A DNA stretch of 59,849 nucleotides, filler included. It is 4 parts of 4 records of this genome, joined end to end, with 100 filler letters (N's around TTAATTAATTAA, not from the genome) between each part and the next. Parts side by side here need not be neighbours in the genome. Positions count along the whole stretch, not along the records: positions 22,008 to 51,559 come from DRR378314_668; 3 more parts are not named here. One strand, written 5' to 3'. Shown piece after piece: positions 1-59,849 of the stretch. Position 1 is the first letter of the stretch; each line of letters starts with the position of its first letter. Below the pieces are notes generated by a model, which saw nothing but the letters and a program-made list of their open reading frames with translations, searched no databases and had not been told where the DNA came from. The translations under genes were made by a program, and so were the position numbers.

Positions 1-1917
1 GTGCTGTTGCAGCTCTTCGATTCAGAAGACCCTCGCGAGCGCGACTACCTGAAGACCATACTGCATCGAATCTACGGGAAGTTCATGTCGCATCGCCCGT
101 TTATCCGTAAAGCTGTGAACAATGTGTTCTTTCAGTTTATTTATGAATCGGAACGTCACAACGGGATCGCCGAGCTGCTTGAAATTTTGGGCAGGTACGG
201 TGCTGGCGAGTAGCTGTACCCGTGCGTGTTCTCCAGCCCAGCCATCATAATATGATGGAGAGGAAATACTCGCGCAGCGAAAACTGCGCCACTGGAATCG
301 CCGCCGCTCCGAGTTTCGTTGGACTCGCGCGCGCCCGTAGCGAGGCACAGTGTAGGAATTCCTTGCGCAGTGCGTGTCGTTTGCTTTCAGTAGCGCTAGT
401 CGTCAAGTGTTGTCCCGATCAAATTCTGTGGCTAGGTTGCTTCGCCCTCCCCATACAAGCCGAGGAGGCGTAATGGATTTTGTTTTCCTCGCTATAGAGT
501 TGGTATAGTACTGATGAACGAGCTCTTCGGCGCTACGTTTGTGTTGATCGCGGTTGAAGCGCTCGCATCGCTTTGTCTGACGGCTTTTGCTGTCTCTGTG
601 CGCGCGCACATGTGCGGCTTGTGCGCTCCATCGCCACTGGTGCAGTATCATCAATGGATTTGCGCTTCCCTTGAAGCAGGAGCACAAAACGTTCCTCCTC
701 AAGGTCTTGATACCGCTCCATAAGCCGCGCGGCCTCTCTCTGTACCACCAACAGCTGTCCTACTGCGTCACGCAATTTATCGAAAAGGACCCAAAGCTGT
801 CCGAGCAGGTACGCTCGCCGACACTCTTGGCGACCGCGCGGACTCTGCGCAGCGGGCTCAGCAAGACAAGGAAGCCGCTGCGCTGTAGTGCACTGACGCT
901 CTCGAATGCGCTCATTGCGCGATTGTTTTTCGGTGAAACACAGGTTTGCCTTGGTCTGCTCAAGTTTTGGCCGCACTCGAATAGCACGAAAGCGGTACTC
1001 TTTCTGAACGAGTTGGAAGAAATGCTGGAGCTAACTCGGCCGCCAGAATTTGCCGCGGTGATGGACAAGCTGTTCACGCAAGTCGGCCACTGCATCCGGA
1101 GCCAACACTTTCAGGTGCGTTGTCGCTCACCTTGTCCCGCACACGACGCGATACGTCTCTCGCATGAATGTGGAGCGTTCTGCGACAAGTATCGTGGTGT
1201 GGCCATCAGCTTGCAAGGAAGTGCAGTTTTTCTTCTTCTTCTGTTCTTTTTTTTTTTCGCGGTCGGTTGCACGTCTTTCCACGTTGTGTATGTATGTGGG
1301 AAAACTGGTCTCAATGTCGGTGCGGTTCCGGTGTGGCGGTGTCACTCTTTTTCGGCAGGTCGCGGAGCGCGCGTTGTTTCTGTGGAACAACGAGTACATT
1401 GTCAGCCTCATTGCTCAGCACCGGTCGGTGTTGCTGCCGATTGTGTATCCATTTCTGCTTGAAAACTCGGAGTCGCACTGGAATCCTGCCGTTCACGGCC
1501 TCACGGTCAATGTGATCAGTCTCCTTCGCGACATGGACGAGGCGCTCTTCGAGGCTGTTCACCACCGCACTATTCGACAGCGAGAAATGTACGTTTCGCA
1601 GGTATCGCGTACAGTCACGTGTTGCGGCGAGAAGATCCAGGTAGTATCGGCCCATCATACAAAGGAGAAGCGAGAGGCGTGCGCGGGGGGGGGGGGCGGA
1701 GCACGCTTGGCTTTCGCGGTTCTCGCTGTTCTTGTTGCGTTCGCCTCCATCGCCTCTCACCGTGTCGCCTCGCGCACGTGCGGTGCTCTTTCGCATCGTG
1801 GTACTTCCCTTTTTTTTGGTACGTCGCAGCTCTCGGGAGAACAGGGAGCGGAGGAAGTCGCAATGGGAGGAAATTGCGAACATGGCCGCGGGAAGTGCGC
1901 GCTCGCCGACTGTGTAG
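1..1917 (+). CDS. PPP2R5: Protein phosphatase 2A regulatory subunit B'/B56, 5'-partial and spliced. Exons approx. 1-194, 646-808, 944-1114, 1359-1588, 1830-1917.
   Basis: Exon peptides [72 protein letters not shown] and [17 protein letters not shown] are B56 hallmarks. GT..AG junctions keep the frame. The last exon is less certain. Confidence 0.95.
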
Positions 1918-2142
1918 TACGGCTCGTCCGCTCGCAAGGCGGTTGCGGCCTGGCATGCGTGTCGGGCCGGATGTTGGCCATGAATGTGTTTACGTCAACC
2001 CTTCTGGTGTGCCACAATGTACCTTTTCGCTTGCGGCGCTATAAAAAGTGCAAATGGAGGAAGACTCCGTTGCCGTGTATTGAGCCACTGTGCCCAGCAC
2101 GGGGCGGCGCATGCAGCAGTGCGAAGCGCGTTCCCGCGCGAG

Positions 2143-4833
2143 TCATCTGCCACCGTACGCCACTTCGGGCACCGACGGCGCACCGCCAGCTTGCTGCTGG
2201 TCGGCAAGCTCGCGCAGCTGCTGCCGCCTGCGCACCGCGTTATAGCATAGCGCACAGAGGCACAGGACACATCACGTGTTTCAGATATACCCATATTCGG
2301 GCACTCTCGATCGACTCGCGCAGCGGAAGGGATAGCCTTGAGGAGCACGCAAAGCGAAGAGAGAACCACGCGCCCCGGCGTACCTTGCAGGGTCGAGCGT
2401 GCGCAGCGCTTCCGGTGCGAAAGCGAGTGCTGCGAGGAGGTCGGCTTTCCTTCGGCGCTGGTCCGGCAATGCCTCCGTTCCACGGTCAACCAGCCACTGC
2501 GCAATTGGTGGAAGGAAAAACACGTAGGTGGAGACACCAGAAACGCATAGCAGGGCTCAGGGAAAAGGCGAGAGGCCCGGTCTCCTTGGCGGCGCGCGCA
2601 ACGTTCTCTGCCCGCCAGCTCGGGAAACGGTGCGCGTGGGCGGCGAGCGGCGGGAACGGCCGCGCGCACTCCGGTGCGTGCAACTTGCAAAGCGGACCTC
2701 AAACACCTCGTCGCGCAACAACATTTCGTTCCTGCCCCACGGACGCGTTCCAAGCCCTTCCAGGATGGAGAGCATTCCGTGATGAAGGTCCGTCTGCATC
2801 GAGAGTATTCACAGCGCAGACGATAAGCGCGCAGTTCGCAGGAAAGCGGTACGAGAGTGTCGGTACGAATGAAGCCCTCCGCGACAGGGACGGGCGCGCG
2901 ATACTGCGGAGCTGCCGCGTGCGCGGAGGGAATCGTCCTTCGACTCCGAAATGCATGTGTGTCGTTCCGTACCTGTGCATCACGGCCCGCGAGAAGAATT
3001 GCGGGAAGTGGATCTTCGCGGAGGACTTCCATGACGGCGCGATCGATGCTTTGCTGCGCGTCCTCGTCGCGGAGAGCGCTGCACACGCGCAGCGCGTCAC
3101 CAACGTCGTTGTACATCTGCGCGCGCGTGTCCGATCCAGTCCTCACTGCAACCCGCACGAATTCACGAGCTGACAGTACAGAGCCCCCTATATCCATCAA
3201 TGATGTAAAACCATCACTTCCATGATTATCTCCAGCACGCATCCGCTCGGCTCCCGCTGCAGTTGCCAGGGCCGATCCGGCGGCGCGCAGGCCAGCACTC
3301 GTGAGCTCTGGATCACCCGCAAAGATGAACTGATGCGCCGTCTCGAGGCAGAACTCGGCCAAAGCTCTGTTGGGGACCGTGCGCAGTGCAGCCGAAAATA
3401 CCGCCAGCGCGCGGGCAGCGGCGGGAGCGGCCATCGGGCCGGCACATGGCGCGGGGAAGTCGGCGAGAGCGCGCGCGCCGGCGGCAATGCCCAGTCTCTC
3501 TGCAATCGCCCAGCCCTTTGCAGAAAGCGCAAAGATCCGCGCAACTTCCAGCGCATTCAATAGAATCAAAACATCGCCGTGCGCACACCGTAAATCTGGT
3601 TCAGATTACCCAAAGCGGAAAACAGCAATCAACGGCAACATCGTCAAAATGGGTTGCGGGAAAACAGCTGGAGCGGAAGGGAAGACGCCGACGGAGCGCC
3701 TGAGAATCTTCGCGGCAAGACGTGGCAAGTCGCCCCCTATCGCTCGACAGAGGTGCTACTCCCAGCCAAAAAAGGATTCAGAGAAACAAAAACGCGAATA
3801 CGACGGGTACAGACAATTCTGTTGCGTTTAGATGGTGGTTCTCGTCTTGCCTGAGGAACCCGCGGAAGCAGGCGCGCAAAAAAGCATCTTCCTGGCCGGA
3901 GGAAAAAAGGTACTTCCACGTGCACGACGTACCTTCCAAAAGTGTTGCAATTGCTTTCTCTGCGTCATCGCTATCTGTGCCCCCATGTTCAAAGAAAATA
4001 GGACACTGTGCCACTACCTCGAGGACGCGATAGCGGCCTTCGTCGCTGCCTTCGCGGGCAGTTGCTGTTGGAAGTCGCGACGCAAACGCTCCGACGACCT
4101 CGCGGAGCGAGCCGTCTCCTTCCGCCTCTGCCGCACCGCAAATGGACGTTGCGCAGTCCATGAGAGGCTGCGCAACGTCCAACGGTGCTGAGCGAACAAC
4201 TGAGAGAACTTCCCTCGGCAACTCTGTACGGGAAAGCGAAATTCTCCCTTGCTGCTTTCGCGCAGCAGCAGCGAGAAGCCGCGCCGCTGTGGGAGACGGA
4301 GGTGGCAGGAAAAGTGCACGGGCAGTAGCGCCAGCGCGAGCGCGTGAGCGAACGGAAGCGACGCTAGAGGAAGCGCGAGCGGGCGAAAGGGGAGTTTGAG
4401 GCGGCCGATACCTTCTTCCAGCGAACACTGCGCTCTATTCGAGAGTACCCGTGCATTCTACACAGATACCTCCTGATGTGCAGCCGACGAGAAAGTAGGC
4501 AAAAGGGCGGAGCGGCGCTCTGATGCGCGCACCGGCGCGCGCGCCTGCAGGAGCGCAGCGCGTGCGTGGCGTACCGAAAACACGTGCGTGCGCGTGCGCA
4601 GGGTCTTCCGAGTGGAGGGCCGACTGCAGAGTGGCATGTTCTCTTGTAATGAGATCAACGACGAGATCGTCACGCGCGAGTACGACGCCCTGGATGACAA
4701 CTGCAGCGGCGGGCGTAGCAGCCAGTTCGACGAGAAGATCCGCGAGCGCAGTATTCCGCAGGAGGTCTTCCAGTGCAGTCGCGTCGCCGGCCGCTGCCGC
4801 TTCGGCGAGAAGTGAGACGCGTGATGCTGCCAT
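2143..4833 (-). CDS. PSMD5: 26S proteasome assembly chaperone PSMD5/S5b/Hsm3-like (ARM/HEAT), multi-exon; internal junctions approximate
   Basis: Ordered minus-strand fragments RYRVLEVVAQ, GDVLILLNALEVARIFALSAKGWAIAERLGI, DLHHGMLSILEGLGTRPWGRNEML and QWLVDRGTEALPDQRRRKADLLAAL resemble the PSMD5 blocks RYRVYE, EDVLVRATCIEM..GRQYL, ELHCAALKV..QPWAQKLM and EYVVDRSVE..KDAKYELVKAL (from memory). ATG at 4833; TGA at 2143 after a CAG acceptor. Confidence 0.7.
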
Positions 4834-5691
4834 TCCGACAATCTCAAGCGCAAGTCTGCACCGGCGCAAGCGAATGGGGTATAATACATGACATATTCGC
4901 AGCAAGACGGTTCCTGATGAATAGGATCCAAGCCACTGAGCTTGCAGACAAGCCGAAGAGCTGCACGCTGCCGTGCCGGCGCAGTGCCACATGAGCTCCC
5001 GCGAAGTTGGTACACGTCAACGCAGGGCGGAGCGCGACCACAGCGCTGCACATGCATTTCCATTACGCGCCTAGCTTTGTACGTGCTCCTGGTGCAAATA
5101 TGTACGCTATGGTTCCTTTCGCACCTACGGGATCAAACGCGCTCGTGATGCGACAGAGAGCACTCGGTGGGAACTTGCTTGCGAGCGGTTCCACCGCTAG
5201 GCGCTGGCGCAGCAGCAAGGGCTCGGCTGGAGGCTGCGCATAGAAATGGCTCGGCGTATAGGGTTACCAACAAATAGTCAAACCTGTATATTATATAGAT
5301 CAAAAATATTACTATATCCTTGAATTGATCACTGGATAACGTGCTTGATCTGGAGGGTCCGCGCCAGCGAGCACCCGATACCTGCCCGAACCGAATCTGC
5401 AGCGCGTGGAGGAGAGGGCTCTTTCTCGTTCGCTACGCTCGTGGGCGGCCGCTTTGTGTACGCAGACATCGAAAGTCAAGTGTATTTCGTATTTCCTCCG
5501 GCACGGCCCTGAGCTCTTTCGCGCTCCTCTGCTTCTCTGCCGCCGAGGGGCACTCTCGTGCGTCCCGGTACTCGGTAGTGTCCACATACGCGGGGCAACT
5601 CAGAGCGGTTGTCCTCGCGGCGGTCCTTGCTCGGGCGGACTGCGCTGTTCGCGGCGCGAAAGCACGTTCGTCGCGCTCGGGATTCGCCTCC

Positions 5692-6651
5692 ATGGCGCAC
5701 TCATTCACAATGCGGTGGGCGTTTGCAATCTTTATTCTAGTGACTGTTGCGATATGCGGTACGTTGCTCTTCCGCGTTCCGAGGGCGGCCGGTAGTAGTG
5801 CGCCGCTCGCCTGTTGCGCACTTGGTGCGACGGCCCTGCGGCGCCGACTGCTGCTTCACGAGGTCGGCTCGCTCGCCGTCGTCCGTCGCACCCCGCGTGC
5901 CCGCCCTGTGGCTTCTTTGCGAGAAAGGTGTACCGATGAGCGCCAATGCATCTATAGCAACAGCTGTTGAGAGCGGTCATCGCGTTTCCGTCTGTGATAA
6001 GTCGAGAGAAGGCGAGCCTGGCGCTGGGGCGTTTGGTTTGTGTAGGCTGCCGCGTGCCGCCGCCGGCGTGATGCGTGAGTGCGCGTCACTGTCGCGCCTG
6101 TGACACCTTCGCGTCGCGTATGGTCATTTTCATTGCCCGCTGTGCAGGGAGCCGTGCTGAAACAGACGCGACGCACCGTGGCACTATCACCAGGACAAAC
6201 TGTGGAACAAATTGCCAGGGTCGGATTCGCTTGGTGAAGGGAGGACAGCTCGCGCTGCGTGCTGCAAAGAACGCGACGCAGCCGCACGTGCGCTGGACCG
6301 CTCTGGTGCGCCTCTTGCCGCCCGTTGCGCGCGCTGTCCAGGCCGCCGCGGTTGCGCTTTCCACCTTGTACCTGCCACGCTCGCTTCCGTTGTTACTATC
6401 CAGAAATATACGAAAGTAAATGTACGCAATTGCATCACTTTCTTTGAATTGACGGCTTTCAAAGTAATACTCACATCGTCGTGGTTCTGGCGGCATGTCG
6501 GACGCTGCGTTTTTCCTGGTTGCGTCGTGGTGGTGCAGGTGTCCAACTGTGGCAACCGCGTCACAGATACCACATACGGACTCAACTGCCAGAACCAGTG
6601 CAGGGAAGAAGTCGACCCGCCAGTGACAAGCTACTCAAATATTCGCATTTC
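5692..6651 (+). CDS. Putative secreted Cys-containing protein; spliced, 3'-truncated by the contig end, function unknown
   Basis: MAHSFTMRWAFAIFILVTVAICG is signal-peptide-like and ends at a GTACG donor (~5759). Downstream candidate exons follow GCAG acceptors (TNCGTNCQG; VSNCGNRVTDTTYGLNCQNQC). Confidence 0.4.
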
Positions 6652-6751
6652 NNNNNNNNNNNNNNNNNNNNNNNNNNNNNNNNNNNNNNNNNNNNTTAAT
6701 TAATTAANNNNNNNNNNNNNNNNNNNNNNNNNNNNNNNNNNNNNNNNNNNN
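6652..6751. other. Artificial contig spacer (N-run, TTAATTAATTAA six-frame stop linker, N-run)
   Basis: The same 100-nt layout occurs three times in the window. Confidence 0.98.
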
Positions 6752-6794
6752 AAATATCCCGGAGCGCGAGGCCGAGCCTCGCAAGACCCGTGCG

Positions 6795-7430
6795 TCAGAT
6801 CCGGAAGATCGGCTGCAGCATGCGCGGGACAAAGGACCGGAACCGCAGCGCGGCATCGGTGGCCGCAAGGCAGATGCAGGCCGGGCCATCCTCGGCCACC
6901 GGCTCATGCTCCAGATCGCCGTCTGCAACCTCCAGATCGCCAACACCAAACCGGCCGGTCTCATCCGAAAAGGCCCCTTGCAGCACCAAAGTCAGCTCCA
7001 GACCGTTGTGTCCGTGATCCGGCACTGCCATGCCGCCCGGAATATACAGCAGACGCACGCTGCCGCTGCGGTCGTGGTTCAGGATCATCTGCCGCACGCC
7101 GAGGCCAAGGGGCTTCCACTTCGGTGGCAAGCCGCCCAGCGCCTCCATCACCGGTGTCGGAAAGATGCCGGAGCGCTCATAGACCCGCTCTGTCGCCGCC
7201 GGGGTATCCAACGCATCAAACAGACGCGCCTTCATATCGGAGGAGACATCCTGCACGGGTGTATCATCCAGCAGCGCGCCGCCCAGCGTCTCATGCGCGC
7301 CAAGGCGGGCCCGGCACTCGTCACACATGGAGACATGCGTGGCGACCACGGTTGAAAACGCCTTTGGCAAGCTGCCTGAGGCATATGCAATCAGCAGCTC
7401 GTCAGGGATATGATGCGTTATGCCCGTCAT
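6795..7430 (-). CDS. chrR: Anti-sigma factor ChrR (zinc anti-sigma domain plus cupin)
   Basis: MTGITHHIPDELL..., HVSMCDEC (HxxxCxxC) and cupin motif PDHGHNGLELTLVLQGAFSD. The ATG overlaps the rpoE stop (ATGA, 7427-7430). Confidence 0.95.
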   Translation of the reverse strand: MTGITHHIPDELLIAYASGSLPKAFSTVVATHVSMCDECRARLGAHETLGGALLDDTPVQDVSSDMKARLFDALDTPAATERVYERSGIFPTPVMEALGGLPPKWKPLGLGVRQMILNHDRSGSVRLLYIPGGMAVPDHGHNGLELTLVLQGAFSDETGRFGVGDLEVADGDLEHEPVAEDGPACICLAATDAALRFRSFVPRMLQPIFRI

Positions 7431-7984
7431 GTCCTGTCCGTTCCCTTCAATTCGTGACGCAGCTTTTCCAGCCCCAGCCGGATGCGCGACTTGATGGTGC
7501 CCAGCGGCAGGCCGGTTTCGGCCCGGATCTCCGCATGGGTCAACTCGCCCAGATAGGCGCGTTCGACCATCTCGCGCTGTGCGGGCTTCAACCTGTTCAG
7601 CGCCGCCCGCAAAGCTGTCGTCTCCTCTTCCAGCGCCACAATCTGTGACGCGTCGTCTTCTGCCGTCTCGGCCGGTTTCAACTCTTCCGGCACCGGGCGG
7701 CGTTCCTTGCGCAGCACGTCGATCTGACGGTTGCGCGCAATCTGATATATCCAGGCCGAAACCTGCGCCCGACCGGGGTCGAACATATGCGCCTTGCGCC
7801 AGACCGTCAGCATGACGTCCTGCACAATGTCCTCCGCCTGCGCCGGCGGCAGGCCGGATCGACAAATCACCCCTTTCAAACGGGGGGCGAAGTGGTCGAA
7901 CAGGTGACCAAAGGCCACCTTGTCCCGCTGGTCGCGCACCGCCAGCATCCAGACCGTTGTTTCGGCATAGGGTTCGCCTGTCAC
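7427..7984 (-). CDS. rpoE: ECF sigma factor RpoE (ChrR-paired, singlet-oxygen response type). Likely start GTG 7984; the open frame extends to 8098.
   Basis: AEDIVQDVMLTVWRK, AWIYQIARNRQIDVLRK and PLGTIKSRIRLGLEKL. GGGAG RBS upstream of GTG 7984. The ATG at 8098 lies inside the predicted -10 box. Confidence 0.93.
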   Translation of the reverse strand: MTGEPYAETTVWMLAVRDQRDKVAFGHLFDHFAPRLKGVICRSGLPPAQAEDIVQDVMLTVWRKAHMFDPGRAQVSAWIYQIARNRQIDVLRKERRPVPEELKPAETAEDDASQIVALEEETTALRAALNRLKPAQREMVERAYLGELTHAEIRAETGLPLGTIKSRIRLGLEKLRHELKGTDRT

Positions 7985-8097
7985 CAATATGTTCTCCCTG
8001 GCACGCTTCGCGCCATCGCCCACCCTAGCGGGCGCGGCTTCGGCTTCAAGCCTGTCTTCCAAAAGAACGTCTTCACTGACATCGAACATGACCTTCA

Positions 8098-8123
8098 TAC
8101 GCCGCCCCGCTCCGGCTGGATCA
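8098..8123 (-). promoter_or_regulatory. sigmaE-dependent promoter of rpoE-chrR (TGATCC-N15-GCGTA)
   Basis: The minus strand reads TGATCC agccggagcggggcg GCGTA, matching the Rhodobacter sigmaE consensus elements. Confidence 0.8.
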
Positions 8124-8194
8124 AAAATTCTGTACCCCGCAAAAAATTCGTAAAGCGACAGGAAACCCTGCCACGTTTTTCTTTTCTGCTTTTT

Positions 8195-8221
8195 TGATCC
8201 AACCGGGCCGCGCCTTGCGTA
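8195..8221 (+). promoter_or_regulatory. sigmaE-dependent promoter of the ufa-like operon (TGATCC-N16-GCGTA)
   Basis: TGATCC aaccgggccgcgcctt GCGTA, ending 27 nt before ATG 8248, which has a GGAG RBS. Confidence 0.8.
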
Positions 8222-8247
8222 AGATCAGCAAAACCGATGGAGTTTAC

Positions 8248-9558
8248 ATGTCTTTTGATGCCCTCTCGTCACAGCGTCGCCGAATTGCAATCGTGGGTGG
8301 GGGGATTTCCGGACTGGCGTCGGCATGGTGTCTCGGGCCGCGTCATGACGTGACTCTGTTCGAGGCCGCTCCGCGTCTTGGAGGGCACGCGCGCACGGTC
8401 ACAGCAGGCATTCGCGGTGACCAGCCGGTCGACACCGGCTTCATCGTATTCAACTACGTGAACTACCCGCATCTGACGCGCATGTTCAACGAACTCGATG
8501 TGCCAGTCGTGCGCAGCGACATGTCCTTTGGCGCCACCATTCAGAACGGCGCTGTGGAATACGGGTTGAAGGACCTCACGGCCTTGTTTGGTCAGCGGCG
8601 CAACCTTGGACGTCCGGCCTTCTTTGGCATGGTGCGCGATATTCTGCGCTTCAACGCCCGCGCCGAAAGCGTGGCCCGCGACGACAGCATCACCATCGCC
8701 GAGCTGGTCAGGGATCTCTCGCTTGGCGACTGGTTCCAACGCTACTATCTGATGCCGATTTGTGGCGCCATCTGGTCCACCCCGCCGGAAGAGATCCGCG
8801 ATTTTCCCGCCCGCTCTCTGGTGCGCTTCTTCCGCAATCATGCGCTACTGTCCGCTGCGGGGCAGCACCAGTGGTGGACGGTCAAGGGCGGCAGCTTCGA
8901 ATATGTCACCCGCCTCTGTGCCCATCTGGAAAAAATCGGCGTCGATCTGCGCGCCGCCTGCCCGGTGCGCTCGGTCGAGCGTCACGACAGCGGCGTTACC
9001 CTGCACCTACCCGATGGCCAGTCGGAGGGCTTTGACGAAGTGATCTTTGCCTGCCATTCCGACGACGCACTCCGCCTTCTGGCGCGTCCAACCACGCAGG
9101 AGCAGGCCACCCTTGGGGTCATGCGCTATCAGGACAACCAAATGATCCTGCACCGAGATGCCGGACAGATGCCGCGACGTCGCGCCTGCTGGTCCTCCTG
9201 GGTCTACAAGGCCGACCAGCAAGACGACCGCCCTGCCATCGGCGTTACCTACTGGATGAACCGTCTGCAGAACCTGCCGGAGAACGATCCGCTGTTTGTG
9301 TCGCTGAACCCCGTGCAGGAGGTGAACGCAAAGCTGATCTACGATGAAAAGACCTTTCGCCACCCGGTCTTCGACCGCGCTGCGGTCCGGGCACAAGGCG
9401 CAGTGCAGGCGATGCAGGGACAACACAACACCTGGTTCGCCGGGGCCTATCTGCGCCATGGCTTTCACGAGGACGGCTTTGCCAGCGCGGTCCGCGTTGC
9501 CCGTGCGCTGGAGGCCCGTCACCTGCCGAGCCGTGATGCGCATGAGGTCCTGGCATGA
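8248..9558 (+). CDS. ufaD: FAD-dependent oxidoreductase, UfaD (RSP1091)-like fatty acyl desaturase
   Basis: IAIVGGGISGL Rossmann motif, RLGGHART, VDTGFIVFNYVNYPHL and FAGAY..GFHEDG. Divergent from rpoE-chrR as in R. sphaeroides. Confidence 0.85.
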   Translation: MSFDALSSQRRRIAIVGGGISGLASAWCLGPRHDVTLFEAAPRLGGHARTVTAGIRGDQPVDTGFIVFNYVNYPHLTRMFNELDVPVVRSDMSFGATIQNGAVEYGLKDLTALFGQRRNLGRPAFFGMVRDILRFNARAESVARDDSITIAELVRDLSLGDWFQRYYLMPICGAIWSTPPEEIRDFPARSLVRFFRNHALLSAAGQHQWWTVKGGSFEYVTRLCAHLEKIGVDLRAACPVRSVERHDSGVTLHLPDGQSEGFDEVIFACHSDDALRLLARPTTQEQATLGVMRYQDNQMILHRDAGQMPRRRACWSSWVYKADQQDDRPAIGVTYWMNRLQNLPENDPLFVSLNPVQEVNAKLIYDEKTFRHPVFDRAAVRAQGAVQAMQGQHNTWFAGAYLRHGFHEDGFASAVRVARALEARHLPSRDAHEVLA

Positions 9559-10319
9559 GCGCCAGCACCGACATATGGCCTGAACAGGTGGCAGGATACA
9601 CCACCCACGCCCGGCGTGGCAGCATCCGCAATTCGTTTCGCTACAGCGTCGATTATGTGCTGCTGGACCCGAAATCCGCAGACGGGCCGCGCCTGTTCTC
9701 GCGCAACCGCTGGAACCTGGCTTCCGTGCAGGACCGCAGCCACGGAGGCGCGCCCGGACAGGGGCGCGGTGTGGTCTGGGCCGAGGAGATCCTGACGCAG
9801 GCCGGGCTGCCACTTTCCGGGCTTCGCGTCATGCTGCTGACCCAGCCCTCATTCCTCGGCTATATCTTCAACCCGGTCAGCTTCTGGCTGGCGATGGACG
9901 GCACCGCGCTGCGGGCGGTGATTGCCGAGGTGTCCAACACCTTTGGCGACCGGCACAGCTATCTCTGCGCCCTGCCCGACTTTGCCCCCATCACGGCGAA
10001 ATCCTGCCTCACGGCACAGAAAATCATGCATGTCTCACCTTTTCAGGAGGTCGCGGGCGCATATCGGTTTACGTTTGATATCGGGGAGGATCGGATCGCC
10101 ATCCGGATTGCCCATGAAAACGGCTCCGAAGGCGTCATCGCCACGCTGATCGGAGAGCGTCACCCCCTGAGCAATTCCCGGCTGATCACCGCCGCCCTGC
10201 GCCGCCCGCTGGGCGCCATGCGCACCATCGCGCTGATCCATTGGCAGGCGCTCAAACTCAAACTCAAGGGCGCGCGCTACAGAAGACGCCCGCTTCCGCC
10301 CGAACAGGAGGTAAGCTGA
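9555..10319 (+). CDS. ufaO: DUF1365 family protein, UfaO (RSP1090)-like
   Basis: H.R....NSFRY, GYIFNPVSFW, AEVSNTFGDRHSY, MHVSPF and IHWQALKL. ATGA overlap with the upstream gene. Confidence 0.85.
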   Translation: MSASTDIWPEQVAGYTTHARRGSIRNSFRYSVDYVLLDPKSADGPRLFSRNRWNLASVQDRSHGGAPGQGRGVVWAEEILTQAGLPLSGLRVMLLTQPSFLGYIFNPVSFWLAMDGTALRAVIAEVSNTFGDRHSYLCALPDFAPITAKSCLTAQKIMHVSPFQEVAGAYRFTFDIGEDRIAIRIAHENGSEGVIATLIGERHPLSNSRLITAALRRPLGAMRTIALIHWQALKLKLKGARYRRRPLPPEQEVS

Positions 10320-11479
10320 TGCTGTTCATCACCAACCGCGTCAAACGCGATTTTCTCGATAGCTGTGCCAGGATCCGACGCGGCAGCCTGCGGCTGATCA
10401 CGCCCGAAGGCGAAGTGCATGATTTTGGTCAAGGCGCGCCCGAAGCCGAAATGCAGATCAACGACTGGTCAGTGGTCACAGCGCTGGCCTCGCGCGGGGA
10501 CATCGGACTGGGCGAGGCCTATGTCGCTGGCCTCTGGGATACACCATCGATCGAGGCGGTGACCCAGGTGGCGCTGTTGAACCTCGACTACCTCGAGGCC
10601 TTTGCCTACCCGAGCCCGCTGGCCACGTTGAAATTCCGTGTCGTGGACCGTTTGCTACGCGCAAATTCCCGCAGTGGCGCCAGCCGCAACATCAAGGCGC
10701 ATTACGATGTCGGCAATGAGTTCTATCAGCTCTGGCTCGACGACAGCATGACCTATTCCTCGGCCCTCTTTGCCCCCGGCGACCGCAGTCTGGAGGATGC
10801 ACAGCACCGCAAGTACGACCGCATCCTCAACCGTGCCAGCGACGCCGAACGCATCCTCGAGGTCGGCTGCGGCTGGGGTGGATTTGCCGAACGTGCGGCC
10901 GATCATGGCCGCCATGTGACCGGTATCACCATCTCGCCCAGCCAACACGGGTTTGCCGATGCGCGGCTTGACGGGCGCGCGGAAATTCAGCTCTGCGACT
11001 ATCGCGACACCAAAGGCAAATTCGACGGCATCGTGTCGATCGAGATGATCGAAGCGGTGGGCGAGCGGTATTGGCCACAGTATTTCGCCATGCTGAAGGA
11101 CCGTCTGACCGAGAGCGGCCGCGCAGTCGTGCAGGCCATCACGGTGCCCGACGCCTATTTCGACATCTATCGCAAGGGGTCGGACTACATCCGGCAGTAC
11201 ACCTTCCCGGGTGGCATGCTGCTGTCCAATGCGATGATCGCCCATCACGCCCAGCAGGCAGGCCTGAAGGTCACCGACAACTTTGGCTTTGGTCTCGATT
11301 ACGCCCGCACCTGCCGCATGTGGTCGGATCGGCTCAGCGCCGCTTCGGACAAGGTTCTGGGGCTTGGCTACGACCAGAGCTTCCTGCGCAACTGGCAGTT
11401 TTACCTGCAGATCTGCGCCGCCTCGTTCGAGACCCGACAAACAGATGTGGTACAGGTGGAGTTGGCCCATGCAAGTTGA
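10319..11479 (+). CDS. Cyclopropane-fatty-acyl-phospholipid synthase family SAM methyltransferase (UfaM/CfaS-like)
   Basis: NIKAHYDVGNEFYQLWLDDSMTYSSA, LEVGCGWGG, IVSIEMIEAVG and YIRQYTFPGGML. TGATG coupling with an AGGAGG RBS. Confidence 0.92.
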   Translation: MLFITNRVKRDFLDSCARIRRGSLRLITPEGEVHDFGQGAPEAEMQINDWSVVTALASRGDIGLGEAYVAGLWDTPSIEAVTQVALLNLDYLEAFAYPSPLATLKFRVVDRLLRANSRSGASRNIKAHYDVGNEFYQLWLDDSMTYSSALFAPGDRSLEDAQHRKYDRILNRASDAERILEVGCGWGGFAERAADHGRHVTGITISPSQHGFADARLDGRAEIQLCDYRDTKGKFDGIVSIEMIEAVGERYWPQYFAMLKDRLTESGRAVVQAITVPDAYFDIYRKGSDYIRQYTFPGGMLLSNAMIAHHAQQAGLKVTDNFGFGLDYARTCRMWSDRLSAASDKVLGLGYDQSFLRNWQFYLQICAASFETRQTDVVQVELAHAS

Positions 11480-11981
11480 TCTTCGCGCCGTACTTGCACT
11501 GGTCCTGACCCTTGGAGCCCCCGCCATCAGCCATGCTAATGGCACCGGCCTTGGCGCGCCCGTCCCACTTGGGCAGGCCACCCTGCGGTTTCTCGGCTTT
11601 GAGGTCTATACCGCCACCTTGCACACCGAAGGGGCCGATCAATTCGACTGGGACCGGCCTTTGTCGTTGCGATTGGACTACGCGCGCGGCTTTTCTGCCG
11701 AGGATCTGTTGCAGGGCACCCGCAAGGAGTTGCAGCGCATCGAGGGCACGCGCTCCGATCAACCGCAAATGCTGAAAAAACTGGCCACCTGCTTTCGCGC
11801 CGTGGGTGACGGGGACCACTACGTGGCAGTGTCCACCACGCCGGATACCGTCGAAATGCGCCTCAATGGCGCGCGGACCTGCCGTGTCTCCCACCCGGAT
11901 CTGCGCAAGCGGTTCCTCGGGATATGGCTGTCGCCCAACAGCCGGTCCGCGCGCCTTTCGGCCCAGTTGCGGGGTGACTGA
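11469..11981 (+). CDS. Exported chalcone-isomerase-fold (CHI-like) protein
   Basis: Signal-like N-terminus (..LALVLTLGAPAISHA), GQATLRFLGFEVYTATL, L.L.Y.R and C-terminal FLGIWLSP..LSAQL, typical of the bacterial Chalcone_3-type family. Confidence 0.7.
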   Translation: MQVDLRAVLALVLTLGAPAISHANGTGLGAPVPLGQATLRFLGFEVYTATLHTEGADQFDWDRPLSLRLDYARGFSAEDLLQGTRKELQRIEGTRSDQPQMLKKLATCFRAVGDGDHYVAVSTTPDTVEMRLNGARTCRVSHPDLRKRFLGIWLSPNSRSARLSAQLRGD

Positions 11982-13201
11982 TGCATCCCTGGCGCGTCAG
12001 CACTTATGCGCTGATGCTGGCGGCCGCCGGGCTGCCACTCTATATCCATCTGCCGCGCTACGCCACCGGTGAACTGGGGCTGAGCCTTGCGACCCTCGGG
12101 GTGATCCTGGCGGGCATCCGGGTGATGGATTTTGCCCAGGACCCGGCGCTTGGCTGGCTGGTGGATCGCTACCCCGCACGCAAGCCCACCTTTGCCGCAT
12201 TGGCCGCGCTTGGCATGGGGGTGGGCTTCGTGATGCTCTACACAATCCGCCCAGTGAGTGGCACAATCCCCTGGCTGATCGCCGCGCTGGTTCTGGTCTT
12301 CACCGCCTATAGCCTCGGCACCATCCTGTTCTATGGTCAGAGCGCCGCCCTCGCCGGCAGCCCAGACGGGTTGATCCGGCTTGCAGGCTATCGCGAGGCG
12401 GGCACGTTGGGCGGGATCATCCTCGCTGCGACCGCACCGACCGCGTTGGTGGCCCTTGGCGCATCTGGCAGCGGCTACAGCGCCTTTGGCCTATTGCTGG
12501 CAGCGGTCTGCCTGTTCGCCCTCGTGGTGAGCCGCCCCCTTTGGCGTGTCTCGGCACCGGCAGAACGCCCGCTGTCCCTGTCCGAGCTGCGCAGCTCCGG
12601 CGCGCTTGGCCTGCTGGGGCTGGCCTTTTTCAACGCTCTGCCGGTGGCGATCACCTCGACCCTGTTCCTGTTCTTCGTCGAGGACCGGTTGCGCCTGCCG
12701 GATCTGGCTGGCCCCTTCCTCATTCTGTTTTTCCTCGCCGCAGGCCTATCGGTGCCACTCTGGACCCGCGCCTCTGCCCGGTTCGGCCCGACCCGGGTGC
12801 TGGTGCCCGCCATGGGGCTGGCCATCCTCACCTTCATCGGGGCCGCGGCCCTGCCCACGGGGGCGGCCTTCGGGTTTGCGCTGATCTGCCTTGGCTCCGG
12901 TGCTGCGCTTGGTGCGGATATGGTGATCCTGCCGGTGCTCTTTGCCGGCGCATTGAACCGCGCCGGACTGCAGGCGGGGCGCGCCTTTGGCCTCTGGTCC
13001 TTTGCCACCAAACTGGCGCTGGCCAGTGCCGCCGTGCTGTTGCTGCCCCTGCTGGAAATCAGCGGCTACCGCCCCGGCACCGCAAATTCCGACGCCGCCC
13101 TCACCGCCCTGACGCTGGCCTATGCGGTGCTGCCCTGTCTCATCAAATGCGTCGCCATCGTGCTGGCGCTGCAACTCCCCCGTGAAGAGGTCCCTGCATG
13201 A
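11981..13201 (+). CDS. MFS transporter (MFS_2/GPH-like, RSP1089-like)
   Basis: About 12 hydrophobic segments, RVMDFAQDPALGWLVDR and FGLWSFATKLALA. Confidence 0.85.
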   Translation: MHPWRVSTYALMLAAAGLPLYIHLPRYATGELGLSLATLGVILAGIRVMDFAQDPALGWLVDRYPARKPTFAALAALGMGVGFVMLYTIRPVSGTIPWLIAALVLVFTAYSLGTILFYGQSAALAGSPDGLIRLAGYREAGTLGGIILAATAPTALVALGASGSGYSAFGLLLAAVCLFALVVSRPLWRVSAPAERPLSLSELRSSGALGLLGLAFFNALPVAITSTLFLFFVEDRLRLPDLAGPFLILFFLAAGLSVPLWTRASARFGPTRVLVPAMGLAILTFIGAAALPTGAAFGFALICLGSGAALGADMVILPVLFAGALNRAGLQAGRAFGLWSFATKLALASAAVLLLPLLEISGYRPGTANSDAALTALTLAYAVLPCLIKCVAIVLALQLPREEVPA

Positions 13202-13761
13202 AGCTCCTGCTTGCTCTTATCATCCTCGTGCTGCTCCTGCTGCTGCTGCGCCCCGGATTTGGCTTTCGCGCCCAGCGGCCCTCGGACTACGCGACCACCG
13301 GGCCCGCCTTTGACATCCGCAAGCATCTGAGCGGGCGCTTCATCTCCGAAGGGATGATCTACGGCCCCACCGGGCGCGTGGTGTCGCGGTTCGTGGCGGA
13401 GATGTCAGGCCAGTGGGACGGCAACAGCGGCACGCTGAGCGAGGATTTCCGCTATGCGGGCGGCGGCACGCAGGCGCGAAAATGGATCCTCACCGCCGGG
13501 TCCGACGGCGCGTTCACCGCCGAGGCGGACGACATCATCGGCACGGGTCGAGGTCAGCACTCCGGTGCAAGCGTGCGGCTCGACTATCGCATCCGTCTGC
13601 CCGAGGACGGCGGCGGGCATGTGCTGGACGTCACCGACTGGATGTATCTGATGGAGAACGGCACCATCATGAACCGCTCCGAGATGCGCAAGTTCGGCGT
13701 CAAGGTGGCTGAACTGATCGCCACCATTCGCCCGGCCCCGGACACGGAGGCAGAGCAATGA
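13198..13761 (+). CDS. DUF3833 family protein with N-terminal membrane anchor (RSP1088-like)
   Basis: DY....PAFDI, LSEDFRY..G..Q.RKW and DWMYLM.NG..MNRSEMRKFGVKV. Confidence 0.8.
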   Translation: MKLLLALIILVLLLLLLRPGFGFRAQRPSDYATTGPAFDIRKHLSGRFISEGMIYGPTGRVVSRFVAEMSGQWDGNSGTLSEDFRYAGGGTQARKWILTAGSDGAFTAEADDIIGTGRGQHSGASVRLDYRIRLPEDGGGHVLDVTDWMYLMENGTIMNRSEMRKFGVKVAELIATIRPAPDTEAEQ

Positions 13762-14480
13762 GTTTTGAAGGAAAGACTTGGTGGATCATCGGCGCCAGCG
13801 AAGGTCTCGGTCGTGCGTTGGCCACGGCGCTGGACCGCGAAGGCGCGCAGCTGATCCTATCCGCCCGAAACCCGGACAGGTTAACGGAATTGGCCGGTGA
13901 GCTGCGCGACGCCGTGCCGTTGCCGATGGATGTGACCGACGCGCGATCCGTGACGGCAGCGGCAGAGGCGGCCCAAGATGCGGATGCGGTGCTCTATTGC
14001 GCCGGTCTTTATGATCCGATGACGGTTCAGGACTGGGAGCCCGAGGCAGCCGAAGAAATCTGTGAGGTGAACTTCATGGGGGTCATGCGTGTGCTGGGCA
14101 GAGTGGCCCCGCGCATGGCACAGCGGGGGCGCGGGCATATCGCCTTGATCGGCTCGCTTGCTGGCTACACGGGCTTGCCCGGAGCCATCGGCTATGGTGC
14201 CTCCAAGGCGGCGGTGATGCATCTGGGCGAAAACCTGCATCGTGATCTGCGTGATACGGATGTGAAGGTTCAGGTGATAAACCCCGGCTTCATCAAGACC
14301 CGGCTGACCGCGAAGAACGACTTCACGATGCCGATGATTCAAAGCCCCGAGGACGCTGCGGCCTGTTGCATGAAAGCGCTGCGCTCAAACCGGTTTCAAA
14401 GCGCCTTTCCCGCGCCATTTTCCTGGGTCTTTCGCATCGCGGCGTATCTGCCACGCAAACTTGTCACGAGGCTCATATGA
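13758..14480 (+). CDS. Short-chain dehydrogenase/reductase (RSP1087-like)
   Basis: IIGASEGLG, YGASK (YxxxK) and INPGFIKT. Confidence 0.9.
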   Translation: MSFEGKTWWIIGASEGLGRALATALDREGAQLILSARNPDRLTELAGELRDAVPLPMDVTDARSVTAAAEAAQDADAVLYCAGLYDPMTVQDWEPEAAEEICEVNFMGVMRVLGRVAPRMAQRGRGHIALIGSLAGYTGLPGAIGYGASKAAVMHLGENLHRDLRDTDVKVQVINPGFIKTRLTAKNDFTMPMIQSPEDAAACCMKALRSNRFQSAFPAPFSWVFRIAAYLPRKLVTRLI

Positions 14481-15208
14481 CGCAGAGCACTCCCCGCGAA
14501 GTCGTCATTTTCGGCGCGTCAGGAGGGCTGGGGCGTGCATTGGTCGCGGCCTACGCCGCACGCGACAGCGTCACCCGCATCCATGCCGTCGGACGCCGCG
14601 TTGATGCATTGCCAACCGGCGAGAAGATCACTCCGCACCGCGCCGACATCACCTGCGAGACGGACCTAGAGGCGCTGGCGTCACAGCTGGGAGAACCGGA
14701 TCTGGTTCTGGTGGCCACCGGCCTGCTGAGCGACCCCGAAACAGGGCTGAAGCCGGAAAAATCCTATCGTCAGCAAAGCATGGCCGCTTTCGAACAGGTG
14801 TTCCGCGTCAATACGTTCGGCCCCGGGCTGGTGGCCAAACACCTGCTGGGGCGGATGCCGCGTCAGGGCCGCACGGTCTTTGCGGCGTTGTCCGCGCGGG
14901 TCGGGTCAATTTCCGACAATGGATTTGGCGGCTGGCACGCCTATCGAGCGTCCAAGGCCGCGCTGTGCATGTTGATGCGCAACTATGCGATCGAGGTGGC
15001 GCGCAAGAACCCGGATGCGATTTGTGTCTGCCTGCATCCGGGAACCGTCGACACAGGCTTGTCGGCTCCGTTTCAGTCCAATGTGCCGCAGGATAGGCTG
15101 TTCACGCCCGCACATGCCGCCCATTGTCTGCAGCAGGTTTTGGACAGGTTGCATCCAGAGGACAGCGGCGGGCATTTCGCCTGGTCGAGTCAGGAGATCC
15201 CGGCATAA
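14477..15208 (+). CDS. SDR oxidoreductase of the CsgA/C-factor-like subfamily
   Basis: FGASGGLG, SARVGSISDNGFGGWHAYRASKAAL and LHPGTVDTGLS. ATGA overlap with the upstream SDR. Confidence 0.88.
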   Translation: MTQSTPREVVIFGASGGLGRALVAAYAARDSVTRIHAVGRRVDALPTGEKITPHRADITCETDLEALASQLGEPDLVLVATGLLSDPETGLKPEKSYRQQSMAAFEQVFRVNTFGPGLVAKHLLGRMPRQGRTVFAALSARVGSISDNGFGGWHAYRASKAALCMLMRNYAIEVARKNPDAICVCLHPGTVDTGLSAPFQSNVPQDRLFTPAHAAHCLQQVLDRLHPEDSGGHFAWSSQEIPA

Positions 15209-15231
15209 CCGCACCGGTGCGCGCCTGCGAC

Positions 15232-15415
15232 GGGGGCGCTCCCGCCCCGTCCCGATGCCCCGCCCTGCCGGGCGGGCCACACGCGACGCGTTGGGAATGG
15301 CCTTCTGCCCCGTCCGGGGCAGAAGGCGCCGCCGGGCCGAACCGGCCCGGCGCTTGGCCCAACCGCAGACTGGGTCCCTGACCAGGGGCACGGTCTTGTG
15401 GGCGGGAGCCCTCCC
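15232..15415. repeat. Nested multi-hairpin intergenic element (REP/MITE-like or structured RNA)
   Basis: Outer inverted repeat 15232-15247/15400-15415 (14/16). Perfect stems 15300-15311/15316-15327 (12 bp), 15330-15339/15343-15352 (10 bp) and 15259-15265/15270-15276. TTGGG/CCCAA closing pair. Confidence 0.6.
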
Positions 15416-15499
15416 CTCCCTTGCACCCCGAACGGGTTCCGGCGAGACTGTCCCGGACGTGCCGCGCGCCCGAACGGCACCGGGAGGAGACCATCGCTT

Positions 15500-17482
15500 G
15501 TGCTGAAATCTGTCCGCCTGCGCCTGCTGATCCTCGCGCTCCTTCCGCTCATTGTGCTGATGCCGCTATTGATGGTGATGGCCATGGCGCGCTGGAACGC
15601 CGACTACGACAAGGTGCTGATCGCCAATGTCGAGAGTGACCTGCGCATCGCCGAACAATACCTCGGTCAGCTGCAAAGCAACTCTGCCCGCGCGCTGCAG
15701 GGGGTGGCGGACTCGGCCCGTCTTGCCGGTATCCGGTCCGACGATCCCAACGAGATTCCCGGTTTTCTTGCCGAGCAGAAAGATCTGCTGCAGCTCGATT
15801 TTCTCTATCTTTTGCATGGCGATGCGCTGACCGCAGCCAAGGCAAAATGGCCCGTGGTGCATGAGGCCGCCGCCGGGCGTATGGCCTCGGAAATCGACAT
15901 CTTTGCGGCTGCCGACCTGCAGGCCCTCTCCCCGGCCCTGGCCGCCCAGGCGCGGACCGACCTGATCGAGACCGAAGCCGCGGCGCCCACGGATCGCAAC
16001 GTCGAAGACCGCGGCATGGTGGTGCACACTGCCGCTCCCCTGCGTATCAGCGGCGCAGATGGTGTGCTGGTTGGCGGGTTGCTCCTGAACCGCAACCTCG
16101 ACTTCATCGACACCATCAATGCGCTGGTCTATCTGCACGGACAATCCGACGTCAGCCGGCAGGGCACCGCAACACTGTTTCTTGACGACACCCGCATCTC
16201 CACCAATGTGCGCCTGTTCGAAGACGTGCGCGCGCTTGGAACGCGGGTTTCGGCTGCCGTGCGCGGAACCGTTCTGGGCGACGGCACAACCTGGCTCGAC
16301 CGCGCGTTTGTCGTGAACGACTGGTATATCTCCGGCTACATGCCCCTCACCGACAGTTTCGGAAAACGGGTCGGCATGCTTTATGTCGGGTTTCTCGAGG
16401 CCCCGTACAAGGCTGCAAAGACCGCCGCATACTGGACGGTTGCTGGCGCGTTTGTTCTGGTCATCGCCTTGACCGCGCCGTTATTCCTGTGGCTGGCCAA
16501 GGGAATTTTTGCGCCGCTCGAACGCATGACCCGCACCATGGCGCGCGTCGAACGCGGCGATCTCACGGCTCGCAACGGCACCATTGGCCGCAGCGACGAA
16601 ATCGGCCAGGTGGCCAGCCATCTCGACACCTTGCTGGATCAGGTGCAGGAGCGGGATCAGCGCCTGCGCAACTGGGCCGATGAGCTGAACGCCCGTGTGG
16701 AGGAACGTACCCGCGAACTCAAAATCGCCAATGACAAGCTGGAGGAGACATTCCGGCAGTTGGTGATGAGCGAAAAGCTCGCTTCGATCGGCGAAATCAC
16801 CGCCGGCGTTGCCCATGAGATCAACAATCCGGTCGCGGTGATTCAAGGCAATGTTGATGTGATGCGCATGACGCTGGGCGCGGCTGCCGACCCTATACAG
16901 ACCGAACTTGACCTGATCGACAATCAGGTGATGCGGATCGGGGCTATCGTCGGAAAGTTGCTGCAATTCGCCCGCCCGTCGGAATTCGGCACCTTTGCCG
17001 AACATGTGGATGTGGCTGCCGTGGTTCGGGATTGTCTGGTATTGGTGGATCATGTGATCTCAAAACAAGAGATCCGGGTACTCACCCAATTCGATGCCGC
17101 ACCCTGCGTGCGTATCGATCCCGGAGAGTTGCAGCAGGTGGTGATCAACATCATCATCAACGCCAGCCAGGCGATGGCCGGGCGTGGCACCCTTGCGATC
17201 TCTCTCAATGCGGCATCCCCTGAGGGGCAGCACGGCACTGCCCTTCGCATCGCAGACACCGGTCCCGGCATTCCGCCTGAGCGGATCGATCATATATTTG
17301 ATCCGTTTTTTACCACCAAGCCAGGTGAAGGCACCGGGCTGGGGCTATCCATCAGCCAGACTTTGATCCAACGCGCTGGGGGCCGCATCACAGTTCGGAA
17401 CCGTCAAGCGCTTGGAACAGAGTTCCTGATCTGGCTGCCGGATCCTTCATCGCCCGCCGCAGGCCTCACCGCCCCGCACTAG
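15500..17482 (+). CDS. Membrane sensor histidine kinase (Cache-type periplasmic domain, HAMP, HisKA, HATPase)
   Basis: Two TM segments, RAFVVNDWYISGY Cache motif, DEIGQ HAMP, EKLASIG..AGVAHEINNP H-box, QQV..NII.NA, DTGPGI and FDPFFTTK..GTGLGL. GGAGGA RBS before GTG 15500. Confidence 0.93.
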   Translation: MLKSVRLRLLILALLPLIVLMPLLMVMAMARWNADYDKVLIANVESDLRIAEQYLGQLQSNSARALQGVADSARLAGIRSDDPNEIPGFLAEQKDLLQLDFLYLLHGDALTAAKAKWPVVHEAAAGRMASEIDIFAAADLQALSPALAAQARTDLIETEAAAPTDRNVEDRGMVVHTAAPLRISGADGVLVGGLLLNRNLDFIDTINALVYLHGQSDVSRQGTATLFLDDTRISTNVRLFEDVRALGTRVSAAVRGTVLGDGTTWLDRAFVVNDWYISGYMPLTDSFGKRVGMLYVGFLEAPYKAAKTAAYWTVAGAFVLVIALTAPLFLWLAKGIFAPLERMTRTMARVERGDLTARNGTIGRSDEIGQVASHLDTLLDQVQERDQRLRNWADELNARVEERTRELKIANDKLEETFRQLVMSEKLASIGEITAGVAHEINNPVAVIQGNVDVMRMTLGAAADPIQTELDLIDNQVMRIGAIVGKLLQFARPSEFGTFAEHVDVAAVVRDCLVLVDHVISKQEIRVLTQFDAAPCVRIDPGELQQVVINIIINASQAMAGRGTLAISLNAASPEGQHGTALRIADTGPGIPPERIDHIFDPFFTTKPGEGTGLGLSISQTLIQRAGGRITVRNRQALGTEFLIWLPDPSSPAAGLTAPH

Positions 17483-17539
17483 CACGGCGTCGCGACACAC
17501 CGCTGTCAGGGTTTGCACTCAGCCGTCGGCTAAGGCGTC

Positions 17540-18889
17540 TCAAACGCCCCAGCTGGCGCATTTCCTGTCGATGGTCTTGCGCGAGACCCCAAGCCGCCGC
17601 GCCGCCTCTGCCCGGTTGCCCTCACAGGCATCGAGCACATGCATGATATGGCGCTGCATCACCATATCGAGGTTTTCGACCGCCTCCACTCCGGTGACGG
17701 ACCCAGTGCCTGTGAATTCCTCTGGAAATGCGCCCAGGATCACCGAGCGCTCGACAAGGTTGCGCAGCTCCCGCACGTTTCCGGGCCAGTCGTAGCGGGA
17801 GAATTTCAGCAGTGTTTCCTCATCCAGCTCCAATGTTGGCATGCCGAGACTGAGGGCAAATTGCTCCACGAACAAAGCGGCCAGCTCGACGATATCCTCG
17901 ATGCGCTCACTGAGCGGCGGCATCTCGATATTGACCACATTGATGCGATGATAGAGATCGGCACGAAACCGCCCCCCCTCTACCGCCTGCTGCAAATCCG
18001 CATTGGTGGCAAAGAGAAAGCGCAGATTCAGCGGGATGTCACGCTCCGCCCCCACCGGACGCACCTTCTGATCTTCCAGCACCCGCAACAGCGCCGCCTG
18101 CACCTGTTCAGGCATCTGCGCCACTTCATCAAGGAACAGCGTGCCGCCATCGGCATGCAGGAACAGCCCGTCGCGACGGCGGTCCTGCGCATCGATCACG
18201 CCAAACAATTCCTCCGCCAGCCGATCCGGCGACAGGCCGGCGCAGTTGACGGCAACAAAGGGCTGTTCGGCCCGGTCAGACAGCGAATGCAGCGTGCGCG
18301 CCGCAATCTCCTTGCCGGTGCCAGACGCCCCTGTGAACAGCACCGGCGTCGGCAGCGGGGCGAGACGCTGCAGCATCTGGCGGACCTTGCCGATGGCCAC
18401 GGATTTGCCCAGCAACCGCCCGCGGGCGCCCGCGTTCTCTGCCGAGAGCTCATGTTTCAGTAGGTAGTTTTCGCGGCGCAAATACTTGCGATCCAACGCC
18501 CGCGCTACCGCGTTCAGGATCTGATTGGCGCGAAAAGGTTTGAGCACGAAATCCGCAATCCCGATCCGCAACGCCTGAATGGCAGTGTCCAGATCCGCAT
18601 AGGCCGTAACCAGAATGGTATCAGCGAACAGCCCCACCCGACGCTGCTCGGCGACCCACTCCAGTCCGGTCTTACCAGGCATGATATTGTCCAGCACGAT
18701 CAGATCGAAATGCGCCTTGTCGAGAATGTCGGAGGCTTCCTTCGCCGATGCTGCCTGTTCCACCCGTTTACAGCGTGGTTCCAGCACCTTGGTCATGAAA
18801 TGGCGCATACCGGGTTCATCATCGATCACCAAGATCGATGCTGACGACAGCGACTCGGAGTATTCGTCGCGGATGGCGGTGACGTTCAT
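17540..18889 (-). CDS. NtrC-family response regulator (REC, AAA+, Fis HTH) lacking the GAFTGA loop
   Basis: ILVIDDE, LD..MPG, Walker A GASGTGKE, Walker B LFLDE, FRADLYHRI, WPGNVRELRN and HTH NRAEAARRLGVSRKT. Confidence 0.93.
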   Translation of the reverse strand: MNVTAIRDEYSESLSSASILVIDDEPGMRHFMTKVLEPRCKRVEQAASAKEASDILDKAHFDLIVLDNIMPGKTGLEWVAEQRRVGLFADTILVTAYADLDTAIQALRIGIADFVLKPFRANQILNAVARALDRKYLRRENYLLKHELSAENAGARGRLLGKSVAIGKVRQMLQRLAPLPTPVLFTGASGTGKEIAARTLHSLSDRAEQPFVAVNCAGLSPDRLAEELFGVIDAQDRRRDGLFLHADGGTLFLDEVAQMPEQVQAALLRVLEDQKVRPVGAERDIPLNLRFLFATNADLQQAVEGGRFRADLYHRINVVNIEMPPLSERIEDIVELAALFVEQFALSLGMPTLELDEETLLKFSRYDWPGNVRELRNLVERSVILGAFPEEFTGTGSVTGVEAVENLDMVMQRHIMHVLDACEGNRAEAARRLGVSRKTIDRKCASWGV

Positions 18890-18897
18890 CTGCGCGA

Positions 18898-19023
18898 TCA
18901 GTTCAGGCGCACGGAGGTGCCGGATGTGCGGTCCTGTGCGGAAAATCCTGCGCGCTCTAGCGCAAAATCCGCACCAATGGCGATCACGGCGATGAGGGCA
19001 AAGCCCGCAAACATGGCTTTCAT
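18898..19023 (-). CDS. 41-aa small membrane-associated protein MKAMFAGFALIAVIAIGADFALERAGFSAQDRTSGTSVRLN
   Basis: The ATG sits 1 nt after the upstream stop, with an AGAGGA RBS. Its stop is 8 nt before the regulator ATG. One hydrophobic helix and GC3-rich codons. Below the ORF-track size cutoff. Confidence 0.7.
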   Translation of the reverse strand: MKAMFAGFALIAVIAIGADFALERAGFSAQDRTSGTSVRLN

Positions 19024-19024
19024 G

Positions 19025-20311
19025 TCAGTTGTCCTCTTGATGTGTTGTTGCAGTTTTCAGGTAGTCTATCAGATCCCGCCGGTCGGTGGCGGCAGTGATC
19101 CGCTGCATCGGCATCTTGGAGCCGGGAATATAATGGTCCGGCCCCTGATCGAAAAGCGCATCTATGGTCTCGGCGTTCCAGAGGAAATCGGCGCCCGACA
19201 GCGTATCGGAATACCGATACTCCGCAAGACTGCCCGCTGCCCTGCCAAACAACCCCGCCAGATGCGGCCCGGCCTTGCGGTCACCCTCATCGCGCAGCGC
19301 GTGGCAGATCGAACATTTGCGCGTGAACTGGCGCTCGCCGTTGCTCATGCTGTCCGGGTTCTGCAGAAAGCTGCGCGTCTCATCGCCCACCGCATCAAAC
19401 TGCCCCATCAAGGCGACCGGCCAGCCATAGACCACATCGTGAATGCCCCCGGCCCAGATGCGCGTCCCGTCGGGCGAAAACGCCAGCGCCCAGACCGGCC
19501 CCTCGCGCATCGCGTGGAAATCGCGGGTGATACTCCAGGTCTTGGTGTCGATCATCATGATGTAGCCATGGCCATCGCCCACTGCAATCTGCCCGGTTGC
19601 CGCGTGATGGCTGAGCGCCAGGATCGGGCGACGCTCCAGGGTGAAATCGGCGATCTGTGTGCCGCTGTCGATGTCGATCACCCGGGTGCTGCCATCCACC
19701 GCGCCATAGGCCAGCCACCCTGCGTCCGAAAGGACAATGCGGTTGATGCCAAAGCCCTGCTGTGCCAGCATCCGGGGCACTGCTTCGACGTCCTCATAAA
19801 GCAGCAGCAGCCCGGTCATGGTGGCGGCAAAGAGGCGCCCGACAGTATCAAACTGCACGTCATTGACGCCCGCCCCGACTTCGATCACGCGTCCCTGCCC
19901 GCCGTCCAACGGCCAGAGACCGATGCTGCCGTCCCAGCTGGCCGAGGCCAGCCAGCGCCCGTCGGCAGAGAGATCCAGCGCGCCGATCTTGCCCGCATGA
20001 CGGCCGATTTCCTGCGCGCGCCCCTGCTGCCAGCGATAGATCACAAAGTCATCGCCGCCGCTGAACACATCACCAGAAGACCCGAAGGTGAGGGCGGTGA
20101 CCGCCGCATCATGGGCCTCCAGCCAGATCGGCCTGCCGCCCTGCCACAGCGCCACCGCATTGTCGAAACTGGCGCTTGCCACCTGCCCGTCCGCATCCAC
20201 CGCCAGCGCCATGATCGGCCCGCCGTGTCCCTTCAGGGTCACGAAGTCCGCCTCCCCGTTTGCCAGCAGGGGCGACGCCAGAAGGATCAGGCCAAGCGCC
20301 AGCCGCCGCAT
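19025..20311 (-). CDS. Periplasmic WD40 beta-propeller fused to a C-terminal class I cytochrome c
   Basis: Signal peptide MRRLALGLILLASPLLA; WD40 repeats (GHGGPI..SASFDNAVALW; LASASWDGSIGLW); CSICH heme motif; GPHLAGLFGR and PGSKMP (axial Met). Confidence 0.9.
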   Translation of the reverse strand: MRRLALGLILLASPLLANGEADFVTLKGHGGPIMALAVDADGQVASASFDNAVALWQGGRPIWLEAHDAAVTALTFGSSGDVFSGGDDFVIYRWQQGRAQEIGRHAGKIGALDLSADGRWLASASWDGSIGLWPLDGGQGRVIEVGAGVNDVQFDTVGRLFAATMTGLLLLYEDVEAVPRMLAQQGFGINRIVLSDAGWLAYGAVDGSTRVIDIDSGTQIADFTLERRPILALSHHAATGQIAVGDGHGYIMMIDTKTWSITRDFHAMREGPVWALAFSPDGTRIWAGGIHDVVYGWPVALMGQFDAVGDETRSFLQNPDSMSNGERQFTRKCSICHALRDEGDRKAGPHLAGLFGRAAGSLAEYRYSDTLSGADFLWNAETIDALFDQGPDHYIPGSKMPMQRITAATDRRDLIDYLKTATTHQEDN

Positions 20312-20315
20312 GATC

Positions 20316-21530
20316 CTACTCCGCCGGGGCTGCGCCCGTGGCCTCGGTCTTGGCGCGCTCTTTTTCCTTAACCTCCTCAAGCCAGATCGAATGGTGCTGG
20401 TGCGCCCAAGTCTCGTCCACCTCGCCGGTGCCCATGGCATCATAGGCCCCTTCCATGCCCACCGTGCCGATGTAGATATGCGCAATGATGATCGCCATCA
20501 GCACAAAGGCCACGATGGCATGCCACAGCTGCGCCAACTGCATCTCTTCCTGCGGCGCCAGCTCCGTCGGCAAGGCACCATACCCCAGCCATTGCGGCAA
20601 GCCGAGATCGTTGAGGATGCTGAAGGTCTTGGCAAAGAGCGGCAGTTCAAACGGGAACAGCAGTGACAAGCCGGAAAGTGATATCGACGCGCCAAACAGG
20701 ATCACCGACCAGAAGATCACCTTTTGGCCTGCATTGAATTTCTTTGCCGGCGGGTGTTTCTTGCCGACGATGCCGCCGAACTGCTTGATCCAGACCAGAT
20801 CGAGCTTGTTGGGGATGTTATGCGCAACCCACATGAAAAACACCATGATCAGAGCCAGCATGAAGGCCCAGGACACCGAATTGTGGATCCATTTGGAGCC
20901 GATCAGCAGCAGGGAATTCACGTCCTTGCCCAGATAGGGCTGGATCGCCACACGTCCGAACAGCGTCAACAGGCCGGTCACCCCGAGCAGGATGAAAGAT
21001 CCCGCCAGCATCCAATGGGCCAGACGCTCGATGAACTCAAAACGGGTCACGGTGCGACCGGCTTGTTCGCCGTCGACACGCACCCGCCCCCGCAGCAGAA
21101 AGAACAGCGCCAGCGCGCCGATCGTGCCGAGGAGCAGCCAACCGCCATATTGGCGCAAGGGTCCTTCGCGGAAGGTCAGCCAGCTCATGCCGCCATCCTG
21201 CACCAGAACAGTGGCCACATCGCCGCCCGCCGAGACGCGAATGTCGGCAGAATTGTAGCGCAAGGCCCGCCACAGCTCCGGGTCGGACTGGCCACCAAGG
21301 GTGCCCAAGTGCTCGTTGATCGCGGCGGCCGCGTCCGGGTTGCCGGTGGCCTCACTGCGGAATCGATCATCAATCGGCTCGCCACGCTGGCGGGCCATGA
21401 TGTCCTCCAGCGTCTGCGCCCCACCCGTCGCGCTGCGGTCGGGGGCAGTCGGGGCGGCGTCTTGTGCATGGGCCGAAAGGCCGCACATCAAGGCCAGCTT
21501 CAGCACGAATACGAAAATCAGGCGCGGCAT
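20316..21530 (-). CDS. fdnI: Formate dehydrogenase gamma subunit (cytochrome b) with an N-terminal periplasmic extension
   Basis: RF..IERLAHW, KWIHN, HPPAKKFNAGQK, LWHA, AHIYIGT and WAHQHH. Confidence 0.9.
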   Translation of the reverse strand: MPRLIFVFVLKLALMCGLSAHAQDAAPTAPDRSATGGAQTLEDIMARQRGEPIDDRFRSEATGNPDAAAAINEHLGTLGGQSDPELWRALRYNSADIRVSAGGDVATVLVQDGGMSWLTFREGPLRQYGGWLLLGTIGALALFFLLRGRVRVDGEQAGRTVTRFEFIERLAHWMLAGSFILLGVTGLLTLFGRVAIQPYLGKDVNSLLLIGSKWIHNSVSWAFMLALIMVFFMWVAHNIPNKLDLVWIKQFGGIVGKKHPPAKKFNAGQKVIFWSVILFGASISLSGLSLLFPFELPLFAKTFSILNDLGLPQWLGYGALPTELAPQEEMQLAQLWHAIVAFVLMAIIIAHIYIGTVGMEGAYDAMGTGEVDETWAHQHHSIWLEEVKEKERAKTEATGAAPAE

Positions 21531-21588
21531 GGATGGAACTCCCCGTTAAGCCGGATTTGAAAAATTGAATAGAGGGCACACCGGAAGG

Positions 21589-21608
21589 GGCCCGCCGCAT
21601 GGCGGGCC
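21589..21608. other. 8-bp GC hairpin between the fdh beta and gamma genes (possible mRNA stability or processing element)
   Basis: GGCCCGCC-gcat-GGCGGGCC; no clear U-tract. Confidence 0.4.
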
Positions 21609-21648
21609 GCCTCCTGTTGTCGGCGTGCCTTGAGAACAAAGGCCGGCG

Positions 21649-21907
21649 TCAGCCGCCCTTCTGTTCGTAGGCTGTGCCCCAGCCCCAGGCGCCGGAACCA
21701 AAGCCACGGGCCACCACACGCTCACGATAGACCGAGGATACCACGTCCCCATCACCCGCCAGGAGCGCTTTGGTGGAGCACATCTCGGCGCAGATCGGCA
21801 ATTTGCCTTCCGCGATCCGGTTGCGCCCGTACTTCTGGAACTCGGCCTGCGAGTTGTTTTCTTCGGGACCACCGGCACAGAAGGTACATTTGTCCATCTT
21901 GCCGCGG
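21649..21907 (-). CDS. fdh3B: Formate dehydrogenase Fe-S beta subunit (FDH3-type), 5'-truncated by the contig end
   Basis: KMDKCTFCAGGPE..KYGRNRIAEGKLPICAEMCSTKALLAGD. Confidence 0.9.
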
Positions 21908-22007
21908 NNNNNNNNNNNNNNNNNNNNNNNNNNNNNNNNNNNNNNNNNNNNTTAATTAATTAANNNNNNNNNNNNNNNNNNNNNNNNNNNNNNNNNNNNN
22001 NNNNNNN
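21908..22007. other. Artificial contig spacer
   Basis: N-run, TTAATTAATTAA, N-run. Confidence 0.98.
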
Positions 22008-22033
22008 GAGAGAGAGAGAGAGAGAGAGAGAGA
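22008..22033 (+). repeat. (GA)n microsatellite at the contig start
   Basis: Read directly from the sequence. Confidence 0.95.
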
Positions 22034-23964
22034 ATAGTTTTACTCTTCTGTTATTGTGTTGCGCTTTCATTCTCGAGGGCGACACTCATCTCTTTGCCGT
22101 GGAGCTACATACTGTCGAAGGCGGGGGGGGGAGAGGAGGGGCCACCGTGCCACTTCATAGACCTAGAACACGATCACGGGCGCCCCACCTCCTTCGCGCG
22201 CGCATTCTCCCGCTTCAAACGCACCTTGCGTCATTACGACAAACCCCACGAGAATAAGAAAGCAGATAATCTGCCATTTGTATTCCATGATAGTTTTTTT
22301 ACGGTTACCTCCGTAAGAAAGGTCGTAAAGGATGACGAAGCTCGCGCGCTCGAGCTGCCAGCTCACCTCATCCACCGCGCACTCGGATCAGCACGAGGTT
22401 CGTCCGTTACACACGGCACCCCCCCGGTACAAGCTCCCTTTCTTGCTCTTGTTGTGCCGTTCTCTTCCAACGGTATGCAAGCGCGATAACACAGTCTGCA
22501 AAAATTTTGTGTGACATATGCCTGTGTTTGGCATGCCACGTGGAGCTGCGTGTGCTAGCGGAGAGGTACGCGTGCGTGCTACGCGTGGAGGAGGGAGCGC
22601 TCGGTGGGCCGTTGGGGGAATGCGAGCTAGGGGGATGCGCACGGGGAGCGGAGAGCAAGCTGTGCAGATCCACAGCCAGGCAGACGCTAGGGTTCAAGGA
22701 TTCTATCCTTTATGCACACCGTATCCAATCTACGCCGAATATCGCCTCTGGCGCCCAGAAGTTGGGGCGCTTCCGCATGCTAAAACAGAATAGGAGGATG
22801 AATCATACCAGTTTTTCGTTTTGCTTTTTATTGCGCCCTAGGAAGAAACCTCGACGGAACCTAGGGGTACCAAATCAAAACAAATCAAAACATTGGGACT
22901 GAACGTACGCATTCTTTTCGCAAGACGAGGCGCGCGCGCGCGCAATCTCGTCTTTCTTGCCAGGATACCATCGCAGGGGTTAGGAGGGCCTTGAGGCCAC
23001 AGCCCTACTGGACACGGAAACATAAAGAAAGATCCGGTACTTGCACTCATAAGACAGGCTGGCTTTTACCCGCATTCCTCGGGGAAAGAGGTCTAGAACA
23101 GCCAGAGCTGCCCTAGGACAGGTGCCACAGGGGAGCTGCATTCTCCTGCTGTCGTCCAGTTCAAGCATATCCGTCACAGAAACGGAAACCCGTGCTTCGA
23201 TTCTTGCGCAGGGCGTAAATGATCCATACTTTTTCGGAGATCACGGTTTGTGTCTTTGGTTGAGAGGGATAGACAGCAAGGTTGCACCAAAACAAGCAGC
23301 CGGACCGGAAATCAATTGTACACCCTTCTATTCCTTGCTTCTCGGCGATTGTTAGCTACGGGATATAAATCAAATCGATCGTCTTGCCTGCGCTCCACTT
23401 TGACGACGAAAGCATGCGCTAGCCAAACTTACTTGCCAGATCAAGCTATTCACAGGACCATAGCGAGTATCCATGGCATGGCATCCTATTGTGTGTTTTG
23501 TGTGCGTCTTTGTCTTTCTCGTGAGAGGGGCGGCAGCGAACCAAACCAACGGATACGACATTACAGAAATACTGTCCGTCGCGGTGAGGTGGCAAGGGAA
23601 TACTTTATTCGTAGTGTAAACAAATCGCGCGCACGCACACATGCACCTTTGCACCACTGCTATCAAATAGCATGCGCGCCTGCTCCCTTTTCGTTTGCAG
23701 CAAGGACCGTCTCTACCAAGCCCTGGTCAGAGCAACGGAAAGAAAAATCCTGCAACATTTCGCGGCCCCTTGCACCGCCCCTCCCAAAAACCAAAACCAC
23801 GAATACCGCGCGAATGCCAACAAGCACTGCCACGCAACATATTTCCACTTCACACACGCCACAATTCTGGTTCTCGTTTTTCTTCTGACAATGCTGAGCT
23901 CGGTTTGAAACCAAAACGCAAACCAAACCCCCAACACGCAAGTGCGCGCCGCTCCTTGTCAACC

Positions 23965-26900
23965 TCACATCTGAGACCGCTCGGAGCTCGTCGGCGAAAA
24001 CATGCCTCCGTTTTCCGCAAGAAGCCCTCGCGCCGAGCCGATCCCCCTCGCTGCCCCGAGCTCCGAGCGACTCTCAAAACCGGTGGGAACGTCGACGCTT
24101 GGAGAGGCGTGTACTTCTTGCGCGGCAGGTGCGCAAAGGTCGCCAAGCTCAACCGCATCCGTTTCCCCGCCGCTCGACGTCGCCCCGGGCTTTGCAGCGT
24201 GACGACGGTGTTCCTTAATGCCTACCATACGCAGAACGGGGCCAAATCGATGAACAATGGCTTGGCGCGCGGCAGCGCTGCTCCACAGCCCATAGAGCAA
24301 AAGGACGAAAAACGGCGAGCACTGGAACATGATCAGGACCACGGCGGCGCCGTCGTCGCTTGGCTCGACAAAGCCGCCTGCGTACGCCATTCCGAAGAAA
24401 AAGTTGAGAAACTGTACAAGGAGAGAATAGGTTTCAAAAGCATTCTTGTCGCGCTCTTCATACGGCGCTACAATGCCATGTGCAAGCAGCATCGTCATCC
24501 CGACAATGGACGCGGCAAACACCTGTTTCGACGCCGCGACGAAGCCAACGACGACCCACAAGAGAACCTTGTGGAAGAGTCGCACCAGTTCCCAGAACCA
24601 GAGCCCATCTCGAAAGTCTACGTACAGCGTTCCGTACTTTGCCTGCATTACTTCGGTGTCGAGCCGATCGCGCTTTGCGTACAGCTTCCAGATGAGAAAC
24701 AAGGGTATGCCAAAAGTCACAAGTACAATTGCTACCGCAACAAATACAGTATAGCCTTGATACTCTGACGTTCCGCATTCGATAGAATAGTCCGCTTTCA
24801 GATACTGAACACCTTCGATCGTACGGCAGTTGAAAAACGCAAACGCCTTGCCGGTGACGCTCGGGTACACCAGCAGCAGCAGCAGCGCGATGTTCTTTGA
24901 CAAATTGCGCCGCGCCACGCGACCGTCGAGCCCCGTGCGAATTTGCACAACGTGCCACACGTACAAGATGACGGCGAGAATGATCGGGAACACAAGCGCA
25001 AACACAATTTCCCCGTAAAATGACGTCGAGACCAGACACGAGAATGACGAGAACCGTAGCAAGTCCAGCTTGAGCACCGCCATGGCAGACATTGTATCGG
25101 AGTACGACTCTGGCCAGACAACCTCGAACTCCTGCGCAAGTGTCGACGCCTGAACGAATCCAATCAGAATCTTGGTCATTGACACCCACTTTTTCGACTT
25201 TTTCACGTTCTCCGTCGGACGGAAGATGCGATAGCCAATAAATGAGAGCGCAAGCATGAACAAGATCACGATGGCAGTCGTTTCACTGGTGCCAAGGCAC
25301 TCGTAGCAGAGGTACCCGCGTCGGAAGTACCCATCCGCGCACTCGCCGCATGCGACGCCACCGTACCCGGTCGCGCACGCGCTTGTATCCGACGCATTCC
25401 CAGCCGAAAGCGCCGCAGTGCCGCCGGCGCACGCCTGTACAATAGCGCATGTGTAAAACGAGAGCGAGGTCTGCGAAGGCCGCCAAAATCCGCGCAGCGG
25501 CTGCATCGACCTAAGACTGGTGCCGGGCTCCGAGCAATCGGCGCCCGGTGGGCACGCGGCGCACGTCTGCGAGCCTGGCGCGCCGTTGTAGTGCCCCAAA
25601 GGACACGGCGAGCATGCAAACTGGCCCGCGCTGCCAGCAATAGTCCCCGCGGGACACACCCGGCAGTTCTCGAGTCCGTACGCATCGGCAAAAGTCCCCG
25701 GTTCGCACTCCGCGCAGAAAGGTCGCCCCGTCGTGTTCGCCGCCGTCCCAGGAGAGCACAGCTCGCACTCTGTGCTTCTGAGCTGGCGAGCGAACGTTCC
25801 GGGCGCGCACACTTCGCACACAGACGCGCCGGACGAATTACTAAACTTTCCGCGTTCGCACGCGACGCACGATGACTCCTGGGCTGTACCACTGCTGCTG
25901 TTGGCAGAACGCTGCGTACCGGGACTGCAGGGAGTGCACGCAGTTGCGCGGTCCAACGCTGTGAATTCGCCCGCCGGGCACGGTGTGCACGCCGTAGCGC
26001 CACTCACGTTCGAGTACGTCCCAGTCGCGCACGCAGAGCACAACGGAACCTCCGTCAGAGCAAAATATCCAGGCGCGCATGCCAGCTCCAGCGGCGCTAC
26101 AGCGGCGGGAGGCGATGGCGCCGACCCGCCACTCTCGACCCAGACTTGCAGTGAGAATGTGCCGAAAACGCGCGTGTCGTTGAGCACGCACAGTGCCGAC
26201 GACAACGACGCAGGACTCGCCGACCGGTTCACTTGCACAATCTCGCCAACGAGCGACTCGACAGCCGCGGACGCGCTCCCATTGGAAGCGCTGCATCGCA
26301 AGACCGGCGCCGGCACTCGGTGGGCCTGCCAGAGCAGATCAACGCACACCACAACGGTCGCCGCATACTCGCTGCGGCCGCTGCCGACGGGACTTGGCTG
26401 CTCTACGCGCGCCTGCCCTGTCCGGGCGCCGCACAGCGACGCATTGGCAACTCCCGGTAGCGGCATGACATGGACGGGGGAGTTTGTGAGATTCGCGCCG
26501 CCAGACTGCGTCCACGCGCGGATGGAGTACGGCACCGTGTCCCAAAACGTGACCGTCAGGCCGTTTGCGTCCGCCGCAACTAGTGGCTGCTTGCGCGCCG
26601 CGCTGCACCCTGCGCCATACGCAGTCTCATTTCCGCACACAATAGCATACGCAAACGAGTCGGCACCGAGTCCACTCACGTCATAGCGCACGGGATGGCC
26701 AGCGAACACAGCGTCAGTGCCGGTGAAAAGCGTAGGCGTTTCCACGGCCCCGGGAAGAAGTAGCGCGGGAAGATCCGCAGCGCCTTCGTCAATTGTGCTT
26801 CCGTTCGCGTGCGATGGCGGCAGGCGCGTCCCCACACCCACCGCGCCAAGCTCACCGCTCGCACTAGGATTCTGCACGGATGCAACGACAAGCTTGAACG

Positions 26901-29900
26901 CAGCGCCGTCCACGCTAATAGCAGCGCTTATGTGCGCCTCAAACGAGCGCGGTGACAACACTTGCACACTGGCAAGGGCAGAGAGGTTCAGTGCAACGTC
27001 CGCGGCGCGGAGCGACGAGATGTTATAGAGAGCTGGCAGCGTGACAACAAAGGCACCGCCCGCAGGCACGGGGTTCGTCAGCACGCCCGTCACCGTAACC
27101 GTCGCGGTACTGCCCACAGTGCGATTCGACAGTTCCACATCCATGGAGGCAATCTCTCCGGCAGAGACAGCAAATCCCACAGTGGCTGGAAACACGTCGA
27201 TCGCGACCCCTCCCGCGACAGCGGTCAGCGACGTCACAGCAAATGTGCCCACGGATGCAATGCTGTACGGCGGCAGCGTCAGGTTGGTGAAGAGGAGCTC
27301 CACTGCGCCGTTCTCGCCTGGCACTGCGGGTTCGCTGTACACCTCTGCAGGTGTTGCTGCGTACGACACGTTTGCACCTGCGTCGCAAGGAGTCAGCTGC
27401 ACCGAGGTGTTACCGCCCGCAGGCTGCACGAGCGTCGTCGACGTCCGCACCCCACGCACAGCCACCGCAGCCACCGCCCGCTGCGCCATACTGTCTTCGA
27501 AAAAAGGTGCAAACGATAGCGAAAAGGCACCGTTCTGCGGGACAGGATTCCGAGGGTATAGCGCCACCGACAAAAGGCACGATGCGCCAGCGCGCGGAAC
27601 CGGGCACGACACCGAAGGCGCCGCCGCTGTGCCCGCCGCAAGCGTGCTAAGCGCAACCGCGTTGCTCTGCAGAACCAGGACCCCGTCACTGCGCGTTGAG
27701 AACCCCATGGCGAACACACCAGGCACTCCAGACCATGGCGGCATCACAACGTTGCATAGACCACCGCGCAATGTAGCGTCTTGCGAGATCGTGTGATTAA
27801 CGCTGCAGTGCAGCAGCAGTGCCGTGCGCCCAGCAGGAACAGACGCGGAACACACAGTCTCCATCGCCCACTGCGCAGCCGTCCCGTTGTCCTGCTCCAG
27901 GGCCAACGATACACTGTCTGCTACACCGCTGGGCACCGTGCAGAACGGCGGGAGAGTAAACGTCACCGTGGTCGGTTCAAACACCGAGCGCTCTGGCACT
28001 GCGGTAAAGTTGATGCACCCGCGAGCCCCAGCGGACACGGGCGACGCTGGCACCCCGCCTGAAAACGCAAGCTGTCCCACAGCAGTCCCGCACACAGGCG
28101 CAAGCGTCTGTACGGCGCCGATTTCAATATCCAGCGAGGCGTTGCTCCACGATGGTGCGCCGGCAGCAGCGTACCGGCCGTTGGCACGCGAAACCGTGAC
28201 CGATGCGCCGTACAGGCCTCCCGAAAAGTTCCCATTCGACCACGAAATGCTCGTCTCGTTCACCACGCGCAGCATCGCTACCGCCCCAGACGAGCCGTTC
28301 TGCGGATGCCCCAACACAATTGTGCTAGCATCCAGCGACATGTCTGCAACGTACGGAGCAGACGGGAGCTTCATGTAGTCGACAAACTCCCACGCCTGCG
28401 TGCGCCCTGGATCGCGGAAAAACGCCACGCCCCCTTCTGCACCGGCAACCAGTATCGTGCCAAGCTCGTTCAACGCGACGCCATACCCGAAGCCGCCGAG
28501 CGCCGCTCGCGCCGCAGAGGCTGCCGCTGGGAGCGCCGTCTCGTTGAGAACCACCGCATCTGCGGCGTTCCACGTCCCGTCGCCACGTTCGCGCAACACA
28601 CCAGCGCCGTGCACATGGAGACCCCTCCGGCTAATCGCAAGCGTCCGCCCGTTGCCACTGAGCGAAACATCAGTATACTGCCCAGGCGCGCGCGCGAGAC
28701 GCACGGCGCCGCCCTTTGTCCTAAGCAGGCCACTCAGCACCGGGCTCCACGAACCGCCATCGAAGAGCACGTCCCAGTAGGGCCTCTCTTGGACATTCTC
28801 CCGCGCGCGCAAAATAGATATAATCGCCTTGTGCGGCGATTGCCCTGCGGTAAGGAACGCAACCGTTCGCCCACTGCTGTCGCACCACACCCCACTGCCC
28901 GCCGAGTTGATCGTCGCGCCCTCGGCGGCAACAAAGTCGTACTGCCGAGTCGTGTTCTCCATCCATCTGGCCGAAACGCCGTCGTACTCGTACACATACA
29001 GCACCCCGTGTGAAGATATTGAACCGCGCGCGGTCACATACAGGACTGTCGCGTCCTCCGAAAGCGCAACAGCAAACCCAAACCACCTCGGCTTCAAGCC
29101 GTCCCTGGGAATAAACTGCACCATCTCCCACGCAGACACCGTGCCGTTGGGGAAGAGCGCGCGCCGAAACACGTACGCCCCCGAGTCTGCACCGCCAAGA
29201 TCTCCCGACCCGGCAACGGCAAGAATAGTGCCGTTGCCGTTAAGGGCGACATTCTGCCCAAACCCAACACGATATGTCGCAATCGCTGGCAACAGCACTT
29301 GCGCGTCCACGCCTGCGCCGCTCGCCGCCACCGTCGTCCCGTTCTCCTGGCACGACGCCGTCGACGCAGCGCACAGCAGGCCATCGCCAGATGTACCAAA
29401 CGCACACTGGCACGCGCGCGAACCAGCCGTATTCGTGCACAGCGCCCCGCTAGCGCACGGTGTGGGTGCTCCGGGGGCGGAACTCGCAGAGGCACACTCG
29501 TCACTGTCCACGCAACCGTCACCGTTGGTCGCACGCACATATCCACTCGGGCAAGTCCGCGCGGCGCGCTCGCTCGGAGAGCAAGCGGACTGGCACTGCC
29601 CGCCCTCTACCGAGCACAGCAGCCCGGCGTTCGGCGTGCAAGGGCACTGCAGCTCTTGCGTCTGTACCGCTCCAACATCCGAGTCCAAATCAAGCAGCGT
29701 GCCCGGTGCGCCAGCGAGCGCCGCCGTTCCGTCTCCGCTCAGCGCCAGGGACGCGCCAAAGTACGAGTTCGGGCGGCGGCTGCTGCCAGCCCCAAACGGG
29801 AGCAGGGAACCCAGGGTGCCCGATCCCGCGCCCGTCAGCGCAAACGCTTCACCTCCGCGCAGCGACGTTTCGCTGTCCTGCGGCGCGCCAAGCACGGCGA

Positions 29901-31842
29901 GCGATCCTTGCCAGTCGATAGCGGCCGTATATAGGACTGTGTCCGATACCGCGTATCCCGTAAACTCCCAGCTGTTGTGTCGCCCATTGTCGGACAACAC
30001 AACGGCGCCTCGCTCCCCTCCCAGGACCATGATGACCCCAGCACTGTCGAGCGCGACACCGTAACCGAGCTCGCCAACTGCAGCCGCGGCTGTGGCTGCA
30101 CCCGACGCGCTTTGCGCGCTGAGCCATCCGGAGGTCAAAATCACAATCCCCGTTTCGTTCCAGTCGGCGGTACCCAGGCCACCCGCAGCTGCCATACGCG
30201 CGACCAGCACGCCAGACATGCCCGCGTGCCGGCCCACAGCAACGCTTCGCCCGTCCCCGCTGATCGCCACATCGGTAAACGTTGCGGGCTCGCTGCTGTC
30301 GCGTACATTGGCAGACGTAGAGTACCCTTGCGAAAACAGCGCCTGTGTAGCTCCCGCGCTAGGCGCATCGAGCCATGCGCCGAGGGCAATGCCCAGACGC
30401 CAAGTGACCGTGCCGTTGGTGTTCTGCAAGTGGAACACGCCGACGGCCGCGTCCCTCCCGGTCCCATTGTTCACAGACCCGAGCACGGCCAGCGTCTCGC
30501 CGGACGAGCTGCTCCACACGCCAGCCGCACCAGTGGCCAGCGAAGCCGACGTGTTGTACAAAGGGATGTTCAGCGTCAGGCTTGGGACCGCGAGCCACGT
30601 GCCGTTGCTCGCGCGGTCGTACACAACGACTGTCGCATTGGCTCCGCTGGCGTGCGTCACAAACGCGCGCAGCCCGGCGCCGTCTAGCGCAACGCCAGCG
30701 CCAAATACCCCAGTTGCCCCGCCAGCAGAGAGCGTCTGCGACAACGCCCATGCGCTGGACATTCCATTCGCATCGATATCACGCGTGAAAAGGTACACTT
30801 TGCCGTTCGAGGACAGCGGCGCGCCCACTCCAGCAACCGTCCCATTCCCGCTCAGCGCTACTGCCTGGCCGAACCGCAGGTTGGGCACTCTGTCACTACG
30901 CGGTGGGTACGTAGCGCGGGCGAGCTGCGCCAGCACAGCAGGCGAACCCGCCGCACCTGTGCCGCACGGGACAGTCCGGACGCACACGGTGCCGTTATCA
31001 GCATACCCGTACCCGCACTGACACAAATACGAGCCGTACGTATTGACACAAAGCGACGAAGCAGGACACGCGCCGCTTCCGCCGGCGGTACATTCATCCC
31101 TGTCTACGCAGCTCCCGTTCGCCGACGATACAAGCCAAACGCTCCCCGACGCGCTAAACGGGCTCGGGCACACAGCCTCTTCCCGCGCAGCCTCGGCGCC
31201 AATCGCAGGGCGTGTACACGTTTCAGACACATACGTGATCGAAATACGAATTGAAGCTTCGCCGAGTCGAGACACATAGCACGAGCCGGTCACGTTGACA
31301 AAAACGCTGGCGATCCCGCCGACGGGCACCGTTACCGAGAGCGAGCCGCCCCCAGCGACGGCTGAAGTGTTGGTGCAGTTCGTAGACAGAGGCTGCACCT
31401 GCGAACCAACATTTGCCAGTTCAAGAAGTGCGCCAATCTCCACCGCGGAGCTCGCAGGAACAAAGCCAATCGATGTAACATTGATGCGAATACCGCGTTC
31501 GCTCCATCCGAGCCGGCGGTCCGGCGGGCACGCTGCGGCCGCGCCAGTGCACGTTTCGGCCACGTCGCACTCCCCGGCCGCAGGCCGGCAAACGGTGGCG
31601 CTGGAGCGAAACGCGTCCGCCGGACACAAGTTGGAAACCCCATCGCATACCTCGGACACATCGCACGGGCCAGCTGCCGCTCGGCAGACAGTGCCAGCGC
31701 CAAGAACGGTTCCGTTACTGCCACAGCATCCACCACTGGTACAAGACGCCGCAGACGCGTGCGGAATCGCATGCGCATTGTTCGCGCACGCTGCGCTGAG
31801 GAGCAGGCTGGCCGCCAACACAACCCAGCCTTGCCGCGGCAT
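23965..31842 (-). CDS. Intronless ~2,625-aa cell-surface protein: signal peptide, tandem disintegrin-like repeats, 2x(Ca-EGF plus FG-GAP beta-propeller), beta-rich stalk, GCC2/GCC3 Cys repeats, multipass TM domain
   Basis: 7.9-kb open frame. [38 protein letters not shown] and [37 protein letters not shown] and [17 protein letters not shown]; repeated FG.AVALS.DG...GAP; repeated C..C..G.F/Y; about 8-9 TM helices with [10 protein letters not shown] and KYGTLY..FR...WFWE. Confidence 0.9.
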
Positions 31843-32714
31843 GGAGCGGGCGTGCCTCGGAGGCTCGGCACTCCGGCACATGTTCCGTTAGCAAACAGGG
31901 CGCCAAGTACGAGCGCTTGGAATAGGACGCAATCTAACCCACGCTACAATCAATCCTTGAATCAACTTGTTGAGATAGTATGATGCCAGCGAAAAGAGGG
32001 GTGGGACGCAGCCAGCGCCCTGAAGGGCAAGAGGCGCGCTGCAGCTGTGTAGCTCCCTGAAACTAGCTGGTTGACGCGCGGTTCCAGCCTTTTCTCCCCC
32101 CTCTTGCACGCGACTGACACTATTCAAGTACCTGAGCGCTATGCAACTGCCCCCGCGCGCGGGGAGAGCCAGCTCCCCATCCGACCCTATCCCAACGCCT
32201 CGTGCAAGAAGGCTCAGGTGACCAGGTATGCCCTTGGGTAGACGCTCAGCACAACCTCGCCGGCACGCACAACCTCTGCTGCAGGTCAGCGCACACGCTT
32301 GTGCTCGACCACCTAACGCTCCTGCATTGACGCTAAAAATTCTTGCCCATGCGCTTCTGTAATGCTAAACTCGTCAATCGATTTTCGCATCAGTTTGCAA
32401 TGACCATAAGCTCTCCCGAGAAGCAAGCGTCCGGCGTGCGCCTGGCTGAACGCACGCAGTGCACACAACGGGGTACGTGCGCAACGAAGCCAGCTCAGCG
32501 ACACAGACGGCAACACCTCGTGCAGTCTACGCTCAGACTTGGGCGCGCCGCCCTGGCGTGGAGCGTGCGGGGCCGAAACCTCCGACCCGACTGTGCTAGC
32601 TTTGGGGCGTCGCTCCCTCCTCGCTACGTCGCGCGCACCACGCCCGCCGCACTAACTGTAACGTAGAGGAAGTTATATTCCCTCCATATATAAATGCATC
32701 TGTTTGTCCAAACA

Positions 32715-35700
32715 TCAACTGAGGTAGCGGTGTAGAGGAAGGGATCGACGCGAAGCCCGTGCGCAAAGCGCCGCACGTGCGCCGCGGTCTTCGGCTGCCA
32801 ACTGCCGCTCGACACCAAGCTCGACACTCCCCACCGCTCTGGCCTTGTCTTGCGTGATCGCCCCACTCAATGGGCCTGAGAAGTACAAGAAAATGGTAAT
32901 CACCAAGTATCTCTCGTGACTGTGAAAGAGAGGTTGAAGAGGTCGCTGCGCGTTCACTCAGTAACCCTCCCCCAGGCGAGGCGATCCGCGTCGGAACTGC
33001 ATCCTTGCTTCGAGCAAGCAAGTGCCAGATCGAGGCAACGTAAGCGCTCGGTGTGGTGGGAGACAAGCACTAGCACCTAGCCAAACCGGGCGCTTGTTGC
33101 GCGCACCGTCTCTCATCTCTTCTCCCATCTCATCTCGCCCGTGCCCCAAAGAAAATCGCCGTCGCCATACTGTTGGTCATCTCATAGAGACGCTGTGAAT
33201 ATATTGGGCCATAAGCCCCGAGTGCTGCAGCGTGCGCGCCGTAACAGCGTGCTCCCTTGGCATTCTCGCCATCACGTCGAACGTCGGCAGCCACGAGCAT
33301 GCTCGCGTACGCAGACCTATGCCTAACCCTAAATGAGAAATGCAGGGCCGCGACTCGCCCTGCCTTGAACGGCACCAACGCAGTCGTGCACCCTTTGCAG
33401 CGCCAGGAAAGCGACCAGCGTGTCTTTTGCACGTCCTAAATCTTCTTTTCTTACGCTTGACCATGAATTAATGCTTCGCCAAATAGGAAAGGCAATATCG
33501 CTGTGTACTGCACCAGACTGCTGCATACGACGCGCCCACGCCTGCCGGAGAGAAGCGTGAGCACCTGCCTGAACTCCCTACAGTGTTTTTCGAGGGAGTT
33601 CAGCGAAAGCACAGCCACAGGAAAGTTTCCCCCTGCTCCCACACACGCAACGCAGCAGCAGCAGCCATGAACAACAAAGATTTCTTCACGTCCTTGGAGT
33701 CTATCTACGAGCGGCTTGAAGAAAGCGAGTGCTTTTGTGGAGGAACAATTCAGCTCGAGCTCGGCGACCGTCGCATGTCCGCCAAAGCACGCAAACCACG
33801 CACTGCGCGCAACCCTTCCGGTATGACTACAGCGGCACAGCCGCTCGGTCATCGCAGTAATGATACAAATTGTGCTGAAATTACGATCCTGTGATGGATT
33901 TAGGCCAGCGTCAGACACAAAGTGCCAACCGGGCGGATATCTGGTACAGAGAAGCAGCTCTGTGAGACGGCCCTCTGCGCCAGTAGCAGCTCGCACTGGA
34001 GCACACCGCTGGCTGACGGGTACGTACTGATACTTCTGCACCCATGTTGCCCAATACACAGCGGAGCACTCCCCATCAACAGAACAACAAGCATGGCGTC
34101 TACGTAAGGACACGTTGCAGTGGAAGTCGGAGCCGAACCGGATATCGTGTGGGCGCGACACACCAACCTCTGCCGCGAAGCGCTTGGCGCCACGCAGAGC
34201 GCTGGCAAACGGAAGCAGCAGCAGGCGGCACGCGGAAGACAGAATGTACGCAGATCGCCCTGTATCTGAAAAGGTAAGCCATACACGGCGCCATTTGCAA
34301 CACGATTATATGCCTCTTGTGCTCAAACAAACGTAGCACGAGATCCATGGCGTGTATCTTCCACATGGATGTGCGAACCGCTGACCTTTCGCAGCGGGGG
34401 CCGGAGAGTAGCACGAGTATCCAGGGTCAAGGACTTTGCACTTTCCATCCGGTCTCATCATACGACATTCGCAAACTTTATCGCATCCATTCACAATGTG
34501 TAAAGTACATTACTCGCTCTAATGAAATGCCAAGGCAAGCTGTCTTCCCATGACCTCTGCAGCAAATCAACCAACCCATGGGAGAAAACCGGGGCAGCAC
34601 TGGGAGCGGTACGCGATCGCAGCGCCTCGCCGTCCCCGCAAAGGCGAAACGGTGATCCCGCGCCAAAAGGGCTCCGACCTTTTAATCACAGCAGCACGGG
34701 TCTCCTTGCAAACATCAATCTCATCACTCCATACCATACAAAAGTCGAACACTGACATATTTTCTTGGTTACAATGACTTTCAGATCACGAGTCGCCGTC
34801 CCTGTCTGACAGAGGAGGATACGACGAACCCGACCAGCGCAGTATGAACGTGCTGTACAGCCGAAAGAAGCCCTCGTCCAAGGTGCGGCTGCCACAGAAA
34901 GCAACATGCTCCGTCTCCTGCTCGAAAAATTTCACCATGTCCGGTATTGCAAACAATCAATGCTCTATTTTATAGTAACAGCAGTCGCATCGGAAATAAC
35001 ACACTGCGTGTCTGCTCTGTAAGCGAGAACTGCAGCGCCAAGAGGTCCCCGATACCGGTTGCGAGTGCGGCGGCATCCACCCACCCGATGAGAAGGAGAG
35101 AAAGAAAACGTCGCACACTTCCGCCTTCAAAACCAAGTCAGCGCACCATACAATGTGCATATCATGTAATAGCGGCGGTCTCACTGCCTATTGCGTACCA
35201 CCAACGTAACATTCGTGCAAGCCAGGCCTTGGCAACACAAACGGTTTTCGCAATCGAGAAGCGCCTGCGAACAGTGACGAGCCAGCTAGTAGGTGCGTCC
35301 TCCAACTATTAAGGGAAAACCCGTTCGCCACCTTCGCCCTCCCCCTCTTCGCGCTGCTGCTGTTACAATAATGCAGCGGGTAAGACTGTATTCAAGATTC
35401 CGATGTAAGCAAGGCGTGTTGAGCACCTAATATTCGCTGGATGCCGCCTGTCCTCGTCCGAGTGCCGAGCGGCCACGTTCGCTCGCTAGTGACAAACTCG
35501 TCTGTAAATGCCTGTTCCCGCATCATGCGCATGCAACTTCTCTGAGAATATTTCCACTTGTATTTGTATTCAACTCTTTATATCGTGCAATACGACAAGG
35601 AGCCCCGCAGTGGTGCGGGCACCGTGCCACCCTTCCGCCAGAAGAAGCTTGCAGAGACACGCGAGCGCTTACCAGCATAGCTTCCGCTGCCCACTGGCAG

Positions 35701-38700
35701 TCCTTGTTGCAAGGAGAACAAGACGGTTATGGATTGATCGACTTTTTCCGCATACATAGAATTAAACTAGAAATGGATAACTCCTTCCTTCGATTGCCGT
35801 TGCGGACGCGTGAGCAAGCGGTAGTCCGCGAGAGTGGGATGCGTCTCGTCGCGCGCAAGTTCGTGGGTGTGGACTCTGCGTCCGGCACACAGCTCATGGG
35901 ATATAGCCTCTCCGTTCTAGACGCATTTTATCCGTGTAGACTCTACGTTTGGCAATGATAATAATAATCATAGGTGCAGATGTTCTGTCCTCGACACAGT
36001 TCATTGGTGCAGACTCTGCATTTGGCGCAAAGTTCACGGGGTGTAGACTCTGCGCCTTGGAGCACTTTGCGCAGTGCACTGCTGCACGCTGGCAGGCGCG
36101 ATCTCCACCGCAACGTACCTGTCTGGAGTGCATACAGACGCTTGCTCGTCTTGTAGGCGTTTCTGTATTGACAAGTATCTCTTGCGTTGTCTAAAGAAAC
36201 TCGCGTAGCAAATTGCGTATGCATACGCAGAGTCTGCCTCCGCCTTCCTTCCCACTGCACGCAAGGCAGACCTCGGTGCAGGACGCAAGGTTTCTTCACG
36301 CGGTGCATCGTGGCCGTGAAACATCGCAGCGCAGCACAATCGACTGGCAAACACTCGTAACGACTCGTCACTCTCATTGGTTTACGATCAAATGCAAATA
36401 ATTTCGATCAGCTGACAAATCGCGGTGCCCGCGTTCTCGTTCCCCGCCCTTAGAAGCATGTGTGCTTCTCCGGGAGGGACTTGCTTGCTGCAGGCCCCGC
36501 AAACGAGTTGACACAAGCTCTTTCAGGTGCGCGCAATGAGACAAAGCAAAGCGAGCTGAGTAGTAAGCTCTTCGTAAGAAGATGTCAACCCCGTCGTAAG
36601 TGTCGGCAACCTTGTGAAATACTTCTCGTATGCCCGCGATCGCGGATTCCAATCAGTCACCGCGACGAGCACGCAGCTGAACACAGCCATCCCGGCAACC
36701 GGCGCCAGACACGCGGGGCAGAGGAGTTATCATCGCCTAAACCAAACCTCTCGCGCAGCGTTCCAATCGAGGTTATTCGAATGCGCGCTTTATCTATGCA
36801 AACGTAGAATCCAGAGGCCTTTCCATGTAGAGTATTACTGACAAGGTGACGACCATCGTCCGCAATACTGGCCCTTGGGAGTCTGCACTGTCACCATCTT
36901 GTCCAAAACTGCATGCGAGCATTGAATTTATACACAGCGTACTGGCTTTCGCATGTTCCTTTTTCTAGGAATAGAATTCCTGTCAGAGAGGTTCAAGCGC
37001 CATATTTGCTCAACAATTGCACATCACGCGGGTTCCATGCCCTGTGCAGCGTGCCGAGGCGACGGGAGCGCCTGCCTGCACCTCTCGCTCCTTGCGACGG
37101 TCCACTTGGTACTTTTGCTTGCTCTTTTGCGTGCGCTCACACCTGCACACGCGCGACTCGTACCAAAACGTTTACCAGGTCACACCAGCGCCGACACGGG
37201 GTCTCAGTCCCAGTACAGGCAGCGTACGTATCGTTTCGAACTCTCGCTCCACAGGCAAGCCCCAGGCGGCTGGGTGCTCTGCGCGACGGCCTCGTCGCAC
37301 TTGGGGACGCAATCAAGATCGCTTCGCAAGAACACAGCCGAGTAGACGCCCTTGTCCGTGACCGAAGTATTCGTGCGTAGTATGGGTATTGCTGACATGA
37401 TCGCACAATGTGCTGGATGGACGTAGGAACCAATACAGAGAGGCTGCTGCATTACGGTTTTCTGCAGAAACGCGTGCGCTTGCAAGCCTCGGTCACACCG
37501 CTCCCTTGAGCTCATGACAGCTCCAGGTCTTACTCTATAGATTGGCGCGAACGAGGGCATGCATGTTTCAGCACACGTAGTTTCATGACGTGTCGGAAGC
37601 GAACGTAAGCGTTAACAAAGCATGGTTTTATCATTGCATGTACTCCGTGTTGCTGGAGGCGGACACGATTCCTACAGCGTAAAAAGCGGGCCTCGCTGCC
37701 TGCGCGGCACGTGCTGGGGAGAAAGCGGGAGCACCCATTCCTTTCTTAGCAGCAGGAACTATGGGGCCGCCGCGTCATTCCTTCCACGCGGTCCAGCGGC
37801 GATCCGTAGAGGGAAGATGCGACTACGGGCATCATGGACTGATGAATACTTTCTACCTGCACAACCATTTGCATTTTCGTCGCAATATGGTGGAGCGAAC
37901 TGTGCGTGTGCAGAGGGCTGGTATCATTCGTCGTCATTTCTTTATGCCACACCATGGCTACTCCATAGCAGCCCGGCCGCGGATCTGCAGCAGGCAGACA
38001 CGGCGTGTATTGCAAGCGTATCATTTCGTACTCCAGCTGTACGCTTTCCGCGCGCAATGCACCTGCGCTGCTCGAAAACGAATCAGATATAAAACACATG
38101 TGCCACGCAAAATACAACAGATAGGAGAGCGGGAAAAAACAGAGTAGCGTACGCAACCGGAGTCCTCCCAGTGGTCGAGCAGGGAACTTGCATATGAGCG
38201 GGGGGTGCAGCGAGCGCGCACGGCTCCACGACGGCAAACTCCCGCATTGTCCCATCTAGCGCTTCCGCATCTCCGCCAGTCTCTACAAATACAAGTGGCT
38301 CGGGAATTTGAACACTCGTCGAGTAATGTCCGTTTCTCTCGCTTGGCATATGATATCTTGCATGAAGCGGAATGGATACGGACAACCGCCAATACGTGTC
38401 TGTACCAGGGCCGCCATGGTCGTCCTCTCGCCTGTGGCGAGTGCGGGATCCGCCAGAAGGGATTCCTTCCCATCGCGTCACACGCGCATGTACAACTGCC
38501 TCGCTTGCACTGAGAGAAGAAGAGGGAGACTCGAGATCAACATTGGTTCCCCAAAAAACCGAAGCTGTCGTATTGTACTGCCTCTGCGACACGGTCATGC
38601 GTCCTTCATTCGCCAGCGCGCTCAGCTCGTAAGGAGACGCGTACGCCTGCGATGAACACGCACAAATACATCAAAACGCAACGCATAACCCACCAAACGC

Positions 38701-39028
38701 CGTTCGTAGTTACACTCACGAGTCACCAAACTCCGAGACCATCTCATTCCCAGCAGCCATCGGAATACTCAAACACCAGTTTCGGTAGCGAAAGCGCGAC
38801 GGAAACGCTCGCAAAGTCGCGCGAACGCACACTCGGAAAAGAGAAAGACCTCAACACGGTTAAGAGTAGGGGTTGGAATACAATCGGCTCACTACGCGCG
38901 TGCGCGCGACAAGTTTGCTGCCGAAGACTGCCACTTGCAGCAATCGTCCAAGCACCACGACCCTTGGGGCCAAGTATCGCAACAGTCGTTCGACAGAGAG
39001 TGCTCACGTACGAAAACCCACGGTGCAT
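32715..39028 (-). pseudogene. Possible decayed multi-exon MFS (TetA/HIAT1-like) transporter gene; limits approximate
   Basis: Collinear fragments in different frames: LPKLVFEY (~38770), ASVFWG (~38550), CDAMGRNP (motif A-like, ~38470), DIAFPIWRSINS..GAVQG (~33490-33365) and GAYGPIYSQRLY (~33200). No clean spliced frame was found. Confidence 0.35.
35852..36060 (+). repeat. Degenerate tandem minisatellite, about six copies of a ~33-bp unit
   Basis: Units such as AGTTCGTGGGTGTGGACTCTGCGTCCGG, AGTTCATTGGTGCAGACTCTGCATTTGG, AGTTCACGGGGTGTAGACTCTGCGCCTTGG and ..CGTGTAGACTCTACGTTTGG. Confidence 0.65.
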
Positions 39029-41738
39029 ATCGCGGATCCTGGAGGCCCAAAACCTTACAGACAGCCCTGATATGTCGGTTGAATGCAGCGCCGAGACCCT
39101 GCCTCTGCGCTAAGCGCATGCACCTCGCGCTGTGTGCTGCGGAAGCCACAGCGAACGCTCTCGCTCCACGTTGTGGGCAGCCGACGTGCTGCAACATACC
39201 TCGCGTGGCACAGCTGCATATACGTGATAAGCTTCGGCTTGAAACGTCGAATCCTTTGCGTGAATACCCTTTTTTTCACCAGCAGGGGCAGAAGAGGGAA
39301 CAAATCGAAGGGACGCACGGCAAACCAGAGAATACTGTTTTCTTTTTGTAACATAAAACAGGGAGCCAGCGCCCGGTATTTCCTTGCCAGCGCACCGGTG
39401 CGTTGTTGACGATATGCGATCGCGAGAATCAAAGCGCTGGGGTTCATACAAACCTGCCAACAAACACTGAGCACGCGACTTTATCACAGGAGAAAAGACT
39501 CTCTGAGTAATCATCGCCAAACTTTCACGTCCTGACGGCCTCGTATGCGTACACAAACTACGAGATTTAGCGTTTTACAAAAAAATAAAAGGCCCGGAAG
39601 GATGGAGAACACCTCAGGTATGGAGGCGCAGGTTCAAAGAAGAAAATCTTACTCTCGTAACAGGCATTCTCATCCAGGTATACGCAAGAAAGAGAAGATG
39701 ATAATTTTGTATTCGGGCAACAATCCCCAGCGATATACTTCTCGTGCGGTAGGTACTGGCTCATGCGCGCATTGCCAAGAGTCACTGGCAAACCCGCATC
39801 AACTAAGAGTACATTAGCAAACGCATGTGCGGCAGGATGGGCAACCGGCACGATGCAGAAGCACCAGTGCATAGAGGCGCGGCCGGTCTCATAAGCTCTC
39901 AGATCAACGGACCAAGCTGGCAAGAATAACGTGTTCCTTGCATACTGACCCCCCCCCCCACGTACATAGTGTCACGCTATCACATAGAACACGTGCTCCA
40001 TGCGCAAACCAGACGCGGAATGGTGCACGCTGCAAGATCGGCGCGGCTCCGCAACGTACCACACGCAACTCGTAGTGCAGGCCTGCTCCAGACAGCGTTG
40101 CTTTCGCACACAGTTTCTTGGAGCGGCGAATGCCAGCCAGCTCTCGCATCCGAGCATCACTCTGCGTAGAAATCCAACCCAAACGCTACATTTGTCAGCA
40201 AAACAAACTCCAATCTCTTGGACAAGCAACCTCCTAACTTGGAAGAACTATAACGCATTGAGTCTCGCGCTCCGGAAGCAACACGTGCGTGAACAGCCTA
40301 GCCAAGGAGTCGCACGAACCATCGTCGCACTCACCTCCGCGATCACAAGCGCCCGAGCATCTGGACATATCTTCAGCGCACATGGTATGGCGAGGGGTAA
40401 AAAAGCAGGAATCCAGACAAGGGTACACTCATGTCAGCACGCATGTTCACAGCGTCACTCACTGGCGCCGGTACACCAAGATCGCGAAAAGCTCCGCTTC
40501 CCGCCAGGGACTGCGCCTGCGTTTGCGTGGACACCCGTTATCGGCGGTAGCTTAGGAACTCTCTCCTAAGCTTCTAAACTCACGCTAGCATCGTACGAAG
40601 ACAAAGAAAAAACTAGTTCGATCAAGAAATTGGCAAGAAAGGGACAACATGAGCACAAAAGGCAGCAGCGGTCGGCGTTCGAAACCACACCAGCGCAGCA
40701 GGAGACGCTCGTCGCCCGCGGCTTGGCCGCAGCGGAGGAACAGTGCCCGAGCAAGCCTCTATCCTCCTTGTATCCCACATGCCGATAGAAAACTACAAGT
40801 CTTTGTCCCCAACGCAAGTCAGCCCATCGGTTTTCCTCACTGTGGGGAAATCAGCAAACGGCCAGCGTCTCCGCTCCGCACCGCCGACGTACCTCTTGCA
40901 AGCTCGCAACAACAACAGCGCCCTCGCCGCTGTTCAAGTACGCGAAGCGAAGCACGCCCCAAAGCAACGCACAAGCACGTCAATCCACCTGCCCAGGGCT
41001 CCCCCCTTTCACAAACAAAGCTTCACTAATGTACATCAAGTGATTGAAATTGCGATGCAGTGGCACACATGCCGCGCGTACAGCACGGCAATGCAGAGCG
41101 TGGCACTTGTTCCACTGTGCCACGCACAGTCACATACCGCACAGACGAGAGGTCCTTCTCCTGCACACAGATGAGCTTGGACAAGTGGGCACTGCTCCGC
41201 ACGATATTCACAGTGAGCAGCAGCGCGCAGACGAATGCACACATGCGCATAGTGCGTATCAGCATCGAGTCAATACCAGTCGCGAAAGAAAACTGCCGCC
41301 ACTGGTCATGCCGACTGCTGACGATGCTTGAACAAGGGCGCTATGTTGCTAGTGGCCAAACAGGCTTCGCACTGCGCCTCGCGCGCGCGAGCCCACACAG
41401 CAAGCGATGCACAAGTAGCACGTGCGCTCTATCCACGATCCTAACGCGTCAGCATAGCAAACGAGAAAGTACGCTGCGTTATAGTGCAGGACGAGCCCCC
41501 TCCCTGCTTTTTTCAGTTGGGGAGCAAAACGAATGCCTATTCACGTGCACACAGCCACAGCGTTGCAGTGACCTGCTTCCGTACTGGACGTAGCACAGCA
41601 GGAACTCGATCGCAACAACACCCGGATATGTGTACATTGTTATGTTCAGGGAAAACGGGAACAGAGCACGATGCAGAGGCCGAGCTCCGCCAGACGGCCC
41701 GCGGCCTGCCTCTCCTTCCTCGCGGCTGCACTAGCGCC

Positions 41739-43400
41739 ATGGGCGCTGTAGAAGTGGTCGCTGCAGCTCTTGTCGCATTCTCGCCTGCTGTAGCAGTATT
41801 CTGGACATTTGTACGACCGCAGGCGCACCTTGTTGTCGTTGCGCTCACGTGGTATGATCGTCGCACTTTGGTGAAGCGGCTCGTTCTCGCTGACGTGACA
41901 GCAGGAGCTGCCGCGCTGTCGCTCTTCAGCCAGCTCTGCGATCTTCTCAGTAACCAAGTTTCGCGATGAATTGGCGGCACTATTCTGAAAAAATTTCATA
42001 CATATCTATCTCATGTAACACATACGTATAGGGATACGCTTTTCTACAGCGCGAATGATACTCTGCAGTGCGCGAGCCTGTTCATCTGGTAGTATTCTCC
42101 TTTCTCTGCCTGCTTCCTTCAAGCGCGCCGCCCTGTCTCTAAAGGGCCCTCGCCTTGTGCGCTCGCTCTTGTCTGCAGCGCATTCTCGTGGACGATCTCA
42201 TTCATTATATCAGCCCTGTTTTGGGATGCGTTTGGTGCCGGGACCGGAACGGGCGCGACACTGGGCGTAATTGTGGTGTCCGCACTCGTGCAAGAGGCCG
42301 CCCGTTCAGGCACAACAAGGTCGCTCAGGTTCATGCAGCAGAGATTCGGGCGCCTGTACGTTTTCCTGCCTCGCCTCCGCCTCTCGCTGGCCATGTTGCA
42401 GCCGGAATCGCCATATTCGTCTCACCAGTGCATAGGTTTTGCTTGCTAAAGGCGTATCCGGCCGTGCAGCGTCCAGCGTAGAGTTTTGGCTCAAACGTAG
42501 CGTATTGGCACGCCTCGTTGCTGCGCCGTTGCAGGATCGGACAGCAGGGCGCGCTTGGTCTCCAGTACGCGGTTGCAAGTGGGCTTGGCTACGGAGCTGC
42601 GTTTCTGCTTCTTTCGTTCGGTGGTGCTGTGATAGAGGTATGTACACGCATAAGCGATGCATATTTAAGTAGTAATGCGATGCTGGGTGTGGTCCGCCTG
42701 ACGTGCTTTCCCCCCGGGGCGTTCGAGCACGCTTCCGTGGCGACAGCGTCACCGCCTCCTAACCGAGCAGCTTGGTACGTGCAACTTTGTCCCCACAGGC
42801 CGCTGGCCCGGCGACGCTTCCTTCTCCTTCCTGCCCCGGTGTTTCGCTGTTCATTGCAAATGGTAAGTTGCATTATACACTGCTCAGGCAGCGTTTGCGC
42901 CTTCCTGAGGACTGTACCATGCAATTTCGCTCAGTTCGAGCATGACTCATGTTGCTTGTTCCCCGATTGCGCTGGCGCTCCGTTGCAGCCTTTTTCGCAC
43001 ACGCCATGTTTCTCATCCACATGGTACTTTCCGTCATCAATTTCGAGGCGACCGTTTCAAATCGGCCATCGATGCTGGTGGGATGCGTCTTGGCGCACAT
43101 TGCGGCATCATCACTGGTGCGTGCTTTTGCCCGCGCATGGATGCGCGTCGTGCCTCGGGGAGGTGCACGCTGTGGCATAGCGTTCGAGCTGCCGCAGCGC
43201 GTCCATGCGAGACGAGCCACACACGGTGGCCGTTGCCATCGCATGCAATCGTGCTCAACTTGCGTGCTGAAATCGTCGTGCAAACGGTGCAGGCACTCTT
43301 AGGACAAGCGCGCGGTGGGTGCGGATGGAGCGTCGCGATACTCTTTGCCGTCGCGTACGGCTCGGTATATGCGTTTATTGCGAAACGAAAGCGGCAGTAG
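41739..43400 (+). CDS. APH1: Gamma-secretase subunit APH-1, multi-exon
   Basis: ALVAFSPA..F, AFSWTISFIISALFW, SALVQEAAR, AVASGLGYG (GxxxG), and conserved His residues in FLIHMVL..F and LAHIAASSL. GT..AG introns; stop at 43400. Confidence 0.85.
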
Positions 43401-43468
43401 ACATCCGCGCGAGCTGCGCGAACCACGGACTTCATCATGCGGCATGCTGTACCATACATGTAAGCTCC

Positions 43469-46400
43469 TTACTTCGCTCCCGACGATCCTTCGTTGTCGC
43501 CGTCCTTACGCAACTTCATCAGTGCGCGCAGAAAGCAGTCCATTCCTGCAAAAAAAACAAAACCCACCGCATAGGGCCAAATGTGCGCACGCCACACGCG
43601 AGCGATCAGCCGCGACAGCCCTAGGATACTTAGCCGCACACCAGGCAGCTATCTCCTCGTACCCACAACGCATTGTCAGTAGACCCACACAGCCGGGCAA
43701 TAGCTAGTGTGAACGGTAGAGAAGCGTCAAATACCAGAAGAAAAAAACATAGGCGCGTCTGCACCCAGCGCAATAGACCACAAATCTTGCCTCTCACGCG
43801 CCCAGCTAACCCCCCCCCCTAACACATGCTATATCCACCCGTACCGGCTCCCACATGGGCTGAACTACCAGGCAGACAATGACCTACTCCTGCACAGCCA
43901 CGCCACGATACCCAGAGACCAGGACGTGCGAATCCTATCTGTAGCACGAACGCGGCAAACGGCGCGCTACCTCCGGGTGCGGGTTTCGCTCTGCTCCGCA
44001 ACGAATCCCCTACGCCCCACCCCCCTGTTGGACATGGATGTGAATGTGCTGTACCAGCCCTGACAACGCTTACGAGGCAACTGCCCTGCAACAGTGCGCG
44101 TACCATCGACACCTTCGAGCGCGGGAGAAACGCCTAGCTCTTGGACCAGCGTAAGCGCCTCGCCAGAATAAGCAGCCTCTGACGTTGCGCGTAGCGCCTG
44201 CTGGAATTGGGGGCTCCGAATAAGCTCCTCGAGTCCCTGAACGGACCGCGCGCTTTCCGGCACGTGCGGATAGAGCGTGCGGGCAACGTCTTCGTCTTGG
44301 AGCAACGGAAGCAGCTGTGTCGCGCACGAAACAACCAGCGCGCACACATGCGCTGGGTAAGACACATTCTCTGACTCGCTCACAGCAATCCTTTCACTAC
44401 GCACAGAGCATGTCCAAAACATACGCGACAGCGCTGGAATCCACACATCTCCCCATCAGTATGAAAGGAATGGAACGAACGAATAAAAACGCTGCACGGC
44501 GCTTGTCCAGCTTGCTACGCAGAGCCAACAGCACAATCAGTAACCTTCACGGACGCAAGTGCAGGACCATCGGCACCCGATTGGCTCTGGCGGCTCCAGG
44601 CACTCACTTATTGTTTCACGGTCAGCTACGATTACATACAAACGCAACCCTACGAAAGCGTCCTGGCCCATAAGCATACGATGGATCTAATTGCCGGTGT
44701 TCACAGCGACTATAGGGCATCCACTGCTTACATCAGATCGCTACAGTCCAATCTCGAAGCGGCGTCAGCGCCGGCGCACATCCAACTTCCCAAGGACCCC
44801 TGCATACTCGTTTCTGTCAATAAGGCCAGCCTCCCATCCTCAAACCAATATGCAGCTGCGGCTACTTCCAAAAAGCATCTCTGTCATAACCGGTGTAGAT
44901 CACCATGTTGCCGCCGTGTCCATCGAGAACCGATGGAATACATCAATTACGCGACCGGAGCATCCTATATGTGCGCGACCGCAGTGCGCGCTAGGCACTG
45001 GGAAGCGCCGTTTCGCAGCATGGCAAGCACCGCGCAAAACGTAAACATTCTTGTACATCTGCATAGAAACGGCACCCCTGGCAAGATTGCGGCCGCACCT
45101 TGTCAACGTTGAGCACTTCGTTCAAGGAAGGTGTCGCTGGCGCAGCATGAGATGCATTCGCCCCGCCCAAGACACTCGCCAGGGCCGATCCGAAGATGTC
45201 GGGAGTGACCGCTATGCAACAAACCAAAACCATAACCCCAAGTAAGAACGATGTTCCAAAACAAAAGCCATTATTGCGCACACGAACAAAAAGAGGCTTC
45301 ATCAAAACGTTGTACACATAAGTCAACATCGAGGAAGCCACACATGCACAATATCATCGCTGCCGTGGAGTGAAGCCATCGCGCAGGCGGCGACTGGCGC
45401 GGGCCCTCGGTGCTTGTCCCCTTCTCTCACGTTCCCAGAGAAACCAAAAGCACGGGTTACCACACCAGGCACGAACGCGCCGGTCAGAGGCAGCTCTGTT
45501 CTGGAGTAAAAAAAGTTCCAGAGAGTGGAAACACATATTTGATTGCCTTCTAAGCGGAATAAAAGCGCACCTCCCGCTGAAGTCGCGCCACTGGCGCCTT
45601 GGCGCGCAGGGGCACCTGGTGCTGTACTCGCTCCGCCACTGCCCACGGCCGGGGTGACAGGGGTCGCGGCGCCCACGTTCGATACTGGGTGCAATGAAGC
45701 CCGTGCCGAAGTCGCATCGGCCATTTCCGCATCTGCAGCACCATTAGATCCGGTAACAGCACCGCTCGACGAATCGTCTCCGTCCGTGTTGCTGCTGCCG
45801 CTCGCCGGATCGCCATGCGAGTCGCTAGCACCGGACTCGGAATCCATGCCAGCCAAGAGTGCCATCAGCTACAGCATGGGCGGCGCACAGTGGGGCAGAA
45901 ACGAAGATTTGCACGTCACCATATTCGTTTACCTCTCGACATACTTGTGACGATCTATTTTGTGTACTGGGAACAAGAAACAAGGTGTATCTGCAAAGTA
46001 GAGATCAAAACATAGAGGATAAATGCACTGCGAAACAAACTGAACATGACCTACAGTACCGACATCGCAATCCTCTCGCAAGAACCTCCTACGCAACAGG
46101 CACACGAGTCGCTTCTTCAACATTAGAAATGGCGCTTTGCACCAGTAATCAAGTCCAAAGTCACAACAATGCAGTATGATACAGCAGCCAAGAACGTGCT
46201 AATGTCGAAAAAAGTGAGACACAAGCGTCAACGGCAAACGTAGTGCCATACCCTTTCGTTCGACAGCTCGCCTCCGTCATCATCACCGCCAAAGAGTGCA
46301 CGTGCAGTGCTGCCTTCCAGAGCAGCATCGTCGCCCGCGCCGGAGCCATGCGCGTTCTCACGACCCGAGCAATAATCGTTCATCTTCTTGATCAGCCTGC

Positions 46401-49255
46401 CAGTTATAGCATCAGAGAAGATCACAGTGCATGAAAAAAAAGAAGCAATGAGCGAGCAAATCGAGGAGCGCCGTCGCAACACGTCCACGCGACCGCTAGG
46501 ACAACGTCGCGCACTGTCCCGGCAGAAGCATCGATGCCAATGCACATGGCACCCTAACACCCACGCTACTCATAGCTAAGAACACAAAAAAACGTCATGC
46601 ATCAGATGCATTCAATAAGTGCACGCCTTTCTAATGCCTTGTTCTGATGAGGGGTAGAAATAATGGGAGCGTGTCCCCTCACTTCAGGATACCACACAAG
46701 GCGGGAAGCGCTTCACAGGAGGCGCTGCACCAAAACGTACTCGTCATCTTTGTCAGTCTTCGGCTCCTGAAGCCAGAAAAACACATTGTGATTTGCAGAC
46801 TTCATGAAGACTCGCAAAACCCTGCCCGTCGTGCACTGCAGGGGTAAACAAAAGGGAGTTCGCAACCACAGCGACGTTGGTGACTTGCGCAAAATAATAA
46901 TAGTATTAAAATCCACTGTGCAATCGAACCTGCGCGCGCGGGATCTTCGCTCCCCGCTACAAAACAGCTTTCGCTGAGGATCTGGCAAAGTTCGCCAGAC
47001 AACCTTCCCTTTCCCAATGCACTTGCAGCATCTAGCAACAACAGGGCTGGTACTACGAACAAAACTACCCTCGCAACGGTGACAAGGAGAGGAAACCCGT
47101 TTGCACAGCTTCGCTTGCTTCCTACAACTGCGCCGGAGCGCCCACCATCCGAATTCTCCTTTCAAGCGCATGGTCTCCAGACAAGTGCTGCACATCATTT
47201 AGGTGCGATTCTGCCAACACAAACGCTGCGCACAGACCTGCGGAACGCGGTGGACTTCCGCATCCTCAGGAAACAAGATCAAGCTGTCTTCCGGCTCAGG
47301 CGCGGTCCGCTCACCCCAAGTCAACGTCAAAAATCCGTCTTCTTGCTGCACACCATTCGCACATGGCACCGGTTCCACGCACAATGCACGGATTCAACGA
47401 GAGCGCGCGGCGCAAACGATTGATCCCCAAGACTGGCGAACATGCCCACCAGGGCCTGCCGTGCAAAATGAGCCGCAACAAGTATAAATGCTCCAACCAC
47501 ATACAACTACAACGACGTAACGCGGGCATCACGCCGGATCAAGTACATACCGCGCGCGCAACAGCAGCACTGCGAGGTGGCTCATTTTGCGAAAACGACA
47601 AAGGTGCTCCATGAACAGAAACGGCGACAGAAAGAAGCGCAGCGCAAGGTAACGCAATGTATCGCAGCGCAACGCAGCGCAACGCAACAGATTGCTCGAT
47701 CTTTTCTGTACTTTTGTAGGCGAAAGTACGTCGCCCGCTCCGACCAGCACCAGGGACAGATGTTTTTGTTTGTTTTTTTTTATAAATGTGCAGGCAAGCA
47801 AAAGAAGCAGCTAAAGAACGCATCCCCTCCCGGAGAACTCGCAAAAACCAATGCCACGAAGCCAGGAAGATGGAGACCTCGCAGGCAACTGCGAGAGACT
47901 CGCTGGAAGGAGACAATCGTAAGGAGCGGTGCTGCGCTCGCGCACAAACGTACCGCAGTGAGTTTCAACATCCCTTTCCGCGGATCTGCTGTCACTGTCG
48001 TTCCTTGCTGTGCAAGTTTGCCCGCGCGAAACTCAACAAGCGTGCGCTGCAGCGACAATGAAAACAGACGGAGGAAAGAATATGAGAGAATTGCTCGCAT
48101 TTTTATAAACAAACAGCCCAGGGCAATGTAAAAAAAACCTGCACGACGACGCGCCCAGCGGACACAGGTAAAGCGGCGCCATACAGCCTGTGCTGGCTCC
48201 GGCAGCGAGCACACTTCAGTGCCAAGAAAAGAGCCTTCTGGCAGACGACCAAGCGCCAAGGCACGCCTCGTGTGGCGGGACGACTTGCTTCCCACCATTT
48301 TCCACAATCTCATGTACAAAGTGATCAGTTTGCATTATGTTATGCATACAAACCGCTATGATCACAGAGCACGCCTAGACGCCTGGACGAAGCAACCTGG
48401 AACAAAGCCCGCGGCAGGGAGAAGATGGGTTGTCGTCGTGGTAACACCGGTGCACGCGCACAAGGCAGCAAGGTTGCACACTGCACGCAGAACGACGCAG
48501 CCTACGAACAACAGGGAGCCAATCATGCATATGCACCGCCCTTGTCATTCAAGAACAGTACCAGCAGGTGCTTTGCACATCTCTATAAAGTCAATAGTTT
48601 CATTTGCCTCGGAAAAAGGCGCCAAGAGCCCGCATAGTTCCCCAGCAGCCCTGAACAACCATCGCGAGAGACCAAGCTGACGACGCGACCGACCGCCGTG
48701 CGCGGAGCTCTCCCGACCTGCCCCGGCCGCCAAGCGGAGAAGCGCGGGCAGCGCTGCGAGCTGGCACCCAGCACATTCTCGCGCACTTTCTCATTTGTGC
48801 AAACATGATTGGGGAAAATATCCGATGCAGGTAAATGCAGAGGGAAGACCAGAAAAGAGTCGCTCAAAACGTGTGTTCTACACAGATGCGCACGAGCAGG
48901 TCACCCAGGCGCACCAAACGTGCACGCAACAACGCCGCGCGCGAGCGAGCGACCTGTCGACCGCGCCGCCAAGCTGCCTACCAACAGTGACAACAACACT
49001 TGCCACGCGCGCGGAAGCACAGCATAGCAGCAGTAGTAAAATATTAATACCACAAGACACAAAATATACGCACGCCAAAGTGTGAAAGTTCCGTCGCACT
49101 GCAATACCCACCCGCACAGGAAGAAACTGCTCCGGCACAACGCCACCTGCCCACGTCCTGGAACGCACCGGGAAGCTCGTTGCAGCAGCAGCGCGGGCAG
49201 CGCCTTGGCCAGCGCGGCCGCGCTGCGCGGGGAACGGAAATGGCTCAAAAGGCAT
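43469..49255 (-). CDS. ADRM1: Proteasomal ubiquitin receptor Rpn13/ADRM1 (Pru domain, linker, DEUBAD), about 9 exons; first exon 49169-49255 inferred
   Basis: LVEFRAGK..VTADPRKG (48046-47954), DGFL.LTW..R...PEDSLILFP.DAE, CTTGRV..FFWLQEPKTDKD, L.PH.PE..IRSPQFQQAL, and a last exon GMDCFLRAL after a polypyrimidine-CAG acceptor. Confidence 0.92.
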
Positions 49256-50042
49256 TGAATCTGGAAACTTGCCCAAAGGACAGGGTTATGGAGAAGAAAT
49301 GCTGGTGCAAAAATCAAGTACCAACTCGCGTTCCACGCGCCTCTCGTCGATAAGTGTGGCAGGGAGGAGGGGCGGAAGCGGGAAACGCTCGTGAAACTGG
49401 CCAAAAAGCAAAGCAGCAACCGCAGCCGGAAGTCAGAACAATCGCCACGACTGCTCAAAGAGGAACAACTACGGCGCATGCAGCAACACGGCGCGAAAGG
49501 GCCGCCGGCTGCATCAACTGCGCGCGCTGCGCGAACGCCGTTTGCTATCCGTAACCCAAGTTCGCATACTTCAGTTGCAGGTCGGCGTAACCGAACACGG
49601 AACCGTACCCCGGTGCGCGCTAACCCGTGTCGCTGCAGCTCAGCTGCATGTATGTCGTCCGCCCTTTGCGGAATCACGCTCCCGTGCCGCCGCGCGAACG
49701 CTGTCTATTCTCCAAAGGCGATGTAATTTCCCAACCAGAGAGCACCATTCGAACGTGATATTCACTGCGCGCATAGTGCGCGTTCCTCGCCTTGAGCGCG
49801 CCTGTGCATTTCGTGCGCGTGCGACGGAAGCCAGTACGGCGCGCACTTCCCGCGGATTCGCAGCCTCTTTGCTTTGCAGCGCGCACTGCAAATCAGCAAA
49901 CTGGGGGTGGCGGCGGGGGCAGCTGTACAGTGACCCTAATTTGCAACCAGGTGGCGAAAGGCCGCCCGATAGGCCCAACTTGCCTCAGTCGACGCTCTTC
50001 AGCCGCGCGAGCCGCTTCGCCGTCACAGCGCTGGCCAAAACA

Positions 50043-50084
50043 ATGTCGCTCGACGACGCCGGCCCGGGCGGCGCGCCTGTGCAG
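50043..50084 (+). CDS. Possible first exon (MSLDDAGPGGAPVQ) of an unidentified gene divergent from Rpn13
   Basis: ATG in AAACAATG context followed by the CAG|GTACG donor typical of this genome. Downstream exons were not resolved. Confidence 0.3.
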
Positions 50085-51531
50085 GTACGCAGTGGGCGTG
50101 GGCCCAGGATCGCCCCGCCAGTACATGCTTGGGCATGATGCAGTCCGCTTTGCAACAACAGCAAAAAAAGCAGGTATCCGCAGAAAATCGGTAGAGGACT
50201 CGCTAACTTGCCGCACTGCTGCGCCAGCTCGTGAGCCAGTTTTCCTCCACAAGATCGGGGGTGCGGGATAGCACTTGGCGCTGCGTGCTGAGCCGCGCGA
50301 GCACCCGCCAGAGTCTGTATCCTCGGCTCTCTGTGCTGTGATGCGGGTATGGTAGGCGAGCGCATAGCGCGGCGCGAAAAATTCGTATCTTTTCTATGGA
50401 TGCTGTGCGAGAGAGGTTGTTCTCGCGGCGGGGTTTCATCGCAAGGGCGAGTTGTGCACGGCAACATTGGCGTGCTGTCGCGCCGGCGGGGGCTCCTTGC
50501 CCGCGCACGCAACGCGCCACCGGCAAGCGCGGAGCGCCCGTGCAGCTTGCGTGCTGCTGTTGTGTCACCGGCCCTGTGCTCCCCTATGAGAAAATCTCGT
50601 GCGCATGCTCGGGATACCCGTGCATGACTCTGGTCATCGTGGAAATGAGTTTCCATTTTCGGAACTGACTGTCTTGGTTCCCCGTAGCGTGCTTGCCAGG
50701 ACTTTCTAGCTGTGAATCGTGTTCGGTGACGGCGCGGCGCACGCCCGTGCCCTGTTTTGCCTGCGTCTGCCTCTGTGTATCCGCGTGAGCCGTGCGCGCT
50801 TCTCCAAGCGCTTCTCCACCGCTGTTTCGCCAGGCTCCCACGCCTTCTCTCTCTTCCTACCACTGACTCGCCATAGCCCCAAGTGTCACTGTGCTCAATC
50901 CATCGTCACATAGATATCAAAGCCACCAGGCAGGATGCGCGTTTCTGCCGTAGAGAAGGGGCAGGAATTGAAGCAGGTGCTGCGTGCGAGTACCTGTCGT
51001 GTTTGCCCCTGGCTCAAGGTGGGAGTTCACGCATATCTGTAGACGACCTTCTCGGCGTCCACCGCTCCATTGCTGCTGCAATGACAGATAGGCGCGCAAT
51101 TTCCCAGTAGCCTTCACCCATGCCCTGCAACCACGTCGGGGTTGCTGGCAGTAGTTTGCATTTCTTTGCCTTTCGGGTGCCGGCTATGAAGGATTGTGGG
51201 CAGACAGAAGGCAGACCGCAAAGATTAGTGCAGTGGACCGCTGTGCCCTATTCCGTCGCCTAGCTGTTCTGCGTCATTCGTGCCCTTGCCTGTGCTTCTG
51301 CACGGCTCCTCAAACTCAACGGGTACGGAAGCATGTGAAATATTGTTGATATGTGCACGCACCGGGAATAGAGGAGCGTAGAGCGCTGGTGAAAAGAGTT
51401 CCGCGTAGATGCGGTAGAGCACGGCCCCTATACGCTGCTGGCATTGTGCTCGTGCCTGCGCCGCCCCTGTGCTGGGACGAGTGCGGCGCCGCGTCTTTCG
51501 CAAGCGTGCCGCTCGCGGTAGCTGCAGCGCG

Positions 51532-51559
51532 CCTCTCTCTCTCTCTCTCTCTCTCTCTC
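51532..51559 (+). repeat. (CT)n microsatellite at the contig end
   Basis: Read directly from the sequence. Confidence 0.95.
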
Positions 51560-51659
51560 NNNNNNNNNNNNNNNNNNNNNNNNNNNNNNNNNNNNNNNNN
51601 NNNTTAATTAATTAANNNNNNNNNNNNNNNNNNNNNNNNNNNNNNNNNNNNNNNNNNNN
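51560..51659. other. Artificial contig spacer
   Basis: N-run, TTAATTAATTAA, N-run. Confidence 0.98.
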
Positions 51660-52471
51660 GCTCGCTTGCGGTTTTCGAATTGCGTTGGCGCTCTCTCGGC
51701 GCACGATTCCCCATGCTTTTGTGCTGGCCCATCCGACCTGGTGATCCACAATTCACAGAGGCAGCTCGAGCAGCGAGTTGCCGCATTATCCGCAGAGGTA
51801 CGTGTCATGGCCGTAGGAAAAAGGGACCCGGTCACCGAGAGGTGCAGATTGCGCTGTTCCATTCCTGATGATATCATGGGGGGGGGTTGCACGTCTGCAG
51901 GCTTTCGCTCACTGAGGGAAATTCCTGTGCGCCAATGCGATTCGAATGCGTGCTCGCGCAACTGTTGCATGGACACAGCGCGATGCGATCTCAATCAAGC
52001 TTTCTCGTATCAAAAAAGCCTTTGCAGAAGAGGGAAAATGAGTGCCCTGTATAACATTGTGCGTGGGATGAAGAGAGTCAGGCGACCCTACGGGCGAGAG
52101 GAGAATCACATTCATTTCATGCATCCCCCTTCATGGCGCCACGCTCGTGGAGCCCAACAGCTTTGAAGCAAGTACTACCCCATGTGTATCAACATAAGGA
52201 TGGTGCCTAGTAGGTATCAAAGAGCACTGCCGCAGAAATCACGCTCGCTGCATGCTTCCAATGAAATAAGAGCGCGACACGGGCGTACGAACCCGAGACA
52301 ATGCCGCGAGCGGAAGCCGCGCTTGCGCTGCGGCACGGAAGTACGGGGCCTTGTCTACGATAGTGCTACGAAACAGTCACTGGTAGCCCATATTTATAAT
52401 AAACAAACACCAAAAAAAGAATGAGCTTCTATTTTGGCACACAGGTGAATGCTAGGCACGATTCTGGAGGC

Positions 52472-54044
52472 CTACGCGAAGAAAACGATGAAGAGGGTCA
52501 AGAAGAACATCACTGTGAGGAAAATTTTCACCATCAGCGCGCGGTTGGACGAGACATTTTCCCAATAGCGAGTCAATTGATTCTGGCCCTCTTCAATGTT
52601 CAGCAGTGCATTGTCCGCGTTTTCATCAATGCGATTAACCTGTATCAAGATACAATCACACCCGCGCACAAAAGCGCACAGTGGAGCGTTAGGGATGTGC
52701 GCTCTGAAAGTTTGGCGCGCTTTAACAAGCGAACAGAACGGCCCAGCAGGCACACTAGTGCACACACCCCAACACCCGTCTCCACAACCATTTCGCCGAG
52801 ATGTTACAGCGGGGCGATGCGGTAAGTTGAAGGAAAAAATACCCCTTTGTATGGGCACGAGTACAGGGTTCGTAAGAATATCCACATCGTGAAACTCGTT
52901 GAAACGATAGGAGTAGCTGCCTCAGTGCAGCAGCCACTGCCGCACTGCGAGTATACCAGTGCTCGCGTGGCGTTCTTCGTTACAAAAACGACCGCCATCA
53001 TTCCATCTGGGAAGCAACCCGCTGCCACATACACTATGACTACACACTGAGGATAAGCTGAATATGACGATCGCTCGTACTTCAGTTCATTATAGCGCGC
53101 GCAAGGCTACCCGCCTACCCGCCACTGCAGGACCACCACATGCGCATGGCAGTGGCGCGCCGGATGCGGCGAGCCACGCTGCAAGCGCGCTGCCCATACG
53201 CCGGCCTTCCGCGCACCATTTCGCCCTGCTCTGCAACCATGGTTGCGAGCTGCTGGAATATTTTACCAAGTTCTGCAATGGTACTTTCGATGGACTCCAC
53301 AGCAGTGGTTCTCGACTGCTGATGCTGCTCTGCAGTGACCAGCTGTAGCTGCGGCACACCGGCGCCGCCGTCGACGTCCGGCCCGCCTTCAAGATCCAGA
53401 TCGTACGCAGACGCTCCGCCCTCGCCGAGAGGTGCCAGAGTAGCAGCAGACGAGTACCGGCTTCTGCGGTCCTGCTGCTCACGGACGGTTTCCGTACGCA
53501 TCTGGAGAACGTCTTTGAAATCTTTGGTAGTTTTCATCAGGCGAGACTTGAGCGAGTCAACAATGCGATTCTCGTGCCGCAGCTCCTGCGTGTTCGCTGA
53601 CACGTCTGCGCGCTGAATCTGCTGCAGTTTGTCAATCTTCAGATTTAGATCCTGAATTTCCGTTTTGATGACGGCACTCAGCTCAGATATCTGTTTTGTA
53701 GGATCGTCGAATAACGAATGCTTCCGCTGCGCCAGCTTAGTCAGCGAGGCAAGCCGTGAGGCGGTCCGGTGTATGTCGCTGCCGACCGAGGAAGCCAGCT
53801 GCGAAAACTGAGACTGCTGCCGCCGGCGCCGCGCCGCGGAGTTGGACGATTCTGGCAACGCCACAGCGGATGCATCCAGCGATTTCGGAGCTTGCGCGAG
53901 TGAACCGGCGCTACCAGCGCTGTTCGGCTGAGAAGCAGCGGCGGCTTGTGTTTGCTGAGCGGCTGCCGCATCGCGCGCGAGGCGTTTCCGAGCAAGGTCC
54001 GCGACCGCGAAAAACTCCGCAGTGCGATCACGCACAGACGACAT
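52472..54044 (-). CDS. STX5: Syntaxin-5/Sed5 (Golgi Qa-SNARE); exons 54044-53217 and 52639-52472
   Basis: N-peptide RDRTAEF, SLFDDP..ISELSAVIK, F.DVLQMRTE, IESTIAELGKIFQQLATMVAEQGEM|VNRIDEN, and SSNRALMVKIF followed by a C-terminal TM segment. Confidence 0.95.
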
Positions 54045-54790
54045 GGCAAGCGAGTGTCCGTATTGCTGTTTGTCAGATGATCCGTCCGCTGCACACACTT
54101 GGCACAAACGACTGTAAACTATAACGATACAACAGTACGTGTGGAAGTTTTCCGATCGGCTCCTACGGGTGCAGAGAGCAGCCTTCTGCTGCACGGGCCG
54201 ACCGTCGAGGGGGCCTCCTGAGCTCGCGGACTGTCGAGTGCGCTCGCGAGCGCTTGGCGATGGAAACGCTCAGCGCCACCACCTCGCGCCAGCAAACAGC
54301 AGTGCGCAGCGCTTTATAGCAAAATTAATGCGCCGATTGTCTAATGCCCAGGTTGCTTCGCTCGTCTGGGGCAGGGACGCGCTGCGAAGTGACGGAAAAT
54401 GCGCTATGTGCCGCAGGCGTTGTCGGTTGTTGAGAGCTTGTCAACGCGGAGCGAGCTACTCGACGCAGCGCGCACGTCACAAACTCGCGCTGCGCGTTTC
54501 GAATATTGCTGCAAGTACTGGAAAACCGTCATGTATTGGGCTCGCAGTGTTCGGTTGACAGCTATATCTGCCTTGCTGAACCGCCAAAGAAAGTATATGT
54601 ACTTTAATTACGAAATGTGATATATTTTACGTCAAGCCCTACGCGTCAACCATGCTGTGATTCAGGGCCTGGGAGATGCGCGAGCGCTGCATCGCCGCAG
54701 TCGCGCAAGCGCTTGCCTGCAGCACTCAGCGCACCGGCTTGCCTGTCTATCGCCTTCTCCTCAGCGTTTGGGCGCGCTTCTCTTTCGACC

Positions 54791-57700
54791 ATGCTGGACA
54801 TCAACCTATTCCGCGAAGAAAAGGGAGGAAACCCCGAAATCGTGCGGTACGTTGCGCGGGGCTCGTTGCTCGCGAGTGTGCCGGAGTTTGCGCCATGCTC
54901 GACGCACTGGCTCGTTTGGCTTGCCGCGGCTGGCGTGCCTTTCGTTCTCGCCACGCACTCCTGGCCACCCACTGCAAGGCGCGCTGTGCGCCTCGCTTCG
55001 CCGTACCCCGCGGCTCAGATATGGATCCGTTTTCCTGGTTTTGGTCCTTAATATCGCCATGCAGTAGTATCATGTAGTGCATGCTTCGTAAGAGTGCTTG
55101 GAACGGAATTATGGGTTAGATTTGTTCCTCGCTGTTCGAATGCGCTGTGGGACGTGGAACGGGCAGGCTGTGCCTGGGATCGGCAAAGCAGGGGGCCACC
55201 CCTGTATGAGCGGGAACGTCGCCTGCGCTGCTGCACTTGTGCTGCACTCGTGGTCGCTGATCTGAAGGCGATCCCGGCCCCATGCGCTTCCTCGTTTGAG
55301 TTGGACACTCATAATTATCCTATTGCAATGTCACCTATAGATCCATACGTGGTATGGGTAGAAAATGGCGCAATCTTGTGCTGCGTGTGGCGGTGCGCGG
55401 CGGCGCGCGATGAGGGAAGAAGCTGGTTTTCACCGGCTGCGTTCCGCGTGCTGCGCGTGCATCTCACTGCCGCGCTTGTAGAATCGCTGCAATGCAGGGT
55501 AGGCAGCGTACGAATGGATGACTTTGCTATGATAGTGTGGTTGCCTTGTGCAATGGCAGATCGTGTACTGAGGGAGCGACGCGTGTGTACATGGCGCTCT
55601 AGCGGACGTTGACCGCGCGCGCGCTCGCCTCTGTGCCCGCACGCTGCGGTGCAGCCCACACAACTTTTTTGCACGCCGCTTCTCCTACAGCTACAGCAGT
55701 GTTGTGTAGCGCGGCGGAATGACGCCGGTGGGCAAGCCCGGCCTGTAACTTTAGTATGGAGAATGATTTAAGCATGCAGTTTGACATTTCTTGCTTGTGC
55801 GGCGGTATGGCAGTGCGTTGTGTGCGTGGACTATGAGCGCGTGTGAACGTTGCTTGGCGTAGTGCGCGCGCCTGGTCTGCGCTGCTCCTGGCGACGCGTA
55901 CAGCACGGCACGTACGCCGGCCCCACGTCTAACGGCGACCGGGTATCCGCTTCACCATGCGCATGACTTGGTTGTTTGCAGTGAATCACAGCGCAAGCGT
56001 TTTGCTCGTGTAGAGCTTGTCGATGAAGTCATCGAGAAGGACAAAGAATGGAGAAAAGGTGCGCAGGTTGCTGTGGCTCGCGCGGGGTGCGGCGCCTCTG
56101 CTGGCTTCGCTTCTGCGCGTATCTCACACGGCACGCCGCGCGGCCACTTCCAGAGCCCCTTCATTTACCGTATGTTGGGGAAGTAATCGCGTCTGGTATT
56201 AAAACCTATACGCCTCTGTACATACGACAAGTATTTATCAATACTTTGATAAGCGTGCTGCTTTTTCTTTGTTTGTGGTTGTGGTGTTCTGCCCCACTGC
56301 CTTGGAGAGCGCTGAAAGCGCGCGGAGGGCGGCGGCACAGCGGCCGGCACGAATGGCACTTTCCTTTCATAGTTTTCTTTCTTCTCACACCTTTTGCTTC
56401 CTCCTACGGCTGTCGTTCGTGATTGCGCAGTGCGCTTCGACCTTACGGAGATGAAGACGCAATACAAAAGTAACAGTAAGCTTGTAGCGCAGAAAAAGAA
56501 GAACAAGGAAGATGCGGATGACATTATCGCAAAGAATAAGGTGTGAGCGTTTCCAGCATTGTGCAGTGCAGTTTTTGTATGCGGGATACGATCGTGGGTA
56601 TCCAGGATCGCTGCTCTCTCCTTTTGTCGGTGGGATTGGCGGCCCGACGTCGATTTTACCTTCGTTTCGTAACAGAGGGCAAGTCAACAACCAGAAGATC
56701 GAGCACTCTTCACGGAGAACCGAAGTATACTCTTTGTTGTGCTTTTTTTGGGGGGGGAGTGGGACAGAGAGTCGAAGGCTTATTCTCACCGCAAACCTTC
56801 TGCCGTGCGGCTCTCGCTGTTCACGCGCGCTGCATCGCAGGAGCTCGATGGCGTGATCAAGGATATGGAGAAAAAGGAAGCTCAGGTGCTGGAGGAGCGT
56901 GATCGTGCTCTTCACCAAATTGGAAATCTGATTCACGAATCGGTCCCTGTATCGAATGACGAGGAGAACAACGCGATTGTTCGTACGTTTGGCGAGCCTG
57001 CACAGGACGGCGAGCGCTTCAAGTACAACCATGTCGATTTGACGATCCTCACTGGAATCGCGGACACTGAGCGCGGCGCAGCAGTTGCTGGCAATCGTGG
57101 CTACTTTTTGCAGGTATGATTGCGTGCTCTCGCGTGTAATGGTCTGTGGCTTTCGAATCTTCCTTCGACTTCCTGCATATTGGGCACATTGACAGTTCCC
57201 GCGCGCTATTCGGGATGTTGAAGCGGGCGGTTTGTGTATGCGGAACGTGGGCGCGTCGCACACATTGCAGCTCACCATTTGCTGTGCAGTTTACCTCTTT
57301 ACCAGCTTCCATGCCGCGTTGGGTACGAATGGTTTTGTTCAAGAAACGAACAAACCCTAATAAAGATCAGTTGCCGTATATGTGTGGGGCATACTTTCTT
57401 CTTTCTTGGGTCGCCGGGTTTCTGCCTCGCACAGAGGTCCCTTCTACAACTGCTTACGGTCGTCCTGTTCCTTTCCGCTGCATGGCAATGCGTGCGTCCG
57501 TTGGTGTCCGTCGAATGGCCGCACCTGCGACAACGCAGGGTGCTGGCGTACTTCTGAACCAAGCACTCATCAACTACGGGTTGGGCTTCCTTGTGAAAAA
57601 AGGATATAGTCCGCTCCAGACGCCGTTCTTCATGAAGCAAAGTGTCATGGCCGAGTGCGCGCAGCTTGAGCAATTTGACGAGGAGCTTTACAAGGTGCGC

Positions 57701-59711
57701 GCGCGAACGCCAACTGCGTTAATCAGCGGCGGTGAAGAGCGTTCGTTGGACAGTATGGGTGTTTGGCTACGTAGTGTTGAAGCGTTTGTGCAACGTGCTA
57801 GCTGCACGGGTTGTTGTGCTCATGACAGACTCCAAATCATGCGTCTTGGGAGGTGGGTATCGTGCAGCACGGTGCCTGACTTTGCGTGCCACTGGATTTT
57901 TCGATGTGCGTACGCATCGTCAGGTGACTGGAGAAGGGGACGACAAGTACCTCATTGCGACCTCTGAACAGCCGACGGCCGCATTCCATCGAAAGGAGTG
58001 GATCGATCCCAGCTCTCTTCCTCGCCGGTACGGATCTCATTTACCTTTATCGTCGGATCTGAGCTTGCAAGGACAATGGACACATGTGTTACGCCCCCCC
58101 CTATCTGGCCAGCAAGCCCGCACACGCAGCTGTCGCTCGCTGATCACTGCAGAAGCGGACATAGGGACTTGTCGACCTGCCACAGCGCGGAAGATGGAAA
58201 TATTGCCCACACTTACAGTCGTGACATGGTTGCTATCTTAGGGTGGCTGTTTCGTGATACCATTGCAAAGAAGAGGTCATCCGAATTGGTGTGCGAGAGA
58301 AGACGCCGCCTAATGTACCTGGCGGACGGATCGGTTGCGCGTCGGGGCGCATTGTATTCGTGCAGATATGTGTCGTACTCGTCTTGCTTCCGCAAGGAAG
58401 TTGGCTCCCACGGGAGGGATACTCTGGGCATCTTCCGGATTCACCAGTTCGAGAAAGTGGAACAGTTCACGGTCACTTCGCCGGTGCGTTGTTTCTTGTG
58501 GATGGAAATCGTTGTAGTGCGTGTGTGTGGTGGCGAATCGGCTCTAGTATAGCTTGTGTGATGTGGGCAATCATTGTGTTGCCATTACGCATATGCGAGC
58601 TCCGCCACGGAATTTGTCTGTCTGTCTGTCTGTTTGTTTGTTTTCCTCCCTCTCTGGGCGAGTAAGGCGTGAATTTGAACCGCTGCAAGTGGAGCTATCA
58701 TCTCTATGTATGCTGTGCGCTTTGTCTTTTTTTTTCTGTACGGCGCGCAAAATTCGTGTTTCGTTTGATACGGGGCTTCTTGCGTTGTTCCCAACTAGGG
58801 TAAATGGGCATCCCAGGCGCAGCTCCTTTTTTTTCTTTGTATGTTTGCGTTGGCGCTCGTTGGGTATATTGCAGAAGGTGTGCACAACCGCCTGTGCTCG
58901 TTCTTCTGTACATCATCGGTCTTCCGTTGTGGTGAATTACTAACGAAGCATTGGCTTTTGCTGTCGTTTCCTTTTTTTTGCATGCGCAGGAGGAGGATGC
59001 GTCATGGAAGATGTTTGAGGAGATGATTTCTTCTTCAGAGGAGTTCTACCAGTCGCTCAAGATTCCTTACCGCGTCGTTGCGATCGTGTCCGGCGAGCTA
59101 AACAACGCAGCAGCGAAGAAACTGGATCTCGAGGCGTGGTTCCCAGGATCTCAAGCTTTCCGCGAGCTAGTGTCATGCTCAAATTGCCTTGACTATCAGG
59201 CGCGCCGGCTCGAAGTGCGCTACGGCACGTCGGTCAAGGTATGTGATATGATGAACACCGCCCTTTCTCTTTGGTTTTTATTTATTTGTAGGCGCTTCGC
59301 GCATGAGCCGTTTCGCGAGATGCTGGTTTGATATTTTTTAAGTAAGCGGCAAGTTCCGTCAGGTCGCTGCTTTCATATTCGGAAGAGCACACAATTGTGT
59401 TTCAGAAGTGCCGTGTTATGCCGATTTGCTGCTGCCTCGAATCGCATGTGATGCTCTTCCGCCGGCACAAGGATCGCGTTTTCGTACGATGTTCCGTTGC
59501 ACGCGCAATCGTGTGCTGTGCTGCTTTTGCTGGTATAGTGCCGCTTGTGGACCGTTCGATGAGACCAGTACGCCTCGTTTGCTATTGATATGCGGAGGGC
59601 TACACGCTGCTGACAAGACTGTTGCTGCTTCTGTTTCTTGGCGCCCCGTGTTGCGCAGGGGAAGACTGCCGCTGGCAACAAGGACAAGCAGTATGTGCAC
59701 ATGCTGAACAG
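54791..59711 (+). CDS. SARS1: Cytosolic seryl-tRNA synthetase, 3'-partial. Exons approx. 54791-54846, 55982-56058, 56431-56540, 56841-57113, 57539-57693, 57924-58027, 58366-58483, 58990-59238, 59659-59711.
   Basis: [106 protein letters not shown] and YVHMLN. Confidence 0.97.
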
Positions 59712-59822
59712 GTACGCGTGCGATTCACGGTATACCTCTCTGATGCAGCCTAGATTTCTCGCAACGTGGCGTACCCAGTGTTTATCTCATAAGTAGATGC
59801 GGGGCTGAAAGTTAGTCTGCCC

Positions 59823-59849
59823 GTTGTTGTTGTTGTTGTTGTTGTTGTT
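59823..59849 (+). repeat. (GTT)n microsatellite at the window end
   Basis: Read directly from the sequence. Confidence 0.95.

Follow-up and report, generated by a model that had tools for sequence, protein, structure and literature searches.

The window, meaning the whole 59,849-nucleotide stretch that was analysed, is made up of four contigs separated by N44-TTAATTAATTAA-N44 spacers at 6652-6751, 21908-22007 and 51560-51659, and its contig at 6752-21907 is clearly bacterial. A giant receptor ORF lies on the minus strand, wholly within contig C (22008-51559). The ORF and its translation gave a whole, single-exon coding sequence at 23965..31881, encoding 2638 amino acids plus a stop codon and containing no N or spacer, which confirmed the uninterrupted frame described in an initial annotation of this DNA, now counted at 2638 codons within one contig. 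A stop codon was found two codons 5' of the first ATG. The second methionine (M14), located at 31842, was the start chosen earlier and is an alternative start that yields a canonical signal peptide.

Integrity and origin of the gene

Codon usage was homogeneous over the head, stalk and membrane parts of the ORF (GC3 0.61-0.73, NCG-preferring), unlike the bacterial contig of the same window, where NCC was preferred. Long ORFs covered a fraction of 0.48 of contig C versus 0.94 of the bacterial contig, and contig C terminated in (GA)n/(CT)n. In run X1, the only run in which the sequence occurred, which is of guessed kind and may be the source sample, five collinear contigs spanned 23628-32114; they showed 3 mismatches and were free of joints, leaving three short unbridged gaps (26049-26124, 31282-31288 and 31514-31569). 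The receptor gene is real, intact, single-exon and from a eukaryotic microbe. With 44 of its 45 NxS/T N-glycosylation sequons preceding the first transmembrane (TM) helix, the 2638-aa product is predicted to be a type-I-oriented, N-glycosylatable surface protein.

Modules of the ectodomain

All features given below are on the minus strand. The signal peptide (aa 1-38, 31768..31881), a hydrophobic core followed by A-H-A, was read from the translation by eye and bears out the earlier call. It is followed by two disintegrin-like repeats (aa 32-125, 31507..31788), the second with an ECD loop motif, which scored 65.2 bits with Pfam Disintegrin in 2 stretches (cut-off 35.1) and matched by sequence the disintegrin-like domains of atragin (E 4e-4), catrocollastatin and echistatin in the PDB. 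The next segment, a linker domain (aa 126-255, 31117..31506), had no match in the Pfam search and showed a weak likeness to the stalk repeat (aa 130-186 against stalk aa 1558-1616, 39% identity, E 0.004).

The first calcium-binding-type EGF (aa 256-306, 30964..31116), which includes the sequence DRDEC, scored 28.1 bits with EGF_CA over aa 260-300 (cut-off 27), and its PDB sequence matches were the cbEGFs of NELL2, ADGRE5, uromodulin and fibrillin. Beta-propeller 1 (aa 330-742, 29656..30894) was identified by Pfam FG-GAP_2 (27-31.5 bits, cut-off 23) and a blade HMM; its AF2 model was poor (pLDDT 43.6) and resembled generic 7-bladed propellers. Between the two propellers, a Cys-rich EGF-like segment and a second calcium-binding-type EGF (aa 746-844, 29350..29646) matched EGF_3 (33 bits, cut-off 28.5, aa 808-837), EGF_CA (18.8 bits) and cEGF (16.1 bits). 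Propeller 2 (aa 866-1260, 28102..29286) scored just 13.8 bits with FG-GAP_2 (cut-off 23) and was recognised as a paralogue of propeller 1 by BLASTP (31% identity over 428 aa, E 2e-31) and the blade HMM, which detected 5 blades in each propeller at a spacing that implies 7. The head thus consists of two disintegrin-like repeats followed by two successive pairs, each made of a cbEGF and an FG-GAP_2 propeller with seven blades. The propeller repeats belong to the FG-GAP_2 type and almost entirely lack the DxDxDG motif for Ca binding, and a profile of both propellers found nothing among solved chains at E<=10; thigh/calf domains and a single-pass TM anchor were not found either, and the earlier label 'integrin-alpha-type' does not fit.

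The head is followed by a stalk of about 670 aa (aa 1265-1934, 26080..28089), characterised by composition and self-comparison. It belongs to no known family (0 Pfam families at E<=5), is rich in A/V/S/G/L/P/T, and contains a weak repeat of about 100 aa (aa 1377-1473 against aa 1533-1631, 27% identity, E 5e-6); the label 'beta-rich' derives only from the V/A/S/T/G/P-rich composition and this repeat. The cysteine-rich rod (aa 1935-2116, 25534..26079) is Ephrin_rec_like/TNFR-like by Pfam and PDB matches and has ten CxxC pairs spaced 17 residues apart (aa 1948-2110), in agreement with the CxxC repeats noted before. Pfam scores were 79.8 bits for Ephrin_rec_like (cut-off 23.1, 7 stretches), 56.4 for TNFR_ELAPOR1_6th and 45.3 for NCD3G, and the mastigoneme protein Mst1 (8tx1) was matched in the PDB at E 4.3e-18. 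In the proposed architecture the rod is rigid and the stalk stands before it.

The module coordinates of the initial annotation agreed with the Pfam results to within a few codons. Its disintegrin-like repeats, two Ca-EGFs and two FG-GAP propellers were all recovered, and Disintegrin, EGF_CA, EGF_3, FG-GAP_2 and Ephrin_rec_like scored above the Pfam cut-offs.

Membrane module and cytosolic tail

A juxtamembrane Cys-rich element (aa 2145-2195, 25297..25449), conserved in the family alignment with the consensus CxxGxxGxLCxxCxxGY, reached just 14 bits with DUF7630 in the receptor; DUF7630 matched 12 of 48 family members. It is followed by the membrane module (aa 2198-2534, 24280..25290), for which hydropathy and the AF2 model gave nine TM helices in an N-out/C-in topology, the cytosolic loops carrying positive charge; eight to nine helices had been counted earlier. 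The alignment revealed three family-invariant Cys (aa 2282, 2352 and 2369), all extracellular, a cytosolic YGTLYvdF motif, and several near-invariant residues: one Asp outside the membrane, one Pro within TM5, and Leu, Glu and Lys in a motif on the cytosolic face. The cytosolic tail expected from the earlier reading (aa 2535-2638, 23968..24279 by translation) is basic by the membrane and then low-complexity; it had no phmmer relative among 176 proteins, and no recognisable signalling domain was found in it by Pfam or in that phmmer comparison.

The AF2 model of the membrane module was confident (pLDDT 88.1, pTM 0.85). Foldseek returned no match to it at E<=1e-3, the best rows being taste GPCRs with a TM-score of 0.17, and the best VIA-align row (Z 8.7) was an 84-residue helical hairpin. 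PF06011 (TRP) scored 21.3-25.3 bits (cut-off 28.5; E 1.7e-5 to 1.4e-4) at aa 2371-2536, spanning TM5-TM9 only (profile positions 228-403 of 426), and no Pfam ion-transport or PKD-channel family matched the receptor at E<=1. The description 'TRP/Flc-like, channel-like' retains a sub-threshold PF06011 match; in the structure searches made, the confident model matched no TRP channel or other solved fold.

Modelled as a homodimer, the only assembly size considered, the membrane module obtained a median score of 0.50 against 0.00 for the best control, with a partner pLDDT of 71 and at least 100% of contacts agreeing across three runs. The mark applied was reached by 21/30 proteins solved as same-chain pairs and 0/23 single chains (on eukaryotes, 17/29 and 0/30, respectively); among eukaryotic proteins without solved relatives it was reached by 1/7, and a pass may transfer poorly to proteins of this kind. 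The prediction, made without the alignment, is of a symmetric dimer of the module.

A eukaryotic cassette family

A search with the membrane module yielded 9241 50%-identity cluster representatives at E<=1e-3; of these, 2737 reached E<=1e-10 and 17 reached E<=1e-30. The best matches were in Mantamonas plastica, Lapot gusevi, Rigifila ramosa and Cafeteria roenbergensis. All relatives with names were eukaryotic, and the atlas clusters were 75-100% Eukaryota. PF06011 was matched by 27 of 48 aligned members (best E 2.1e-11); fungal PF06011 (Flc/Pkd2-type) proteins are distant relatives of the cassette. Thousands of eukaryotic proteins have this cassette, consisting of the Cys-rich rod, juxtamembrane element and 9-TM module, in common, and the 9-TM module, its most conserved part, is very widespread yet almost unstudied. 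Ectodomains of the long relatives included TIG, LNR, Ig, TIR+GPS, RCC1, FG-GAP/VCBS, ANF_receptor, beta-helix, DOMON and filamin; being joined to so many different ectodomains, the cassette acts like a general-purpose chassis for receptors.

The disintegrin repeats, the FG-GAP_2 propeller pair and the stalk were each absent from all 188 relatives that were examined. The parts are known, and the full combination was not found elsewhere among these relatives. The novelty claimed earlier stands for the exact combination but not for the cassette, whose family is huge, eukaryote-wide and equipped with interchangeable ectodomains.

Proposed function and alternatives

The ectodomain is built of adhesion-type modules, and an adhesion or contact receptor, as proposed initially, is its most reasonable reading and a sensible one. 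We favour, at a probability of about 0.5, a contact or adhesion receptor whose dimeric 9-TM module turns contact or force into a cytosolic signal. The head would bind a ligand displayed on the surface of prey, of the substrate or of another cell, and the stalk and rod would hold the head at a distance from the membrane while linking it to the 9-TM module. Paired as a symmetric dimer, that module would convert contact or pulling force into the signal. Cation (Ca2+) entry is the favoured signal, by analogy with reports on fission-yeast Pkd2, and would lead to local exocytosis or cytoskeletal responses. Such a mechanism would follow the logic proposed for the CRMPs of Apicomplexa and ciliates.

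A possible but rather unlikely alternative is a passive adhesin or surface-coat/structural protein that attaches the cell to its substrate or prey or forms a glycocalyx, the 9-TM module being an anchor or trafficking 'escorter' with no signalling. The ectodomain makes up 83% of the protein and holds solely adhesion or structural modules, the Cys-rich repeats match structural Mst1, the tail has no recognisable signalling domain, and an escorter role has been raised for CRMPs (PMC9815656). However, one helix would be enough for anchoring, and of all parts the 9-TM module is conserved most; this conservation, including the invariant extracellular Cys and near-invariant residues, together with a confident, distinctive fold, indicates that the module has its own function.

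A TRP-type ion channel (tetrameric, 6-TM-plus-pore) gated by a head of the integrin-alpha type would account for the FG-GAP repeats and for PF06011, weakly matched by the receptor and matched by 27/48 family members, but is improbable given the absence of Pfam ion-transport and PKD-channel matches at E<=1, the nine-helix model without a Foldseek match at E<=1e-3, the predicted dimer (the only size modelled), and propellers without a solved match at E<=10 and with almost no DxDxDG motifs. A chimeric assembly join, contaminant bacterial gene or decaying pseudogene is highly improbable: four contigs are concatenated in the window, one of them bacterial, the closest relatives both of the disintegrin repeats (57-77% identity) and of the disintegrin+FG-GAP_2 combination are bacterial, and three gaps are unbridged in run X1, but the 7.9-kb frame is open, free of N or spacer and has ordered, complete modules, the codon usage is uniform and distinct from that of the bacterial contig, contig C differs in long-ORF cover and ends in a simple repeat, and the named membrane-module relatives and atlas clusters are eukaryotic as given above.

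Comparison with known systems

The contact receptor favoured here shares FG-GAP-type propeller repeats with integrin alpha but has no Ca-binding motifs, thigh/calf domains, single TM or beta subunit context. It shares the disintegrin Cys framework with ECD-type loop with ADAM and snake-venom P-III proteins but has no metalloprotease and no ADAM Cys-rich domain. Its nearest disintegrin and FG-GAP_2 relatives are Myxococcota-type proteins (P0013-P0015, P0017, P0018, P0020, P0022, P0023, P0026), taken as bacterial from MAG names and a MYXO-CTERM member. These combine FG-GAP_2 with disintegrin arrays, a common bacterial combination, at 49-68% identity to the disintegrin repeats (up to 77% in metagenome loci). 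They differ in that the disintegrin repeats form long arrays behind the FG-GAP region and that the Cys-rich rod and 9-TM module are absent; propeller similarity is weak, detected in P0023, P0027 and P0011 alone.

Fungal PF06011 proteins (Flc1-3, Aspergillus TrpR and S. pombe Pkd2, which we take to be a member) show a distant likeness over TM5-TM9, but they have no Cys-rich rod or giant ectodomain, and the receptor scores under Pfam's cut-off. They are about 700-800 aa long with an ML-like TRP_N head (PMC9600462). Pkd2 is described as N-out/C-in and, when reconstituted, as passing Ca2+ upon membrane stretch (PMC9727806).

The 'integrin-like' membrane proteins of Pirsonia diadema, likewise protist FG-GAP + EGF proteins, are up to about 2680 aa with a variable TM number (PMC13524835); by description only, the available part of that source does not name disintegrin, Ephrin_rec_like or PF06011 for them. 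Closer in the membrane region are uncharacterised 'Ephrin_rec_like + DUF7630 + PF06011-like 9-TM' proteins such as Cafeteria roenbergensis FNF31_00420 (P0002), Rigifila ramosa P0032 and Mantamonas plastica P0028, with Blepharisma stoltei LNR proteins P0179/P0181 as further members. Their membrane modules are homologous (phmmer E to 1.9e-43, 27-33% identity; profile E to 1e-100) and share the juxtamembrane Cys motif, invariant Cys and C-terminal module position, but their ectodomains are others (TIG, filamin, LNR, Ig, TIR+GPS and more). P0002 and P0196 carry FG-GAP repeats alongside the receptor-like membrane module. The statement that this architecture resembles no described protein was thus too strong, given the Cafeteria relative, the Pirsonia proteins as far as described, and the bacterial disintegrin+FG-GAP_2 combination.

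The CRMPs are compared by published description only. No CRMP name occurred among 31 long relatives or the atlas rows. As described in print (PMC9815656, PMC9670195), their ectodomain is large, rich in Cys and equipped with Ephrin-receptor-like and EGF-like modules, and two EGF-like domains form a conserved core together with 9 TM helices. Their N-terminus is extracellular (N-out/C-in), their TM regions are predicted to dimerise near-symmetrically, and they are required for rhoptry or mucocyst discharge. They carry Kringle, MAR or lectin modules where the receptor has disintegrin and FG-GAP, and are predicted heterodimers, not homodimers, whereas the membrane module of the receptor passed as a predicted homodimer. 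They resemble it in architecture and orientation, and its function is perhaps analogous to that of the apicomplexan CRMPs.

Domain architecture of the giant protein

The giant gene was located on the minus strand at 23965-31881, within contig C (22008-51559, both ends of which read (GA)n/(CT)n), as a single open frame of 2638 codons with no stop inside it, in agreement with the uninterrupted ORF of the initial annotation. A stop codon lies two codons upstream of the first ATG; the start annotated earlier, at 31842, is Met14, and the translation begins with a textbook signal peptide from there. The annotated modules were also accurately observed, and Pfam searches confirmed almost every one of them at its place. 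The disintegrin repeats (aa 32-125) matched Pfam Disintegrin in two stretches with 65.2 bits (cut-off 35.1), and the region retained the cysteine framework of solved snake-venom disintegrin-like domains (atragin 3k7l, E 4e-4). EGF 1 at aa 260-300 (EGF_CA, 28.1 bits; cut-off 27) and EGF 2 at aa 808-837 (EGF_3, 33 bits; cut-off 28.5) both carried the calcium-binding pattern DxDEC...CxNxxGSxxCxC in the translation.

Propeller 1 (aa ~330-742) matched FG-GAP_2 with 27-31.5 bits (cut-off 23) and propeller 2 with only 13.8 bits; the two aligned with 31% identity over 428 aa (E 2e-31), and propeller 2 is, by sequence comparison, a clear duplicate of propeller 1. A blade HMM detected five blades per propeller, with a spacing that implies seven each; it was seeded on eight blades, which match by construction, and one further blade per propeller was newly detected. 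A profile of both propellers matched no solved chain at E<=10. The AF2 model of the propeller, built on a two-sequence alignment, was poor (pLDDT 43.6), and its Foldseek matches were generic seven-bladed propellers only, a weak hint, with no integrin among the top 50 rows. The following, putatively beta-rich stalk (~670 aa) had no Pfam match at E<=5 and contained a weak internal repeat of ~100 aa. Seven stretches of the Cys-rich repeats at aa ~1935-2116 matched Pfam Ephrin_rec_like (79.8 bits; cut-off 23.1).

Membrane module

Hydropathy alone indicated eight clear helices. An AF2 model of the module (m9d9422cff76f; 24172-25464, minus strand), built on the 48-sequence alignment A1 with a pLDDT of 88.1 and a pTM of 0.85, added a less hydrophobic helix after TM1 to give nine helices, within the range of eight to nine annotated earlier. 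The nine-helix topology places the N-terminus on the outer side of the membrane and the tail in the cytosol; all strongly basic loops are then cytosolic, and 44 of 45 NxS/T sequons lie N-terminal to TM1. Three cysteines (C143, C213 and C230; aa 2282, 2352 and 2369), all in extracellular loops, were invariant in A1, and a cytosolic GFLYxxY...WE...RK motif was present, in which E292 and K299 were at least 90% conserved in the same alignment. A juxtamembrane consensus, CxxGxxGxLCxxCxxGY, precedes TM1, where DUF7630 matched with only 14 bits (E 0.058). The giant protein is directed to the secretory pathway, has its N-terminus outside and crosses the membrane with nine helices, and its adhesion-type ectodomain sits on a conserved cassette made up of the Cys-rich rod, the juxtamembrane element and the membrane module.

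Foldseek comparison of the membrane module with the PDB yielded no match at E<=1e-3; the best was 7xp4_R (E 0.076), and the best rows were taste GPCRs with a TM-score of 0.17. With VIA-align, run on 48,161 chains, the highest Z was 8.7, for an 84-residue hairpin and within the background range of helical models, and a sequence profile of the module found nothing in the PDB below E 0.021. A solved relative, whether TRP channel or GPCR, did not emerge from these searches, by which a new fold is not thereby proven. The AlphaFold and Foldseek comparison proposed in the initial annotation produced a confident model with no significant match for the membrane module and a poor model for the propeller that recovered generic propellers only.

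Co-folding of the membrane module with a second copy of itself gave a dimer score of 0.50 (runs 0.48, 0.50 and 0.50) compared to 0.00 for the best of three controls, with agreement in at least 100% of contacts and a partner pLDDT of 71. Among proteins solved as one-chain pairs, 21 of 30 attained the mark for this score, and none of the 23 solved single chains did; for eukaryotes the figures were 17 of 29 and 0 of 30, and of the 7 among them without an older solved relative only 1 attained it. The predicted interface is symmetric and comprises module residues 312-319 and 356-366 (aa 2451-2458 and 2495-2505) at the outer ends of TM7 and TM8. The modelling supports a predicted dimer of the membrane module.

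Cassette family

A phmmer search with aa 2140-2570 against 1.84 billion cluster representatives returned 9241 representatives at E<=1e-3, 2737 at E<=1e-10 and 17 at E<=1e-30 (best E 1.9e-43). The matches were ~24-35% identical and 198-5923 aa long, with the module mostly near the C-terminus, and the best came from Mantamonas plastica, Lapot gusevi and Rigifila ramosa. Named matches to the cassette covered CRuMs, Rhizaria, stramenopiles, ciliates and green algae. Among the 48 members of A1, PF06011 matched 27 at E<=1e-3 (best E 2.1e-11) and DUF7630 matched 12. A word-based search added a 3105-aa Cafeteria roenbergensis protein with FG-GAP, TIG, VCBS and PF06011 domains. As leads only, the neighbours in a language-model atlas were clusters named 'TRP C-terminal domain-containing protein' and Ephrin_rec_like+TRP, drawn from green algae, haptophytes, cnidarians, sponges, ciliates and one cluster rich in giant viruses. 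In a neighbouring atlas cluster (Ephrin_rec_like 72%, PF06011 11%), the commonest recorded phylum was Nucleocytoviricota.

A profile search for long relatives recovered 31 proteins at E<=1e-5, whose ectodomains include TIG, Notch LNR (Blepharisma), I-set Ig, TIR+GPS, RCC1, FG-GAP/VCBS, ANF_receptor, beta-helix and DOMON. In the Rigifila protein, filamin, GEX2-type Ig and discoidin modules are followed by Ephrin_rec_like, DUF7630 and the membrane module. Because the ectodomains of the relatives vary in this way, the rod, juxtamembrane element and nine-helix module together form a common cassette with an interchangeable head. Based on these alignments and profiles, the giant protein is assigned to a eukaryotic Cys-rich rod plus nine-TM family related to PF06011.

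The cassette was also observed elsewhere with TIR+GPS (P0180), with Notch LNR (Blepharisma; P0179/P0181), with ANF_receptor, a periplasmic-binding-type ligand domain (P0193/P0197), and with Cupin_8 (P0030). Such a range of TIR+GPS, LNR, ANF_receptor and Cupin_8 heads suggests a general receptor chassis. The giant gene would exemplify a way in which protists arrive at very large contact receptors, by exchanging the adhesive head while keeping a shared cassette, and this cassette matters more than the single gene: with thousands of protein clusters and scant experimental annotation, it represents one of the larger uncharacterised eukaryotic families. No literature naming IPR010308 or DUF7630 was found, titles and opening lines of abstracts on PF06011 held nothing on giant receptors of protists, and the matches listed for ephrin receptor-like, TRP, transmembrane and protist were canonical TRP papers only.

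Relatives of the head

The head had a different set of relatives. In a phmmer comparison, 157 membrane-module relatives (7 word-based and 150 from the module search) contained no match to the disintegrin, propeller, linker or stalk segments. According to precomputed Pfam assignments, FG-GAP (PF01839) occurred in 2 of the 31 long relatives, and FG-GAP_2 or Disintegrin in 0 of 31. A search with aa 30-1270 matched 19 proteins, 18 of them with Disintegrin and 10 with Disintegrin plus FG-GAP_2, and none of the 19 with Ephrin_rec_like or PF06011. Names were available for four of the ten clusters of head relatives looked up, all bacterial (Myxococcales, Myxococcota, Pseudomonadota MAGs, one MYXO-CTERM member). 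The propellers had only faint relatives (P0023, P0027 and P0011).

A metagenome scan identified 80 loci (L001-L080) that matched the disintegrin repeats only, with up to 77% identity; the ten longer loci sampled had prokaryote-like ORF cover, and the propellers, stalk and linker, compared with all 80 by tblastn, had 0 matches. Long gapped HSPs reaching aa ~300 in these loci were set aside since they look like Cys-repeat artefacts. The bacterial disintegrin repeats were 57-77% identical to the protist ones. Bacterial proteins P0010 and P0013-P0026 contain disintegrin-like arrays of up to about 20 copies at ~32-64-aa spacing, often together with FG-GAP_2, RHS, Kelch or MYXO-CTERM, and such repeats are abundant in metagenome contigs.

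The full module combination was absent from the 188 relatives examined (7 word-based, 150 from the module search and 31 long, those shared, 4 word-based/long and 2 module-search/long, being counted once each). The earlier remark that no described protein was recognised with this architecture was therefore overstated: the modules belong to known families, the cassette to a large one, and related heads occur in bacteria and protists. Judged by sequence matches, every module is of a known family and the full combination is new among the relatives examined.

Proposed function

The head would bind a surface ligand, the stalk and disulfide-rich rod would project the head and couple it to the membrane module, and the dimeric nine-helix module would turn contact or tension into a cytosolic signal. 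By analogy, the signal may be an influx of cations that brings about local secretion or a cytoskeletal change, to which we assign a probability of about one half. Cation entry is favoured because of the result with fission-yeast Pkd2, which we take to be a PF06011 member, and because of CRMP genetics. The main rival is a purely structural adhesin with an elaborate anchor, which we consider unlikely, if a serious one.

A more far-reaching account, speculative and rather improbable as a whole, is that of an evolutionary chimera in which a Myxococcota-type bacterial adhesin head (disintegrin plus FG-GAP_2) was grafted on an ancient eukaryotic Cys-rich-rod/9-TM cassette. The product would serve a free-living predatory protist in catching prey, as a contact-gated Ca2+/exocytosis trigger and the counterpart of the apicomplexan CRMP invasion sensor, and its 9-TM module would have a new signalling fold, dimeric and mechanically gated, without a solved relative.

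A literal integrin head joined to a TRP tetramer, closer to the wording of the initial annotation, is very improbable. Integrin alpha has a seven-blade FG-GAP propeller; the propellers of the giant protein matched FG-GAP_2 and not FG-GAP. The integrin calcium-binding motif DxDxDG had one loose match in propeller 1 (DIDANG, aa 368) and none in propeller 2, and the thigh and calf legs had no Pfam match. Integrin alpha also has a single TM with a short tail, in contrast to the nine TM helices here. With the calcium-binding motif essentially absent, no leg domains and no solved chain matching the propeller profile, the description as an integrin-alpha-type propeller is improbable. On the membrane side, PF06011 scored 21.3 bits with the whole protein, 24.3 with the segment and 25.3 with the module, below its gathering cut-off of 28.5, and covered only TM5-TM9. 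Canonical TRP and polycystin channels are tetramers with a 6-TM, pore-loop fold; no TRP or PKD chain appeared in the Foldseek or VIA-align rows of the pLDDT-88 model, and neither Ion_trans nor PKD_channel matched by Pfam. The adhesion receptor with a channel-like domain proposed earlier is partly supported, the adhesion-type ectodomain being retained on sequence grounds and the TRP-like membrane domain being less certain.

Integrity of the gene and its setting in the window

The spacers at 6652-6751, 21908-22007 and 51560-51659 read N44-TTAATTAATTAA-N44, a six-frame stop linker, and the window of 59,849 bases is four separate contigs, not one molecule. Because the contigs are separate, gene adjacency across the spacers is meaningless. 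Contig A (1-6651) encodes a PP2A B56 regulatory subunit at 581-3173 on the plus strand, split over two reading frames, one ORF covering profile positions ~202-261 and a second one 317-390. This split points to introns in the organism; the 7.9-kb giant gene, by contrast, is intron-free.

Contig B (6752-21907) has bacterial gene content and density, with long ORFs over 94% of its length. Its genes encode a ChrR-type cupin, an amine oxidase, a cyclopropane-fatty-acid synthase, MFS_2, DUF3833, two SDRs, a Cache-HAMP histidine kinase, a sigma-54 NtrC-type activator, a WD40-cytochrome c fusion and a cytochrome b561. It probably derives from an associated or contaminating bacterium within the protist assembly. 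On contig C, the giant gene was the sole recognisable gene, the other ORFs having no meaningful Pfam match; the ~19.5 kb beside it (32000-51559) contained no ORF with a meaningful Pfam match, no tandem repeats and no Rfam match. Tandem repeats were absent from the whole of contig C, and neither an Rfam match nor a paralogue of the giant gene was found in the window, which ends with contig D (51660-59849).

No RNA run was listed for 23600-32400; in the single public sequencing run, X1, which may be the source sample and whose RNA or DNA kind is a guess, five collinear contigs covered 23628-32114 with three mismatches and no joints. One of 5165 nt carries the whole stretch between the beginning of the Cys-rich rod and the first EGF, stalk and both propellers included. 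Three short gaps between the pieces, at 26.05-26.12 kb, 31.28 kb and 31.51-31.57 kb, were unbridged, and 22008-23607 and 32408-34000 were without cover. The X1 contigs partially support one real gene. Codon usage was alike in the head, stalk and membrane parts (GC3 0.61-0.73, NCG preferred), whereas contig B prefers NCC. The exact protein sequence had no match in a collection of 15 billion proteins. Bacterial origin of the whole ORF and an assembly chimera were each considered and rejected. An artefact of any kind (chimera, bacterial contaminant or pseudogene) is hardly credible given the collinear X1 contigs and uniform codon usage, even with the three gaps unbridged.

Comparison with known systems

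Cryptococcus Flc1 is described as having a TRP_N head joined to PF06011 and an effect on calcium homeostasis (PMC9600462). The giant protein differs in having no such head, with neither PF14558 nor PF02221, for an ML-like TRP_N head, matching at E<=1. Fission-yeast Pkd2 has an N-out/C-in topology and, once reconstituted, let calcium through when the membrane was stretched (PMC9727806). The disintegrin domain is shared with ADAM/reprolysin proteins, but the disintegrin repeats here come straight after the signal peptide, and the metalloprotease and ADAM Cys-rich domains had no Pfam match at E<=1.

In Pirsonia diadema, 445 'integrin-like' genes are described that combine FG-GAP and EGF and encode up to ~2680 aa, and their authors do not decide between an ancient origin and a bacterial source by transfer (PMC13524835). 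This question, whether protist 'integrin-like' proteins are old or were taken over from bacteria, is one on which the bacterial kinship of the present head modules bears.

CRMP-named proteins were absent from the 31 long relatives and the atlas rows, and the CRMPs were compared by description only. In the Toxoplasma papers, CRMPs combine domains of the Ephrin-receptor-like and EGF-like kinds; their conserved core consists of nine TM helices together with two EGF-like domains, the N-terminus is extracellular, and the TM parts are predicted to form a near-symmetric heterodimer. They have Dictyostelium homologues and are required for rhoptry discharge, or for mucocyst discharge in Tetrahymena (PMC9815656, PMC9670195). 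The giant protein likewise combines an Ephrin-receptor-like/EGF-like Cys-rich ectodomain with nine TM helices in an N-out/C-in topology, and its architecture agrees with the CRMP descriptions at every point given. The cassette is possibly the same module as the apicomplexan invasion trigger. If it is the module of the Toxoplasma and Plasmodium CRMPs, free-living relatives would offer simpler systems for the conversion of contact to secretion.
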